Shown piece by piece: positions 1 through 64,000 of a stretch of DNA of 64,000 nt (its first letter is position 1; each line of letters opens with the position of its first letter). Under the pieces are notes generated by a model that worked only from the letters and a program-made list of their open reading frames with translations, made no database searches and had not been told where the DNA came from. A program made the position numbers and the translations under genes. The DNA lies in the NCBI GenBank assembly GCA_963668315.1, contig OY764216.1:1600001-1664000 (forward strand), in the 5' to 3' direction. This DNA comes from Spirochaetia bacterium (GTDB taxonomy: Bacteria > Spirochaetota > Spirochaetia > DSM-2461).

Positions 1-605
1 GTACAGAGAAGGATATCGCACCAGCCGAGAACTTCATCCCTGGCATCTGTTCCCGATTCGACTTTTACTCCGTAAAGGACCGTTCCTATCTTGTCCTTAT
101 CCAGGTCCAGGACTCTCAGGGAATGAAGAGGGCTCAGTTTTTCCAGCATGCTGGGTTGGAATCCCACCAGGGCGATCTTCGCCTTTTCCCATTCCCCGTT
201 CAATTTCTCCGCCAGATCGCAGGCGCAGAACTCGGGCTGATTATCCTTACAGTGAACGGTGTTCCCCGAATGATGAATGTGAGACATAACCGCATTCAAG
301 GCGCTAATGAAAACAGCTCTGTGATAATGGGACCGGTCGGCGTTCTCCATTATGTTTTTCAGGCTGCCTTCAAAGGGACCGGGCTGGTCGGTAAAAGCCT
401 GCCCCCGTGACTCTCTGAACCGGGCTTCCATAAGTGATTCCTTCCCTGTCAGCAGGGGGAAATCCTTCCTGTCCGGATTTCCGATGGCTTCTTCATCGGT
501 AAGAGCTCTCCCCTTCACGGTAATCGTCTCGTCCCAGTACCCGTTTTCCTGAATCACGGCCTTGAAACGCGTTTTGAGTTCTTCGTAAAAATCATTCCTG
601 TTCAT
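1..605 (-). CDS. DUF364/Rossmann-like putative metal-chelation protein, runs off the left edge (absent from the ORF track)
   Basis: Manual translation from ATG 605: MNRNDFYEELKTRFKAV...EEAIGNPDRKDFPLLTGKESLMEARF...GQAFTD...HCKDNQPEFCA...KIALVGFQPSML. Overlaps the modB stop and is open to position 1. Confidence 0.7.
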   Translation of the reverse strand, partial: MNRNDFYEELKTRFKAVIQENGYWDETITVKGRALTDEEAIGNPDRKDFPLLTGKESLMEARFRESRGQAFTDQPGPFEGSLKNIMENADRSHYHRAVFISALNAVMSHIHHSGNTVHCKDNQPEFCACDLAEKLNGEWEKAKIALVGFQPSMLEKLSPLHSLRVLDLDKDKIGTVLYGVKVESGTDARDEVLGWCDILLC

Positions 606-1275
606 AATCACTTCTCCTTTGTATCAATGAAAAAAGAATAAGGGCAATTGCGGCTAAGAGAAGGGAGAGGAATCCCGCCTTCCGGTAGTCTCCTTCGAAT
701 ACGGCATTATAGATGGCCAGGGAGATCGTTTCGGTTTTCCCCGCGATGTTTCCCCCCAGCATAAGGGTTATTCCCACTTCTCCCAGAGACCGTCCCACGG
801 TTAATGTCAGGCCGGTGACAATACCCGTTTTTATCTGGGGGAGCACGATGAAACGGAGAATCTGAAATCGGCCGGCTCCCTGGAGAGAAGCCGCTTCCAG
901 CAGGGAACGGTTCAGTCCGGAGGCGGATGTCTGGACCGCTTTGAGCATCAGAGGAAAGCTGGCTATCAGAGCGGCCAGGAAGACCCCGGTGGTGCTGAAA
1001 ATCAGGCTGACATTGAAAATCCGTGAGAGCCCCCGCCCTATGATCCCACTCCTTCCGAAGAGGATGATCAGGAAAAATCCCAGTCCGATGGGAGGAAAAA
1101 CCAGAGGCAGGGTCGCCATAATATCAATGGCCCGGGTGGTTTTTTTTTGAGGATTCAGGGCCAGATGGACACCCGAGACCGTTCCCAGCAGCAGATTGGC
1201 CAGGCAGGACATAATCAGAATGCGTCCCGAAAAAAGGAGCACGCCGGCAAGGGCGGGGTCGGTTTTAAAGACCAT
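592..1275 (-). CDS. modB: Molybdate ABC transporter permease
   Basis: TLPLVFPPIGLGF, EAA loop (LLEAASLQGA) and GEVGITLMLGGNIAGKT. Start moved to ATG 1275, which overlaps the modA stop. Confidence 0.9.
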   Translation of the reverse strand: MVFKTDPALAGVLLFSGRILIMSCLANLLLGTVSGVHLALNPQKKTTRAIDIMATLPLVFPPIGLGFFLIILFGRSGIIGRGLSRIFNVSLIFSTTGVFLAALIASFPLMLKAVQTSASGLNRSLLEAASLQGAGRFQILRFIVLPQIKTGIVTGLTLTVGRSLGEVGITLMLGGNIAGKTETISLAIYNAVFEGDYRKAGFLSLLLAAIALILFSLIQRRSDYEQE

Positions 1276-2011
1276 AGCTCTCAAAGATGCCGTCCGCTTC
1301 GGCTGAGGCCAGAAAGGTCTTGAACCGGGCGATATCCTCATCGTCCTCAAAGCCTTCCACTATACCTGCCACAATGGAAATTTCCGAATAGCCCGTATCC
1401 AGTATGGTGTAACCGCCTATCCGATCGGCGATGGCGATGGCATCGGTCAGGTTGATAAAACCTGCGTCCACCTCTCCCGAGATCAGGTAGGAGGACACCT
1501 GGGGAACCGTCGATGCCATGAGGATTTTACTTTCCAGTTGTTCCCAGAGCCCCGCACCCTCAAGGTACTCTCTGGCAGCCGTACCGTAGATGGCTTTCTG
1601 GGTATCGGGAAGGGATAGACGCTGAACCGCTTCTCCCGTCAGGTCGTCCACACTGATCTCGTCCAATCCCTTGCGGTAGGCAAGTACGAGTCTGCCACGT
1701 CCCAGGGGAAGGTATTCGGTATAGCTGACGCCGAGCTGGGGGTTGGAAAGGAATTTTTTATCTCCCACGAGGAGTCCTACTTTCCCGCTCTCCCTGACCT
1801 GAAGAGAGACTGTCTGCATGTTGCCGAAGACGGAGTTGATCCGGACGGGATTCTTCTCCATGAAAGATTCGCATACTTCAAGAACCGGTTTCTTGTATCC
1901 CGCTCCCGAGGCGATGAAAATCTCTCCTTTTTCTGACTGTCCTTCTGCTGAAATAGTAAGTAACGTGACAAAAAGTGATAAAAATAATCCGCAAATAATC
2001 TGTTTAGTCAT
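1265..2011 (-). CDS. modA: Molybdate ABC transporter substrate-binding protein
   Basis: Signal peptide and motifs IASGAGYKKP, AIYGTAA, TVPQVSSYLISGEVDAGFINLTDA. AGGAGA RBS before ATG 2011. Confidence 0.88.
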   Translation of the reverse strand: MTKQIICGLFLSLFVTLLTISAEGQSEKGEIFIASGAGYKKPVLEVCESFMEKNPVRINSVFGNMQTVSLQVRESGKVGLLVGDKKFLSNPQLGVSYTEYLPLGRGRLVLAYRKGLDEISVDDLTGEAVQRLSLPDTQKAIYGTAAREYLEGAGLWEQLESKILMASTVPQVSSYLISGEVDAGFINLTDAIAIADRIGGYTILDTGYSEISIVAGIVEGFEDDEDIARFKTFLASAEADGIFESYGL

Positions 2012-2038
2012 TTTATGATCTCCTATGTCCATTGATAA

Positions 2039-2054
2039 TGCAAATTTTATGCCA
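2039..2054 (-). promoter_or_regulatory. Sigma54 (-24/-12) promoter of the modAB operon
   Basis: Minus strand TGGCATAAAATTTGCA, i.e. GG-N10-GC, 28 nt upstream of the modA ATG. Confidence 0.75.
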
Positions 2055-2184
2055 GTGCTAAAGGACTGTCTGCTCGGTTTATACTCTTTTCTTTTTTACA
2101 ATATTGTAGAAACCATGGGACTGTTTTCATTTAAGTGGCTTTTCCTCCCTGTACAGGGAAGGAGGAATTATTTATATTTTCCCC

Positions 2185-2844
2185 ATGATCCGAGTTGTTA
2201 ATCTGGGTATGGTGGATTACGAAGAAGCTCTTGCCGTTCAAAAGATGATCAGGGACGGCATCATCGACGGGAGGGAACCGGACACCCTTCTCCTGCTGGA
2301 GCACCCGCCGGTCATCACCCTGGGAAAACGGGGTATGGCGGAGAATATCACCCTGTCCCTGAAATCCCTGGAGGAAAGGGGCGTCTCCGTGATTGAAGTG
2401 GAGAGGGGAGGGAATGTCACCTATCACGGCCCCGGTCAGCTGGTAGGTTACCCCCTTTTGAATCTGGCGGAGAGAGAACCGGATCTCCATCTGTATGTGG
2501 ACAGGATTGAAGAGGTTTTTGTCCGGCTGCTCGAGGAAGAGTACGGTATCAGAGCCGACCGGGATAAGGGAAAATATACCGGCGTCTATGTGGGACGGGA
2601 TAAGCTCACCGCCATAGGAATCGCCGTGAAGAAATGGGTGACCTACCACGGGTTCGCCTGCAATGTGAATACTGACCTGACCCCCTTTTCATGGATGGTT
2701 CCCTGTGGTCTCTCCGACCGGGGGGTGACTTCCCTGGAGAAGCTGACAGGAAAGAAACAGAGTATGGACAGGATACGCAAGCTGGTCGTACGGCTGTTCG
2801 GTGAAGTATTCGGGGATGAGATGGTATGGATGAAAAACGTTTGA
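2185..2844 (+). CDS. lipB: Lipoyl(octanoyl) transferase
   Basis: LLLEHPPVITLG, RGGNVTYHGPGQLVGY, KLTAIG, TYHGFACNV, PCGL. Confidence 0.96.
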   Translation: MIRVVNLGMVDYEEALAVQKMIRDGIIDGREPDTLLLLEHPPVITLGKRGMAENITLSLKSLEERGVSVIEVERGGNVTYHGPGQLVGYPLLNLAEREPDLHLYVDRIEEVFVRLLEEEYGIRADRDKGKYTGVYVGRDKLTAIGIAVKKWVTYHGFACNVNTDLTPFSWMVPCGLSDRGVTSLEKLTGKKQSMDRIRKLVVRLFGEVFGDEMVWMKNV

Positions 2845-3704
2845 GAAAGCCGGACTGGCTCCGGGTGTGGATTCCGGCGGAGATTCGGGGCGAGGAGGAA
2901 AGGGTCGCCGAAACGGTATCCCGTTTTCATTTGAATACGGTTTGCAGTGAAGCTCTCTGTCCGAACCGGGGGGAGTGCTTTCAGAGGCAGACCGCCACCT
3001 TCATGATACTGGGAGCCGTCTGTTCGCGGAACTGCGCTTTCTGCAATGTCCATCCGGGAAAGCCCGGCCCGCTGGATCGGGACGAGCCGGAGAATGTCGC
3101 GCGGGCGGCGAAGGAGCTGAACCTCCGCCATGTGGTGGTGACGTCCGTAACCCGGGACGATCTGAGCGACGGCGGATCGGAGCATTTCGCCCTGACCGTC
3201 AGGGCTATTCGATCAAGCCTCCCCGAAGCGACTATCGAGGTTCTCATTCCCGACTTCCTGGGGAATTCCGAGTCTCTGGACCGGGTCATCGCCTCCGAAC
3301 CGGACATCATTAATCACAATGTGGAAACGGTCCCCCGTCTCTACGGCGAGGTCCGTCCCCAGGCCGATTACCGGCAGTCCCTGGAACTGCTGAGAAGGGT
3401 GAAGGAGAGGGCGCCCCGAATCCTGACCAAGTCAGGGATGATGCTGGGACTGGGCGAGGAGAGGGAAGAGGTGCTGGGTGTTCTGAAGGATCTGCGGGTC
3501 AACCGATGCGATATGCTTACCCTGGGGCAGTATCTGGCCCCCTCGGCCAGGCATTATCCCGTAAAGGAGTATATCACTCCCGACAATTTTGATGAGTACG
3601 GCCGGCTGGCCCGGGAAATGGGTTTTTCCTATGTGGCATCGGCCCCTCTGGTCCGATCTTCCTACCTGGCCGAAGAAGCTCTGGCCGGGCGCATCAGGGA
3701 ATAA
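2826..3704 (+). CDS. lipA: Lipoyl synthase (radical SAM)
   Basis: CX4CX5C (CSEALCPNRGEC), CX3CX2C (CSRNCAFC) and C-terminal RSSY. Confidence 0.97.
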   Translation: MDEKRLRKPDWLRVWIPAEIRGEEERVAETVSRFHLNTVCSEALCPNRGECFQRQTATFMILGAVCSRNCAFCNVHPGKPGPLDRDEPENVARAAKELNLRHVVVTSVTRDDLSDGGSEHFALTVRAIRSSLPEATIEVLIPDFLGNSESLDRVIASEPDIINHNVETVPRLYGEVRPQADYRQSLELLRRVKERAPRILTKSGMMLGLGEEREEVLGVLKDLRVNRCDMLTLGQYLAPSARHYPVKEYITPDNFDEYGRLAREMGFSYVASAPLVRSSYLAEEALAGRIRE

Positions 3705-4902
3705 GCTCCCTTATCCAGGAGAACTCCTTCATTTTCTTTTTCCGGGAGGAACGGATTTTTTCCGCCCCCAGGAAAAGGGCGAAATTTTTCAGACATTCGG
3801 CCATGTCCTCTTTAAGGTCCGGTGTCAGAGAACAATCCGGTTCCCACCACCAGTCTTCCAGTCTGAGAGTTTTTTCCTCCCTGTTGTAAACCGGCTCACA
3901 GCGGGCGACAAACCGGTCCTTCCAGATAACGGGCAGAACGTAATAGGCGTATTTTCTCTCCCGTAACGGCGTGTACACTTCCCATTTATAGTCGAAATCA
4001 AAGAGTTCGGCAATGAAGTTCCTGTCCCAGATCAGATTATCCAGGGGGGCGATGAATTCCATTCTGCCATCGGACGGCTTCGGCGTATTCCGTTTTTCCC
4101 ATGCTTCCCGGGGAGAGTACAGGGGGCGGGATATCCCCTTGACGGTGATCTCCTCTATCTCTCCCCTTTCCAGCGACCTCTTTATGGCATCCGCTCTTTC
4201 TGTGCTGTTCATGGGGGTGCCCAGCCAGGGGCCGTCCCCTCCTTTATTCCAGATGAGCCCCTGGGAGGCCGCCCTCCGCCGGACATACCAGCGGAAATGG
4301 TCCCGGTCATCGGGAAAAGGGTCCGAAGCCTCCCTGATTTCATCGGGAATCCATCGTTCGGTTAATCCGTAGAATTTACGCGTTCCTTCCTTATGATGTA
4401 CGATCAGCTCTCCCGTATGGTACATGCTTTCGAGTACGGCCCGGACGATGGACGTCGGAGCCCAGGACCAGTCCGTCATTCCAGAAGAAGGCAGGTCGTT
4501 TGAGCAGATAGAGTCCCTGCCACCGAGGTAGGAGAGAATCTTATTCCGGGTATCCTCGAACTCCCGGGACCTTTCCCTGTAACGGCTTGTGAAACTCTGC
4601 CTCATACGGGCGAAAAGGGGCCAGTCCTCCACCGGCCAGAGAGACATCATCTTGTCCCAGCCGTCGATCAGATTACGCTCATTATAAAGGAGATCGTACA
4701 AGAGCGGTTCCGAGTAGCCGAAAAAGCGGCTCTGCAGAACCAGATCCGCATTCCGTCCCGTCCGGTTCAGCGGGTCGTATTGTATACAGCCTACCTTGCG
4801 GATATGTTCGAGAATAATTCTGCCTTCAGCCGTGGGTTTGGTACCGGACAACCCCTGGTAATTTAGGATATAGCCCCGGGCTTCCTCTTTGTCTATTGTC
4901 AT
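3694..4902 (-). CDS. YcaQ/AlkZ-like (HTH_42) crosslink-repair DNA glycosylase
   Basis: IQYDPL (QxD motif), APLDNLIWDR..ELFDFDYKWEVYTP..RKYAYYVLP. Start ATG 4902 is coupled (ATGA) to the upstream kinase stop. Confidence 0.85.
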   Translation of the reverse strand: MTIDKEEARGYILNYQGLSGTKPTAEGRIILEHIRKVGCIQYDPLNRTGRNADLVLQSRFFGYSEPLLYDLLYNERNLIDGWDKMMSLWPVEDWPLFARMRQSFTSRYRERSREFEDTRNKILSYLGGRDSICSNDLPSSGMTDWSWAPTSIVRAVLESMYHTGELIVHHKEGTRKFYGLTERWIPDEIREASDPFPDDRDHFRWYVRRRAASQGLIWNKGGDGPWLGTPMNSTERADAIKRSLERGEIEEITVKGISRPLYSPREAWEKRNTPKPSDGRMEFIAPLDNLIWDRNFIAELFDFDYKWEVYTPLRERKYAYYVLPVIWKDRFVARCEPVYNREEKTLRLEDWWWEPDCSLTPDLKEDMAECLKNFALFLGAEKIRSSRKKKMKEFSWIRELIP

Positions 4903-7900
4903 TCCCCGCTCAGTACTTCCTCCATAACCCGGCTCAGCTGGGCAATGGTGTAGGGTTTGCGGCAGAAACCGGACAGCCCTGCCTGCTTCAGTATATTCAG
5001 GTCCTCTTCGGAAGTAAAGCCGGAAGTGAGGAGGACTTTCACCGAAGGATCGATTTTTTTCATGGCAAAGAAACACTCCCTCCCGTTCATTCCGGGCATG
5101 ATCATATCCAGTATGACCAGATCGATCATTTTATGATTCTTTCTGAAATATTCCACGCCCTTTTCTCCGTTTTCCATAGTCTGGGCATCATAGCCAAGAT
5201 CGATAACGATCTCCCGGGCTGTAATTCTCATAGCCATATCATCATCCACAATCAGCACAAGTTTCTTTTCTTCAGCTTTCCGCACCACATCGGGATCTTT
5301 CGAGGCCGGTTCCGATTCTTCGATAAGGGGAAGGAGTATGATAAATTCCGCTCCTTCTCCCTCAGGGCTTTTCACTTCTATGGAACCCCCGTGTTTCTCC
5401 ACCGTACGGTATACGGCCGAGAGTCCCAGCCCCGTTCCTTTACCCTCTTCCTTTGTCGTGAAAAAAGGTTCGAATATATGGTCAATTATGTCATCGGGAA
5501 TGCCCGAACCGGTATCGCGGAATGATATCTTCAAATAGTTTCCCGGCTTCAGGTTAAAAAGGCTTTCCCCGCAGGCCTTTTCGTCCAGATGGATCTTCTC
5601 TGTCCTGATGAAAATGGTTCCCCCCTCGGGCATGGCATGGGAGGCGTTGATTCCCAGGTTCATCAGGGCGTTCTGGAGAAGGGAAGGATCTCCCACGGCT
5701 GGGCAGGCCAATCCCGTCAGATCTGGCTTCAAGGCGATTCGTTTATCAATAGTCCGCTCCAGAAGTTTGATCGTCTCTCCGATCTCTTCCTCCACATCAA
5801 AGCTGGTGGACGCCTTCTCTCTTTTCCGGGAGAAGACCAGCAGCTCCTTTGTCAGGTCCGCCGCTTTCCGGGCCGTGCTTATGATCAGATCCAGATACTC
5901 GCTAGCCGCCTTTTTATCGGAAAGGAAGGGCTTGAGGAGCTGGGACGCGCCGATGATTCCCCCCAGCATGTTATTAAAATCATGGGTGATTCCTCCGGCC
6001 AGCTGTCCCAGGGTATCCATTTTGTCCATATGGCTCAACTGCTTTCTCAGCTGGTTCTCCTCGGACATATCCCTGAATACGATCACGGCGCCTCCCGTCT
6101 TTTCTGCTTCGTATCTTATGGGCGAACAGTTTATGCTCAGGGGCCGTTCGTCGCTCTTTCTGCCTGTGGTGAACAGATTGGTGGAAATAAAGGCAGCCTC
6201 TTCTCCCGCGAGGACAGGTCCGACCGGGTCGATCTCCGTTTTATCCGGAAGAAAGGAGAACAGGGGAAGAACTTCGGCCAGGGACCGGCCACCCGCTTCC
6301 TCCGTCGTCCACCCCGTCAGTTTTTCCGCCACGGGATTCATACGGACTATATTCCCCATCTCATCGGTGGAGATCACGCCGTCGCCTATGGAATTCAAGG
6401 TGATTTCCAGATACTCTTCCCGGTTCCTCAGTTCATTCTCTGCCCTTTTCATAGCCGTAATGTCCACGGCTACTCCCAGGACGGCCGGTTCGTTGAACAG
6501 ATCGTGGGGACAGGGAATCTTTGTTATCTGAAGCCAGAAAGCTTCCCCCTCGGAAGAGGTATACATACGCTGAACATCATGGAGGCTGCGGCCCGTATCC
6601 AGAACATAGAGGTCGTCCTCCCGGAATTCCCGATTCTCCTTCCCGTTTACCTTTCTGCTCATCCATTCGTTCGTCATCAGGTATTCCCCGGCCCTGTTCT
6701 TGACAAAGATATAGTGGGGGATCGCATCGATAATCGTTCTGAGTTTCTTCTCTGCCCTCTCTACCTTCAATTGGCCGGTTTTTCTTTCGGTGATATCCTC
6801 TTCCGTCCCCAGAATCCCGATGACCCTGCCGTCCGCATCCTTTACGGGAATACGGCTCTCCAGCTGCCAGTGATTTTCTCCGTTCCGGTCCATCCGGGCC
6901 TCTTCCCGGTTTATCTGCGGGAGTTCCGTCCTCAGTATCTCCCGGTTCTTCCCGTCTTCCTCCTCCCTCTGTTCATCCCCGGGAAAGATCTCTCCTTCCC
7001 GTTTTCCCATAAGTTCCCCTTCGTCCTTTCCGGTGCAGGCTGAATAAGCCCTGTTGCAGCCGAGATAACGCATTTCCCTGTCCTTCCAGTAGATCTTGAC
7101 GGGGATATGGTTGATGATCTGCTTAAGCAGTATCCCCTGGGAAAGCAGCTGATTTTGAATCCGTTTTCTGGCCCGGCTGAGGAGAATGAGAACCACGATC
7201 AGTGACATCTGTAGAGTAATGACCGACAGGGAGATCCAGATGATTCGGGCGTTTCGGGAATAAAACGTGGAAGGCCGGTAGAAGACCTCCCCCCCTTCGG
7301 GAAGAGCGGAGAGGGGAATGGAGAACCTTTTCAGCTCCCGGTAATCGAATTTAAGCTGATGCTCCGTTTCGAAGACAGGGGGAATGGCCCGGACCGGTAT
7401 CCCGTCCAGAATCTGCCGGGCCATTTCGCCCGCACCGAAACCCTGGCTGTAGCCGTTAACCAGATAGCCGCCAATGATGCCGCTGCCGAAGGTGAAATTC
7501 CATGCTCCGTACAGGGGCGCCCGGGAGAAGCGGCGGATCAGCTCGGCTGCCTCGGCGCTGTCGTAGGTTTCGCCGTCTTTGTCGATGAAGAAGAAGGTCA
7601 TAAGCACGGCTGTTTTCCCGGGTAGATCTCTGACAAGATTTATCAGCTCTTCCTTGTTTATCCGGTAAACCAGATCAATTTCCGGACCGGAAGGGAAGGC
7701 TTGCTCCTTCAGGCCCTGAACATACTCCTGGACCTGTCTGCCCGTTGTCGTGTCATCGGTAATGATGATTATCCTCTCCGTATCCTCCTGGAGAGAGAGG
7801 ATCAGATCCAGATTTTTTTTAAGATCCGCCTCCTCATTGATGCCGGTTGTCAGGGAGGGATCGGCTATATCTCCCTCATTAAGGTAGTTGTAACCGCAGA

Positions 7901-8261
7901 AGACATGGGGGATCATCCCGAATATCTCCCGGCCCCTGTCCCGGAAAAAATTGAAGGCGTTGTTATCGGCAGTTATCACCAGGTCGAATTCGATGTCTTC
8001 GTATTTCGCTTTGTAAAGAGAGGCAAGAAGGTCGATATAGGAGTTATCGTAATCCCTTTTGGTGTCCATATATTCCACGTAGAGATCGGCATTCAGGTCG
8101 GAGAAGGCCTCTTCCACCCCCCTGGTTATTTCATCGCTCCAGAGATACCCCTTATGGTAGGAGTTCAGAAGAAGCACCCGGCTGCTTTTTCCGTCCCCGT
8201 GGGCAAGTGACGCGGCCAGTATGAAGAGAAGGAGTAGAAAGGGAATCTTTCCTCGTACCAT
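4899..8261 (-). CDS. Membrane hybrid sensor histidine kinase (ABC-binding-like periplasmic sensor, 3 PAS, HisKA, HATPase, REC)
   Basis: Signal peptide, LLLNSYHKGYLWSD, TM helix, PAS repeats, HDFNNML H-box, GKGTGLGL, LVILDMIMP. Confidence 0.92.
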   Translation of the reverse strand: MVRGKIPFLLLLFILAASLAHGDGKSSRVLLLNSYHKGYLWSDEITRGVEEAFSDLNADLYVEYMDTKRDYDNSYIDLLASLYKAKYEDIEFDLVITADNNAFNFFRDRGREIFGMIPHVFCGYNYLNEGDIADPSLTTGINEEADLKKNLDLILSLQEDTERIIIITDDTTTGRQVQEYVQGLKEQAFPSGPEIDLVYRINKEELINLVRDLPGKTAVLMTFFFIDKDGETYDSAEAAELIRRFSRAPLYGAWNFTFGSGIIGGYLVNGYSQGFGAGEMARQILDGIPVRAIPPVFETEHQLKFDYRELKRFSIPLSALPEGGEVFYRPSTFYSRNARIIWISLSVITLQMSLIVVLILLSRARKRIQNQLLSQGILLKQIINHIPVKIYWKDREMRYLGCNRAYSACTGKDEGELMGKREGEIFPGDEQREEEDGKNREILRTELPQINREEARMDRNGENHWQLESRIPVKDADGRVIGILGTEEDITERKTGQLKVERAEKKLRTIIDAIPHYIFVKNRAGEYLMTNEWMSRKVNGKENREFREDDLYVLDTGRSLHDVQRMYTSSEGEAFWLQITKIPCPHDLFNEPAVLGVAVDITAMKRAENELRNREEYLEITLNSIGDGVISTDEMGNIVRMNPVAEKLTGWTTEEAGGRSLAEVLPLFSFLPDKTEIDPVGPVLAGEEAAFISTNLFTTGRKSDERPLSINCSPIRYEAEKTGGAVIVFRDMSEENQLRKQLSHMDKMDTLGQLAGGITHDFNNMLGGIIGASQLLKPFLSDKKAASEYLDLIISTARKAADLTKELLVFSRKREKASTSFDVEEEIGETIKLLERTIDKRIALKPDLTGLACPAVGDPSLLQNALMNLGINASHAMPEGGTIFIRTEKIHLDEKACGESLFNLKPGNYLKISFRDTGSGIPDDIIDHIFEPFFTTKEEGKGTGLGLSAVYRTVEKHGGSIEVKSPEGEGAEFIILLPLIEESEPASKDPDVVRKAEEKKLVLIVDDDMAMRITAREIVIDLGYDAQTMENGEKGVEYFRKNHKMIDLVILDMIMPGMNGRECFFAMKKIDPSVKVLLTSGFTSEEDLNILKQAGLSGFCRKPYTIAQLSRVMEEVLSGE

Positions 8262-8392
8262 AACTCAATTATGGGGTATCCCCGGTACCGTTTCAAGGAT
8301 ATCATTGAGGCTGATTTTCTAAAAAGACGGGGGAAAATGGAAAATTAGTCATTCTTCCGGTAGAATATACAATAAATGCAGCAAGGACTCTT

Positions 8393-9778
8393 ATGGACTA
8401 TAAACGAGTAATAGACAAATTCCGCGAATTAGGACTCTTTATACAGGACCTTGAGGGAAAAAAGGCCTATCCCAGCAATATGTGGATAGATTGGGGCTAT
8501 ACCCCGGAAGATATGCATGAGTATGGCTTCCTCCACTTTGTTCATCCCGAGGACAGGGAGAAGGTCCGGAACGCGGTGGACGGCTTCCATCAGAACAAGG
8601 ACCATTTCTCCCGTATCGTTTTCCGCATCAGAGACAAGCGGGGAGAGTGGCACTGGATCCTCTCCTCCAGTCTCGCCGTGGAGAGGGATGAGAACGGCAG
8701 AGTTCTTCAGTATGTGGGATTCGATCATGACATCACAGAGGAGATGGAGGCCAAGGCCCGGGCCGAGAAAGCTTTGAAGGAGGCCGAAACTCTTATCTCG
8801 GCCAACGAGGCGATAAATGCGCGGCTGGATCTTCCCCATACCATTTCGGCCATTCTTGAACAGGCCGTGAGGGTTCTCTCCTTCGACAGCTCGTCGGTTC
8901 AGTTACTGACCACAGGAGAGGACGGTTCGGAGGAGATGAAGATCGTCGGCGGCATCGGTTTTCCCGAAAATGTGGATATTATCGGAAAATCCTTTCCCCT
9001 CGCCAGCCGGACGCCTAATGGGAAGATTGTGAAAAATCAGAAACCCCTGACTCTCTGTTCAAAGGATCTGACCGACTATGCCGATTTTTTCCATAACGTC
9101 TTTACCGATATTCATTGCTGGATGGGGGTACCCCTTATCAGTAAAGAGAGGGTGCTGGGGATGATCTCCTTTGACCGTCTTGAAGAGAAGCCCTATTCCG
9201 ATGACGATCTGCGCCTGGCCCAGGCGTTTGCCGGGCAGGTGGCTATCGCTCTGGGCAATTCCCAGCTTTACGAAGAGACCAAGAAGCTGGCCATCACCGA
9301 CCCCCTTACGGGATGCTATACAAGACGCTGGATGTACTGCGAGCTGAAGCAGGAGTGCGAGAGTTCGGCAAGGCATAAGCAGGACCTTTCTCTTCTCCTT
9401 TTTGATATCGATGATTTCAAATTCGTGAATGATACCTATGGCCATCTGGTCGGGGATAAAGTTCTGGTCCGGGTCGTATCACTGGTGAAGAGGGTTCTGA
9501 GAACCTATGACCAGTTCTGCCGGATAGGGGGTGAGGAGTTCCTCATCATTCTGCCCCAGACGTCGGTGGACGATGCCGCAGAGGTGGCGGAACGCATAAG
9601 AGAGCTGGTTGCCCGGGAGTCGGCGGGGGATATTCTGGCAAATCCCGTCACCATCAGTCTGGGCTGTGCCCAGCTCAGAGCATCCGACAAGAACGGGATC
9701 GAAGATCTGATAGGCCGAACCGACCGGGCGATGTACCGGGCCAAAAGAGCGGGAAAAAACCGCGTATCCAAACTGTAG
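8393..9778 (+). CDS. PAS-GAF diguanylate cyclase
   Basis: VHPEDRE PAS, GAF, DIDDFKFVNDTYGH, I-site RTYD and GGEEF. Confidence 0.93.
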   Translation: MDYKRVIDKFRELGLFIQDLEGKKAYPSNMWIDWGYTPEDMHEYGFLHFVHPEDREKVRNAVDGFHQNKDHFSRIVFRIRDKRGEWHWILSSSLAVERDENGRVLQYVGFDHDITEEMEAKARAEKALKEAETLISANEAINARLDLPHTISAILEQAVRVLSFDSSSVQLLTTGEDGSEEMKIVGGIGFPENVDIIGKSFPLASRTPNGKIVKNQKPLTLCSKDLTDYADFFHNVFTDIHCWMGVPLISKERVLGMISFDRLEEKPYSDDDLRLAQAFAGQVAIALGNSQLYEETKKLAITDPLTGCYTRRWMYCELKQECESSARHKQDLSLLLFDIDDFKFVNDTYGHLVGDKVLVRVVSLVKRVLRTYDQFCRIGGEEFLIILPQTSVDDAAEVAERIRELVARESAGDILANPVTISLGCAQLRASDKNGIEDLIGRTDRAMYRAKRAGKNRVSKL

Positions 9779-9786
9779 GAGTTAAA

Positions 9787-10518
9787 ATGAATCCCATTCT
9801 GGAAAGTCTGTTCTCAAGAAAATCCGTCAGGTCCTTTACGGACAGAGCGATTGGCATGGAAGAGAAGAACCTGATACTCGAGGCCGCCCTGCAGGCTCCC
9901 ACCGCCGGAAATCAGGTGATGTACACCATCCTGGATATTCAGGACAGGGCAATCAAGGAAACCCTGGCCGAGACCTGTGATCATCAGCCCTTCATTGCCG
10001 AGGCGCCCATGGTGCTGATTTTTCTGGCCGACTGCCGCCGCTGGTACGACTGCTACCGCTATGCCGGCGCCGAGGCGAGGGAACCGGGTCCGGGGGACCT
10101 GCTCCTGGCCTGCGAAGACGCCCTCATCGCCGCGCAGAATACGGTTGTCGCCGCCGAGTCCCTGGGCATCGGTTCCTGTTATATCGGGGATATTATGGAG
10201 AACCGGGAGAGACACAGGGAGCTTCTGAATCTGGATGACTATGTTTATCCCGCGGCTATGCTGGTTTACGGCTACCCCACGGAGCAGCAGATAAACCGCA
10301 GCAAGCCGGTCCGTTTCAATAAGGACTATATCGTGCGGAAAGACCGCTACTCTTCCCTGTCGGAAAAGGAGGCCCGTGACATGTTCGCCGAACAGCGTGG
10401 CAAGGATGATTTCGACGAATTCATCAACGCCTTCTGCCGGAGAAAATACATGTCCGATTTCTCCCGGGAGATGAACCGGTCCGCCGCTGATTATCTGAAA
10501 ATTTTCACAAAAGAATAA
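9787..10518 (+). CDS. Nitroreductase family (NfsA/FRP-like) flavoprotein
   Basis: RKSVRSF, APTAGNQ, DALIAAQNTVVAAESLGIGSCYIG. Confidence 0.9.
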   Translation: MNPILESLFSRKSVRSFTDRAIGMEEKNLILEAALQAPTAGNQVMYTILDIQDRAIKETLAETCDHQPFIAEAPMVLIFLADCRRWYDCYRYAGAEAREPGPGDLLLACEDALIAAQNTVVAAESLGIGSCYIGDIMENRERHRELLNLDDYVYPAAMLVYGYPTEQQINRSKPVRFNKDYIVRKDRYSSLSEKEARDMFAEQRGKDDFDEFINAFCRRKYMSDFSREMNRSAADYLKIFTKE

Positions 10519-11137
10519 AGGCTGCCGATGAAGCAGTCAGCAATCCCAGAAGAAGGTTGACCGGCTTGCCCCATTTGCCCGTCCCGAATTTCCCCAGGGC
10601 CGTGCCAAGGGCCGCCCAGAGCGAGATGGAGAGAGGGGCTATGAGGGCGAAGGTCAGGAATATAATCATGACTGACAAGGGGTAGTCCCCGCCGGGAAGG
10701 GAGTAGACCGATACGGCCGACAGAGTCGTTATGTAAACCTTGGGATTCAGGTACTGAAACAGAAATCCCTCGGAAAAACGGGGCTTCCCGCCGGAAAGGG
10801 ACTCAGGGGAAGACGGACGTCCCGGGGTGTTCTCCTTCCCCTTGTCCTCCTTTTTGATTACCGAGAGCAGGATCTTCCCTGCCAGGTAGAGAATATAGGA
10901 CGCTCCCGCCAGTTTCAGACCCTTCTGGAGAAGGGGAAATTCCTCGAAAAGCCAGCCGAGGCCCAGTGCGCTCAGACAGATCAGGCTTAGTATTCCCGCC
11001 ACGACACCAAGGAGAAAGGGCAGTGTCTTCCGGTAACCGTGGCGGGCGCCCAGCAGAGTCAGGAGCATGTTGTTGGGGCCGGGTGTGGCGGTCATGATGA
11101 CGGTAAAGATGAGAAAGGGAAAATAGTTCATATCCAT
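10505..11137 (-). CDS. LysE/RhtB family amino-acid exporter
   Basis: TPGPNN, GASYILYLA and FQYLNPK motifs. GGAGG RBS before ATG 11137. Confidence 0.9.
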   Translation of the reverse strand: MDMNYFPFLIFTVIMTATPGPNNMLLTLLGARHGYRKTLPFLLGVVAGILSLICLSALGLGWLFEEFPLLQKGLKLAGASYILYLAGKILLSVIKKEDKGKENTPGRPSSPESLSGGKPRFSEGFLFQYLNPKVYITTLSAVSVYSLPGGDYPLSVMIIFLTFALIAPLSISLWAALGTALGKFGTGKWGKPVNLLLGLLTASSAAFILL

Positions 11138-11174
11138 GGGAATTACCTCCGGATTTATTGTAGATAGGCCGAGG

Positions 11175-11224
11175 TAACCATAACAGATACAAATTATTGA
11201 TTTTATAACCATAACAGTTTATGG
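11175..11224. promoter_or_regulatory. Probable MocR operator: direct repeats plus inverted half-site
   Basis: TAACCATAACAG at 11175-11186 and 11206-11217. The second copy forms the dyad CCATAA-N4-TTATGG. Lies between divergent lysE and mocR. Confidence 0.7.
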
Positions 11225-11231
11225 TGGATCA

Positions 11232-12662
11232 ATGGAAAACCGTTTTCGCTATGAGCAGATATCCGATCATATCGTTGAAGCCGTTGAGCGGGGAAATCTT
11301 TCTCCCGGCAGCCGATTGCCCTCCCTGAGAAAAATGAGTGAGCGCTGGGATTGCGCCCTCTCGGTCGTCATGCAGGCCTACGGAGACCTGGAGATGAAGG
11401 GAATCATCCGGTCGGTGGAGAAATCCGGCTATTTTGTTAATTCACCGAGAGAAGCCCCCCTGGCGGAACAACAGACGGAAGCCTATCATCTCAAGCCGGA
11501 AGAGTCCCGTCCGCTGAGCATTATCGGCAAGGTGGTGGAAGCCAGTAACGACTCCTCGGTCATACCCCTGGGGGCGGGAATTCCCCACCACTCTCTGCTG
11601 CCCGTCAATGCGCTCAGACAGTCCCTCGCCCGTGCGGCAAGAGAGGAGCCCCTGCTCATCCAGAAGTATACCGATGAAGCGGGTTACCTGCCCCTGCGCC
11701 GGGAGATCGGCCAGCTGCTTTTTACCCGCGGCATCAATGCCGGCCCTGAGGATCTGATCATTACCAACGGCTGTACGGAAGCCCTTTCCCTGGCCCTGAG
11801 TGTTCTTACCGTGCCGGGGGAGCCGGTCGCCGTGGAGAGTCCCCAGTTCCTGGGTCAGGTGCAGATTCTGGGGGAACTGAAGCGCAGGGTCATACCCGTT
11901 CCCACCTCTCCGTCGGAGGGTATGGATCTGGACCGCCTGGAAGTCCTTCTCAAGGAGGGCCTGGTGAAGACGGTGATTATGACGGCGGTGCATCAGAATC
12001 CCCTGGGATTCGTCATGCCTCCCGAAAACAGGAAACGGGCTGTTTCCCTGGCCGAGAAGTACGATGCCCATATCATAGAAGACGATATGTACAGCGAATG
12101 TTCCCATGACCACGAGATCCGGCGGCCCCTTAAAAGCTACGACCGGAGCGGCCGGGTTCTCTACTGCTCCTCCTTTTCAAAGACAATCAGTCCCGGCTTC
12201 CGCATCGGGTGGCTTATGGGAGGCCCCTTCGGAAGGGCCTGCGCCAATCTCAAGATGACCCAGACCCTGGGGGGAAGTCTCCTTCTTCAGGCGGCCATGG
12301 CCGATTATCTGGGAAGGGGCACCTACGGCGGTCATCTGAAAAGGCTTCAGAGAAGCATTTTCCTCCAGTCCTGCCAGCTCAAGTCATTGATCCTGGAATC
12401 CTTCCCTTCCGGCACGACCATCTCTTCTCCCGGCGGCGGATATTACTTCTGGATACGCCTGCCCGGAAACAAGGGCGGGCTGGAGCTGTTCAGGGAAGCC
12501 CTGGACCACCGAATCGGTATCGTACCCGGGGAGGCCTTCTCCACGGGAGGCCGGTACGGCGACTGCATCAGAGTCAGTTTCGGCTCACCCGTGACCGGGG
12601 AAACCAGCCGTGCCGTCGCCCTTCTGGGACGTCTCGCCCAGGGCGGAATTTCCCCCCTCTAA
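11232..12662 (+). CDS. MocR/GabR family regulator (GntR wHTH + PLP aminotransferase domain)
   Basis: LPSLRKMS HTH, IIEDDMY, SFSKTISPGFRIGW (PLP lysine). Confidence 0.93.
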   Translation: MENRFRYEQISDHIVEAVERGNLSPGSRLPSLRKMSERWDCALSVVMQAYGDLEMKGIIRSVEKSGYFVNSPREAPLAEQQTEAYHLKPEESRPLSIIGKVVEASNDSSVIPLGAGIPHHSLLPVNALRQSLARAAREEPLLIQKYTDEAGYLPLRREIGQLLFTRGINAGPEDLIITNGCTEALSLALSVLTVPGEPVAVESPQFLGQVQILGELKRRVIPVPTSPSEGMDLDRLEVLLKEGLVKTVIMTAVHQNPLGFVMPPENRKRAVSLAEKYDAHIIEDDMYSECSHDHEIRRPLKSYDRSGRVLYCSSFSKTISPGFRIGWLMGGPFGRACANLKMTQTLGGSLLLQAAMADYLGRGTYGGHLKRLQRSIFLQSCQLKSLILESFPSGTTISSPGGGYYFWIRLPGNKGGLELFREALDHRIGIVPGEAFSTGGRYGDCIRVSFGSPVTGETSRAVALLGRLAQGGISPL

Positions 12663-12738
12663 TTTTAAACTTTCATTTGCTATCGTCCGGAATATGACTT
12701 ATATTTGAAATAGTTTCCCGACAGATAAGAAGGTACGA

Positions 12739-14355
12739 ATGGGCAGGGGTCGTAATAAAGAGGGTATCGATACGGAACAACTTGATGGCTATATGGCTGA
12801 ATTGGAAGAAGCCCGGCGTGATCTGGAAAACCGTGAGGAAAATCTTCGCCGAACTATTAACCTCATCGGCTATGCCGTCATCTACGGAGACGGGGAAGGC
12901 CGGATAACCGGAATGAACCACATTGCCCAGTCCCTCGTGGAAGCCCTCCCCGACGAGTGCGAAGGAAAGGCCCTGGACGAGGTGCTCACCTTCTATTCCC
13001 AGCCTGCGGGATTGAAAATCCCCGGTCCTTTTTCCCGTGTCCTTGAAACAGGCCAGGTGCTGATTGCCGATGAGACCGTGCTCCTGACCAACGGAAAGGG
13101 ACGGGAGTATCATATCGAATACTCCGCCGCTCCCAACAAATACAACGAAAATGATGAGATTGAGGGCATGGTTCTTGTCGTTCGGGATATAACGGAACAG
13201 TACCGCCGCCATGAGCAGATAGGCCAGATCCAGAAAATGGATGTGGTAGGTCAGCTGGCGGGAGGGATCGCCCATGACTTCAACAACATGCTGGGAGGAA
13301 TTCTGGGAGCCGCCGAGCTTCTCCAGAAAAGGATAGGCGACGATGAGAAAAGCCGGGAGTACTGCGAGATCATAATAAACGCCACGGGACGTGCCGCCGA
13401 GCTGACCCAGGAGCTGGTCTCCTTTGCCACACAGCAGCGCTCCTCATCCTCCCACCTGGATATTCACAGAACCGTGGAGGATGCCGTCAAGATACTCAAG
13501 GGGACGATAGATCCCCGGGTGGAGATCAAGCTGGATTTCAAGGCCGACCGCTCTGTCGTGGAGGGAAATCCGTCACAGCTTCAGAACGTCATCGTCAATC
13601 TGGGAACGAACGCCTATCATGCCATGCCGGCGGGAGGAACTTTCACCATATCCACGTCCCTCGTTGAACTGAACGGAAACGAATCGGAGGAAAATACTTT
13701 CTCCCTGAATCCCGGGACCTATATCGCCCTGGACTTTACCGACACGGGCTGCGGAATCCCCCCCCATCTGCTATCCAAGATCTTCGAACCCTTCTTCACC
13801 ACCAAGGACAAGATAAAGGGAACCGGCCTGGGTTTGGCCGCCGCCTACGGCATAATCAAGCATCACGGGGGAGCCATTGATGTGAAGAGCCACGTGGGAA
13901 AGGGAACAACCTTCCGCATCCTGCTGCCCCTGGAAAGCCGCGGTACGGCGGAGTCGGGCATACCCTCTTCCGATCTGATTCACGGGAAAGGGCATATTCT
14001 TGTCGTTGATGACGAGTTCATCATGAGAATGACCGCCAAAAACATACTGGAAGAGCTGGGATACGAGGTCACTCTGGTGGAGAACGGCCGAGACGCCGTC
14101 AATCTCTTCAGCGCCTACGGGGATAATTTTGATCTGGTTCTGCTTGATATGATTATGCCCATCATGGACGGAAAAGACTGTTTCGACAGGCTGATAGATA
14201 TCAAGCCGGAGGTCAAAGTCATACTTTCCACCGGTCTGACCGGCGGGGGAGTCATAGACGAGATGAAGCAGAAAGGGCTGAAGGGATTCATCAGCAAGCC
14301 CTATTTGAGCTATGAACTGAGTCAGGTCGTTCATAAGGTCATAACGGGTAAATAA
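12739..14355 (+). CDS. Cytoplasmic PAS hybrid histidine kinase
   Basis: PAS, GQLAGGIAHDFNNML, FEPFFTTK, GTGLGL, REC LVLLDMIMP. Confidence 0.92.
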   Translation: MGRGRNKEGIDTEQLDGYMAELEEARRDLENREENLRRTINLIGYAVIYGDGEGRITGMNHIAQSLVEALPDECEGKALDEVLTFYSQPAGLKIPGPFSRVLETGQVLIADETVLLTNGKGREYHIEYSAAPNKYNENDEIEGMVLVVRDITEQYRRHEQIGQIQKMDVVGQLAGGIAHDFNNMLGGILGAAELLQKRIGDDEKSREYCEIIINATGRAAELTQELVSFATQQRSSSSHLDIHRTVEDAVKILKGTIDPRVEIKLDFKADRSVVEGNPSQLQNVIVNLGTNAYHAMPAGGTFTISTSLVELNGNESEENTFSLNPGTYIALDFTDTGCGIPPHLLSKIFEPFFTTKDKIKGTGLGLAAAYGIIKHHGGAIDVKSHVGKGTTFRILLPLESRGTAESGIPSSDLIHGKGHILVVDDEFIMRMTAKNILEELGYEVTLVENGRDAVNLFSAYGDNFDLVLLDMIMPIMDGKDCFDRLIDIKPEVKVILSTGLTGGGVIDEMKQKGLKGFISKPYLSYELSQVVHKVITGK

Positions 14356-14396
14356 TACCCCATGGAAAAATACGGATAACATGGTATAATGTTGCT

Positions 14397-14588
14397 ATGG
14401 ATAATGTGGAAGATCTGATTGGCGGTAAAATCGGCGAAGGATTGATGAAGATGGGGGAAATGACCTCTCTTCAAGTCGATGATGTTCTGATAAGGCAGGA
14501 ACGGGGAGATAAACGGCTCTTCGGTGAGATTGCCGTGGACCTGGGCTACATCGATCTGGACACGGTTATCCGCTATCTCGAACAGTAG
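14397..14588 (+). CDS. Small stand-alone MshEN-like (putative c-di-GMP-binding) protein
   Basis: Tandem KIGEGLMKMGEMTSLQVDDVLIRQ and LFGEIAVDLGYIDLDTVIRYLEQ resemble the RLGxxLxxxGxIxxxxLxxxLxxQ repeat. Confidence 0.65.
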   Translation: MDNVEDLIGGKIGEGLMKMGEMTSLQVDDVLIRQERGDKRLFGEIAVDLGYIDLDTVIRYLEQ

Positions 14589-14594
14589 GAATAT

Positions 14595-15959
14595 ATGGCC
14601 CTTTTTGTAAATAGACTTCTCAATATGAAAAAAATCAAAGTCATCGGCTTTGATATGGATTATACGCTTGTCCGGTACCATGCGGACAAATTCGAAGAAT
14701 TGACCCACACCCTGGCTCTGAAAAAGCTTCATTCATCCTATGGATATCCGAAGGAAGTGACAAATCTCAACTTCGACTACCGACGTTCCATCGGGGGCCT
14801 TGTCATTGACAGGGGTAACGGGAACATCCTTAAGCTGAGCCGGTTCGGCAAAGTGAAAATCTCCTTCAACGGTCTGGATCAGATAGGGTTCCGGGAGCAG
14901 TCGGAACAGTACGGGGACCTGGCCGTGGATATCGGCAGTCCCCGGTTCAAGAGTCTGGATACGGCTTTTGCCATCTCCCAGGGGGTTCTTTTTTCCCAGC
15001 TGGTGCAGCTGAAGAAGGAAGGGGCGTCCCTGCCCGATTTCAACCCGCTGGCCGATGATATTCAGAGCGCCGTCAATGATGTGCATCAGGACGGTTCCCT
15101 CAAGGGGATTGTCATCTCCCAGTTTGATAAATACGTCATAGCCGATCCCAAGGTCGCCCGGATGCTTGAGCGCTACAAGAATTACGGGAAGAAGCTCATG
15201 ATCATCACCAATTCGGACTACCTCTACACGAAAAAGCTGCTGGATTATGCCCTGAATCCCTATCTGAAGGAACATACATCCTGGGAAGAGGTCTTTACCG
15301 TCGTCGTTACCCAGGCGGATAAGCCTGCCTTCTTTCAGGGGAAGACGCGTTTTTTGAAGATTATCAACGAGAAGGGCGACATGGAGAATTATCTGGGCTC
15401 CGTGGCGGAAGGTATTTATCAGGGAGGTTGGTTCGGCCAGCTCCAGCAGGATCTGGGCGTCCAGGGTGGGGAGATTCTCTATCTGGGGGATCATATCTAC
15501 GGGGACGTGGTCTCCATTAAGAAAACCTGCGGCTGGAGAACGGCTCTGGTCCTTGATGATCTGGAAGAGGAGATGAAGAGCCTTTCCGAAGCGGGCCCCC
15601 TCCAGGATGAGATAGACGGTCTGATGGAGAGGAAAAACGGTCTGGAGAAGGAGATCAACCGCATCGATCTGCTCTATCACGAAGGCAAGAAAACGGACAA
15701 GAAGAAGCTGGACGAGCTTTTTGAAGAGACGGATAAGCTGAATATGCGCATTTCGGAGCTTCTGAATACCTACAAGAACTACTTCAATCCTTTCTGGGGA
15801 GAGGTGCTCCGGGCGGGGAGCGACGAGAGCCGTTTCGCCGATCAGATGGAGAGGTATGCCTGTATCTACATGACCCGGGTGTCCGATCTTTACGATTATT
15901 CTCCCAAGACCTACTTCAGACCCCAGAGGCGTATCATGCCCCACGAGATGAAAGATTAG
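14595..15959 (+). CDS. HAD-superfamily cN-II-type (IMP/GMP) 5'-nucleotidase
   Basis: GFDMDYTL (motif I), ITNS, ADKP, YLGDHIYGD, ERYACIY. Confidence 0.9.
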   Translation: MALFVNRLLNMKKIKVIGFDMDYTLVRYHADKFEELTHTLALKKLHSSYGYPKEVTNLNFDYRRSIGGLVIDRGNGNILKLSRFGKVKISFNGLDQIGFREQSEQYGDLAVDIGSPRFKSLDTAFAISQGVLFSQLVQLKKEGASLPDFNPLADDIQSAVNDVHQDGSLKGIVISQFDKYVIADPKVARMLERYKNYGKKLMIITNSDYLYTKKLLDYALNPYLKEHTSWEEVFTVVVTQADKPAFFQGKTRFLKIINEKGDMENYLGSVAEGIYQGGWFGQLQQDLGVQGGEILYLGDHIYGDVVSIKKTCGWRTALVLDDLEEEMKSLSEAGPLQDEIDGLMERKNGLEKEINRIDLLYHEGKKTDKKKLDELFEETDKLNMRISELLNTYKNYFNPFWGEVLRAGSDESRFADQMERYACIYMTRVSDLYDYSPKTYFRPQRRIMPHEMKD

Positions 15960-16012
15960 TAAAAGCTTGTTCTCCCCGCGGCAGTAAGGTATAATGCGGG
16001 GAGGAGCCGTTC

Positions 16013-17917
16013 ATGAAGCTTAACAAAGTACCCGTTATTATTGTTATTCTCTTCTATCTGCTGATTGTGCTTCCCGTTATTCTCATCCAGTTTTTCCATC
16101 TGAGAAAGGCCGTTCTGGACGGATTGAACCGGGATCTCTACCTGGCCGCCCGGGATATGGGGCAAATACTGGATGATGATTTCTATGAGATGTGGAATAA
16201 AGACAACCCTCTGCCCCCCGGTGTGTATGAACGGATAAAGGAAGAACTCAACAGCTATGCCGATCATTTCGAGATTGAGTATGCCTATTCCATGGTCAAG
16301 GAGGGGGATACGGTCTATTTCGTGGTCAGCAACGAGACCGAAGAGGACATTCATCGGGGAACGCCCAGCCTCTTTTACAACCCCTATCCCGATCCGCCTG
16401 CCGACGTCCTCAAGGCATTTGAAACGGACGAGCCCTTTCTCAGCTCCTCCTATACGAATATATGGGACAGTTATTACTCCTTCTTTCTTCCCCGGAAAAC
16501 ATCTTCCGGGCTGACCTACGTCCTGGCGGCGGACGTCAAGCTCGATTTCAAAAGGAGCAAACTGAACAACAGCCTTGTCCTCCTGGCCGTCATGGTCTTT
16601 GTGATGCTGGCTTCCCTGCTTCCCATCTACCTCTTCTGGCTTTACCATTCCAGAAAGCAGGCCGAATCGCTCAGGGCCCAGCTGTTCACGGACAGGCTGA
16701 CGGGACTTCCCAACCGGGCCCGGTTCATGGAGGACTACGCCGGTTCGGGGGAGAGGCCGCTTTCCGCCGTTATGCTGGATATCGATTCTTTCAGCGATGT
16801 AAATAATCTCTTCGGCGGTTATGTGGGCGATATGGCCCTGGAATACGCGAGAGAGGTGATTCAGGACTGTGTAAAGGGAGCCTATCCCCTGTACAAGTTT
16901 CCCGCCGATGAGTATGTCCTTGTTCTCGAGGGGGTTTCCCGGCAGGAGGCGATCGGGCTGACGGAGCATATTATCTCCTCTTTTCGGAGGAGGAGCTTTA
17001 TAACCGAAGGACAGGGACTCTGCCTGAGCATGCGGGGGGGGATCAGCCTGGATTCTTCATCGAGAAAGGCTCTGCTCTCCTCCATGAATATAGCGAAGAA
17101 TCTGGCGAAGTATGAATACAGTGGCTATGTCGTCTACGAGGATTCCATGGACAGGGAGGAGTCGTATTCGAAGAATTTCTTCTGGCTGAACAGTCTTAAG
17201 GAAGCCCTTGAAGAGGATCGTATCGTTCCTTTCTATCAGCCCATTCAGGATAATGTCTCCGGGGAGATCAGCCGTTATGAGGCTCTGGTGCGCATGCTGG
17301 ACCGGGAGGGCCGCCCCATTCCCCCCAGCGATTTTCTTTCCGTGGCCATGAGAAGCAAACTTTACAGGGAACTGACAGAGGTCATGGTACGCAAGTCCCT
17401 GAGTGACTTCGCTCACAGGCCGGGACTTCTCTCCCTGAACTTTTCCACCCGTGATCTCCTGGATGAAGGGACCATGGACTACCTCTATTCCCAGGTCGAA
17501 GAGAAAAACATGAAGGGACGGGTGATTCTGGAGCTTCTCGAATCGGAATCGCTTTTTGATATTCCCGACTTATCGGAAAGACTGGAAAAATGCCGTGACA
17601 GGGGCGTTCTGATTGCCATCGATGATTTCGGCAGCGGTTATTCCAATTTCAGCTATCTGTCCAAAATCCCCCTCCATCTTCTGAAGATAGACGGTTCCCT
17701 TATCCGCGGGCTTCTCGCGGACAGTTTTTCCGAGGCGGTTGTTACGGCGATCGCCGCCTTTTCAAGGGATCTGAAAATCCCCCTGGTAGCGGAATATGTG
17801 GAGGACGAGGTTACCCGGCAGAAGCTTTCGGCCATGGGCATCGCCTATTCCCAGGGGTACCATATCGGCCGCCCGGTTCCTGCGGAGGAGCTTTCACGTC
17901 CGAAGGTTTCTCACTGA
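16013..17917 (+). CDS. Membrane c-di-GMP phosphodiesterase (periplasmic sensor, degenerate GGDEF, EAL)
   Basis: Two TM helices. GGDEF site reads PADEY; YEALVR and DDFGSGYS are intact. Confidence 0.9.
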   Translation: MKLNKVPVIIVILFYLLIVLPVILIQFFHLRKAVLDGLNRDLYLAARDMGQILDDDFYEMWNKDNPLPPGVYERIKEELNSYADHFEIEYAYSMVKEGDTVYFVVSNETEEDIHRGTPSLFYNPYPDPPADVLKAFETDEPFLSSSYTNIWDSYYSFFLPRKTSSGLTYVLAADVKLDFKRSKLNNSLVLLAVMVFVMLASLLPIYLFWLYHSRKQAESLRAQLFTDRLTGLPNRARFMEDYAGSGERPLSAVMLDIDSFSDVNNLFGGYVGDMALEYAREVIQDCVKGAYPLYKFPADEYVLVLEGVSRQEAIGLTEHIISSFRRRSFITEGQGLCLSMRGGISLDSSSRKALLSSMNIAKNLAKYEYSGYVVYEDSMDREESYSKNFFWLNSLKEALEEDRIVPFYQPIQDNVSGEISRYEALVRMLDREGRPIPPSDFLSVAMRSKLYRELTEVMVRKSLSDFAHRPGLLSLNFSTRDLLDEGTMDYLYSQVEEKNMKGRVILELLESESLFDIPDLSERLEKCRDRGVLIAIDDFGSGYSNFSYLSKIPLHLLKIDGSLIRGLLADSFSEAVVTAIAAFSRDLKIPLVAEYVEDEVTRQKLSAMGIAYSQGYHIGRPVPAEELSRPKVSH

Positions 17918-17941
17918 CCGGTAGGGACAGTTTTCCCCCTG

Positions 17942-20794
17942 TCAGAACAGCTGCACTATCACCAGGCCTTCACTGCTGTCGGCGACGTAGGCGTAACGGC
18001 CGTTGATCATCAGGCGTATCGGGGTGGAACCGGTCCAGTCCAGGCTCCTGAGAAAAGCGTCATTGCCGATGGAAGAGGGATCGGAAATGTCCACGATCAT
18101 CAGTCCGTCCTCTTCGGATATCAGATAGAGATAGTCCCCGAAGGCGACCCCGTCTCTCATTATTCCCGACCAGCTGTCCGGAGTGAACGGGCCGTAGCTC
18201 GTCAGGTAGTCTCCGTCCGATTCATCGATGTTAACCGTATAGAATCCGCTTCCCGGAAAATAATCCGCAATGAAGGCGTAACTTCCGTAGAGGGAGAGGC
18301 TGTCCAGGGTCATGCCGAAGGATTTGCGATCCTGCAAAACGGGCAGGACGGGATTGCCGACATCGAGAACGGTCATATTGTTGGGCTGGAAATAGGCGCC
18401 CTGCACGACATAGGCGGTCTGTCCCCTGATCTGCACATCATTCATGCCGCCCCCGTCGCTGTCGTAAAAGCCGATTCCATAGGGATCGGAAGGATCGGAA
18501 ATGTCGTAGATCTGCAGCCCCGTGGAACCGGCCAGATAGGCATAATCCCCCTTTACCGTCAGCCTTCCCACCGAACCGGAGAGGGCGGGGGCGGCGCCGG
18601 CGGAAACCGGGGCGGAGGAGTCGCTTATGTCAACGATCTCCAGTCCGGCGGTTCCCCGGGTTATATAGGCGTAGGGTCCTGAAAGAACGATCTGCCCGGC
18701 GGCGGAAAGGGCGAGGTTTCCCCCGGATACCGGAACCGGAGCGGATGTGTCCGATATGTCCAGAATTGTCAGACCGTCGGCGCTGTTGGTCATGTAGGCC
18801 AGGTCATCCCTCAGGGCGATGCCCCTGTAGCCCGAACCGGGATTGTAGAGACCCGCCAGGCTCAGATCGTTGGGCAGGGAGATATTGACCGTCTGGAAGC
18901 CCAGGGAGCCGGATGTGACGAAGCAGAATGAACCGTCCGTGGCCACGCCCGTGGAAGCTCCGGGGGTGTTCCAGTAGTCGGTTATCTCGGGATTCAGCGG
19001 ATCGGAGACATCGAACATCTGGAGGCCCAGTCCGTCGGCCGCATAAACCTTGTCGTCCCTGATCTGAATGTCGGCGAGAAATCCCTGGGAGGCTGAAGAG
19101 TTCCCCACCTTGGTAAAGGGGGACGGATATTTGGAGAGCACCATAAGCGAGTAGGGGGGAGGGGGCTCCAGGTAGATGCTGGCCCGGGAGAGAACGTAAA
19201 CATAGTTCTCATCGGTTACGACATAATCGGCCCGGTAGTCCGCGTCGGTGTAGGACCGGTAGTTCACTATGGTTGAGCCGCCCAGCAGATGGTACAACTC
19301 CAGGATCATTTGATCGTTGGAAGTGGTCGCATAAATAAAGGCGTAGGGAGTGGTTCCGCCCACCAGGTAATAGGAGAGGGCTATATCGCTGAACTCGTAT
19401 GTGCCCCCTCCCCCGTACTGGGCGATAAAGACGGGAGAGTCGGGATCGGTAATATCGAAGGCCATGACAGCCGTCTCGCCCGACTGGTCAACGATAAAAA
19501 GCCTCTCTTCATCGGGCAGGGTCTCGGCCACCCGGGCGTCCCCCAGAGTCCCCGTATAGGCTCCGGTCTGAACGGGAGCCAGCGGATTGGAGATATCCAC
19601 CGATTTGATTTTCCCGGCGCCGTCGGCTATGAAGGCGTAATGCACGTCCGACCCGTAATCGTAGAGGGCCAGATCGGCGGCATCTTCCGTCTGCAGGGAT
19701 GCCACCGTTTCGGGAGCCCGGGGCTGTGATATGTCAATGATGAGGAGCCCTGCCTCGCCGGCGGCCACATAGACATAGTCGCCGCCCCAATCGGGATAGA
19801 CCACCTTTTGAGCGGGACCGGGCGTGGTCAGGTTGGTTATGCTCTCTTCCGGCGTGGGGGAGGAGAGAAAAACACCGGCTCCGTTGGCGTAACTGGTCAG
19901 GCTTCCCTCCAGTTCGGGGCGTACCTTATAGTAGTACCACTCACCTTCGCTGACGCCCCTGTCTTCATAGGAGGTTCCCTGAATGACGCCGGTATAGTTG
20001 AGAAAGGGACCGTCGGGCGAGGCGGACCGGAGTATCTCGAAGCGGTCGGTCCCTTCTATGGGGTTCCATTCAAGCTGGATTTTACCGTATCCCGCCTGTA
20101 CCTGGGGTGCCAGGGTCTGTCCTGAGAGAGGAATGGCCGAAACATAGGAGGACCAGTAAGCCCCTCCCGCCGAAAGATTGGCCCGGAGAAGAAAAACATG
20201 GAGTGAGCCGTTATCCAGATCTTCCAGAAGATAGCCCGTATCGGTCACGGTGACGCTCTCTCCGTAGGATTCGGAGGGGACCGTCCCGTTTCGCGTATAA
20301 AAAAGGGTATAGTTCCCGGCTCCTTCCACGGCGTCCCAGTCCAGGGCGATGCTCTTGTTGGAGGGAACGGCGGTCAGGGAGGAGACGGGACTGCCCGGAT
20401 CGTGAAGACCTATTTCCACGGTGCTGCTGTTGTCGTTCCAGTCCTCTGCGGTTACCCTGATGATAAGGGGGCCGTCGAAGGAGACCGTGGAAAACTGGAA
20501 GGAGAATTCCCCGGCGCTTCCGAGGGCGGAGGGCGGCAGATCGCCTGAGAGGAGAGTTCCCAGGGAACCGATCACCTGGTACCGGACGAGGCGTATTCTC
20601 CCGTCGTCGGAGGCCGTTCCGGCGACTGTAACGGTCTGGGTATAGTCGGTATCATCGGCGGGAGAGGAGAGGGTCAGGGCCGGGGCGGTATAGTCCGTCA
20701 TCTCCGATACGGCCGCTTCATCTATGGGAACGGGGCAGGAAAACAGGATCATCGCCATAAGAGCCATTATTGGGGGGTATATTCTTCCTTTCAT
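17942..20794 (-). CDS. Lipoprotein with Ig-like, fibronectin III and LVIVD beta-propeller repeats
   Basis: Lipobox ILFSC, FN3-like W..V.GA..Y segments and many YAY.A....GL.I.DIS.P repeats. Confidence 0.82.
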   Translation of the reverse strand: MKGRIYPPIMALMAMILFSCPVPIDEAAVSEMTDYTAPALTLSSPADDTDYTQTVTVAGTASDDGRIRLVRYQVIGSLGTLLSGDLPPSALGSAGEFSFQFSTVSFDGPLIIRVTAEDWNDNSSTVEIGLHDPGSPVSSLTAVPSNKSIALDWDAVEGAGNYTLFYTRNGTVPSESYGESVTVTDTGYLLEDLDNGSLHVFLLRANLSAGGAYWSSYVSAIPLSGQTLAPQVQAGYGKIQLEWNPIEGTDRFEILRSASPDGPFLNYTGVIQGTSYEDRGVSEGEWYYYKVRPELEGSLTSYANGAGVFLSSPTPEESITNLTTPGPAQKVVYPDWGGDYVYVAAGEAGLLIIDISQPRAPETVASLQTEDAADLALYDYGSDVHYAFIADGAGKIKSVDISNPLAPVQTGAYTGTLGDARVAETLPDEERLFIVDQSGETAVMAFDITDPDSPVFIAQYGGGGTYEFSDIALSYYLVGGTTPYAFIYATTSNDQMILELYHLLGGSTIVNYRSYTDADYRADYVVTDENYVYVLSRASIYLEPPPPYSLMVLSKYPSPFTKVGNSSASQGFLADIQIRDDKVYAADGLGLQMFDVSDPLNPEITDYWNTPGASTGVATDGSFCFVTSGSLGFQTVNISLPNDLSLAGLYNPGSGYRGIALRDDLAYMTNSADGLTILDISDTSAPVPVSGGNLALSAAGQIVLSGPYAYITRGTAGLEIVDISDSSAPVSAGAAPALSGSVGRLTVKGDYAYLAGSTGLQIYDISDPSDPYGIGFYDSDGGGMNDVQIRGQTAYVVQGAYFQPNNMTVLDVGNPVLPVLQDRKSFGMTLDSLSLYGSYAFIADYFPGSGFYTVNIDESDGDYLTSYGPFTPDSWSGIMRDGVAFGDYLYLISEEDGLMIVDISDPSSIGNDAFLRSLDWTGSTPIRLMINGRYAYVADSSEGLVIVQLF

Positions 20795-20795
20795 T

Positions 20796-22940
20796 TTACT
20801 CCTCCTCTATGAATATGATGGAATCCGCCGCAGACATATCCGAGGCCCGGGTCAGCCCGCCCGTCGATCCCAGGTAGGCATAGGGAGTGGCCAGCTGGGG
20901 ATCCACTTCCCGGGCCTGGGCAAAGAGCAGCCGGGCCTGATCATATTCATCTGCTTCGTGGGAAGCCTTGGACATGTTGATGAGCAGCTTGGCCGCTATG
21001 GAAGATTTCTCCATACCCCGGGCGCCCAGGCCGTCGTAGGCCGACTGGTACTGTCCAATGGCCCTGGGGTAGTTTTCCTGCATATAGGAGATATTTCCCA
21101 GGTTTATCAAAGCGGGCAGATAATCCTTATCGATTCTCAAGGCCCTGTTAAGGTAGGTTTCGGCATCGGAGTAAAGACCGAATTTGGCATAGACCATCCC
21201 GGCCCGATTGAAATCGGAAGCTTCTCCCGTCTCCCGCGCTATTCGGGCGTAGTTGTCCGAAACTATGCTTCCTATGCTGTTGAGGCTCGTACGGAAGTCG
21301 GCTGCCAGCCTTTGGGCATCGCCGTACTGGAGCCCCAGATCGGACTCCCTCAATCCTACGGGACGGTAGAGCTCCTGGGTTTTCCGGGTCCTGTAGAACC
21401 CTCTTAGCTCGGGGCTATCGCCGAAGCTTTTCCACAGATCGGCGCCTCTGAACCAGGCGTCAAGAAAACTTCCCGAATCCACCATGGTGATTTCCAGGGG
21501 CAGCCAGAGCTCTCCATCGATATCCAGAGTCATGTCTCTGTCCGGATGGATCTCTCCGAACTGGCGGCTCTGGAACCCCGTGTTAATCGCCGGATAGATA
21601 TGGCCGGGAACCGTAATGAATCCCGTCTCCAGTCCGGCCGCCTCCATAAGACTGCAGAAGAGAACGGTCAGGTCGTCGCAGTCTCCGGTGCCCCGGATCA
21701 GGGTATCCCTGGATAGTTTGACCGAATCCACCGAGAGAGAATCGGTCTGAACCCGGGTAAAGGGGGAGATGGGATCGATCTGGTAGATTATGCCGATTTC
21801 CCCCATGGCGGCGTAGATCTGCATGGCCGTCTGGACGCTCCGGCTCCAGTGGGATACGGTGATCGGCTGGGCGGCTTTTCTGATAAAGCTGACGTAGTTC
21901 TGCAGAGCGCTGTCCGCCGGGGTGATAAAGGCCCCCACTTTTCTGTCGTCATCCCAGGTGATGGCTGTCTTGTCATGGAGATCGTAGGTCACGCTCTCCT
22001 TCTGCATTCCCGACCGGCCTCTGGCTGTATATTCGGCTATGACCTCCCCCGTAAGGGGCGTTATGCCGTTGGTGGTGAATATCTGCCCGTTATAGGAAGC
22101 CTTGAGATCCACGGAGGCCGATTCCCCCGGAGCCAGCTTACCGATACGCCCGGCCACGGTGGGGGAGTCCATATAACCGGCCTGCATGAAGGAAATCTGC
22201 ACATCCGAAACCGTCATACGGCTCGTATTGGTCAGTTCTATCCGGCCGATGGGGGAGTCCACGTAGTAGCTCTGCATGGCGGCGAAAACGGGATCAACCT
22301 CAATATTGTCAAAGCGCAGGTAGCGTTGAAATTCGGAGCGGTCCGGATCTTCCCCGAAGCGGAAGTGTATGGCAAAGCCCAGTCCGGCCAGCCAGCCGTC
22401 GTACTTGTCGAAGGGCTGAATCGATCTCTGATAGCGGAGGGTCGGTTTGATATCAATGCTGAGGGCGTAAGACGGATCAAGGGAGATCTTCGCCGCTCCC
22501 TGGGCCTGCCAGTACAGGGAACCCACCGTTCCCGAATCGACGGCGTTGGGAAAAACGGCCTGTCCCAGTCCAAGCTGGAAATCGGCTCCCAGTTCAAAGT
22601 TTTTGGCAAAGCGGCTGGCGTATCCCGCTCCCCCCTGGCCGTAAATCTGATAGTGGTCCCACTTGAGAGGATCGCTCAGTTCGGTGCTGTCAAAGCGGGT
22701 CAGACCGCCCCTGATAAAGGGCTGGATTGTGGGAATGTTAGGCAGGGGATAACGGATCTGCCCGGAAAAATCAAGAATACTGAAATCTTCCCGGTAGGCA
22801 GAAACGGGCTGGAGAGTGAGGTATTCCACTCCCAGGGAGAGGGGAAAACGGTAGTATTCATTAAAGTTGCTGTCTGCATTCTGGGAAAAGGCTGCGGTGG
22901 AAATCAATAGAAGCTGCAGGCCGGTAAGAAGCCGTTTCAT
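20796..22940 (-). CDS. Secreted protein: N-terminal beta-barrel-like region, Ig-like domain, transglutaminase-like core, C-terminal TPRs
   Basis: Signal peptide, amphipathic strands ending GLGFAIHFRF, GDCDDL/PGHIY/PLEIT, TPR helices (ALINLGNISY). Confidence 0.72.
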   Translation of the reverse strand: MKRLLTGLQLLLISTAAFSQNADSNFNEYYRFPLSLGVEYLTLQPVSAYREDFSILDFSGQIRYPLPNIPTIQPFIRGGLTRFDSTELSDPLKWDHYQIYGQGGAGYASRFAKNFELGADFQLGLGQAVFPNAVDSGTVGSLYWQAQGAAKISLDPSYALSIDIKPTLRYQRSIQPFDKYDGWLAGLGFAIHFRFGEDPDRSEFQRYLRFDNIEVDPVFAAMQSYYVDSPIGRIELTNTSRMTVSDVQISFMQAGYMDSPTVAGRIGKLAPGESASVDLKASYNGQIFTTNGITPLTGEVIAEYTARGRSGMQKESVTYDLHDKTAITWDDDRKVGAFITPADSALQNYVSFIRKAAQPITVSHWSRSVQTAMQIYAAMGEIGIIYQIDPISPFTRVQTDSLSVDSVKLSRDTLIRGTGDCDDLTVLFCSLMEAAGLETGFITVPGHIYPAINTGFQSRQFGEIHPDRDMTLDIDGELWLPLEITMVDSGSFLDAWFRGADLWKSFGDSPELRGFYRTRKTQELYRPVGLRESDLGLQYGDAQRLAADFRTSLNSIGSIVSDNYARIARETGEASDFNRAGMVYAKFGLYSDAETYLNRALRIDKDYLPALINLGNISYMQENYPRAIGQYQSAYDGLGARGMEKSSIAAKLLINMSKASHEADEYDQARLLFAQAREVDPQLATPYAYLGSTGGLTRASDMSAADSIIFIEEE

Positions 22941-23073
22941 AATTATCCTTCCTTTAACTTGATTATTACATCACTGAAATTAATTATAATGCGGTAAACG
23001 GAATAAATCAAAGTTAACCCTTCCTAACTCTATATTTTCCCTTTTCATTCGGGTATGATGGACATGGGAGGCT

Positions 23074-23922
23074 ATGATGAGAGTTTGCGTGTCGTATTTT
23101 TCTGGAACCGATGTTACGGCTGTTGTCGCCCGTTCCGTACAGAAGGGGCTTCTGACCGCCGGCCTGGAGGCGGATCTTCTTGATATAACCCCATTGAAAG
23201 CAAGGGAAAAAATCAGCGGAGATGATTATGACGCTTTTATTTTCGGTTTTCCCGTTTACAGTGATTTTGCTCCTTCCGCCGTGAATTCCTGGCTCGGGAG
23301 TCTTGAGGGGAAGGGACGGCGCTGTATTCTCTTCTGCACCTACGGCGGGAGAACGAGCGGATATTTCCATTATCATACCTGGCAGCTTTTGAAAAAAAGC
23401 GGATTTTCCCTGTTGATGAGCGCTGAATTTCTGGGAAGACATACATTCAATGTGGCGGGATGGAAGGTACTGCCGAACCGTCCCGACGAGGGTGACCTGA
23501 ATATCGCCGGAGAACTGGCCCGAAAGGCGGCGGAACTCTTCCGGGAGGAGAACCCGAAGCTTCTTTCCCTTCAGAAACCCATGGGGTATAAGGAAAAGCT
23601 GGCCGCCTATGAAGCCGCCGTCCCCTCCAAAACGGCCGCTCCGAATCAGCCGTCCCGGCGGGGAGCGGATTGCTCTCAATGCGGGATCTGCGAGAGAGAC
23701 TGTCCGACCGGCGCTTTTGATGCCGGGACGGGGGAAGCCGATCCGGAGATCTGCCTCAAGTGCCAGAGATGCCTTTTTCACTGCCCCGATAAGGTTCTGG
23801 TCCTCCATGAGAGTATGTACCGTAGCTACGGAAAATTTCTGGAGGACTGGAATCTGACCGAGGAGGACATGGAGAAAAAGCAGAGCAAGCTGATTCTCCA
23901 TGCCTGGGATACGGTGCGGTAG
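23074..23922 (+). CDS. EFR1-family flavodoxin-ferredoxin fusion
   Basis: YFSGTDVT, FGFPVY, TYGG and two CxxCxxCxxxCP motifs. Confidence 0.85.
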   Translation: MMRVCVSYFSGTDVTAVVARSVQKGLLTAGLEADLLDITPLKAREKISGDDYDAFIFGFPVYSDFAPSAVNSWLGSLEGKGRRCILFCTYGGRTSGYFHYHTWQLLKKSGFSLLMSAEFLGRHTFNVAGWKVLPNRPDEGDLNIAGELARKAAELFREENPKLLSLQKPMGYKEKLAAYEAAVPSKTAAPNQPSRRGADCSQCGICERDCPTGAFDAGTGEADPEICLKCQRCLFHCPDKVLVLHESMYRSYGKFLEDWNLTEEDMEKKQSKLILHAWDTVR

Positions 23923-23936
23923 CGTCTGGAATAATC

Positions 23937-25796
23937 CTACCAGCTGCTTCCGCCGCCGCCTCCGGCACCGCCGCCGGAGGACCCGCCCGAGGAAGACCCG
24001 CCCGAGGAACCGGAGGGAGAGGAGCTCATGGAGCTGCTGAGAGAGTTAAAACTGCGCGAGAGATCCCTGTCGAAGGTACGGGTGTCGAAGCGGTCATACC
24101 GGTTGCCCCAGTACCAGGTGGGGGGCGGCACGGCCATATTCTCGAAGTGGGATGCCCACTGGGAGCTGAGGCCCAGCACCATGGCGTAGGGCAGGATATT
24201 GTAGAAATAGGCGGGATCGGAGGCGAAGAGAGTTTCCAGCTTGTCCTTCTCGGCTTCCTTGATAAATTCCCGGAAGCCGAGAACCAGTTCCAGCATCTTG
24301 TCGCCGTACTCTGTCCTTTTGGACATGATGGAGATGAAGAAGCTGGCGATCATGGAGGCCGCCACGGTGGACAGGACGCGCAGGGGATCTATTCCGGCGA
24401 GAAAGATCGTCAGTCCCGCGATTACCGCCGTCACTACCAGGCTGAAGGCGATTCCCATGGTCAGGCTTGATTTATCTCCCCCGCTTCCCGTGCTGATTGC
24501 CTTGCCCAGTATGACATAGGGTACCACGGCGAAGACGGCAATGAAAAAGGCGAATACCCACAGGGGGCCATTGCCTTTCATGGGAAGAAATACCTCCATG
24601 AGAAGAGAGAACAGGGGCAGAAAGGCCAGAAGACCGGCCAGAAAAGAGGCCCCCTGGGTCCCGCTGGCGAAAATGCGTTTCTCTTTGTGTTTGGTAAAGG
24701 TCTGAGTGATATTCGTAACAGCCCACTGTATGGTCTTGTAAAAACTGTTTCTCAGGTCACTCGTGGTGACGCGGCCGCCCGTGCCGTTGCTGAAGAGATC
24801 CTTGAAAATCTTTCTTTCGTAATACTGTGTCTCCGGTCCGGGTTCCTGAAGTTTGACCAGGGCCAGCTCTTTTGTCTTTCCCTTCTCATCCTTTTCTTCT
24901 TCGATGGCCAGATAGCCCTTCTCGGCCCAATAGACGATGAGGGAATTCACATCTTTGTCATCCACCTGTCCGTCGATGATATAGCCGATTTCCGCGGGCG
25001 TCATCCCTTCGGGGGGCTCGAACTGGACAGTGGGAAAGAGCTTGTTGTCCCGTCCCTTGGCATACCAGAGAAGAAAGGAGAGAACCGCGGCCAGAATGTG
25101 CAGGGGATAGCTGAGCACCATGGAGAAGATCCAGTTCGGTCCCAGATGTCTCTTGGCTCCCACCCAGTACCCTTCGGGAAGGGGCAGGGCCAGAGTGAGC
25201 CCTTCGTTGTAACCGAGGGGGTTCACAATATGGCCGGTTATGACATTGCCGTCTACCGCCCATTTAACATTGGTATTATCGGTGGAGCCGAGAGGACCGG
25301 ACGTACAGTTCAGCCGGGAAGGGTCGAAGGATTTGGGCATGGTGACGCGGAAGTCGGCCTTATGGATATCCGTGGCCCATTGGGTTCCTATTATATTGAA
25401 GTAGAACTCGTCCATATCGGGCAGGCCGTCCTTTCCCACGTCGTAGAGGTAGGAGATGACGTAGCGGACTTTTCCGCTTCTCGTGACACTTGCCGAGCCG
25501 ATGCGTATCGCCACCTGGTCTCTGCCTTTTGTTATCTTGCTGGGAAATCCTTCCACGTTGATCTTGCTGATCTTCACGGGGATCTTATCGAAATAGAGGG
25601 GAATATTCCGGATGATTCCGTGACTGCTGACGGTAAAATCCACATCCAGGGTCTCGGTTATCTCGTAGGAGTTGTTCTCCAGAACGTTGATTTCAACGGA
25701 GTAATTCTCGAAAGTGAAGTTCTCCGCCGCCAGATGGGCCAGGGGGAGAAACATCAGGAGGAGGGGCAGCAATAATGTGCGTTTCTTCATAAACAC
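23937..25796 (-). CDS. DUF2207 membrane protein
   Basis: Signal peptide, TM helices, YNILPYAMVLGL and Gly/Ser-rich tail ending GGGGSSW. Downstream of lemA. Confidence 0.88.
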   Translation of the reverse strand: MFMKKRTLLLPLLLMFLPLAHLAAENFTFENYSVEINVLENNSYEITETLDVDFTVSSHGIIRNIPLYFDKIPVKISKINVEGFPSKITKGRDQVAIRIGSASVTRSGKVRYVISYLYDVGKDGLPDMDEFYFNIIGTQWATDIHKADFRVTMPKSFDPSRLNCTSGPLGSTDNTNVKWAVDGNVITGHIVNPLGYNEGLTLALPLPEGYWVGAKRHLGPNWIFSMVLSYPLHILAAVLSFLLWYAKGRDNKLFPTVQFEPPEGMTPAEIGYIIDGQVDDKDVNSLIVYWAEKGYLAIEEEKDEKGKTKELALVKLQEPGPETQYYERKIFKDLFSNGTGGRVTTSDLRNSFYKTIQWAVTNITQTFTKHKEKRIFASGTQGASFLAGLLAFLPLFSLLMEVFLPMKGNGPLWVFAFFIAVFAVVPYVILGKAISTGSGGDKSSLTMGIAFSLVVTAVIAGLTIFLAGIDPLRVLSTVAASMIASFFISIMSKRTEYGDKMLELVLGFREFIKEAEKDKLETLFASDPAYFYNILPYAMVLGLSSQWASHFENMAVPPPTWYWGNRYDRFDTRTFDRDLSRSFNSLSSSMSSSPSGSSGGSSSGGSSGGGAGGGGGSSW

Positions 25797-25800
25797 CGCC

Positions 25801-26349
25801 TTAGAAGGAAACCTTGACGTTTTCCCTCTGGGTATCGTCGATTTCGAAGTACTCCTTCTTTTCCAGGTTCATCATGCCCGCCACAAGGGAGGCGGGGAAG
25901 AGTTCCCTTTTCGTGTTGAAGGACTTGACCACGGCGTTGTAGTACTTGCGGGATTGGAGAATATCGTTTTCCAGGGTCTGGAGCTGATTCTGAAGATTGA
26001 CGAAGCCCTGGTTGGCCTTGAGGTCGGGATAGGCCTCGGAGAGGGCGAATATGCTTTTCAGGCCGGCGGCCAGGGCGTTTTCCCCTTGCTGAAGCCCGGC
26101 CATATCCTTGGAGCCCATGGCCATGTTGCGCGCCTGTATCACCGCTTCCAGGGTTTCCTTTTCATGGGAGGCGTAACCCTTGACCGTTTCCACCAGATTG
26201 GGAATGAGGTCCCAGCGCTTTTTCAGATAGGCGTCCATGGTGGCGAAGGATTCCTCGCATTTGTTGCGGAGTTTGATAAAACCGTTGTAGGTCCCGATAA
26301 AGAAAAAGGCTATGAGCACGACTAATGCCAAAGCGATGATTAATCCCAT
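25801..26349 (-). CDS. lemA: LemA family protein
   Basis: KKRWDLIPNLVETVKGYASHE, EAYPDLKANQGF, YYNAVV. Confidence 0.95.
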   Translation of the reverse strand: MGLIIALALVVLIAFFFIGTYNGFIKLRNKCEESFATMDAYLKKRWDLIPNLVETVKGYASHEKETLEAVIQARNMAMGSKDMAGLQQGENALAAGLKSIFALSEAYPDLKANQGFVNLQNQLQTLENDILQSRKYYNAVVKSFNTKRELFPASLVAGMMNLEKKEYFEIDDTQRENVKVSF

Positions 26350-26495
26350 AAGAATAAATTCTCCTTGTACTTTTACTATTCTTTTCTACTATAACGCAGC
26401 TTCCGGGAGTGTGCCAAAAAATCCCGCCGATCGTGACTAAATACTGATGAGGGGGTGAGGATAGTCACACCGCCCTTTTTCTTTTACTATAGGTT

Positions 26496-27236
26496 ATGGC
26501 CCGGCGAATCCCCAAGGGGAGAAAGATCTATTCCATTTCCTATCTCATGGACAAACAGCCGAAGGGGATACGCAAGGATCCCCGGTACGGGTTCCTGCTG
26601 GATTCCCTCAGGGGATCGGACCGGCTGCTTTCCCTCAGATTCAACAGGCGCTGCTACACCTTGCTGAACCGCTGTGTCGTCGGCCCGGAGAAACTTGAAA
26701 GTTTTTACAGAACCTACCGCCTGCCCCGCCATCCTTTTTTTCCCCTTTTCCTTTCCATTAAAAGGGCTTACCTGGATGAGAAGGACAAAGCCCGGGCGGA
26801 AAGGGAGGAGAAGATTCTTTCCCTTCTGCAGAAACTTCCCGCACGGGAGCAGGAATATCTTTTTGCCTTTGCCCGATGGGAGTCGGGGAGAAGGGAGGGG
26901 AGGAAAGCCCGGACTTTTCAGAGGGAGATCTATCCCCGGACTCTGAAAAAAGCCCGTCTTTATCTCTCCCGGAATAAATGCGACTGGATCGGCTGTTTTG
27001 AGACCTTCCGCCGGGATGTCATAGGGGATACGGCGGAGTATTCCGGAGATGAGGGGCAAGTGCTGATAGACCGGTATATACTGGGGCTCCCTCCGGGACC
27101 GGAGCCGCTGAACAGGGAAGAGATAAAAACAAGGTATAGAACCCTTTCCCTGGAGAACCATCCCGACAGGGGCGGTTCAGGGGAGATGTTCCTGATTGTG
27201 AAGGAAGCCTATGAGAGGCTTTCAGGATTGTGCTGA
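26496..27236 (+). CDS. Basic protein with C-terminal J-domain
   Basis: IKTRYRTLSLENHPDRGG..F..VKEAYERL (HPD motif). Confidence 0.78.
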   Translation: MARRIPKGRKIYSISYLMDKQPKGIRKDPRYGFLLDSLRGSDRLLSLRFNRRCYTLLNRCVVGPEKLESFYRTYRLPRHPFFPLFLSIKRAYLDEKDKARAEREEKILSLLQKLPAREQEYLFAFARWESGRREGRKARTFQREIYPRTLKKARLYLSRNKCDWIGCFETFRRDVIGDTAEYSGDEGQVLIDRYILGLPPGPEPLNREEIKTRYRTLSLENHPDRGGSGEMFLIVKEAYERLSGLC

Positions 27237-29188
27237 TCGGGAGTTTCCCGCTTCTCCTCAGAATAGGGTGGAAAATAGAGTTCCGCCGCCGTTCCTTCGC
27301 CCTTGAGGCTTTCTACCCTGATAAAGCCGCCGTTCTGTTTCATGATTCCGAAGACGGTGGAAAGTCCCAGCCCGGTTCCCTGCCCGACTCCCTTGGTAGT
27401 GAAAAAGGGCTCGAATATGAAGGGCAGAGTTTTTTCGTCGATCCCCATTCCATTGTCTCTTATGGTAAGGCGGACATATTCGCCGGGGGAACCTTCGGGG
27501 GAGAGGGTTTTATCCCCTTCCTGAATGGTCACCAGGTCTGTGGTTATATGGATAACCCCGTTTGATTCAATGGCGTCCCGGGCATTGACGCAGAGGTTTG
27601 CCAGAATCTGATCAACCTGGAGGGGATCGATTCTGATGGGACGGAGGGGGACTCCCGGTTCCCACTCCAGTTTGACCATCCCTTTCATCAGATTGCTCAG
27701 CATGGTAAGCATGCCTGATATGATCTGGTTCAGATCGATCACTTCCGGTTTTATGGACTGCTTCCGGGCGAAGGTGAGCAGCTGGCTGACAAGGCGTGAG
27801 GATTTCATTCCCGCTTTTTTTATCTCCCGAAGGTACTGTTCCGTCTCTTCCCTGTTCTCCCGGGAGGCCAGGGCCAGATCGGTATAACCTATGATAATAC
27901 CCAGAATATTATTGAAGTCATGGGCAATTCCTCCGGCCAGTCTTCCCACGGATTCGATTTTCTGCATCTGGAGTATCTGGTTTTCCAGGGCTTTCATCTC
28001 TGTTGTGTCTTCCACGATGAAGCCCACCCCTTCTCCCACTTTGAAAAGATGATATTTAAGCCAGCGGACCCTGTCTCCCAGGGCAAAGGAGTCCTCCAGC
28101 AACTCCGGCCGGCCGGTCTGCCTCACCCTGTCATAGGCATCCCCGATTATCCGGCGGCTCTCATTTAAATAATGGATAAGTTCGTCAACAGGTCTGCCCA
28201 GCAGCTCTTCCGTATCCTGAAGCTGGGGAAGATACTTGAGTATTCCCTGATTGACCGATGCCAGACGGTTGTGCCTGTCTACCACACCCATGACATTGGC
28301 AGTGGAATCCAGGAAGCTCTGCCACATGTCCTTATTGGTGATGATCTCTTCCTTGGCGCGGTGAAGCTCCGTTATGTCCGAGCCCACCACGGCGAATCCG
28401 GTAGCCATGGTAAACATCTGCACCCGGTACCATCTGTCGGTTTCCCTGTGCAGAAAGGTGGAATAGAGATGCCTCGGTTTGGGTGAAGAGAGAAACTTCT
28501 CATAGCGGCGGAAGGGTTCATAATCCATAAACTGGGAGAAAAGATCTCTGAAATGTTTTCCCCTTACCGGCTCGGTCGGCCTGATCCTTTTATTGTCCAG
28601 AAGGAAACGGGTAATGGCCGCTCCCGCGTCCACGGCAATCCCCCGGGAATCAAATATGATAAAGGCTTCGGAGGATCTGTTCATCAGGGATTCGAGGCGA
28701 AGGCGTGTCTCCTGAAGTTCCGTTATATCCCGTCCGATTCCGAGAACGCCGATTACTTCCCTCTGATCATTGAAGAGGGGGGTCTTGATGGTCTCCATCA
28801 GGTGGCCCTGCCCGTCTTCGGCGAAGGTCAGAAGCTCTTCATTTTTGGAAGGGCCCCCCGATTCGATGGAGGAGAGATCCTTCTGACGGAAGAAATCGGC
28901 CAGATCCTTATCCACTATATCGTAATCGGTCTTTCCCAGAATCTCTTCCCGTTTTATCCCGAAAAATCTCTCAAAACTGCGGTTGCAGTAAAGGTATTTT
29001 CCCTCCGGGGATTTGAGCCAGAAAAGATCGGGCATGATGGATATGAGGGATTCGAGGAAACTATCGTTTACAAGGGTGCTGCTGTTTTTTTCTTCCAGGA
29101 ACCTGAGCTGCGAAGACAGTTCTTCCTTCTCAGCCTCCAGTTCATGAATACGGGCCAGCAGTTTCTGTTCACGCTCCTCTGATTCCAA
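27209..29188 (-). CDS. Multi-PAS histidine kinase (no REC)
   Basis: PAS repeats, GRLAGGIAHDFNNIL, NLCVNARDA, GQGTGLGL. Confidence 0.9.
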   Translation of the reverse strand: MESEEREQKLLARIHELEAEKEELSSQLRFLEEKNSSTLVNDSFLESLISIMPDLFWLKSPEGKYLYCNRSFERFFGIKREEILGKTDYDIVDKDLADFFRQKDLSSIESGGPSKNEELLTFAEDGQGHLMETIKTPLFNDQREVIGVLGIGRDITELQETRLRLESLMNRSSEAFIIFDSRGIAVDAGAAITRFLLDNKRIRPTEPVRGKHFRDLFSQFMDYEPFRRYEKFLSSPKPRHLYSTFLHRETDRWYRVQMFTMATGFAVVGSDITELHRAKEEIITNKDMWQSFLDSTANVMGVVDRHNRLASVNQGILKYLPQLQDTEELLGRPVDELIHYLNESRRIIGDAYDRVRQTGRPELLEDSFALGDRVRWLKYHLFKVGEGVGFIVEDTTEMKALENQILQMQKIESVGRLAGGIAHDFNNILGIIIGYTDLALASRENREETEQYLREIKKAGMKSSRLVSQLLTFARKQSIKPEVIDLNQIISGMLTMLSNLMKGMVKLEWEPGVPLRPIRIDPLQVDQILANLCVNARDAIESNGVIHITTDLVTIQEGDKTLSPEGSPGEYVRLTIRDNGMGIDEKTLPFIFEPFFTTKGVGQGTGLGLSTVFGIMKQNGGFIRVESLKGEGTAAELYFPPYSEEKRETPDQHNPESLS

Positions 29189-29240
29189 TGCTGATTCCTC
29201 CGCCGTCTTTTGTTATGACACAGATCGGTAAAAAAATGAA

Positions 29241-29288
29241 CCCTGTTCTTCTTTTCCCCGCCTTCGGGCAGGGAAAAAGAGAACAGGG
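29241..29288. terminator. Long hairpin downstream of uxaC (possible terminator)
   Basis: CCCTGTTCT...TTTTCCCCGCC-TTCG-GGCAGGGAAAA...AGAACAGGG, followed on the minus strand by TTCATTTTTT. Confidence 0.55.
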
Positions 29289-29330
29289 CGAATCTTCCCA
29301 ATCCTCCGGCCGGTGACCGGAGGAAAATAT

Positions 29331-30728
29331 CTAGAGGCCGAAACCGAAATATTCGGCGGCATTCAGGTAGGAGATCTCCTTGACCATGGAACCGACCAGT
29401 TCAAAATCGGCCGGGATGATCCCTTTCTCCATATCCTTGCCGAGAATGTTGCAGAGGATCCTGCGGAAATATTCATGGCGGGTATAGGAAAGGAAGGAGC
29501 GGCTGTCGGTAAGCATTCCCACAAACCTTCTGAGAAGGCCCAGCTGGCTCAGAGATTCGATCTGTCTGGTCATGCCGTCCATCTGATCGAGGAACCACCA
29601 TCCGGATCCCATCTGGATTTTTCCAGCCACCGAACCGTCCTGGAAGTTGCCCAGCATGGTGGCGATGACTTCGTTATCCCGGGGATTCAGGTTGTAGAGA
29701 ATCGTTTTAGGGAGCTTCTTTTCCGAATCGAGAAGATTCAGATAGGCCGATAGGGGCCGGGCAAAGTTCTGATCGTCGATGGAGTCGAATCCCGTGTCCG
29801 GACCGAGTTTGGCAAAGAGGCGGGAGTTATTGTTTCTGAGGGCTCCCACATGGATCTGTTTCGTCCAGTTCTTCTCGGCATCCAGACGGCCGAAATGAAC
29901 CATCATGGCCGTTTTGAATTTATCCGCTTCCTCTGTGGTCACGCTCTGGCCGGCCAGGGCTTTGGCGAAGATGGCTGCGGCCTCGTCCTCGGTGTATTCA
30001 GAAGCGTATAAGGTGTCCAGCCCGTGGTCGGAGAGGCGGCATCCGGCGTCATGGAAATACTGGTGGCGCACTTTGATCGCCTCGATAAGGGCGGCGTAGT
30101 CCTTGATTTCCATACCGGCTGCGGCGCCAAGGGATTTCAGGTAATCCAGGTAGAAGTCCTTGTCTATGGCCATGGCCTTATCGGGACGCCAGGTGGGAAG
30201 AACTTTTACTGCGAAGCCTTCTGCGGCAAGGGCCTTATGGTATTCGAGAGTGTCGGCCGGATCGTCGGTGGTGCAGACCAGTTTGACCTTGCTGTCCACC
30301 ATCAGCTGGCGGGCGCTCATGGTCTTCAGTTTCTCATTGGCCCGGTCCCAGACTTCCTGTGCCGTATCGCCGTTCAGGATTACATCGTCAATGCCGAAGT
30401 AGCGGGCCAGCTCCAGGTGGCACCAGTGGAACATGGGGTTCTTAAGCAGGTAGGGCATGGTCTCGGCGAATTTCTGAAACTTCTCCCTGTCCGACCCATC
30501 CCCGGTACAGTAACGCTCATCCACGCCGTTGGAGCGCATGGCCCTCCATTTGTAGTGGTCTCCTCCCAGCCATACCTGGGTGATATTGTCCCACTTCTTA
30601 TCCTCCGCGATTTCCCGGGGATTCAGGTGGCAGTGGTAGTCGATGATCGGCATATCTTTGGCATAGTCGTGGTAGAGCTTCCGGGCTGCTTCCGTTTCCA
30701 GTACAAAATTATCGTTGATGAATTTCAA
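29331..30728 (-). CDS. uxaC: Uronate (glucuronate/galacturonate) isomerase
   Basis: IIDYHCHL, GDHYKWRAMR, CTTDDP, GSGWWFLDQ, GMLTDSRSFLSY. TTG start. Confidence 0.97.
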   Translation of the reverse strand: MKFINDNFVLETEAARKLYHDYAKDMPIIDYHCHLNPREIAEDKKWDNITQVWLGGDHYKWRAMRSNGVDERYCTGDGSDREKFQKFAETMPYLLKNPMFHWCHLELARYFGIDDVILNGDTAQEVWDRANEKLKTMSARQLMVDSKVKLVCTTDDPADTLEYHKALAAEGFAVKVLPTWRPDKAMAIDKDFYLDYLKSLGAAAGMEIKDYAALIEAIKVRHQYFHDAGCRLSDHGLDTLYASEYTEDEAAAIFAKALAGQSVTTEEADKFKTAMMVHFGRLDAEKNWTKQIHVGALRNNNSRLFAKLGPDTGFDSIDDQNFARPLSAYLNLLDSEKKLPKTILYNLNPRDNEVIATMLGNFQDGSVAGKIQMGSGWWFLDQMDGMTRQIESLSQLGLLRRFVGMLTDSRSFLSYTRHEYFRRILCNILGKDMEKGIIPADFELVGSMVKEISYLNAAEYFGFGL

Positions 30729-30757
30729 TTTGTTTCTCCTTCTGTGTGACGTGGAAA

Positions 30758-32239
30758 TTACAGGGTTACACCGGATTTGAAAATGGCGATTTCTCTGTAT
30801 CCGTTCCGTTCGTTCCGGGTCTGTTCTCCCGAGGCGATTTTTATGATAGCCTCTGCCAGATCCTTATTCAAGTCATCCAGGGAAATTCCTTCCACTCCCC
30901 GGCCTGCATTGAAGTCTATCCAGTTCTTTTTTCTTTCCGCCAGAGAGGAGTTGGTCGCCACTTTTACCGTGGGGACCGGAGCTCCCAGGGGAGTCCCCCG
31001 TCCGGTGGTGAAGATAAGAACCGTAGCGCCCGCCGCCGTCATGGCCGTGGTGGAGACGATGTCGTTCCCCGGTCCGTTCAGCAGATTGAGCCCTTTGGTG
31101 ACAACCTTGGCTCCGTAGGGGATAACATCGCTTACCGGAGCCAGTCCGCCCTTCTGCACACATCCCAGGGATTTATCCTCCAGGGTGGTGATGCCCCCTT
31201 CCTTGTTGCCGGGGGAGGGATTCTCATAAACCACCTGGTTATGCTTCGTGAAGTAGTCCTTGAAGTCGTTGATAAGATGTACCGTCTTGTCGAAGACCTC
31301 TTTATTGATGCAGCGGTTCATGAGGATTGTCTCGGCACCGAACATCTCGGGTACTTCGGTGAGGATCGTGCTGCCCCCCGCTTTGATCAGTGCGTCGCTG
31401 AACCGGCCCAGAAGGGGGTTGGCGGTGATGCCCGAAAGACCGTCGGAACCGCCGCACTTCATGCCCACCACCAGCTCGGAAACGGGACACTCCTCCCGCT
31501 TGTCTCCGGCGGTGAGTTTCATCAGATCCCGAAGAATCTCCATGCCCTCTTCCAGCTCGTCCTCCGACTCCTGGGTAATCAGGAAACGGACACGGTCCTT
31601 GTCGTAGTCGCCCAGGACCTTCTTGAACTCGGGAATGTTGTTGTTCTCGCATCCCAGGCCCAGAACAAGAACGGCTCCCGCATTGGGATGGGTCGTGAGA
31701 TCGCTCAGAATGGTCCGGGTCGTCTCGTGGTCGTCTCCCATCTGGGAGCAGCCGTAGGGATGGGCGAAGGTAAAGACCCCGTCGCATTTTCCCGCCGCCT
31801 CGGCCTGGGCCTTCTGGGCGAGGAGCTCGGCCGTCTTGTTCACGCAGCCCACGGTGTTGATGATCCAGATTTCGTTCCTCGTTCCCACTTTGCCGCCGGA
31901 GCGGCGGTAGCCTTTGAAGGTGCGCCCCTTGAGAAAGTCGGGGGCGGGATTTTCCAGAGCGACCGGTTCGTAGGCGTACTCCAGGTTTCCCCCCAGGAGG
32001 GTTTTTATGTTGTGGGTATGAACCTGTTCCCCCGCTTCGATAGCACGGGAGGCCGAACCGATGGGGTAGCCGTATTTAATGATCTTCTCCCCTTCGGCGA
32101 TGTTCATAAGAGCTACCTTGTGACCGGCGGGAATATCCTGGACCAGCGTGACGCCCAGGACTTCCGAGCCCTTCTCCAGGGGAGAGAGGGCAACGGCCAC
32201 ATTATCGTTATCGGTGATTCGGATAAATGTGTCGGACAT
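30758..32239 (-). CDS. uxaA: Altronate dehydratase
   Basis: SAF domain (IPAGHKVA), HPYGCSQMGDD, GLGCENN, KCGGSDG, NPSPGNKEGG. Confidence 0.95.
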   Translation of the reverse strand: MSDTFIRITDNDNVAVALSPLEKGSEVLGVTLVQDIPAGHKVALMNIAEGEKIIKYGYPIGSASRAIEAGEQVHTHNIKTLLGGNLEYAYEPVALENPAPDFLKGRTFKGYRRSGGKVGTRNEIWIINTVGCVNKTAELLAQKAQAEAAGKCDGVFTFAHPYGCSQMGDDHETTRTILSDLTTHPNAGAVLVLGLGCENNNIPEFKKVLGDYDKDRVRFLITQESEDELEEGMEILRDLMKLTAGDKREECPVSELVVGMKCGGSDGLSGITANPLLGRFSDALIKAGGSTILTEVPEMFGAETILMNRCINKEVFDKTVHLINDFKDYFTKHNQVVYENPSPGNKEGGITTLEDKSLGCVQKGGLAPVSDVIPYGAKVVTKGLNLLNGPGNDIVSTTAMTAAGATVLIFTTGRGTPLGAPVPTVKVATNSSLAERKKNWIDFNAGRGVEGISLDDLNKDLAEAIIKIASGEQTRNERNGYREIAIFKSGVTL

Positions 32240-32241
32240 TG

Positions 32242-33753
32242 TTACTCCTTGACCAGGGCGTCGATTACGTCCTTGACGGAACCGGAGGAGAGCTGGTAGA
32301 GGAAGTCTCCGGTCAGCTCGGCCAGGCCTTTCTCAGCGCTCAGGTCCTGGCCCCAGAAATCGGTCTTGCTCAGAACTTTCTTCATGAGGGAAGCGCCGTC
32401 GGCGGCGGAAGAGAGGGTCGTTCCTTCCCAGAGGGAAGCGAAGAATTCCAGTACCTCGGGGGAGTCGTTTACTTCGTACTCCTTGCCGTCTACCGCCCGG
32501 GACGCCTTGAGGGTCCGTTCTGCCCCTTTCTCGCCTTTGTAGAAGAGGGTCAGAGCCGCCAGGGAGAAGGAGAGAAGGCGGGGAAGTTCGCCTTTTCTGA
32601 CGATGTATTCCAGAAGGGAAGGCATGACGCGGGTTTTCCATTTGGATACGGAGTTGAGGGAGATGCTCAGAAGGAAGTGCTTGATGTAGGGGTTGCTGAA
32701 TCTTTCCAGGATGGCGCCGCCGTATTCAGCAAGCTCTTCGGCGGGAAGATCCAGGGTGGGGATGATCTCTTCGAAGATTCCCTTTTTCACATAGGCCGAG
32801 AGGACTTCGTCGTCCATGCAGTCTTTTACCGTTTCCAGTCCGTAGAGCCAGGCTCCCAGAACGGTCATGGTGTGGGCGCCGTTGAGGATCCGGACTTTCC
32901 GGGTTCTGTAGGGGGTCATGTCGTCACACCACTTAACATTGAGTCCGGCCTGAACAATGGGGAACTCTTTCTCGTACTTGGTATCTCCCTCCACTACGAG
33001 GAAGTGGAAAATCTCTCCCGTGTCCAGCTGGTTGTCACGGTAGCCCTCTTTTGCCCAGAGCTCCTCCACTTCGTCCCGGGGATAACCGGAAACGATTCGG
33101 TCTACCAGGGTATTGAAGAAGACGTTGGCTTCGGTGAGCCAGGCCTTGAACGCCTTGTCTTCGGGATACCAGAGGTCGGCCAGCTGCAGGAGTACTTTCT
33201 TCAGGTTGTCGCCGTTGCGGTCGATAAGCTCGCAGGGAAAGAGGAGGAAGCCCTTGCTCTTGTCCCCTTCGAAGTGGTCATAACGCTTTTTCATCAGAGC
33301 GAGCAGCTTGCCCGGGTAGGAGACGGGGGGCTGGTCGTCGGCCTTATCCTCTTCCCGCAGTTCGATTCCCGCTTCGGTGGTGTTGGAGATGATGATTCTG
33401 AGGTCGGGGTTGAGGGCTTCGTCCAGGTAAGCCTGGAAATCCTCGTAGGGGTTGACGGCTCTCTCTATCGCGTCGATGATCTTCTTGTCCACGACCACTT
33501 CCCCGTTCTGGATGCCCCGGAGAAACAGGGTATAAAGGTAATCCTGGTCCTTGAGCATACCGATCATGCCCTGCGCCAGGGGCTGAACGATGGAGACGCC
33601 CCCGTTATAGATGCCCTGATTGTTCATCTTGTCGACCATCCAGTCCATAAAAGCCCTGAGAAAGTTTCCTTCTCCGAACTGGAGGATTCTTACGGGGCGG
33701 GTCTTTTTCTCAAATCCGGCCTCTCTGGCTACGGCTTCATTCAATACATTCAT
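32242..33753 (-). CDS. uxaB: Tagaturonate reductase (altronate oxidoreductase)
   Basis: QFGEGNFLRAF, SNTTEAGI, PCELIDRNG, NTLVDRIV, KVRILNGAHT. Confidence 0.95.
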   Translation of the reverse strand: MNVLNEAVAREAGFEKKTRPVRILQFGEGNFLRAFMDWMVDKMNNQGIYNGGVSIVQPLAQGMIGMLKDQDYLYTLFLRGIQNGEVVVDKKIIDAIERAVNPYEDFQAYLDEALNPDLRIIISNTTEAGIELREEDKADDQPPVSYPGKLLALMKKRYDHFEGDKSKGFLLFPCELIDRNGDNLKKVLLQLADLWYPEDKAFKAWLTEANVFFNTLVDRIVSGYPRDEVEELWAKEGYRDNQLDTGEIFHFLVVEGDTKYEKEFPIVQAGLNVKWCDDMTPYRTRKVRILNGAHTMTVLGAWLYGLETVKDCMDDEVLSAYVKKGIFEEIIPTLDLPAEELAEYGGAILERFSNPYIKHFLLSISLNSVSKWKTRVMPSLLEYIVRKGELPRLLSFSLAALTLFYKGEKGAERTLKASRAVDGKEYEVNDSPEVLEFFASLWEGTTLSSAADGASLMKKVLSKTDFWGQDLSAEKGLAELTGDFLYQLSSGSVKDVIDALVKE

Positions 33754-34484
33754 TTTTTTTCTCCTTCAAAGATACGTTTGAGCGCCCAGTTCCGGTGAGC
33801 GGTCATGGCCGCTTCCGCTTCGTCGGCATCGCCGGAACGAAGGGCATCAATGATTTTCTGATGTTCTGCGGGGATGAGGGAAAAATCCTGTTCCCTCTGT
33901 CCCAGGTGGGGCTGGTCCCGCGTGACGATACGGGGGGTCAGCTGACTGAAAAGGGAAAGCAGGATATGGTTTCCCGTGGCATGGGCGATGGCCAGGTGGA
34001 AGAGATAGTCCTCTTCGAGAAAGCTCTCGCTGTTGCTGTAGAAAGCTTTGAGGAATCCTTCCTGCCTTTTCTCAATAAGGCGCAGGTCGGCTTCCGTCCG
34101 CCTCTCCGCCGCCAGCCGGGCGCACTGCACATCCAGAATAAAACGGGCTTCCATCAGATCCGCCATCTTCTGGTCCCTGGAGACGGGAATGGAGCCCAGA
34201 AGCTCTTCCATCGTTTCCTGTCCCATGGATGTAATGCGCGTGCCGCTCTGAGGACTGATCTCCACCAGTCCGTAGAAATCGAGTTTCTGCAGAGCCTTGC
34301 GTACGTTTCCCCTGGTTGTGTTCATCTTCTCAGCCATCGCCCGTTCCGAGGGCAGGCGGGTCCCCGGCTTCAATTCGCCTGAATGGACCAGCTCGCGTAT
34401 CCGGGCAATGATGAATTCCTCCGGGTTCTCCGATTTTTCCTTTACTTCGAAGAGACTCAGAACTGATGTCGTTTCCATGGGCAT
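33750..34484 (-). CDS. FadR/GntR regulator of the hexuronate operon (ExuR/UxuR-like)
   Basis: LPSERAMAE HTH and FCD domain (FHLAIAHATGN). Start moved to ATG 34484 because the longer ORF runs through the operators and promoter. Confidence 0.88.
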   Translation of the reverse strand: MPMETTSVLSLFEVKEKSENPEEFIIARIRELVHSGELKPGTRLPSERAMAEKMNTTRGNVRKALQKLDFYGLVEISPQSGTRITSMGQETMEELLGSIPVSRDQKMADLMEARFILDVQCARLAAERRTEADLRLIEKRQEGFLKAFYSNSESFLEEDYLFHLAIAHATGNHILLSLFSQLTPRIVTRDQPHLGQREQDFSLIPAEHQKIIDALRSGDADEAEAAMTAHRNWALKRIFEGEKK

Positions 34485-34498
34485 TAACGTATTCCTAT

Positions 34499-34550
34499 AA
34501 TTGGTTGACCAATTCAGAGTGATAATATGATTGGTTGACCAATTTGTCAA
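34499..34550 (-). promoter_or_regulatory. Sigma70 promoter with two FadR-type operators
   Basis: TTGACA(34550-34545)-N17-TATTAT(34527-34522). Dyads AATTGGTTGACCAATT at 34499-34514 and ATTGGTTGACCAAT at 34530-34543. Confidence 0.85.
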
Positions 34551-34670
34551 GAAAAACTTACGCCAAAGTGAAAGTTTGATGACGGATATCGTCTCATTTC
34601 CTGAAATCCCCCTCTCCAACCGGTGGATGCCGGGGATAGGCAGAGAAGTCGACCTGTGGTAACATTGCCT

Positions 34671-35210
34671 ATGATTTCTCTCTCTTTTGAAGATTTTCTA
34701 AAACCCTCGGACTCGGGAATCTTCCGTGAGATTCCTGTGAATACGCCGGGCAAACTCTTTACCAGCCCCATGCCCACCGGAGCTTACGACAAGGGGAAGA
34801 AACTGTTCTCCATTTTCAAGAAGCACCAGGTCAGCCATGTATTCCCCCTTGTTACAGACGGGGAAATTGAGAATAAGGGACGATCCGATATTCTCGCCGA
34901 GTATACGAAAAGGGGAATAACCTATACCCGTTATATTATAAAGGATTATCAGACTCCCACCTATGAGATGATGAAAGGACTTGTCAAGGATGCGGAGCAG
35001 AGACTCGGAAATAAGGAACATCTCCTTGTTCATTGTCATGCCGGAGTGGGGCGGACTTCGCTGGTCGTCGCCTGCATCATTGTGGCTGTGGAAAATATGT
35101 CCGCCGATGAGGCCATTAATCATGTGAGGGCGAATATGACCGTAAACATCACAAGCGAGCAGGCCAATCTGGTGAGACGGTTCGAGAAGAAGTACCATTC
35201 CGGGCTGTAG
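34671..35210 (+). CDS. Dual-specificity/protein-tyrosine phosphatase family protein
   Basis: P-loop VHCHAGVGRT, IKDYQTP, ITSEQ. Start uncertain (ATG 34671 or GTG 34623). Confidence 0.85.
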   Translation: MISLSFEDFLKPSDSGIFREIPVNTPGKLFTSPMPTGAYDKGKKLFSIFKKHQVSHVFPLVTDGEIENKGRSDILAEYTKRGITYTRYIIKDYQTPTYEMMKGLVKDAEQRLGNKEHLLVHCHAGVGRTSLVVACIIVAVENMSADEAINHVRANMTVNITSEQANLVRRFEKKYHSGL

Positions 35211-35328
35211 ATCTCTGATTATTCGCGGTGATCGCGTCGGTTTAATCCTGGTCCGGCAGGAGGTCATTCCTTTCGGGATCGGGTATGATGTTGTATTCTT
35301 ATGATAAATCACTGATACTTAGTTAAGC

Positions 35329-35569
35329 ATGACAAAAATTAAAAATAATATATGGTTTTTATATATAATACTTGTCCTTTTCGCTTCCCTTCTTGTGACG
35401 GTTCACCTCAGGAGAAGTTATACCGCGACGGAACAGGATTTGATAAAAGGGCAGTCCAACAGGATAAATCTTATCAGTCTCTCCCTGAAATCCCTCCTGC
35501 ATCATCAGGATCAGCTGATCTCCTTTATAGAAAGCAGCCTGAGCGATTACGGTCCTTTGCCTGATAAGG
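35329..35569 (+). pseudogene. 5' fragment of a membrane (sensor-like) gene truncated by IS256
   Basis: TM helix plus the start of an extracytoplasmic helix. The stop codon is supplied by the IS left end. Confidence 0.65.
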
Positions 35570-36917
35570 GATAGCGTACAATCAAGTTCGCAATTTTAAT
35601 TATTGAAAGAAGCCATCGAATTCTCCAGAATGGTAATGCACAACTAAAACCATGGAGGAAGAAAACGATGGCTAAGGAAAATGATAATGGTAATCTGGAA
35701 AAAATGCTACTCCAATTCATTTCGGAACCGGATCCCATTTTCAGCTTATTGAAATGGCTACTGGAAAAGCTTATGGAAATAGAAGCGGCGAATAAAGTAG
35801 GAGCTCAAAAGGGGTCTCATTCTACGGGAAGATCCACCCATTTTTCTGGATATCGACCACGCCGATTTGATACTCGTCTTGGAACACTGTATCTCCTTGT
35901 CCCCAAGCTCAGAAAAGGCGGATATATTCCCTTCTTTGTAACAGAAAAGAAGAGATCCGAGCAAGCTCTGATTCAGGTTGTCCAGGAAGCATTTATCAAC
36001 GGTGTTTCAACCAGAAAGATTGAGAAATTGGCTATGAGTCTGGGCATTGAAAATATTTCAGCCAGCCAGGTCTCTGAAATCAATAAGGGACTTGATGAAC
36101 AGGTAGATGAATTCCGCTATCGATCTCTTGATTCAGAATATCCTGTCATCTGGGTTGATGCCCTCTATGAAAAGATCCGGTATAACGGAAGAGTGAGAAA
36201 TATGGCTGTGATGGTTGTATCTGGTGTTAATTCACAAGGATTCAAAGAAATCCTTGCTGTTGAACCAATGCAGGAAGAATCAGAAAGCACTTATACCGAA
36301 CTGTTCAGGTCTCTTAAAGCAAGAGGATTTAAAAATGCCTGGCTCTGTGTCTCTGATGCCCATCTGGGACTTCAAGCCGCCATAAGAAAGGAACTCATCG
36401 GTTGCTCCTGGCAACGCTGTAAAATCCATTTTATGAGGAACATCCTGTCCCATCTTCCTGCCAGGGATAAAGAAGCTGTTGCCGGCAGAATTAAGCAGAT
36501 TTGGAATCAACCGAACTCCCAATCGGCCCGTGAATATGCATACCGAATTATAGAGGAATTTGAAGAACAATTTCCGAAGTCCATGACTTGTCTTGAAGAC
36601 GGATTAGAAGACTCTCTTCAGTATTATGAATTCTCAGAAATAGACAGCCGGAAAACTGCTTCTACCAATCAACTGGAACGATTGAATCGGGAAATCCGTA
36701 GACGATCTCGTGTTGTGGGAATCTTTCCCAGTATTGACTCCTACCTTAGACTAGTCTGTTGTTACCTGATTGAATACTCAGAAGACTGGGCTTCGGGAAA
36801 ACGGTATATCAGTGAGAAATCGATTGATGAACAAAGAATTAAATTAGGTCAGGCTGCCTAATGGGGAATTTTGATGGCTTCTTGAAAGGAAAGTTGCGAA
36901 CATGGCTGGACACTATC
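35570..36917 (+). mobile_element. IS256-family insertion sequence (1348 bp)
   Basis: Imperfect TIRs GATAGCGTACAATCAAGTTCGCAATTTT and GATAGTGTCCAGCCATGTTCGCAACTTT (22/28), plus a subterminal AAGAAGCCATC repeat. No target duplication. Confidence 0.9.
35668..36861 (+). CDS. IS256 (Mutator-like) DDE transposase
   Basis: GVSTRKI, WVDALY, VSDAHLGL, WQRCKIHFMRN, STNQLERLNREIRRR. Confidence 0.96.
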   Translation: MAKENDNGNLEKMLLQFISEPDPIFSLLKWLLEKLMEIEAANKVGAQKGSHSTGRSTHFSGYRPRRFDTRLGTLYLLVPKLRKGGYIPFFVTEKKRSEQALIQVVQEAFINGVSTRKIEKLAMSLGIENISASQVSEINKGLDEQVDEFRYRSLDSEYPVIWVDALYEKIRYNGRVRNMAVMVVSGVNSQGFKEILAVEPMQEESESTYTELFRSLKARGFKNAWLCVSDAHLGLQAAIRKELIGCSWQRCKIHFMRNILSHLPARDKEAVAGRIKQIWNQPNSQSAREYAYRIIEEFEEQFPKSMTCLEDGLEDSLQYYEFSEIDSRKTASTNQLERLNREIRRRSRVVGIFPSIDSYLRLVCCYLIEYSEDWASGKRYISEKSIDEQRIKLGQAA

Positions 36918-36948
36918 TTGTTTCTCCGTAAAATACCCCCGGAGAAAG

Positions 36949-36977
36949 GGCTGCCTTAAGCAAGGCAGCCTTTTTTT
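36949..36977 (+). terminator. Intrinsic terminator
   Basis: GGCTGCCTT-AAGC-AAGGCAGCC followed by T7. Confidence 0.8.
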
Positions 36978-37118
36978 ATGCCTTCCCGGTAGATGAAATC
37001 AGACTTTTTTTCCGAACCGGTGCCCGAAAGGAAAAAAAGACTTTTAACTTTTTCCATGTCATGTGAAAATATGGCCGAACCGGATAACCGAATCAACCTT
37101 TCCGGTTTTAGGAATTTT

Positions 37119-39014
37119 ATGAAAATCAAATACAAAATACAGCTGACAAATCTTTTGCAGGGGATCTCATTACTTGCCCTCGTCGTGGTGTTCATCCTTT
37201 ATTCAAGCTATATAAGGAATATCACCGAAGAACAGGATTCCCTTACCGATCTCTATGAAAGCCTTTACCGGGAGCAGGTCGCTATGGCCAGGCTGGCATC
37301 GGACAGTTTCAAGCCCAGTTATGAGCGCTTTATCAAGGCGAGGGAAGAGTCGGACAGTTATTTCGATTTATTGGATGATTTCCGTTATCTGGTGCAGTTT
37401 TCCGGGGAGGTCGCCGATTCCATTGAAGCCATGCAGGCTCTGAAAATGATCCGCGTCAACTACCATAGAACTATTGATAATGGGGCCCAGTCTCTTCTGG
37501 GCGGGGACAACCCCCTGGAGATTAATGACAGAACATCCATCATGACTCTCTATGAAAAGGCGCTGCAGTCGGAAGATGAAGACATGGCTATGGTTCGCTT
37601 CAATCTCGTCAATATCATCAATCAGATAAATAAAAGCGATGTCGCACTCAGCGATTATCTTCAGGAAGTCAGAATAAATATCGATAGAATCGATGCCGAT
37701 ATGGCCCGGATGAACCGAAGGAGCCAGATTAGTCTTTTCTCCGCCGGACTTTTGCTTATCCTCCTTTTCTTTATCCTGAGTACAAGGCAATCTCTCGGGC
37801 TGTCCAGGCGCATCGCCGAAATAGACAGGAATGTGGATTATCTCAAAAACGGGGATCTGAGGACTGTCTTTATGGAAAAGGGCCGTGATGAGCTGGCCTT
37901 TCTGGGGAAGAATCTAAATCTTTTTCAGACAACCCTGGCCGGGGCGCTCCGTGATTTGAAGCATATTTCCGGGGAGAATATTTCGGTCCAGAAAGATCTG
38001 GATTCCCATGTCAGAAAAACCGAAGCCAATACGAATTCCATGCATGAGCAGGCCGATAGCATCGTGGGAAAGATGGAGGAGCTGAACGAATCCATTCAGA
38101 CCTCCACCCTCTCCATGGAACAGATGAATGTCTCGGTAAATACTTTGAATGATCAGGTCATCGATCAGCAGGCCATGGTGGAGGAGTCAACGGCTTCTGT
38201 TACAGAAATGATCGCTTCCATTGAAAATGTGACCGCCATTACCCTCAAAAAAGCGACCGTCATGGATGAGCTGGTGGACATGACCGTTACGGGCGGGGAA
38301 AAAATGGATATCAATTCCCAGTCTATCTCCCGGATCAATGATCATATCGATATGATTGCCGGCATTGCCGACATCATCAAAGCCATTGCGGGCCAGACGA
38401 ATCTGCTGGCCATGAATGCCGCCATTGAAGCCGCCCATGCGGGAGAGGCGGGCAGGGGATTCTCCGTTGTGGCCGATGAGATCCGGAAGCTGGCCGAGGA
38501 AGCCTCGGATAATTCCCGGATAATCTCCGATACGCTGAAACAGGTTATCTCGGGGATATCAGAGGCGTCCCGGTCAAATGAAAATGTTTCCGTGGTATTT
38601 AAAAAAATCAGTACGGAAGTCGATCAGTTCAGGGACTCGCTTTCGGAAATTTCCCAGACCATGGGCGAACTGAAGACGGGAGGAGGTCAGATCCTTTCTG
38701 CCATGGGAGCATTGACCGATGTATCACAGATTATCAAGGACAACACAAGTCAGATCCTCGTTGCGGGAAAAGAACAGGGAAATCTGGTTCATGACCTGAA
38801 GAACGCATCTTCCCTGGTCACCGGGAATGTAAAGGATATTCAAAACAGAATTCTCGAGATAAACTCCACATTGAAGAATGTTTCCGACTGCTCCGCCGAT
38901 ATTGGAAGTTCAGCCCAGTCGATTGACCGGACCGTATCTCTCTACAGGACGGAAGAGAGCTGCGACGATGGGGGCAGCGGAGAAAACCAGCCGGAGGCAG
39001 CCGCAAGGGATTAA
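37119..39014 (+). CDS. Methyl-accepting chemotaxis protein
   Basis: 2 TM, HAMP (GRDELAFL), [38 protein letters not shown]. Start ATG 37119. Confidence 0.95.
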
Positions 39015-39209
39015 TCCCATAGTCTCAAGACAGGAGAATTGTAAAGAGTTATCAAGTTAGGGTTGACTAATTCTCCGGGAAATGGTATTTCTATGCATGT
39101 AGTATTAACTAAATAAGTGTGTTAAGGCTTATAAAAGAGCATGAAAACAGTCCCCCCGGTCATTGCGGTAACAGGGGGGCTTTTTTTATCCATGATGGAG
39201 AGAGAGGCT

Positions 39210-39548
39210 ATGAAAGTATTTTATCATCATATCTATGAGTATCAGAAAGGTCTGAGAAGCCTCGTTCTCCACACACTGCCCTCTCAATACAGGGAACTGG
39301 CGGAAAAGAAGCTTCAGCAGAATGCTATACCCTACCTCATCAGAGAAGTAAGCGAGAGGAAAATCAATATATTTTTCGGAGAGAAGGAGTGCGTGGAAAT
39401 CGTTGAAAGCTTCGGAGACAAACCGCTTAATCAGCTGTCCCATGAAGAAGACTTTATTCTGGGAACGATGCTGGGGTATTGCCGTCTTCTGCAGTGCCGA
39501 AGGTATTTAAAGAGGAAAGAGACAGCCCCTGTACTTAAGGCCGTATAG
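39210..39548 (+). CDS. DUF2023 family protein
   Basis: VFYHHIYEYQKGLRSLVLHT...INIFFG..ECV...EEDFILGTMLGY..LQCRRYL. GAGG RBS before ATG 39210. Confidence 0.85.
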   Translation: MKVFYHHIYEYQKGLRSLVLHTLPSQYRELAEKKLQQNAIPYLIREVSERKINIFFGEKECVEIVESFGDKPLNQLSHEEDFILGTMLGYCRLLQCRRYLKRKETAPVLKAV

Positions 39549-39578
39549 GAGTGATTTACCCCTTTCCGCTCCCGTCTT

Positions 39579-40472
39579 TCAATCGATTTCCAGAGTCAGG
39601 TGCTGGCACCGGCAGGCCGCTCTGACTTTTCCGGTGAATACTTCCTTGCTGAAATTTCCGCCCGCCTCCAGCTTCACGATCATCACCTTGTGGTTTTCCG
39701 AGGATTTCCATATGTGGAGGTCTTTGATACGGGAGCCCGACTCTCCGGCAATGGCCTGGATATGGGCCCTCTCATCTGCCGAGGGGAGATAGTCTACAAG
39801 AAGTTTTCCCGAGGAGACCAGCAGATCCCAGGCCCATTTTAAGATGACGGCCGCACCGAGCATCGCCACCGCGGCATCGGGCCAGGTCTGACCGGTAAGT
39901 TTCCCCGTAAGCAGGGCCACGATGGCCAGGACCGAGGTCAGGGCATCGGTAATCACATGGACATAGGCTGACCTCAGATTATGGTCGCGGTGGGATTCGT
40001 GAGAATGATCGTGACCGTGATGGTCATGGCCCCCGGAGGATAGGAGAAAGGCGCTGATAAGATTGACCGTAAGGCCGATTCCCGCTACCAGCAGAGCCTG
40101 GTTGAAGATGATGGGCTCGGGATTAATCAGTCTGTGAACAGCCTCATATACCATGTAGAGAGCCGTTATTCCGAGGATAATGGCGTTCGTATAACCTCCC
40201 AGAATACCGACTTTACCGGATGAAAAGGCAAAACCGGGATTCTCTGCCTGACTTCTCGCGAACAGATAGGCTGCCAGTGTCACTATCAGGGCGAAGGTGT
40301 GAGTTCCCATATGTATCCCATCTGCCAGGAGCGCCATGGAGCCGGTGAGAAAACCGTAGCCGATCTCTGCTATCATGGTTATCAGAGTGATGGATACGAC
40401 GATAGCCGTCTTCTTTATAGGGGAATCAGTATGATCATGGTCACTGATCTGATTGCATACTCTTTCTGTCAT
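39579..40472 (-). CDS. Cation diffusion facilitator (DmeF-like Co/Ni/Zn efflux)
   Basis: GSMALLADGIHMGTH, His-rich loop, NLRSAYVHVITDALTS. Confidence 0.9.
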   Translation of the reverse strand: MTERVCNQISDHDHTDSPIKKTAIVVSITLITMIAEIGYGFLTGSMALLADGIHMGTHTFALIVTLAAYLFARSQAENPGFAFSSGKVGILGGYTNAIILGITALYMVYEAVHRLINPEPIIFNQALLVAGIGLTVNLISAFLLSSGGHDHHGHDHSHESHRDHNLRSAYVHVITDALTSVLAIVALLTGKLTGQTWPDAAVAMLGAAVILKWAWDLLVSSGKLLVDYLPSADERAHIQAIAGESGSRIKDLHIWKSSENHKVMIVKLEAGGNFSKEVFTGKVRAACRCQHLTLEID

Positions 40473-40480
40473 AGGATCTC

Positions 40481-40891
40481 CTACATTATTTCCTGAATGG
40501 AATTTAGGCTTTTAAAAAACGTTCCGGCATCATCCTCGCCCAGCCTTTGCACTATCTCTTCAATCAGCTGTCCGTGGAGATGATGATGGTTCTCGTATTC
40601 TGTTTTTCCCGATTGGGTGAGTTTTACAAAGTATGATCTTTTATCCTCGGAACTTTTTATCTTTTCCAGATAACCTTTCGCAACGAGCCGTTGAACCATG
40701 ACCGTCAGGGTTCCGGTCGTGACGCCGAGCCGGTCAGAGAGTTCCTTCATGCGGAGCTGTCCATGATTACCGACGATTTCAAGCAGATGCATCTGGGGAA
40801 GGGAGATATCCCTGTCAGCTACGACTCCGTTTTCCCATGAGGACATTCTTTCAAAAAACTCCACTAAAATATGAGAATATGTCTCTTTCAT
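40481..40891 (-). CDS. MarR family regulator (AdcR-like, His-rich C-terminus)
   Basis: ELSDRLGVTTGTLTVMVQRLVAKGY, DKRS, HHHLH. Confidence 0.88.
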   Translation of the reverse strand: MKETYSHILVEFFERMSSWENGVVADRDISLPQMHLLEIVGNHGQLRMKELSDRLGVTTGTLTVMVQRLVAKGYLEKIKSSEDKRSYFVKLTQSGKTEYENHHHLHGQLIEEIVQRLGEDDAGTFFKSLNSIQEIM

Positions 40892-40901
40892 AATTTATAC
40901 C

Positions 40902-40946
40902 TTGATTATCAAGATATATGAAGATAGTTTGAGTGTCAAGATATAT
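40902..40946. promoter_or_regulatory. Tandem putative MarR operators
   Basis: TTGATTATCAAGATATAT (40902) and TTGAGTGTCAAGATATAT (40929), each with a TTGA-N3-TCAA dyad. Confidence 0.6.
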
Positions 40947-41366
40947 CTTCCTGATCATAGATAGATTGTCAGTGTTAGAAGATCCAGGGGCCAGAGAAAG
41001 GGTTGTAAATAATTTGAAAGCCTTACCGCTCTCTGTCTCCAAGCCGTTACCGAGCTCTGCAAAGCCAGGAATGGCGGCAGAAATTGTGTCTATTCCAATT
41101 CGCCGCATAATCGTTTTGGAATGCACTGTTCGCGAAAAACAGTATATGTATGGCTTTTCAGCTTAGTGCCTTATCTCGGATTGTTACATAAAATCAATCT
41201 CCTCTATACTCCCATCTACCGAAGATATCATGAAGAAGTTCAGGAGGACCTTGTCCTTTAGCCCAGGAAATGGAGAGGTCTGTGGAATTTCCTGAGAAAA
41301 GAACGTCCTCCCGATTTGGTCGTCTCAGTCTATCTACATAAATGGATTACTGCCCGGCGGGAATCC

Positions 41367-43883
41367 TTATTTCACCCAGTAAGTAACAAGATTGAACTTC
41401 TGCCGGACATCTCCGTCATCCCCGTTAAAGGATACGGGTATGCACATTATACCCCAGCGAAAGCATTCTCTGTCATAATCTTCTTCATTGGGAAAATATC
41501 CCACATTTCCGCTTATTGTCGTTCCCTCGCTTGTATTATAACTATTGTTATATGAATACTGAAAGCCATAACCATATTCTACAACTACCTTAATCCATGA
41601 ACTAAGGGATGTTTCGTTTTTTACCCCGAGAGTCATGTTATAGTCATATGTCTCAGTCCGGGAGTCGCTGGTTGAAATCCCCATCCCCGCTTCCGAGGCC
41701 GACTCTCCGACGGTCTGCTCCCAGGTGGTAAAGATTCCTTCCGAGGCATCACTGAGGGTTTCCATCTCCTCTTTCGTATAATAGGAAGAGATATCACCGG
41801 GAGTATGTTTCAGAAGGTCATCGGGAATCCGGTTTTCTTCCGATACGGATTTATTGTATTTCGAAAGAGATACAAACATGGTCTGGTAGTCCCTTGGTAC
41901 TGACACTGTATAATATTCACTCATAGGGGTGAAATTATCAGGGTAATTCAGATAGGTGTACAAATACACATCCAGAGGAACAACGGCGCATATGACCATA
42001 TCCTTACCGGCCATATTGGTATAAGTTACTTCCGATTCATATGAATGCTCAACGCAGAATCCGAAAGCAAAATCATGATGGGTCGTAATCGAATTGATAC
42101 TTTCTATGTACTCAAGATCCCCGCCAACACCTGCTGATCCTTCAATATACCACCCAAATGAATAGGAGTCCTCCTCGCTGTTACCGCAAGTCATGGCATA
42201 TGTCGTTCCGCTGTCTTCAATATTCATACTAGGTGTATAGGGCGGAGAAGCCAGGACCGCAAGAATTTTTGGTTCAGAGAATACCAGTTTACGGCCGTAA
42301 TACTGCAAGATCAATGAGTCGTCATCCACATTGCCGCAGGCAATGCAGGGGCAGTACTCATCGGAATTCAGGGAAATCTCCTGGTAGAATCGATTGGTCT
42401 CCTGTTCTTCGTCCCGACCCCAGACACAAAATGTATCGTATTCATCCACAGTCATATATTCCGTGTCTCTTTTTAACCAGCATACGTAGGAATCCCTGAT
42501 AAAGGCCAGATCGTCTATACCGTCTCCGGTAAAGTCTCCCGCTACTGCCAGATCATTATTCATACGGTTAAAGTCGCCGTCTGTGATATCGTCGTATATC
42601 TGAAAGTCCGCTTCATCGAAATTACCATTCCCGTCATAGGTATAGATTGTATCCATGATCAGAACGTCGACTGCGTTATCGGAGTTGAAATCGCCTGCGG
42701 CTGTCATGGGAATCTGAAAATTTCCATGGTAATGGCCTCCGTCTTTCCAGTTGTGATCGCTGATAAATTTGTATGCATTCAGCAATTCTGTCTCATTGTA
42801 AGTTCTGTCGCTCTTGTAAAATTTCATAATAAACGCATAGGCATCTACCGATGGAGTAAATCCTGCATCAGACGCGTTATCGACACCGGCGAAAAGAACC
42901 TCGTCAAGGCCGTCGCGGTCAAAATCGGCAGTCACAATTTCTGCCGCACAGAGAGAATGTCCGCCGCTGGTAAGATCTTTACTTGTAACTGGTCCATTTC
43001 CATTTAGATCCAATCCTGATTCGCTTCCCGTATAAATACTATAGGTCCCGACACCACACTGAACATCGGTCCCGTTTGTAACGACCAGATCCATGTATTT
43101 ATCACCATTCAGGTTGGCAGATTCAACTCTGACAAAGTTGAAATACCCCCATCCTTCATATGCGGAATCATCATCTTTATAAACCGCATATGAACAAGTT
43201 CCCATCGTGGAAAGATCACTATCCAGGATGGTGAGCGTATTGTGGCAGGAGAACGCGATTTCCGCTTCACCATCGCCGTCAAAATCACCGGCGCATACAT
43301 CCCGCATCTGCGACTGTTGATACCGCATATACCATGAATTCATAACAGCCAGGCCGCTGTTTTTTATGCTTTCTGTCGCCACTGTATTATTGTCATTTTT
43401 ATCGTCAATCCTGATATAGATATCATCTGATCTGTAGGCTACGGTCACTATTTCATCATATCCGTCGCCGTCCGTATCGGCCATAACGCTCTTTTTGGGA
43501 CAACTCGTCCAGGCTATGGAGCTGTCAAACATTTTAGATATGCTTGCGCTGCTGTCTCCAAGTTTATCGAGTAACTGCCCGCGTCCGGCATCGCTGATAT
43601 CGACTCCTGAGAGGAATATTTCTTTTAATTTGAAGGAATAAATATCAGATCCCAGCGGATGAGTATCTCCCACTTCCTCGCCGAAATCATTGACTGCCTC
43701 TCCCAGGTCCAGGTCGAATCCCAGGGCTATCAGAGAGTCTTCCTTCTCAATTTCGGTCACAGTATCTCCCCCGTCCTCGCTCGTTTCATTATTGTCGTTA
43801 CCCATGTTACAGCCTGTAAAAACAATGAGCGTAGCCAACAACAGGTTCAAAAGAAACATTTTTCCTACTTTCCTTCTTTTCAT
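41367..43883 (-). CDS. Lipoprotein with FG-GAP/VCBS repeats and a Ser/Thr-rich beta-strand C-terminal domain
   Basis: Lipobox VFTGC and repeats DTDGDGYDEIV, GDFDGDGEAEI, DFDRDGLDEV, GDFTGDGIDDL. Confidence 0.8.
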   Translation of the reverse strand: MKRRKVGKMFLLNLLLATLIVFTGCNMGNDNNETSEDGGDTVTEIEKEDSLIALGFDLDLGEAVNDFGEEVGDTHPLGSDIYSFKLKEIFLSGVDISDAGRGQLLDKLGDSSASISKMFDSSIAWTSCPKKSVMADTDGDGYDEIVTVAYRSDDIYIRIDDKNDNNTVATESIKNSGLAVMNSWYMRYQQSQMRDVCAGDFDGDGEAEIAFSCHNTLTILDSDLSTMGTCSYAVYKDDDSAYEGWGYFNFVRVESANLNGDKYMDLVVTNGTDVQCGVGTYSIYTGSESGLDLNGNGPVTSKDLTSGGHSLCAAEIVTADFDRDGLDEVLFAGVDNASDAGFTPSVDAYAFIMKFYKSDRTYNETELLNAYKFISDHNWKDGGHYHGNFQIPMTAAGDFNSDNAVDVLIMDTIYTYDGNGNFDEADFQIYDDITDGDFNRMNNDLAVAGDFTGDGIDDLAFIRDSYVCWLKRDTEYMTVDEYDTFCVWGRDEEQETNRFYQEISLNSDEYCPCIACGNVDDDSLILQYYGRKLVFSEPKILAVLASPPYTPSMNIEDSGTTYAMTCGNSEEDSYSFGWYIEGSAGVGGDLEYIESINSITTHHDFAFGFCVEHSYESEVTYTNMAGKDMVICAVVPLDVYLYTYLNYPDNFTPMSEYYTVSVPRDYQTMFVSLSKYNKSVSEENRIPDDLLKHTPGDISSYYTKEEMETLSDASEGIFTTWEQTVGESASEAGMGISTSDSRTETYDYNMTLGVKNETSLSSWIKVVVEYGYGFQYSYNNSYNTSEGTTISGNVGYFPNEEDYDRECFRWGIMCIPVSFNGDDGDVRQKFNLVTYWVK

Positions 43884-44009
43884 TTTTATCCCCTTACTGC
43901 AATCTCAAGCAATATGCTTGATTGGCAGATACGTGTTTTGAATAAGAATAAGGGAGAAAGCTTTAGGAATCGTCCTGATTCAAGACAAAGCGTAAATCCG
44001 GAGATATTT

Positions 44010-45107
44010 TTATTGAAAGGTTTTTTTTCTCATAAAGTTGTGGGGAGCTTCGCTCGTTTCTCTTTTAAAATAATTATAGAAAGACGAAACCGAATTAAAT
44101 CCGCAGGAAAGGGCAATTTCCACAACACTTTTATCCGGTTCAGAGAGGAGAAGTTCCTTTGCTTTCTCAATCCTGTAAGAATTGATAAAGGAATTGAAAT
44201 TTTTCTGAAACCGATTATTGATCAGCATCGAGAGGTTCCTCTGAGACATCATCAGCTTTCTTGCCAATGATTCTATGGTGAGTTCGGAGTTCATAAAGAT
44301 TTCTTCGTCTTCCATAAGCTGGATAAGGCGTGCTTCGATAAGGGAGTTGTCCCGGCTTCTTGCCATGGATAATCCGTACCTTATATCTCTCGCTTCTTTT
44401 ATGACTTTGATGGCGAATTCCGGATTTCGGAAAGAAAAAATCATATGGTAGGCTGGAAGAATAATGAAGAACACAAGGCCTATGATCAACAGGATAGTAA
44501 TATTCAATAAGTTAGATAGGACTAATAAAGAACCGGCCGTAAAGAAACACATGAGAGAAAAAAATATGTACTTTATCTCACGGGTCATGGTTTTAGTCCT
44601 GAATAGAACGGATATATTATATAGACCCGTAAAAATATAGAGAGTGACATAGGCGTCGCAGATCGTATTGATCATTCTTAGTTTTCCGTTTATGGAATAG
44701 TCCGGCAAGAGTCCGGGGTCGTCTATGTAAGCTTGCAGAAGGGAGCTGTCGGTCATATCAATAATGAGAACAAGTATGAAGGAAATTATGAAAGGAATCG
44801 AATGCAGCAGTATCGAGGATGTCCTGTAAGCTTTGACTCCGGTTATCATTGAATAGTAGAGGAAGAAAAAAGGCGCGGCGAGGAAACTGAGGGGAATCTC
44901 CATATTCAGGAGAAAGGGAAGGCTCTTAAGTAGTCCCAGGCTGTAAGACCAGTAATAAAGGAAAATTAAACCGGTACAGAAGAAAGCTCCCGCGAGAAAG
45001 TAGTTTATCTGCAGTTTCCGTTTATAATTAAGCTGGACTATGGAAAAGAAGGTGAACAGAACAAAGGATGTGAAAGTAATGTTCTGGTATATTATTAAGA
45101 GACTCAT
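44010..45107 (-). CDS. Membrane-anchored AraC family regulator
   Basis: About 7 TM helices at the N-terminus, NFNSFINSYRIEKAK, IALSCGFNSVSSFYNYFK. Confidence 0.9.
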   Translation of the reverse strand: MSLLIIYQNITFTSFVLFTFFSIVQLNYKRKLQINYFLAGAFFCTGLIFLYYWSYSLGLLKSLPFLLNMEIPLSFLAAPFFFLYYSMITGVKAYRTSSILLHSIPFIISFILVLIIDMTDSSLLQAYIDDPGLLPDYSINGKLRMINTICDAYVTLYIFTGLYNISVLFRTKTMTREIKYIFFSLMCFFTAGSLLVLSNLLNITILLIIGLVFFIILPAYHMIFSFRNPEFAIKVIKEARDIRYGLSMARSRDNSLIEARLIQLMEDEEIFMNSELTIESLARKLMMSQRNLSMLINNRFQKNFNSFINSYRIEKAKELLLSEPDKSVVEIALSCGFNSVSSFYNYFKRETSEAPHNFMRKKTFQ

Positions 45108-45214
45108 AGTTTTCTTTTCCCATCGAAATCATTACTATTCATTGGGCTTATTTTATTCTAGCAGAAGAAATACCATTTGGAAAGATAAATAATTATGAAT
45201 TAAGCTAAATGGTT

Positions 45215-46411
45215 TTAGCTGGAAATCTCCGACTGTTTTCGATAATGATTCCAGATTAGGGCGATCAGCAGCAACAGGGGAAAGACTATGGCAGCCAGAA
45301 TCCCTTTTTTCAAACTGTCATCAGCGGCGGACGATACCATTCCGACAACGGTCGGTCCTGCGGAACAGCCCACGTCTCCGGCCAGTGCGAAAAGGGCGAA
45401 CATAAGGGTTCCGCCGTTTTTAATCCCGGCGGAACCGGCGCTGAAAGTTCCGGGCCACATTATGCCTACGGATAATCCGCAGACTCCGCAGCCAATCAGG
45501 CCCATCAGGGGAAAGGGCGATAATGCCGTAAGCAGATAGCTCCCTATGCAGAGAACACAGCTGCCGACCATGAAATACTCCAGGTTTATGCGTTCTCCGA
45601 ACTTACCGTAATACACTCTCGCGATTCCCATCATGATGGCAAAAAACATCGGCCCCGCTATATCGCCTAATGTCTTTGATATTCCCAGACCCATTTCTGC
45701 ATAGGTGGACGCCCACTGGCTTACCGCCTGTTCGCTCGCTCCGGAACAAATCATCATCAGTATCATAATCCAGAATACTTTGTTCCAAAGCAGTTCCTTT
45801 ACACTCAGACCTGTTTCGTTGTCCCCAATCAGGTGGGTAATCGGCACTTTTGAGAATAAAAGGCTGTTGATTAGGGGGACTACCGCCCAGAGCATGGCCA
45901 TATATTTCCAGTTTTCAATGCCGAAAAGCAGGAAAAAGAGGGTGGAAATCAAAACGACTGCCACATGTCCCCAGCAATAGAAGGAATGGAGCATGCTCAT
46001 CGCCATCTCTTTATTGGCTGTAGGACTTGCCTCGACGATCGGACTAATCAGTACTTCAAGCAATCCGCCCCCCACGGCATAAACCATAACGGCGATTAAA
46101 ACCCCTGTGGACGGATCCTGCATAATCTCCGGAAGTATTGTCAGGAGTATGAATCCCGCCGCGGCGAATATATGGGCCAGAACCGCAGAGGTCCGGTAGC
46201 CTATTTTATCGATGAACCCTGCGGCCAGAAAATCAACGGTCATCTGTATGGTGAAATTGAAGGTAACCAGAAGAGTTATCCGGGACAGGGGGATTCCATA
46301 GGTCGAATGGAATGTCAAAAAAAGCAAAGGAATGAAATTATTCACTATTGCCTGAACGATGTATCCGGTAAAGCAGGCATAGATGGTATGGCGATAGGTC
46401 AGTTCTTTCAT
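45215..46411 (-). CDS. MFS transporter (fucose-permease-like)
   Basis: About 12 TM, DKIGYR loop, GGGLLEVLISPIVEA, HSFYCWG. Confidence 0.85.
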   Translation of the reverse strand: MKELTYRHTIYACFTGYIVQAIVNNFIPLLFLTFHSTYGIPLSRITLLVTFNFTIQMTVDFLAAGFIDKIGYRTSAVLAHIFAAAGFILLTILPEIMQDPSTGVLIAVMVYAVGGGLLEVLISPIVEASPTANKEMAMSMLHSFYCWGHVAVVLISTLFFLLFGIENWKYMAMLWAVVPLINSLLFSKVPITHLIGDNETGLSVKELLWNKVFWIMILMMICSGASEQAVSQWASTYAEMGLGISKTLGDIAGPMFFAIMMGIARVYYGKFGERINLEYFMVGSCVLCIGSYLLTALSPFPLMGLIGCGVCGLSVGIMWPGTFSAGSAGIKNGGTLMFALFALAGDVGCSAGPTVVGMVSSAADDSLKKGILAAIVFPLLLLIALIWNHYRKQSEISS

Positions 46412-46514
46412 AAAAACGTGGCTTCCTTCTGTTTATCAAGGATTATACTATGATCCCAATCCGGCGGACAAGAGATATGGTGTCCAAAGAGAAAATGGGA
46501 TATACTAATAAGAT

Positions 46515-46835
46515 ATGAGTAAATGCAGAATCACAGTTCTAAAGCGGGAGTACTATCAGGATCTGGCCGATCAGTACCTGGCTGATCCGAATGTGGGAAA
46601 ATGTAATCTGTTCAAAGAGGGACAGGAATTTCTTGTTGATCAGAAAGATTATTTCCATATGCTGGATGGCAAATTCTGTTCAGAAGCCTGGGACAGTATA
46701 AGCCGATACGTCTATTCGGCTTTGCAGGGCGGTTCTATCATGAAAGGCTGGACCAATGACGAGAAGATCATGATCGCCTGCTGTAACGATGGAACCAGAC
46801 CTGTTATATTTAAAATAGAAAGGATTGACGACTGA
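46515..46835 (+). CDS. TIGR04076 family protein
   Basis: KCRITVLK..C..FKEGQEF..FCSEAW..IACCNDGTRPVIFKIERI. Confidence 0.82.
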   Translation: MSKCRITVLKREYYQDLADQYLADPNVGKCNLFKEGQEFLVDQKDYFHMLDGKFCSEAWDSISRYVYSALQGGSIMKGWTNDEKIMIACCNDGTRPVIFKIERIDD

Positions 46836-46900
46836 TCCGGGCTCCCTGGAGATGAACACCATTTCCCTGCAGGGGCCCTGAATCGTCCGGCATCCCCGTT

Positions 46901-48472
46901 TCAGAAACTCCTGAATCCCCTTGATACATCGACAAACTCTTCATAAACCCAGCCGAATTCTCCGTTGGCTCTTCTGACCATATACCAGGGAGTCGTATCG
47001 TATTTATTTTCTTCCCCGGCCGTATTTGCCGGAAGTCTTGAGTCAATCACAATCAGTTCTTCTTCGTCATCGAAGAGGCCGAGTATTTCGCCGTCCGTGC
47101 CGGGAGTACTTCTGTAGCGCACCCTTGTATCGTTCAGTCTTCCCGAAAGGCCGAATCCCTGTTTTCTGTAATCTTCCGGGGTCAGCTCTTCGGGCAGTCT
47201 GGCTCCGTAGCTTTGAAGCAGGGCCGTCATCTCCGGGGATTTGGCCGACTGCAGAGGGGTGCCGGCTGTGAATTTCCCGAACCCATAGCTGTAGTTCAGA
47301 AGATTTACATTCGCCCCCCCATCAATCAGTATCTTCACCATTTCGGGCTTCCCGTAAGAGATGGCGGAAGTAAGGAAATTGCCGCTTCCTCCCGAGTCCT
47401 CTCCGTTTGAATAACTGAAGGTCGGATGAGTCCCGTCGTATCCGTTGTCAAGGAAGAGCTGCAGCACTTCCGGGGTGGAATAACGAATCACCCGGTAAAG
47501 GTCCCAGCTTGTTCCCAACTCCCCGCCCATATTGTGAGCCGCTCCGGCTTCCAGAAGAAACGTGAGCATTTCCAGGTCGCCCTCTTTAATAGGGTCCCAC
47601 AGGCAGGAAACGGTGGCATCATAGTTGCCCCCGTAACAAGTCTGACTGAAGCCGTTATCAATGAGGAATTTTATCATTTCAAAATCCCTGTCATCGATGC
47701 TTTTAAAAAAGGGCGATTCTCCCCGTTCAATGTACGGGCTATCGTATTTTTTATAGCCGAGAGCCTTGAGTTTTAAAATTGAATCGTAATCCTTGTCCCC
47801 GTAAAAATACCAGAACCATTCGTCTTCCGGCTGGAGAACCATTTTTACTCCCAGGCTGTCCAGGTTCAGGGAGTAACTGGATTCATGATCATATTCGGTT
47901 TTCTCCTTGTTACGGGAGCGGTAGGTTCCGACGAAAAAATTACCTTCGGTCCTATCCCATTTCATCTCCGACACCTCGCCGTAACTGGTTTCCTCCCGGG
48001 AGAGGTAAAGGCTGTCAGAGGGAAGGGCATCCGAATCGAACCTTACCTCCCGGCTGCTTGAGGTGATAAATCGGAACTCCCCATCGGTATAGAATATCTG
48101 CATATGCTGATGCCCGCTATTGGGGTTATAGTAGGGCCCCTCTCTTCTTTCCTTATCCGTTGAAACCAGGGCTATGTCCCCACCGAAGACCCAGTGCTCC
48201 TCCCCGCTGGCTGTACGAATCTTAAAAAAGGGAGCGGTCTGATACCCGAAGGTGTAGGCCCTGGGAGATACTTCCAGTATGTCAGCCATACTTACGGAAT
48301 ATCCCCAGTTGCCGAAGGAATTCACGTCATGGGGGATATTCAGATAGAAACCGGGACTATCCCATCCGCGAATATGCTCTCCCATGGGGATAGCCTTGTA
48401 ATCGGATAGATCGATTTCGGCAAAAGCGAAGGTGCTGACCAGTATAAAGAGGGGAAGTATTAATTTATTCAT
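46901..48472 (-). CDS. Secreted ankyrin-repeat protein with bacterial SH3 domain(s)
   Basis: Signal peptide, ankyrin-like GDLEMLTFLLEAGA and GKPEMVKILIDGGANVN, C-terminal VRYRSTPGT...WYMVR...GWVY. Confidence 0.75.
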   Translation of the reverse strand: MNKLILPLFILVSTFAFAEIDLSDYKAIPMGEHIRGWDSPGFYLNIPHDVNSFGNWGYSVSMADILEVSPRAYTFGYQTAPFFKIRTASGEEHWVFGGDIALVSTDKERREGPYYNPNSGHQHMQIFYTDGEFRFITSSSREVRFDSDALPSDSLYLSREETSYGEVSEMKWDRTEGNFFVGTYRSRNKEKTEYDHESSYSLNLDSLGVKMVLQPEDEWFWYFYGDKDYDSILKLKALGYKKYDSPYIERGESPFFKSIDDRDFEMIKFLIDNGFSQTCYGGNYDATVSCLWDPIKEGDLEMLTFLLEAGAAHNMGGELGTSWDLYRVIRYSTPEVLQLFLDNGYDGTHPTFSYSNGEDSGGSGNFLTSAISYGKPEMVKILIDGGANVNLLNYSYGFGKFTAGTPLQSAKSPEMTALLQSYGARLPEELTPEDYRKQGFGLSGRLNDTRVRYRSTPGTDGEILGLFDDEEELIVIDSRLPANTAGEENKYDTTPWYMVRRANGEFGWVYEEFVDVSRGFRSF

Positions 48473-48673
48473 AGCGGGGGGATTTTATATTTTATGGGGA
48501 TGACTGTCAAATGAGCGCTATTCTGAGTTATAGCGCTTTCTGGCTTATGGGTTACCAAGAATCATTGATTCTCCTTTCTTCAGAATTGGGAATAGTTTAC
48601 TTTCCTGTTACTTCATTCAGATATATTCCATGTAAATCATAAGAAAAGTTTCTGAAGGTAAAGGGTAATATAA

Positions 48674-50923
48674 GTGTCCGTTAAACATTACTGTATACTC
48701 ATCGTATCATTTTTAGTCTTCTCCCTGTCGTCCATTACGGCGGATGATGCATCCGGTGTGAGAGAAACTCCGAAAATCGCTCTTGTTTTACAGGGAGGAG
48801 GGGCCCTGGGAATTGCTCATATCGCCGTAATTAAAGAAATTGAACATCTGGGAATACCAATCGATATGGTTGTCGGGACCAGTATGGGATCGATAATCGG
48901 AGGGTTATATTCCGCGGGATATTCCCCGGAGGAGATGGAAGATCTTATCCGGACTACCGATTGGATGGAACTGTTCCTTCCGGAAATACCGAACAGCAAA
49001 AAAACGATCTGGGACCGTTACGATGAATCCCGATATATCTCAATGGGATTTTCCAGGAAGAAGCTGGATGCAGCGAAGGGATTATTATCTGACAAAAACA
49101 TCCTTCTTTATTTTGACAGACTGACTCTTCACTATGGGAACAATATTGATTTTGATACGCTCAGCCGTAAGTTCCGGGCTGTTGCTACGGATATTATGAC
49201 CGGAGAAAGGGTTGTTTTGAGCCATGGCTGTCTTTCCGATGCCATGAGAGCCAGCATGGGAATTCCCGGTGTTTTTGCACCCTATGCTGTGGGTAATCAT
49301 ATTCTTGTAGATGGAGGAGTCGTCGATAACCTTCCCATTGATGTGGCGAAGGAGCTGGGAGCGGATTACATTATTGCCGTACAGTTGAGCGGAGGGATCG
49401 ATTATTCCCTTGAAGAATTAAAGTCTTCACCTCTTATCCCCTTATCAAAGACAATTGATCTCCTAATTGAGCAGAATGTCAGATCTCAGCTCGATAAGGC
49501 TGATTTCCTGCTTACTATAGATCTTTCCGGATATCAGGCGGCTGATTTTTTACAGGGAGAAGAGATTCTGGAAATCGGCGAGGGGGTGGTTCGTGATAAT
49601 TCTGAAAGATTCCTTTCCCTTCGGGAAGAAATATATCAGATGAGGGCCGACACGAAAGGCTCCGATTCGGTATTAGTCCCGCCTCCCATTACAAGTCTTA
49701 CCGTAAGAGGAGCGACCAAAAAGGATGGGGAGAGAATAGAAGAAGCTTTCCACTCATTTCTGGGACACAGTCCGGATAGGGACGTCATAGAATCGGTATT
49801 GGAGGAATTATCGTCGGGTAATGTCTATCAGTCCATACGGATCGGGCGAAATTCCCCGGGAGAGGGGGGAGATGAATTACAGCTGAGACTTGAGAAGAAC
49901 CAGAACGTGAACAGCATTAATCTCGGGTTCTCTTCCGCCTCGACCTATTCTGATCAGGTTGGCAGTACCGAGGTCATATCCGGTGCCATTATTATGAGGG
50001 GACTATTCATCCCCGGTTCAAAATGGACGGTAGGATTTCAGCAGAATGATTCTCCCGGTCTTTATTTTACCTTTCTGCAGCCTGTGGGTCCCTTGTACCT
50101 TCGCTTTTTGAATTCCATATCAACCCAGGCGGACTTCGAATCTCTCGGTAGATTGGATGATAGTTCCTTTAAGTTCCAGAAAAGTGATACTACGATCATG
50201 GCGGGATTAAATCCCCTGAATACCGTTGATCTTTCAGTAGGTTTCAGTTACGACTCTTTCAGCTATAGTGAAGAGTATAATGAGATGATAGGGGAAGATA
50301 GGGAATCAAAATATCCTGTTTTTGTCAGTCATGCCGATCTGTTGACTCTTGATTCTTTCATTTTTCCTGAAAGAGGAGTTCATGCAAGAGTCTCATACCT
50401 TCATGATCTGCAAGGGTATATTTCGGAAAACAGTTTTCGGGTTTTTGAAACGGAAGGAACACTCGCGGTCCCTCTGACATCCTCTCTTTCATGTGAGCTT
50501 GAATGGGATGGAGGAACGGACTTCTCCGACAGGGAAGACGGAAGACCTGCCGCCCCGGTATTCTATAGACCCCAGCTGAATAACAGGAGGATGTTTCCTG
50601 AGAGTCTTGAGGGACAGGAAAGGACGGGAAGCTATACAGCGGGAATAAGCTTTCTATGCAAATACAGAATTCATAGAGATCTTAAAGATCCCCTCTTTCC
50701 CCTGTATTTTCTCATTCAGGGATCGGCAGGGTATTCCATGCAGGACTTTGATCAGGTGATGAATGGGGCGGATTATCTCTCCTGGAATGCGATCCTGGGG
50801 GGCGGTGTCAGGCTGTCCGATTCATTGGGCGTAATGCTCAAAACGGGGAGCTCATACGGATTTATCAATGGTCAGAGAGGCTTTATTGCCATTGACATCG
50901 GATCTTTCGGAATAAGGGATTAA
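48674..50923 (+). CDS. Patatin-like phospholipase with C-terminal beta-barrel (PlpD-like)
   Basis: Signal peptide, GGGALG, GTSMG (catalytic Ser), DGG and amphipathic C-terminal strands. Confidence 0.85.
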   Translation: MSVKHYCILIVSFLVFSLSSITADDASGVRETPKIALVLQGGGALGIAHIAVIKEIEHLGIPIDMVVGTSMGSIIGGLYSAGYSPEEMEDLIRTTDWMELFLPEIPNSKKTIWDRYDESRYISMGFSRKKLDAAKGLLSDKNILLYFDRLTLHYGNNIDFDTLSRKFRAVATDIMTGERVVLSHGCLSDAMRASMGIPGVFAPYAVGNHILVDGGVVDNLPIDVAKELGADYIIAVQLSGGIDYSLEELKSSPLIPLSKTIDLLIEQNVRSQLDKADFLLTIDLSGYQAADFLQGEEILEIGEGVVRDNSERFLSLREEIYQMRADTKGSDSVLVPPPITSLTVRGATKKDGERIEEAFHSFLGHSPDRDVIESVLEELSSGNVYQSIRIGRNSPGEGGDELQLRLEKNQNVNSINLGFSSASTYSDQVGSTEVISGAIIMRGLFIPGSKWTVGFQQNDSPGLYFTFLQPVGPLYLRFLNSISTQADFESLGRLDDSSFKFQKSDTTIMAGLNPLNTVDLSVGFSYDSFSYSEEYNEMIGEDRESKYPVFVSHADLLTLDSFIFPERGVHARVSYLHDLQGYISENSFRVFETEGTLAVPLTSSLSCELEWDGGTDFSDREDGRPAAPVFYRPQLNNRRMFPESLEGQERTGSYTAGISFLCKYRIHRDLKDPLFPLYFLIQGSAGYSMQDFDQVMNGADYLSWNAILGGGVRLSDSLGVMLKTGSSYGFINGQRGFIAIDIGSFGIRD

Positions 50924-51310
50924 GCCTCGCCGGCTGTCGGAGATACGCCCGGGGGGAACCGTGATCCCCGTACGGGGACTTTTGAGGAACAAATAATGAA
51001 TAATCAATTCAATCCGGCAATAAAATCTGCGGTGGCTGTCCTTATCCTGGTGAAGACTCCGGGTATCAAAGGGGCAATTAAGGCGTCATACCCGATCTAT
51101 ATTTATAGTCTATTGACTTTATGTTTCAATTAGTAGTATGGTAAACAAGCAAGTAAGTATTTTTCATTTATTTTTTTTGATCCATTTTTGAGCTTAAGAT
51201 TCCGATCGTTTCTACTTTCCGTTTCCTTTTAACTTTTCTGTATCAATTTATCTAATCTGAATTATTTCCTTGATAAATAAAACCGGAGAATCCGGTAAAA
51301 GGAGACGCAC

Positions 51311-51580
51311 ATGTCAAGCAATATTTATGTAGGCAACCTTAGTTGGAATCTGAACGAATCTGATCTTCAGAACCTTTTTAGCGAATTTGGTGACGTTGAA
51401 TCTGTGAAAATCATCTTTGACAGGGACACTAATCGTTCAAAGGGATTCGGATTTGTCGAAATGTCAGATAATGATTCCGCTTCAAAAGCGATTTCTGCTC
51501 TTAATGGAAAGGAACTCGATGGCAGAAATATTAGGGTTAACATGTCAGAGCCAAGACCTAATAGGGGTCGGAACTACTAA
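51311..51580 (+). CDS. RRM (RNP-1) RNA-binding protein
   Basis: RNP2 IYVGNL and RNP1 KGFGFVEM. AGGAG RBS. Confidence 0.95.
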   Translation: MSSNIYVGNLSWNLNESDLQNLFSEFGDVESVKIIFDRDTNRSKGFGFVEMSDNDSASKAISALNGKELDGRNIRVNMSEPRPNRGRNY

Positions 51581-51595
51581 GACTGATATTAAATA

Positions 51596-51626
51596 AAAAA
51601 AAGGTCACTTATGGTGACCTTTTTTT
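51596..51626. terminator. Bidirectional intrinsic terminator
   Basis: A-run/GGTCAC-TTATG-GTGACC/T-run. Confidence 0.75.
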
Positions 51627-51637
51627 ATGGAGAAATA

Positions 51638-51796
51638 ATGGGAAAAACGAACTACAGTTATGAAAAAAGAAAGCGGGAATTGGATAAACAGAAGAAGAAA
51701 GAAGAAAAGCTGAAGAAAAAACAGCTAAAGAAAGAGATGGTTGATAATCCTGGTGAATTTGAGATCATTGAAAAAACCGAAGATGAAGAAGAGTAG
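51638..51796 (+). CDS. Small Lys/Glu-rich protein
   Basis: GGAG RBS; MGKTNYSYEKRKRELDKQKKKEEK...EDEEE. Confidence 0.65.
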   Translation: MGKTNYSYEKRKRELDKQKKKEEKLKKKQLKKEMVDNPGEFEIIEKTEDEEE

Positions 51797-52176
51797 GCCG
51801 ATTCATTATAGCGGTGCACTCGTTTTATAGCTTCTGATAATTATGGCAGAAGACTCCAGGGAGAAACCCTGTTTCGAAAGGCTATATCTTAAGCGTCCGT
51901 GAATTAGCTTGTCCAGACACATCGAAAACAAAGGCTGAATCCAGCCAAATGGTTCCAGGAAAAAGTTCATCAACATGCCCTGGCTCCCATGAAAAATGAT
52001 ACTCCTATGGGGTAATATCTCTCTTCTTTCCATTATGTCTCTCTCGGAAAAAATTATTAAGCCGATCAATGCTGAATTTCCAAAGAAAGAATTAATCAGA
52101 CTGCTGAAGTAGAAAGGAAAGTCTGTTCGGCCCAGTCCACTTCAGCTGCCTGTTTGTCAAATATCCCGTAGAAAAC

Positions 52177-53394
52177 TTACTCGCTAATCCATTCGGCCGT
52201 GAGCGTCAGGCTGAAGTTAATGGAGGAAGAGCGGGTATAGGTGATTTTCGTTCTTCTCCCGTCAACTACGGTGCTATAAATCCATCCGGCGAATATGAGG
52301 CCTGAGTTTCTATCCGCTGCGGGATCGCGTTTGGTGAAGCACTCTCCGGGAAGGACCTCCTCGTAGGCTACGATGTAGGAGGAGCTGCTGCCGCCGAAGT
52401 CATTCTGGAATTTCACCAGGTAGGGGACCGACAGGGCTTCCGCCTCAATGGCTTCCGATGAACCGAAGGAGTTGAAGCTGCATACGCTGTAGGTGTGGGT
52501 TTCCCCCCGCACGGCGTCGGCGTCCGTATAGGACGTGACGTTGCTGCCGAGGGTGGCGATGGGAGCGCTCTCGTCGTCCCGGTAGATAAGGAAGCCCGTC
52601 TCGTCGTAGCTTTCGTCGCACCAACCGATGGTGATCTTCCCCTTGGTGGTGCTGCTCGTGCTGCTTGTACGGACGGCGGTGACCCCCGAGGGCTGTGCCG
52701 GTATGCCGTTGAAGTCATCCTCTGTCAGTTCAATGGTCTTGCTGCTCTGCAGATTCATCCGGATTCTCACCAGTTCCGTTACCGTCGTCAGTTGCTTCGA
52801 ACTTTCGTTATAGAGGCGAAATACCAGAAGATGGTTTCCAGCGGCGGCCCGGGAGTCAAGGTAGGATGCATAACCCTTTCCAGTCAGAAGACCGGATGAG
52901 ATATCCTCTCCTCCCAAGGTGGCCGATACGGTAGAGACATCCAACCCGTCCGGCCAGTTCAGGGTCACGGCGAGTGTCCCCGTGCCCCTCTGGACGGCTT
53001 CGAGGGAAAAGGTGAGGGACCCCGATTCGGTAAGGGCCACATCCCGGGTATCCTCCATTATCAGGTACCCCCCAGACACCTCATCGTAGGCCTCCAGTCT
53101 GAAGCTCCAGAAGCCGGTGGCCAGAGAGAGGGTCATCGAGGAAGCATCGGCTCTCCAGCTCCCCAGCGTTTCCTCGGCGCCTCCGTTACGGCTGCCCGAG
53201 AGAACGTACCGGGCCGCATCGGTCTGGGTATAGTTGACGGTCCGCGAATCGGGGGATGAGAGGTTAATGGCAACAGTCGCGGTTCCCCCCTTTTCCGACG
53301 GGTCCGGAGATCCCAGGCTTCCCATTTCGCAGGAGATCATAACTCCCGCCAGAAGCAGACACAATATTATCGCGTTTGTAAAAGTCTTTGTCAT
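52177..53394 (-). CDS. Lipoprotein with fibronectin III domain and partial InlB B-repeat
   Basis: Lipobox MISC; PAQPSGVTA..W.DES.DETGF.IYR..YTD..YSVCSFN. Confidence 0.75.
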   Translation of the reverse strand: MTKTFTNAIILCLLLAGVMISCEMGSLGSPDPSEKGGTATVAINLSSPDSRTVNYTQTDAARYVLSGSRNGGAEETLGSWRADASSMTLSLATGFWSFRLEAYDEVSGGYLIMEDTRDVALTESGSLTFSLEAVQRGTGTLAVTLNWPDGLDVSTVSATLGGEDISSGLLTGKGYASYLDSRAAAGNHLLVFRLYNESSKQLTTVTELVRIRMNLQSSKTIELTEDDFNGIPAQPSGVTAVRTSSTSSTTKGKITIGWCDESYDETGFLIYRDDESAPIATLGSNVTSYTDADAVRGETHTYSVCSFNSFGSSEAIEAEALSVPYLVKFQNDFGGSSSSYIVAYEEVLPGECFTKRDPAADRNSGLIFAGWIYSTVVDGRRTKITYTRSSSINFSLTLTAEWISE

Positions 53395-53407
53395 TTCGGG
53401 TTATCCT

Positions 53408-54253
53408 CTAGTTCGTTACTGTAAATGTGATGCGTGACGAGTAAACCGTCCCGTTCCCGTCTGTCGCCACCAGAGTCAGCTCGTAAACCCCTACGGTGAG
53501 GGATGCGGTATCGATTGTGACGGAAGAGGAGCCGGCTCCTGGGATAAGCGTTCCGTTCAGGTACCAGGCGTAGGAGCTGTAGGTCAGTGAGCTGGAAACG
53601 GAGAAATCCCCTGAGGTGCCCACTTCTAGGGAGCCGGGGCCGGTTATGGCCAGGTCCCCGTCCCCTTCAGTCGCTGTTGTCACGGTGATTTCCTGTACCG
53701 TGATCCATTTGGCGTAGAGGATTTTGTCCGTCCCGGGCACCCTGTCGGAGGCAAAATCCCAGGCCTCGGTGAAGGAGGCGTCCTTGTACCAGCCGTCGAA
53801 GTTATAGCCGTCGCAGGTGGGATCGCCGGGTTTGGTTATTAGAGAGCCGTAGTACGCGGTGATGGGGTCCACGCGGCTGCCTCCGTTGGAATCGAAGCTG
53901 ATGGTGTACTGGTTGGCAGTCCAGCACGCATACAGAACGACGTCTGAATCGCCCAGGACAAAGGTTTCGTTCTCAAGGTAGGTATTTCCCGTACCTTCAG
54001 ACGCTGTATTCCAGCCGGAGAAGCTGTGGTAATCTTTAGCCAGATCTGTGTTGCCCAGAACCGTGACCGTGTCTCCCCGACCGTACTCGGCGCTGTCCGA
54101 GGGGACCGTTCCCGAATCGGCGCCGTTTCCGTCGTAAGTCACGGCATAAGTCGCAGATGCCGGGGCGGTTGGCGAAGTACCGATGCTACAGGCGGAAAAA
54201 AGCACCATAAGCAGTGATCCCGTCAGAAAGGAGAAGGACAATTTTTCTTTCAT
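53408..54253 (-). CDS. Lipoprotein with two InlB B-repeats (Flg_new) and an Ig-like domain
   Basis: Lipobox FSAC, VTYDGNG..FSGWNT..LYACW and ISFDSNGG..FDGWY..LYAKW. GGAGG RBS before ATG 54253. Confidence 0.8.
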   Translation of the reverse strand: MKEKLSFSFLTGSLLMVLFSACSIGTSPTAPASATYAVTYDGNGADSGTVPSDSAEYGRGDTVTVLGNTDLAKDYHSFSGWNTASEGTGNTYLENETFVLGDSDVVLYACWTANQYTISFDSNGGSRVDPITAYYGSLITKPGDPTCDGYNFDGWYKDASFTEAWDFASDRVPGTDKILYAKWITVQEITVTTATEGDGDLAITGPGSLEVGTSGDFSVSSSLTYSSYAWYLNGTLIPGAGSSSVTIDTASLTVGVYELTLVATDGNGTVYSSRITFTVTN

Positions 54254-54386
54254 AAAGTGAAGACCTCCCAGGCCAAAAGATAGAAAAGTGTGTTTTTTCA
54301 TTGGTAAAAAAATATCCGAAGGCCGGGAGAATATCGTCCTAAATGATAATTCAGGACTCTTTTTTTGAATAAAAATGAGAAAGGGT

Positions 54387-54437
54387 TAAAAAAAAGCACC
54401 CTCCGAAGAAGATGCTCTATATATTATTACCCGTAAG
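54387..54437 (-). repeat. Eroded third copy of the att repeat (terminator and spacer only)
   Basis: AAAAAAAAGCACCCTCCGAAGAAGATGCTCTATATATTATTACCCGTAAG is identical to the copies near 59766 and 63587. The tRNA part is absent. Confidence 0.9.
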
Positions 54438-54450
54438 ATTTTCAGAATGA

Positions 54451-54743
54451 TCAACGATTTTTCCAACCTTCTGGATTTCTTTTCGCATGAAAGACGGCTA
54501 AAACAAGAATTGTATAATCCTGAATCGTATAGATGATCTGATACGGGAATCGTCTAATCAGAATTTTTCTATAAAGTTTATGGACAATTGGGAACATAAG
54601 GGGATTTCGCTTAATCATCGAAAATCCGTTATCAAGACAATTCAGAAATTCCCGGTCCAGATAGAGCGCTTTGCTTCTATACCATCGAAGAGCCTCACGG
54701 ATCTCATTCGAGCTTCCGATGTTATGACCAATTCATATTTCAT
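54451..54743 (-). pseudogene. RelE/ParE toxin, frameshifted
   Basis: Manual translation MKYELVITSEAR/NEIREALRWY...RRFPYQIIY...VLAVFHAKRNPEGWKNR*. 293 nt, one base short of 98 codons. Confidence 0.82.
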
Positions 54744-54752
54744 TAAAAGGAC

Positions 54753-54970
54753 TTATTCCTTTTCAAGTTCAGATCTAAAAGAATCCCAGTATAGAGCTGT
54801 CTCGGGATTATGTTTATAATGTTCTACCCTTTGCTCCAAATCCTTAATTTGAACATCGGTCAGGTTTGAGGTTTCTCTGGAAGCAGCTATTGTATCCCAT
54901 ATATCTTCCACAAGAATTATTTTTCTTCAATAGTCATATTGGATAGAGCCTGTTCAATGACAGTATTCAT
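54753..54970 (-). pseudogene. Addiction-module antitoxin (TIGR02574-like), frameshifted
   Basis: MNTVIEQALSNMTIEEK/IILVEDIWDTI...LTDVQIKDLEQRV..YKHNP...WD. 218 nt, one base short, with GGGAG RBS. Confidence 0.8.
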
Positions 54971-55415
54971 ATTACATCTCCCTTGTATTATTATAACAGC
55001 AAAGGTTGATGTTGACCATATCCGTCGATTAATTCTTTATTCTTAGGTAGGGCTAGGCATAAATCCATTTATATTCACCTCCCTATGTCCAATAACAGTT
55101 GCTATTCAAGATATACCACGGATTTCAAGATCGCCGTGAAACAGGGAATCGCCGATTTTTCCCATGTAAAGGAAATCCTCTATTCCCGTACAGCAACGGC
55201 GGTTGCTCTTTCTTTGGCTGACAATGCCCGGTATTAAAGATGAGAATTATACGATAAAACCCATTATGGAGAGTCAGATAAGCGGCAGCTACATGGAACA
55301 GCTCTGTACTATTAATGATGAAAGCGGGGAGCGTGTGGGTTATGTGGTTATTGAACTTCTTCCCGGTATTTATGAGGAATAATCAGATATTCCATTAAAA
55401 ATAGGATAAAATCCA

Positions 55416-55763
55416 ATGGCTGGTATAAAACTACTTGCCTTTGCAACTCTCGCGAGTGATCTTGAGCGATACAGGGGATTCTACTCCTGTTCAAATGCTA
55501 TTCTTTTTCTTGATGCCTATGGTCATGATGCGGGAGATTCAGTTCTTATATCAATCGCCGGTGTCATTAACAATCATATGCGCAGTTCGGATGTTATAGC
55601 TCGTAGTGGAGGAGAGGAAATCAGAGTTCCCGCTTCACTCGGGATAACAACGGTCAATGATTTAGAAGAACCTCTGGATCTGTTGTTGAAGCGGGCCGAC
55701 GAAGTTCTATATAAGGTAAAAGAAGAGGGAAGAAACTGCTGTCGTTATTCCATTGGAAAGTAA
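55416..55763 (+). pseudogene. Truncated, internally deleted GGDEF fragment
   Basis: DAYGHDAGDSVL...RSSDVIARSGGEE joined directly to IRVPASLG...LLKRADEVLYKVKEEGRN. Confidence 0.72.
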
Positions 55764-55806
55764 TAAACGAAATAATTCTGGCGCAGCAACTAATAATGGC
55801 CAGTTC

Positions 55807-57231
55807 CTATGAAATAAGTTTATTCTTCTCCTCCTTAATCTCACTCGCTTTTTTCTTTAGGATGAAGCCCAGAGGGACCGCTATCATAACAATGACAGCC
55901 GATATCTTATAGATACTGTTTACAGCCTCTGTGAATGAGTGGGATATGTCCCTGCCGGCCTGGGCATAGCGGGATATCAGAATGGTAAGCATGGAAGCAA
56001 ATATACTCAGGGAAAGGGATGCCAGCGCCTGGCGTATCCAGTTATTCAGGGAAGAGGCATGACTGCTCTCTTCCCTGGGGAGAATCTCCATCCCCGCATT
56101 GGTCGCCGGAATGATGGAGAGGGAAATACCCAGACTCCTTATTGTCATCCAGAGAATGGAGTAACCCTCCGATGTTACCGGTGTTAGCTCTCCCATTTTC
56201 CAGGAGCCCAACGCTATTAATATCGCCCCGGACAGAATAAGTGTACGGGGTCCTGTACGGTTGTAAGCCAGTCCGACCAGGGGCATAACCAATGCGGTAA
56301 TAAGCGAGGCGGGCAGGAGAACCAGCCCGGCTTTAAGGGGAGACATCTGCTGGACATTCTGCAAAAACAGGGGGGTAAGCAGCGAACCGGCATAAAGGGA
56401 AATCGTTATAATGCTCGTAATAATGACGCTTATGGTAAAGCGGGTATATTTGAATATCCGGAGATTCAGAAGAGGATGGGGACATCTTAATTCCTGAATG
56501 GTAAAGAGGGCCAGCAGGATCAATCCAAAGACTATAAGCCCCAGCGTTCGGGGCGAGGCCCAGCCCCATTTCGAACTGCTGCTGAAGGCAATCAGCAAAG
56601 CCAGGCTGGCCAGTATTCCGGTTGTGAATCCTATAATGTCAAAACGTTTGCTCTCACCCACTGTGTAATAGGGCACGTGAAACTTAATGAGGACGGCTGT
56701 GACTATTCCCAAGGGGATATTGAAAAGAAAAACAAACCGCCAGCTGGAAAGACCGATAAGCCATCCACTGAGAGTAGGACCGACGGCGGGGGATAGCATG
56801 GCCGCCAGACTCCAGAGACTGATGGCCAGGGCATGTTTTTCACTGGCGATGTTTTCATAAATAATCGTCATCGTGACAGGTGCTATCAGTCCGCTGAAGA
56901 TCCCCTGGAGTATTCGGAACAGAATCAGTGTTTCGCTGTTCCAGGCCCCAGCGCATAAAAGGGAAGAGAGGGTAAAGCCGAGCAGCGCATGGAAGCAGAC
57001 TCGCTGATTACTGAATTTCCGACCGAGAAATCCGGTTACCGGAGCGACTACTCCGGCGGCCAGCATGAATCCTGTAAGCGTCCAGTTTATGGTTCTCAGG
57101 TTCGAATTGAACTGCTCCATTAAGGCGGGCAAAGCGATATTCATAGTACTGGTACCGATGAATGCAAGGAAAGAGGACAGGAAGATTGCCAGCATCATCG
57201 GACCGGATTTATTTGTATTCTGTTTTGTCAT
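55807..57231 (-). CDS. DHA2 (EmrB/QacA) MFS efflux transporter
   Basis: MNIALP, LILFRILQG, PAVGPTLSGWL, WRFVFLFNIPLG. GAGGGAGG RBS before ATG 57231. Confidence 0.9.
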   Translation of the reverse strand: MTKQNTNKSGPMMLAIFLSSFLAFIGTSTMNIALPALMEQFNSNLRTINWTLTGFMLAAGVVAPVTGFLGRKFSNQRVCFHALLGFTLSSLLCAGAWNSETLILFRILQGIFSGLIAPVTMTIIYENIASEKHALAISLWSLAAMLSPAVGPTLSGWLIGLSSWRFVFLFNIPLGIVTAVLIKFHVPYYTVGESKRFDIIGFTTGILASLALLIAFSSSSKWGWASPRTLGLIVFGLILLALFTIQELRCPHPLLNLRIFKYTRFTISVIITSIITISLYAGSLLTPLFLQNVQQMSPLKAGLVLLPASLITALVMPLVGLAYNRTGPRTLILSGAILIALGSWKMGELTPVTSEGYSILWMTIRSLGISLSIIPATNAGMEILPREESSHASSLNNWIRQALASLSLSIFASMLTILISRYAQAGRDISHSFTEAVNSIYKISAVIVMIAVPLGFILKKKASEIKEEKNKLIS

Positions 57232-57379
57232 AATTAAGACCTCCCTCATCGAGTTTTTTATAGAGTTTACTTCCCGTTGTTTCAACCATTAAAATCCAAC
57301 ATAATGAAAGATATTAAACATATTAATAATATCTGACGGATTACTTTCATAAAGTAAAAAATTGACTTAGAATAAAAGT

Positions 57380-57943
57380 ATGAAATCAGACGGCAGAGTT
57401 CGGTATACTAAAATGATGATTCGTCATTCTCTCCTGAAACTTCTGGAAAGCAAAACCATAAACAAAGTGACGGTGACTGATATATGCACCCTGTCTGAGA
57501 TTAACCGGGCTACCTTTTATTATCATTACCGCGATGCCTTCGATTTGTTGAATCAGATACAAGAAGAGATGTACGAAGAGATCAGGCAAGCGTCCCTTAG
57601 CCGGGATAAGGAAGACCGCTACAGTACGGGATACGCCGTTTTATCCATTGTCAGCAGGCATGCCGATCTTTTCCGCATCCTTCTTTCTGAGAAGGGTGAC
57701 AAAAGCTTTCTGGAGAAAATAGGAGAGCTGAACAGGGAACAGTGTCTGTCTGAATGGCAGCAGTTGTACCCCCGGGCGAGTAAGCAGGAACTCAAAGCCG
57801 TCTTCGCTTATATTTCCCATGGCAGCCTGGCGATAATAGAGTCCTGGCTTAAGGACGGAATGAAAACCGGCGTCCGCGAACTTGCCGAATTCCTCCATGA
57901 AATGAACGATAGAAGCCTTTCTCTTCTTGCTGATCATCCGTAA
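57380..57943 (+). CDS. TetR/AcrR regulator (divergent from the MFS pump)
   Basis: DGRVRYTK..VTVTDIC..SEINRATFYYHYRD. Confidence 0.92.
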   Translation: MKSDGRVRYTKMMIRHSLLKLLESKTINKVTVTDICTLSEINRATFYYHYRDAFDLLNQIQEEMYEEIRQASLSRDKEDRYSTGYAVLSIVSRHADLFRILLSEKGDKSFLEKIGELNREQCLSEWQQLYPRASKQELKAVFAYISHGSLAIIESWLKDGMKTGVRELAEFLHEMNDRSLSLLADHP

Positions 57944-57988
57944 GAAACAGTTCCGGCCTGTTCTTGCCGCAGACCGGGACTGTTATAT

Positions 57989-58978
57989 TTAATCGACGGG
58001 CATTAACTTTCTGTTCTGTCGGATAAGCAGGAAAAGGTAAGCGAAATGGATGGCGGAAACCACAAGGACCGGCACATAGGCGACAGTGGTTCCCCTCGCA
58101 AAGGCATAGACTATATCGTAAATATGCAGGATCACCGGAATGGCGAATAATATAAGTCCGTCCTGCTTCAGATCCATGGGCTTCATTTTTTTTCTGAATG
58201 CGATAAGCAGAGCTATGGCAAAGGCAAAGTTGAGGCAGAGTATCAGAAGCTCGCTGGTAAGAGTTGACTGGGAGGGATCGATCTTTCCGAACAGCAGAAA
58301 GCGTCCCAGAGGATTCCCGAAGCTGAACGCCTGAATGATTCCGGCTATAAAGGGATATAAATTCCCGATCCAGGACAAAGAGGAGGGAAGCTTTCTGTAG
58401 AGCCAGTCCCCGACCATAGCGTAAACCGTGTAATAAAACATCAGATACATCCAGCCGCTGTAATTATAGAAGGGGATACCGAAAAATCCTCCCTCATATC
58501 CCGGATCGGTCCAGTTCCACTGTCCCGACATAATGCCGTTTCCCAGGGCGCCGGGGTGGGTCAGGTTTATCGAATCGGCGACCGTCTGGGGAAGGGCGAC
58601 CCTATCGAAAACGGCGGCCGGGTCAATCGTCATATCCTGTACCGAGCCGAACAGGCCTACGACAAAGGGAATGGCCCAGACGGGGAGATTCAGTTTCTTC
58701 GCCAGATTGAAAGCGGCATACCATATGGATGCTTCAAGAAGCAGGATTTCCAGGGGAACGCCACCAACCATAATGATTCTTCTGAAATCATAATAATAAG
58801 TGTGAACCACATTGGTACCAACATTTTCAAATATGGCCGCTCCCAGCATAAAGCCGAAAAGTTCGAGAATCCTCAGGAAGGAATTCTCCTGTTTTACCGC
58901 ATGGCTTACTACAATAAAAAATACTATAAACGAAAAGAGTTCCACCAGGAACCAACTGACGGGTGTTCCAAATATCAT
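57989..58978 (-). CDS. Membrane protein, carotenoid-biosynthesis (DUF422/CruF-like) family
   Basis: Multi-TM, FEN..YYY..GGVPL, QDMTIDP, W.W...GFFGIPFYNYSGW. Confidence 0.65.
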   Translation of the reverse strand: MIFGTPVSWFLVELFSFIVFFIVVSHAVKQENSFLRILELFGFMLGAAIFENVGTNVVHTYYYDFRRIIMVGGVPLEILLLEASIWYAAFNLAKKLNLPVWAIPFVVGLFGSVQDMTIDPAAVFDRVALPQTVADSINLTHPGALGNGIMSGQWNWTDPGYEGGFFGIPFYNYSGWMYLMFYYTVYAMVGDWLYRKLPSSLSWIGNLYPFIAGIIQAFSFGNPLGRFLLFGKIDPSQSTLTSELLILCLNFAFAIALLIAFRKKMKPMDLKQDGLILFAIPVILHIYDIVYAFARGTTVAYVPVLVVSAIHFAYLFLLIRQNRKLMPVD

Positions 58979-59068
58979 TTGATACCTCCAGGTATTTTGT
59001 TATGGTACAAATATAATTTATCCGAACCAGTATTCACACAACATCGCCAGGCCGGGTGTCGATTCTGC

Positions 59069-59097
59069 AATCTACAATTGCATTGTAAGTGTAGATT
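59069..59097. promoter_or_regulatory. Putative TetR operator
   Basis: AATCTACA-N13-TGTAGATT between divergent genes. Confidence 0.55.
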
Positions 59098-59124
59098 TCT
59101 TATTATATATAGGGAGGTGGACTT

Positions 59125-59694
59125 ATCGAAACGGCAAAAAGAATAGAACAGGCTTTTATGGATCTCCTCGTTGAGAAAGAGAACTTCGAGTCTCTGTCCA
59201 TCGTAGAAATATGCACGAAAGCGAATATACACAGGACTACTTTTTATCTTCACTTCCAAGATAAATTTGAACTGTTGGATAAATGCCTACTGGATATTCT
59301 GGATGTTCCGGAATCGGAAGTCATTCTCTATACAGATTTATTATTGGAAGAGAAAATCTTTAATCTTATGAAATATGTCGCTTTGAATTGCAGCAGACAC
59401 AGCGATTTCCTGCTTCTGATTTTACAGAACGGCAGGTATCCCTATTTTTATACCCGGTTTCTCAAAGAGCTGGAGGGACAGATAGGAAAACAGATAGAAC
59501 GTATAAACAGGACTATGCTCAAGTCGGGCGGGAAAATGAATAAATACTGTAATGTCTTTCTCAGTTCGGCTTTGTTCGGTTCTATTCTCTTCTGGGCGGA
59601 GAATGGGGAACAGGAAGATATTGATAGTTATTGCAGGACCATCACAAAGTATATCATTGCGACCCTATATGCAGAAAGAGAATCTGCCCTGTAA
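59125..59694 (+). CDS. TetR/AcrR regulator with a non-canonical or damaged start
   Basis: LSIVEICTKANIHRTTFYLHFQDK. Helix 1 extends upstream of ATG 59158 to ATC 59125. Confidence 0.8.
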   Translation: METAKRIEQAFMDLLVEKENFESLSIVEICTKANIHRTTFYLHFQDKFELLDKCLLDILDVPESEVILYTDLLLEEKIFNLMKYVALNCSRHSDFLLLILQNGRYPYFYTRFLKELEGQIGKQIERINRTMLKSGGKMNKYCNVFLSSALFGSILFWAENGEQEDIDSYCRTITKYIIATLYAERESAL

Positions 59695-59765
59695 ACGTTC
59701 TTTCTCCGTGAGGTCTTGAAATAAAAGGGTCAATAAAGGCATCAATCCCGAAAATGGGACTAAAT

Positions 59766-59795
59766 AAAAAAAAGCACCCTCCGAAGAAGATGCTC
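59766..59795 (-). terminator. Intrinsic terminator downstream of the tRNA fragment (also in the other two copies)
   Basis: AGCATCTTC-TTCG-GAGGGTGCT then T-run (UUCG tetraloop, G-U pairs). Coordinates approximate. Confidence 0.82.
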
Positions 59796-59824
59796 TATAT
59801 ATTATTACCCGTAAGGGTTAACGT

Positions 59825-59876
59825 TGCGGTAGAGAAGACTTGAACTTCCACGGTCTTGCGACCACTAGCCCCTCAA
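59825..59876 (-). pseudogene. 3' half of tRNA-Leu(GAG) (att core A)
   Basis: TTGAGGG loop, GCTAG, variable arm GGTC-GCAA-GACC, T-arm GGAAG-TTCAAGT-CTTCT, CTACCGC-A. No D-arm or 5' acceptor strand. Confidence 0.88.
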
Positions 59877-60289
59877 TTCAGGGTACAGACTTATGTTGTT
59901 CATCTAAGGTCATAGGGAGCTGTATTTCATGTCTTATGTGGTTCTTTATCAATATAAGGCTTCTGAGCTTATATAATAAAGGCGTCGATACTGGTGTCTG
60001 TTAGTAATCATATGATTAATCTCGATTTTAGGTGGTTTACATCAACATTACTACCGAAGTAGTGCATGAAAGCGTAAAAAGTCATAGCACGCGGAACTAT
60101 AGATTTTCTTCAGGTCGGCGACAACTGCCTCGGTATGTCCTACTCCTTCACCTTTCCCATGAAATCCACCGAATCCCACTTCTTCTCAAAATTCCGCATT
60201 CCCTTCATCGCGTCCCACCGTTAAACAATCGATTTCAGTCTGACTGGTATGATAGCTTATAATGGATTTCGTAGATAGGGAGGGGCCGC

Positions 60290-62254
60290 TTAATCCTCTG
60301 CTGCCAGAATATCGCGCAGCAGCCGGCTCAGTTCGCCGTACATGAAGGGTTTCTGGATAAATCCGGCCAGACCGGCTTCTTTCATTTTTCTGATATTCTC
60401 ATCTTTCGTGAACCCGGAGGATATGATCACTTTGCATGCCCCGTCGATCTCCTTCATTTTGAAGAACGCATCGGAGCCGTTCATCTCGGGCATCAGCATA
60501 TCCATGATAACGAGATCTATTAGGGCATGTCTCTCCTTGAATAGTTCCACCACCTCCCTGCCGTTTGACGCCAGGGTAACGGAGAATCCCATTCCCTTGA
60601 GTATTTCCTTGCCAGTCCGGCGGATCAGTTCTTCATCGTCCGCCAGAAGAATATGCCCTTTTCCGGAAAAGGAGATGTCCTTCGGGGAGGAAGAAACCGG
60701 TGAATCCTCCGAACAGGGCAAGTAGAGGTGGAAAACGGTTCCCTCTCCCTCTTCGCTGTAGACATTTATGGCGCCCCTGTGGTTCTCTATCGTCGCGTAA
60801 ACCGTGGACAGGCCTAGACCCGTCCCCTTGCCCTGTTTTTTGGTCGTATAGAAGGGTTCGAATATTTTCCCTATCCTTTCGGGGGGAATTCCCGTTCCCG
60901 TGTCCCTGACTTCGATCTCAATAAAGTTTCCCGGGGAGATCTCAAAGGGGACAGACCGGCAGTAATAATCGTCAAGGAAGATATTCTTTGTCGAAATCCG
61001 CAGTTCCCCGCCGTCCGGCATGGCATGGGACGCGTTGATTCCCAGGTTGAGGAGGGCATTCTGCAGGGAAGCCCCGTCCCCCAGAACGGTAGACTGCTCC
61101 GCTTTTTCCGACAGATGAATCTCAATCCTTTTATCTATCGTCCTGTTGAGCAGGGTCATCATATCCCGGATAATGTCATGAACCGGGACAGGTCTCGTCG
61201 ATATTTCCGTTTTCCGCCCGAAGGTGAGCAGTTTGTTCGTCAGATTGGCCGCCTGGGTAGAGGCGTCGAGAATCATATCGACGAATTCCAATCCCGTCCT
61301 GTCCAGGTTCCTCTCGGGACTCTGCAGCAGCTGGGCCGCCCCGATAATTCCTCCGAGCATATTGTTGAAGTCGTGGGCCACCCCTCCCGCAAGCTGTCCT
61401 ATGGCATCCATTTTCTGGGACTGTCTCAGAAGATCATCCATTTTTCTGCGTTCCGTGATATCGATGAAGGATATGATAACCTGAATGATCTCCCCCCTTT
61501 CATCGAATTCCGGTTCCGCGTTGACCAGAACCCAAACCGGTTCACGGCTTTCCTCCTTTATGATTCCGACAATATAGTTTCGGATGGCCTTTTTCTGCTC
61601 CAGCACAAGGGATATGGGATATTCGGTAACGGGCATCAGAGTACCGTCGTCCCTGATGAAATGCCAGCTCTTGTCATCGGGATGCTTTCCCTTGATGGAA
61701 CTGTGGAGAAAACCGAGCAGCTGATCGGCCAGGGGATTGGTATCGATAATGTTTCCACGGCCGTCATGGAGAATTATGGCTGTCTGGACCTTGTTTATGA
61801 GGGATTTGTATTTCTCCTCGCTTTTCCTCAGGGTCCTGAGGGTCCCCGTGTGGGCATGGATCTGTTCCTGCAGGCTCAGGTTGCTCTTCTCCAGATCTTC
61901 GTTCGCCCGGCTCAGTTCGGCAGTCCTCTGGTCAACCAGCTGCTGCAGATTGTTTTCCTGTTCCGATTTTTCAAGGAGAATGGCAAGGATTTGTATGGCG
62001 TTATGGATCAGATTTTCCGTTTCCCGGTCCAAGGTTCTCTCCGAAATAAGGGAGAGGTATCCGTAGGTTTTTTTACGGGTGCATACTTCCATTTCCAGGC
62101 CCCCGTTCCTCCTTTTCTCCGAGAGCCAGCTGAAGGAGGCGGGCTGGAAAATGTTGTTCATGCTTTCGATAAAGAGCCGGATTATCCCGTCCTTGCTGTT
62201 CAGCTGGGAGATCGTCGTTGTCAGAAGGAACAGTTCCTGGGCGTAGTTCGGCAT
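60290..62254 (-). CDS. PAS hybrid histidine kinase
   Basis: Coiled coil, PAS, GQLAGGVAHDFNNML, GKGTGLGL, REC LVIMDMLMP. Confidence 0.92.
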   Translation of the reverse strand: MPNYAQELFLLTTTISQLNSKDGIIRLFIESMNNIFQPASFSWLSEKRRNGGLEMEVCTRKKTYGYLSLISERTLDRETENLIHNAIQILAILLEKSEQENNLQQLVDQRTAELSRANEDLEKSNLSLQEQIHAHTGTLRTLRKSEEKYKSLINKVQTAIILHDGRGNIIDTNPLADQLLGFLHSSIKGKHPDDKSWHFIRDDGTLMPVTEYPISLVLEQKKAIRNYIVGIIKEESREPVWVLVNAEPEFDERGEIIQVIISFIDITERRKMDDLLRQSQKMDAIGQLAGGVAHDFNNMLGGIIGAAQLLQSPERNLDRTGLEFVDMILDASTQAANLTNKLLTFGRKTEISTRPVPVHDIIRDMMTLLNRTIDKRIEIHLSEKAEQSTVLGDGASLQNALLNLGINASHAMPDGGELRISTKNIFLDDYYCRSVPFEISPGNFIEIEVRDTGTGIPPERIGKIFEPFYTTKKQGKGTGLGLSTVYATIENHRGAINVYSEEGEGTVFHLYLPCSEDSPVSSSPKDISFSGKGHILLADDEELIRRTGKEILKGMGFSVTLASNGREVVELFKERHALIDLVIMDMLMPEMNGSDAFFKMKEIDGACKVIISSGFTKDENIRKMKEAGLAGFIQKPFMYGELSRLLRDILAAED

Positions 62255-62259
62255 TGCAG

Positions 62260-62919
62260 CTATGGTTTATTCAGGAACTGGGGGGCATTTTCGGCAAGCC
62301 AGATATCCGGTTCCACGAAGTAGGGGTTTACCGTGAAGACTCCGCCGTTGATGGAGTAGGGATGGGTGCGGAGTACATTCATAAGCATCTCCCCGGATAT
62401 TTTCGAGGTATTGTAGAGGCAGAGGCTTATGACGGTTTTGTCCTTGACGAAATAGTTCAGCCTTGATTCATAGGCGAACAGATGCTCCACCCCTTTTACC
62501 TTCTGCAGGGCCCAGACCATCTCCGCCACGGCCCGCAGGTTGCGGGGGCCTTCCGCCTGGGTGTAATCGAAGTACCCGTTTATCGCCGTATCCATCAGCC
62601 AGGGATCGAAGACCCCGTCGGGATAGTAAAGCTCGGAAGCTTCTTTCACATCAAGGTCCCCGGGATTGTCCCGGTCGGCCCGGCACAGGGGGCAGTGGGC
62701 GTGATAGGTATCCCAGAAATGCTCTTCCGTCTGTTCGCTGTGTATATATATCTGACGGTCCTCATCGGCATAGCCCCGGCAGAGATAACCGGAAATAATC
62801 TCGTCCCGTTCCTTTTCCGTTTCGTAGAGGCCGCATATATGGGTTCCCCAGTTACACGAGTATTTTCCGATTCCCAGCATGAGTTTTTTCATTTCCGAAG
62901 TCTTTATATGCATGGACAT
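62260..62919 (-). CDS. Stand-alone MEDS (DcmR-like sensory) domain protein
   Basis: WGTHICGLYE, LRAVAEMVWAL, YESRLN, SLCLYN, VLRTHP. Confidence 0.8.
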   Translation of the reverse strand: MSMHIKTSEMKKLMLGIGKYSCNWGTHICGLYETEKERDEIISGYLCRGYADEDRQIYIHSEQTEEHFWDTYHAHCPLCRADRDNPGDLDVKEASELYYPDGVFDPWLMDTAINGYFDYTQAEGPRNLRAVAEMVWALQKVKGVEHLFAYESRLNYFVKDKTVISLCLYNTSKISGEMLMNVLRTHPYSINGGVFTVNPYFVEPDIWLAENAPQFLNKP

Positions 62920-63040
62920 TCCCTCCCCGCCGGTTCCTATGGATCTTCTCTTGAAGTTTAGTCTCTCATCATAGTGAAGTCAAATTTCAGGGGAGGACAG
63001 TAATCGGGGAATTGGCTTTCTTTCCGGGATAAAGAAACAC

Positions 63041-63223
63041 TTAGGACTCCAGCTGCAGAATATCATGGACCTGCCGGGAGAGTTCGAAGGATGAGAAAGG
63101 CTTCTGAAGAAATCCGTCCACTCCCTCTTCGCCGTCCGCGGCCTGACGTGTCTTATCGCCGCACCATTCCAGAATTTCAACGGCCAGCTGACGTATCAGC
63201 CTGTCGTCATCCACCACGAGCAA
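63041..63223 (-). pseudogene. Internally deleted response-regulator receiver fragment
   Basis: LLVVDDD...AADGEEG joined to VDGFLQKPF; the phosphoacceptor strand is missing. Confidence 0.7.
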
Positions 63224-63368
63224 TCCCTAGCTTATTGGCTTCTTTGGAGAGAGCAACAACGCATCCATCATTATTGCTGAGTACTACGACAGGTTTATCT
63301 TTAAGATCAGGTCTAAATACCTTTTCACAGCTGGCATAGAATGAGTTACAATCGACAAGAGCAATCAT
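63214..63368 (-). pseudogene. umuC: 5' fragment of Y-family polymerase V subunit
   Basis: Manual translation [52 protein letters not shown], then broken. Confidence 0.9.
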
Positions 63369-63480
63369 GAAGTTTTGCAATGATGGATAATATCATTCAC
63401 TACCCCCCAAACCTCAAAATCCATCTCTTCCGTAATTTTGATTGGAGTATAGTTTTTGTTGCCTGGATATAGCCGGGGTT
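63365..63480 (-). pseudogene. umuD: 3' fragment of UmuD (S24 peptidase)
   Basis: [37 protein letters not shown], stop overlapping the umuC ATG (ATGA). Confidence 0.8.
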
Positions 63481-63542
63481 CAGGTCATGTTTATTCAGGA
63501 TTCCTAAAAGGTAAAATCCTCCTTTTTCCTCTCTACTCCCGA

Positions 63543-63828
63543 AAATAAAAGGGTCAAAAAAGGCATCAATCCCGAAAATGGGACTAAAAAAAAAGCACCC
63601 TCCGAAGAAGATGCTCTATATATTATTACCCGTAAGGGTTAACGTTGCGGTAGAGAAGACTTGAACTTCCACGGTCTTGCGACCACTAGCCCCTCAATTC
63701 AGTGTACGACCTTATGTTGTTTTTATAGAGTCATATAGGGCTATATTTCAGGGTTTATGTGGTCTGTTTTTCATATGAAGCTTCTGGGCCTTTATAATAA
63801 AGGCGTCGATACTGGTGTCTATTAGTAA
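63543..63828 (-). mobile_element. attP-like junction B
   Basis: Direct repeat of 59719-60007. Confidence 0.85.
63646..63697 (-). pseudogene. 3' half of tRNA-Leu(GAG) (att core B)
   Basis: 52 nt identical to 59825-59876. Confidence 0.88.
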
Positions 63829-64000
63829 ATGAAAAGTTATCATTTGCATTCTTAATGATTCTTCCAGGGTGCAATGATATATCCAATGACTGATAGTTAT
63901 CCTTCATCAAAAGAACGCTTTGCTACTTTTAGCCTTATTCAAGGATATGGATAGGGGAAGTTTCCAATTTATGCTATGAACGGGATAAAACGAACCGGAT

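Follow-up and report, generated by a model that had tools for sequence, protein, structure and literature searches.

Integrase-less units stacked at a tRNA-Leu(GAG) gene of a Spirochaetia bacterium are probably remnants of large tyrosine-integrase elements

The right end of the window (the whole 64,000-nt stretch analyzed, from contig OY764216.1 of a Spirochaetia bacterium, genome G000) and the sequence just beyond it hold three blocks that are probably internally deleted, CIME-like remnants of 40–50-kb tyrosine-integrase elements, serially inserted at the anticodon loop of a tRNA-Leu(GAG) gene. This CIME-type accretion mechanism is itself already known; here a probable parent element and the probable insertion enzyme are pinpointed. 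In the proposed mechanism, the N-terminal domain of the integrase would bind the GACGCC pairs and the crossover would take place in the 7-bp loop. Every insertion would restore the tRNA and displace older units outward, which would create P-core-P' seams, and deletions would strip the integrase and backbone and leave the ends. The G000 units would then be stranded until a related element arrives, which could carry units out in cis or act on intact ends. Decay is visible in junction C and in several cargo genes (Table 1).

An intact tRNA-Leu(GAG) gene 7.3 kb to the right of the window (G000:C1:1671251-1671334, minus strand) anchors the array, which therefore comprises three units (5.4, 3.8, and 7.6 kb). 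The original prediction of tandem accretion anchored by a tRNA with attP-like junctions was supported, as was that of an intact minus-strand gene further right. The two repeats of about 290 bp on which that prediction was built, with their shared 52-nt tRNA half and UUCG-loop terminator, were confirmed by alignment. The copies at 59719–60007 and 63543–63828 are 89.7% identical over 290 columns (E 7e-106 in a search against the 5.62-Mb genome), the terminator is present in both, and the tRNA halves (59825–59876 and 63646–63697) match each other, and also the intact gene, at 52/52 positions. The eroded third copy that had been proposed at 54387–54437 is also real (51/51 identical to 59765–59815 of copy A) and comprises the terminator part only, with neither tRNA half nor arm. 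Position 54387 may be a native terminator or else the start of an older fourth unit. In the left flank, window positions 34,500–54,400 have only scattered matches in five relatives, and positions 29,300–34,550 are conserved.

Table 1. Features of the array within the window.
Feature	Position	Strand	Basis or detail
Eroded junction C	54387..54437	-	Terminator and 20 nt next to tRNA end; P arm and tRNA half gone
Decayed toxin-antitoxin pair, unit 1	54454..54970	-	ParE PF05016, E 7e-7; antitoxin PF09720, E 7e-9
GGDEF fragment, unit 1	55416..55763	+	PF00990, partial
DHA2-family MFS efflux gene (-) and divergent TetR (+), unit 1	55807..57943		TIGR00711, PF14278
Membrane protein (-) and divergent TetR regulator (+), unit 1	57989..59694		Weak PF04240
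Junction A, downstream (P') repeat pair	59726..59744	-	132 bp after core
Junction A, terminator hairpin and U-tract	59766..59795	-	Sequence
Junction A, tRNA-Leu(GAG) 3' half	59825..59876	-	52/52 versus intact gene
Junction A, upstream (P) arm	59877..60007	-	Repeat pair 59981-59999, 123 bp before core
Unit 2 cargo: hybrid PAS histidine kinase, MEDS protein, REC fragment	60290..63223	-	Pfam
UmuC N-terminal fragment	63210-63368	-	PF00817, E 5e-14
UmuD-like C-terminal fragment	63368-63484	-	No Pfam match
Unit 2 start	63475..63697	-	tRNA half, terminator 63593-63616, P' pair 63550-63568, 70 further bp
Junction B, upstream (P) arm, end of unit 3	63698..63828	-	Repeat pair 63802-63820
Unit 3, last bases	63829..64000	-	Continues past window to G000:C1:1671250

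A full junction is attP-shaped and contains, in order, a GACGCC-type pair, the 7-bp core, the tRNA 3' half, a terminator, and a second pair. The first pair lies 123 bp before the core, which is the anticodon loop, in the full junctions of the array. Identity to the tRNA starts exactly at this loop and ends at the loop's 5' edge, and the crossover at junction A would fall at 59870–59876, the first 7 bp of the tRNA half. The P arm of junction A scores 98 bits against an arm profile that had included this copy. For RNA families at the junction, Rfam gave only a sub-threshold terminator-like match. Units 2 and 3 have a core and an arm at both ends. Unit 1 departs from the CIME feature of two att ends because its distal arm and core are lost. 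The sequence adjoining junction C (54422–55173) is 88% identical to a locus in another genome (G003:C358:18044-18805) that continues into an undamaged arm and the half of a tRNA-Leu(CAG), and short look-alike sequences lie on both sides of the part missing from junction C.

Units 2 and 3 begin identically (223/223; window 63475–63697 versus genome 1671080–1671302), as might be seen if the repeats were an assembly artefact or plain duplications that involve no site-specific recombination. This explanation is largely refuted and is extremely improbable. Contigs of a source-like sample cover the tRNA half at about 4x, the shared unit start at 2x, and the units themselves at 1x (three runs, one sample), and unitig depths agree with copy numbers of 4, 3, 2, and 1 (one sample, probably the source). 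Because contig depths track copy number, the repeats are not an artefact of assembly, a concern raised with the original prediction. Moreover, arms A and B are 20% divergent (106/132 identical), and the same anatomy with fixed spacing is found in 16 genomes, whereas the reversed pattern had 0 matches in 301 genomes.

The array has three to seven genes per unit, with divergent regulator pairs in unit 1. Most of the cargo labels assigned earlier held, namely the toxin-antitoxin relics, GGDEF, the pump with TetR (331 bits to TIGR00711; cut-off 230), kinase, MEDS, REC, and UmuC. Two were weaker: the DUF422-like label, for which the PF04240 match is sub-threshold (E 0.002), and that of the fragment beside UmuC, which we take to resemble UmuD. 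The frames of the unit 1 ParE and addiction-module antitoxin are both interrupted, and the pair occupies the slot beside the lost P arm. Unit 3 contains GGDEF, DUF6320, acyltransferase-like, PTS enzyme I-like, and RRM genes and no integrase; a second copy of this cargo is present within another, integrase-bearing island of G000. No conjugation or mobilization gene was found in units 1–3, and Pfam searches of the main ORFs returned cargo families only.

The same arms occur at tRNA-Leu(GAG), tRNA-Leu(CAG), and tRNA(CAT) in other Spirochaetia. Among the 62 cores examined, 24 have the upstream pair (spaced 123–124 bp in 23 of them), and none of the pairs is at an intact tRNA. Downstream pairs lie mostly at 122–123 bp (tRNA-CAT) or 129–137 bp (Leu). 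All three target tRNAs have one motif around the core in common, so a single enzyme might serve them all. An intact tyrosine integrase is present in only two of the 36 closed units identified in 16 genomes; three have a fragment and 31 have none, which is a decay series. The units are multi-gene, with mixed orientation, and range from 0.9 to 52 kb, which does not agree with the integron-like small cassettes first envisaged; their content varies between relatives, in line with the original prediction. A point against the remnant reading is the high proportion of units with both arms at exact spacing, which would suit selection for continued mobility but also ascertainment bias.

Toxin-antitoxin genes are found in the last kb, abutting the distal arm, in 19 of the 36 units, in the first kb of 0/33, and twice elsewhere in 333 kb, a count that is biased because arm-adjacent genes served as queries. 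The smallest units (0.9–1.1 kb) contain little beyond a toxin-antitoxin module. Such pairs by the P arm may aid the persistence of remnants.

Two big arm-bounded elements have an intact integrase (51.7 kb in G007 and 39.5 kb in G110), and they have in common this integrase (64% identity), ParA, a second recombinase, and several hypothetical genes. Unit 3 corresponds to the final 7.0 kb of the G007 element, arm included, at 98.8–98.9% identity (98.8% for G000:1663646-1670692 versus G007:C1:4452438-4459485), and the junction B arm is identical at 129/131 positions to the arm closing this element. The first tRNA half and P' arm of the G007 element are 90% like those of G000, compared with 42/52 for the half against that of its own host. 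For unit 3, these matches directly support the alternative that accompanied the original prediction, i.e., that larger islands were worn down to their ends. Directly after the shared start, 390 bp of unit 3 have no match in the genome or the fetched loci, so unit 3 did not arise from the G007 element by one clean deletion. Only unit 3 could be assigned a parent; no trace of a backbone was found in units 1 and 2. Because no relaxase, T4SS, or other conjugation gene was recognized in the part of the parent-element proteins scanned, strict-CIME descent from an ICE or IME is unproven. CIMEs in the strict sense also move only in cis, together with an autonomous element accreted beside them.

Other kinds of parent were considered and rejected. 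For a phage, the arm pattern matched 0 viral contigs; the integrase had no relative among viral sequences as a single query and only matches of ≤35% as an alignment query; and no structural phage gene was present in 34 proteins scanned with PHROGs. For a plasmid, the best matches reached 24%. A serine recombinase was also rejected as the agent, PF07508 being found in one of five genomes searched and absent from G000.

The integrases of the parent elements belong to an arm-linked clade, for which 13 loci were seen. Eight of these lie within or beside arm-marked units, four have no arms (three on 2–8 kb contigs and one in 80 kb), and one is ambiguous. At sister integrases (about 30–36% identity), no arms were found in 23 stretches representing 20 distinct loci, most with 1.5 kb of flank. 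The arm-linked integrase is located 1.9–2.2 kb inside the arm, whereas the sister integrases are directly behind the tRNA. The clade includes 19 near-full-length proteins, and the catalytic R-H-R-H-Y residues are conserved in it. In G007, a small HTH gene behind the integrase is a candidate directionality factor. In the predicted three-domain fold, the N-terminal part consists of three strands plus a helix, and the model aligns along full-length lambda Int and also with Tn1549 Int. It is notable that, judging from the sequences, one integrase clade appears to serve three tRNAs with a common core motif.

As originally proposed, the units lack integrases: the array has no match to PF00589, PF07508, or the integrase-clade profile, its surroundings have no PF00589 match, and no tyrosine recombinase is located within 870 kb. 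The accompanying suggestion of an integrase further right was not upheld, given that the next gene beyond the intact tRNA-Leu(GAG) encodes histidinol dehydrogenase and no member of the arm-linked clade was found in G000. It is very unlikely that a resident integrase located elsewhere works on the array, although G000 has 14 PF00589 matches (beginning at 2,544,599) and the unit 3 cargo is duplicated in an integrase-bearing island. One of these integrases (3,447,090–3,448,469) has a fourth tRNA-Leu half 0.65 kb away, accompanied by the same terminator and P' pair. However, this integrase comes after a tRNA-Pro, and the half lacks a P arm and resembles an insertion into a look-alike site. Furthermore, the resident integrase closest to the arm-linked clade is only 28% identical (165 bits, versus about 600 for members), and its island ends in different repeats.

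A rather unlikely alternative to deletion remnants is that the units are working cassettes. In this reading, small units with complete arms would independently excise, circulate, and re-insert at any of the three tRNAs by means of an integrase that rare autonomous elements provide in trans. The absence of an intact integrase from 34 of the 36 closed units, most of which nevertheless keep both arms, is consistent with such a lifestyle, as are the units with little besides a toxin-antitoxin module and the core motif common to the three targets. The placement of these modules at the unit end fits selection against excision and loss, and the identical 223-bp start of units 2 and 3 is expected from re-insertion of a junction-spanning circle. 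However, among the 56 units or part-units compared, no pair represents the same small unit at two places, and only ends or inner blocks are common. The excised circle suggested earlier was not seen either: contigs from one sample, in which rare circles are invisible, gave no circle junction or excess depth for units 1–3 (unit 2, 92.2/223.4/216.1; flank, 85.3/226/256.6). An apparent circle joint in the contigs was a unit 2 contig placed on the similar arm B (24 differences). The lack of a detected clade integrase in G000 and the large element as the source of unit 3 also argue against cassettes. In its most developed form, this alternative would be a tRNA-anchored cassette system of Spirochaetia. 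A rare integrase clade would recognize one motif, located in the anticodon arm of two tRNA-Leu genes and the T arm of tRNA(CAT), and would act in trans on a large stock of mini-islands with complete arms and protective toxin-antitoxin modules. New cassettes would be cut from circles that span a junction and so combine an attP seam with adjacent cargo, and this would account for why units 2 and 3 begin identically; we consider this system doubtful. A narrow literature search found no report of an integrase acting in trans on such islands.

With the units read as deletion remnants, their closest counterparts are Streptococcus CIMEs, which, in the portions of two reports drawn on here, have lost recombination and transfer genes, keep att sites, are stacked at one target, carry cargo, measure 1.2–13 kb, and outnumber autonomous elements at a tRNA site (PMC5704250, PMC7563491). 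The array units are also stacked and cargo-bearing, without recombination genes and with att-like ends kept (one end lost in unit 1). Unlike the CIMEs in those portions, the array has a parent with no recognized conjugation module in the part of its proteins scanned, none of its three units has an integrase or lies beside an autonomous element, one arm family extends over three tRNAs, and toxin-antitoxin genes occupy a fixed end slot. In the part of the Islander report used, tRNA-targeting tyrosine-integrase islands have an anticodon-loop or T-loop crossover, and an integrase is demanded for each island, so array-type units would be filtered out (PMC4383910). The junctions resemble those of tRNA-targeting islands and lambda attP in the displaced 3' tRNA fragment, the anticodon-loop crossover, and the arm-like repeats on both sides of the core. 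Unlike Islander-type islands as portrayed there, a single clade here targets the anticodon loop in two Leu tRNAs and the T loop in tRNA-CAT.

Prochlorococcus tycheposon islands, according to sections of a preprint, show serial tRNA integration with partial tRNA copies between elements; intact elements are rare, integrases are fragmented, and the elements combine an integrase, replication-type genes, and cargo (bioRxiv 10.1101/2020.12.28.424599). The Spirochaetia arrays appear to resemble them in all these traits and differ from the islands in those sections by phylum and by parents of 40–52 kb with ParA and a second recombinase.

Chromosomal integrons also have tandem accessory units, the newest by a fixed anchor, with toxin-antitoxin modules among the cassettes. 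They are defined by IntI adjacent to attI and by attC-bounded units, mostly single-gene, co-oriented cassettes. The array is similar in its tandem accessory units, the newest of which would adjoin a fixed anchor, and in its toxin-antitoxin modules. However, it has no adjacent IntI, its junctions are tRNA halves with arm repeats, and each of its units comprises several genes, in mixed orientation and with regulators of their own.

The literature searches returned no paper on such islands in spirochaetes. With a likely parent element identified, along with the integrase clade, the arm motif, and 7 kb of cargo 98.8% identical between two genera, a single enzyme and three natural targets would suffice for a direct test of whether integrase-less remnants can be remobilized in trans. 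The array also shows, here in spirochaetes, a class of islands that is skipped by integrase-anchored island finders.

The two long direct repeats lie where the original prediction placed them and align with 89.7% identity over 290 columns. Both contain a 52-nt tRNA-Leu(GAG) 3' half that is identical to that of the intact gene, with a terminator and arms beside it. The third, eroded copy is also present, but consists of the terminator part only. In the source genome, whose positions 1,600,001-1,664,000 form the window, the intact tRNA-Leu(GAG) gene expected further right was found and the array therefore consists of three units, hereafter units 1, 2, and 3. Contig depths (contigs from three runs of one sample) are approximately 4x for the tRNA half, 2x for the start that units 2 and 3 have in common, and 1x for the units, in agreement with the copy numbers of the assembly. 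The predicted cargo was borne out, except that the DUF422-like gene (a sub-threshold match to PF04240) and the UmuD fragment (without a Pfam match) are weak. To the left of junction C, accessory DNA of lower GC content extends over another 20 kb and includes a multicopy IS with 13 other near-identical copies and an RRM gene that is 75% like that of unit 3.

Features of the array and of related loci (G000, source genome; G003 to G110, related Spirochaetia genomes)
Feature	Location	Length	Remark
Unit 1		5.4 kb	farthest from tRNA
Unit 2		3.8 kb
Unit 3		7.6 kb	next to tRNA
Junction A	window 59719-60007
Junction B	window 63543-63828
Junction C	window 54387-54437		eroded
Intact tRNA-Leu(GAG)	G000:1,671,251-1,671,334		minus strand
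Unit 3 stretch matching G007 element	G000:1,663,646-1,670,692
Large unit	G007:4407749-4459434	51.7 kb	intact integrase
Large unit	G110:3611807-3651280	39.5 kb	intact integrase
Split retron-type reverse transcriptase	L025:18137-19069 (G007)
Two tRNA-Leu(GAG) genes	G007, L024-L025 (C1:4380243, 4407717)		27 kb apart
Two minimal units	L094 (G005:C12:1619-3674)	0.9 and 1.1 kb	at tRNA-Leu(GAG)
Neighboring units	L030-L032 (G020:C2:2211740-2256437)
Accessory DNA	window 34500-54400	20 kb
Multicopy IS	window 35569-36918
Secondary-site locus	G000:C1:3400435-3446441
Tandem islands at tRNA(CAT)	G000:C1:4482827-4649123
T-loop junction	G000:C1:4,482,982		triple GACGCC repeat
Tyrosine recombinase	G000:C1:3134196-3134801

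In tRNA orientation, a full junction comprises a repeat pair (in the P arm), approximately 105 bp, a 7-bp core, the remaining tRNA half, the terminator, and a second repeat pair (in the P' arm). The anticodon loop, with whose first base the tRNA identity begins, is one of the three crossover sub-sites listed by Islander (PMC4383910). Among 62 cores examined, the upstream pair was found at 24 (23 at a distance of 123-124 bp and one at 113) and never at intact tRNAs, whereas several distal junctions have this pair alone; this is the pattern expected of attL and attR. Junction repeat DNA used as a query gave matches that include the upstream arm in several relatives. Among 301 genomes of the class, a strict arm pattern, which misses G000 itself, matched 16 (six genera), and the reversed control pattern matched none. 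The arm pattern also gave 13 matches in the species collection, all in Spirochaetales or Spirochaetia records, and none in the viral contigs searched. Three targets follow the arm in the loci retrieved, namely the anticodon loop in tRNA-Leu(GAG) and in tRNA-Leu(CAG) and the T loop in a tRNA(CAT); around the core, all three have the same short motif, an inverted repeat.

The integrase predicted further right lies neither in the array nor beyond it on that side; of 14 PF00589 matches in the genome, none is nearer than 870 kb. When 609 ORFs from 56 units or part-units were clustered, no gene common to most units emerged beyond transposase and transporter/signaling domains, and a single tyrosine integrase family was present in five. 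In the two large units the intact integrase lies 1.9-2.2 kb inside the P' arm; both units also carry ParA, a second recombinase, several common hypothetical genes, and a replication-initiator-like gene. The slot between P' arm and integrase, 2 kb long in the 51.7-kb element of G007, is filled there by a split retron-type reverse transcriptase gene and in G110 by an SMI1/KNR4 gene. This integrase clade contains 29 proteins (53-100% identity; next relatives drop to 34%), and its structural model, with an N-terminal domain of three strands and a helix, matches Tn1549 and lambda integrases. The clade occurs in 6 of 401 genomes of the class, near full length in three (at most four candidates scored per genome), and as fragments in four further genomes among 51 chosen. 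Among 13 clade loci seen in context, eight are in or beside arm-marked units, one is ambiguous, and four lack an arm. Stretches surrounding sister integrases have no arms (0/23), though several of these integrases occupy the same tRNA-Leu genes. This co-occurrence suggests that the arm repeats may be bound by members of the clade.

The G007 element also points to where unit 3 may have come from. Its last 7 kb are 98.8% identical to the unit 3 stretch, including the P arm (129/131). At its start, the tRNA half and the P' arm resemble those of G000 at 90%, while the tRNA half of its own host scores 42/52. Unit 3 thus looks like such an element that lost approximately 44 kb, integrase included. 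A single clean deletion was rejected, since the first 223 bp of unit 3 recur without a difference at the start of unit 2, and the 390 bp behind them matched nothing. Duplication or a circle across junction B could have produced the layout of units 2 and 3 if the autonomous copy was lost afterwards. Two neighboring units in G020 have a 506-bp end in common (99%), the mirror case of this common start. The far end of unit 1 is 88% like a G003 locus that retains an intact arm and core; a deletion therefore likely removed both from junction C. One G007 array contains two full tRNA-Leu(GAG) genes, the second with a 3' half of G000 type.

Among 36 closed units from 16 genomes, which were picked by their arms with open-ended units excluded, sizes range from 0.9 to 52 kb (median 5.1), and the integrase is intact in two, fragmentary in three, and absent in 31. 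Cis-mobilizable elements (CIMEs) are decayed elements that keep att sites after losing recombination and transfer genes, are stacked in tandem, measure 1.2-13 kb, and may outnumber autonomous elements (PMC5704250, PMC7563491); units 2 and 3 have these structural features. The units may descend from an ICE or IME, although no transfer gene was recognized among the proteins scanned from the probable parent elements in G007 and G110. Prochlorococcus islands grow in the same manner (bioRxiv 10.1101/2020.12.28.424599). The proposed likeness to integrons fails, as there is no adjacent IntI and the cassettes are not mostly single-gene and co-oriented.

A toxin-antitoxin-type gene (ParE, BrnT, HigB, Gp49/HTH, or nucleotidyltransferase with or without HepT or HEPN) was identified by Pfam within 900 bp inside 19 of 43 P arms of relatives, and DUF4160/DUF2442 at three more. 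We take Gp49 and the DUF4160/DUF2442 pair to belong to such modules. The relic pair of unit 1 fits this slot, and both minimal units of G005 are approximately arms plus such a module. Toxin-antitoxin queries matched the last kb of 19/36 units and the first kb of 0/33; two matches fell in the remaining 333 kb, and the rate among random G000 windows was 0.12%. This contrast is inflated by the arm-adjacent origin of all 18 query genes. These patterns suggest that unit ends remain under loss pressure, which is compatible both with remnants and with a cassette system whose integrase is supplied in trans. The latter appears rather unlikely. G000 lacks a clade member (best resident match, 28% identity, 165 bits); neither excess depth nor a circle joint indicated excised circles, and the unit comparison revealed no small unit that recurs identically at a second site, these tests being weak for rare events.

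Other sites in G000 carry related sequences. Another tRNA-Leu(GAG) half, the fourth, lies behind a tRNA-Pro integrase module; it has the terminator and P' pair of the array, and a look-alike of the left side of the tRNA precedes it. At a distance of 46 kb, an eroded repeat pair is found next to a ParE module that is 82% like that of unit 1. The locus probably arose when a family member entered a secondary site and, judging from its ORFs, its cargo resembles genes for type II secretion/pilus functions and RHS-type genes. One tyrosine recombinase, whose catalytic match is longer (approximately 600 bp), occurs once in most genomes searched, often near contig ends, and is possibly an integron integrase. 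At tRNA(CAT), two tandem islands with unrelated integrases are followed by a T-loop junction and, behind it, a triple GACGCC repeat, which mark another family member without an integrase. A copy (96%) of 6.7 kb of the unit 3 cargo lies in the middle island, so this cargo moves between element families.

A limited literature search found no paper on such elements in these spirochaetes. Taken together, these findings make it fairly probable that the array at tRNA-Leu(GAG) is real and represents a well-preserved stack of remnants without an integrase, of a known kind and with its probable parent family identified.
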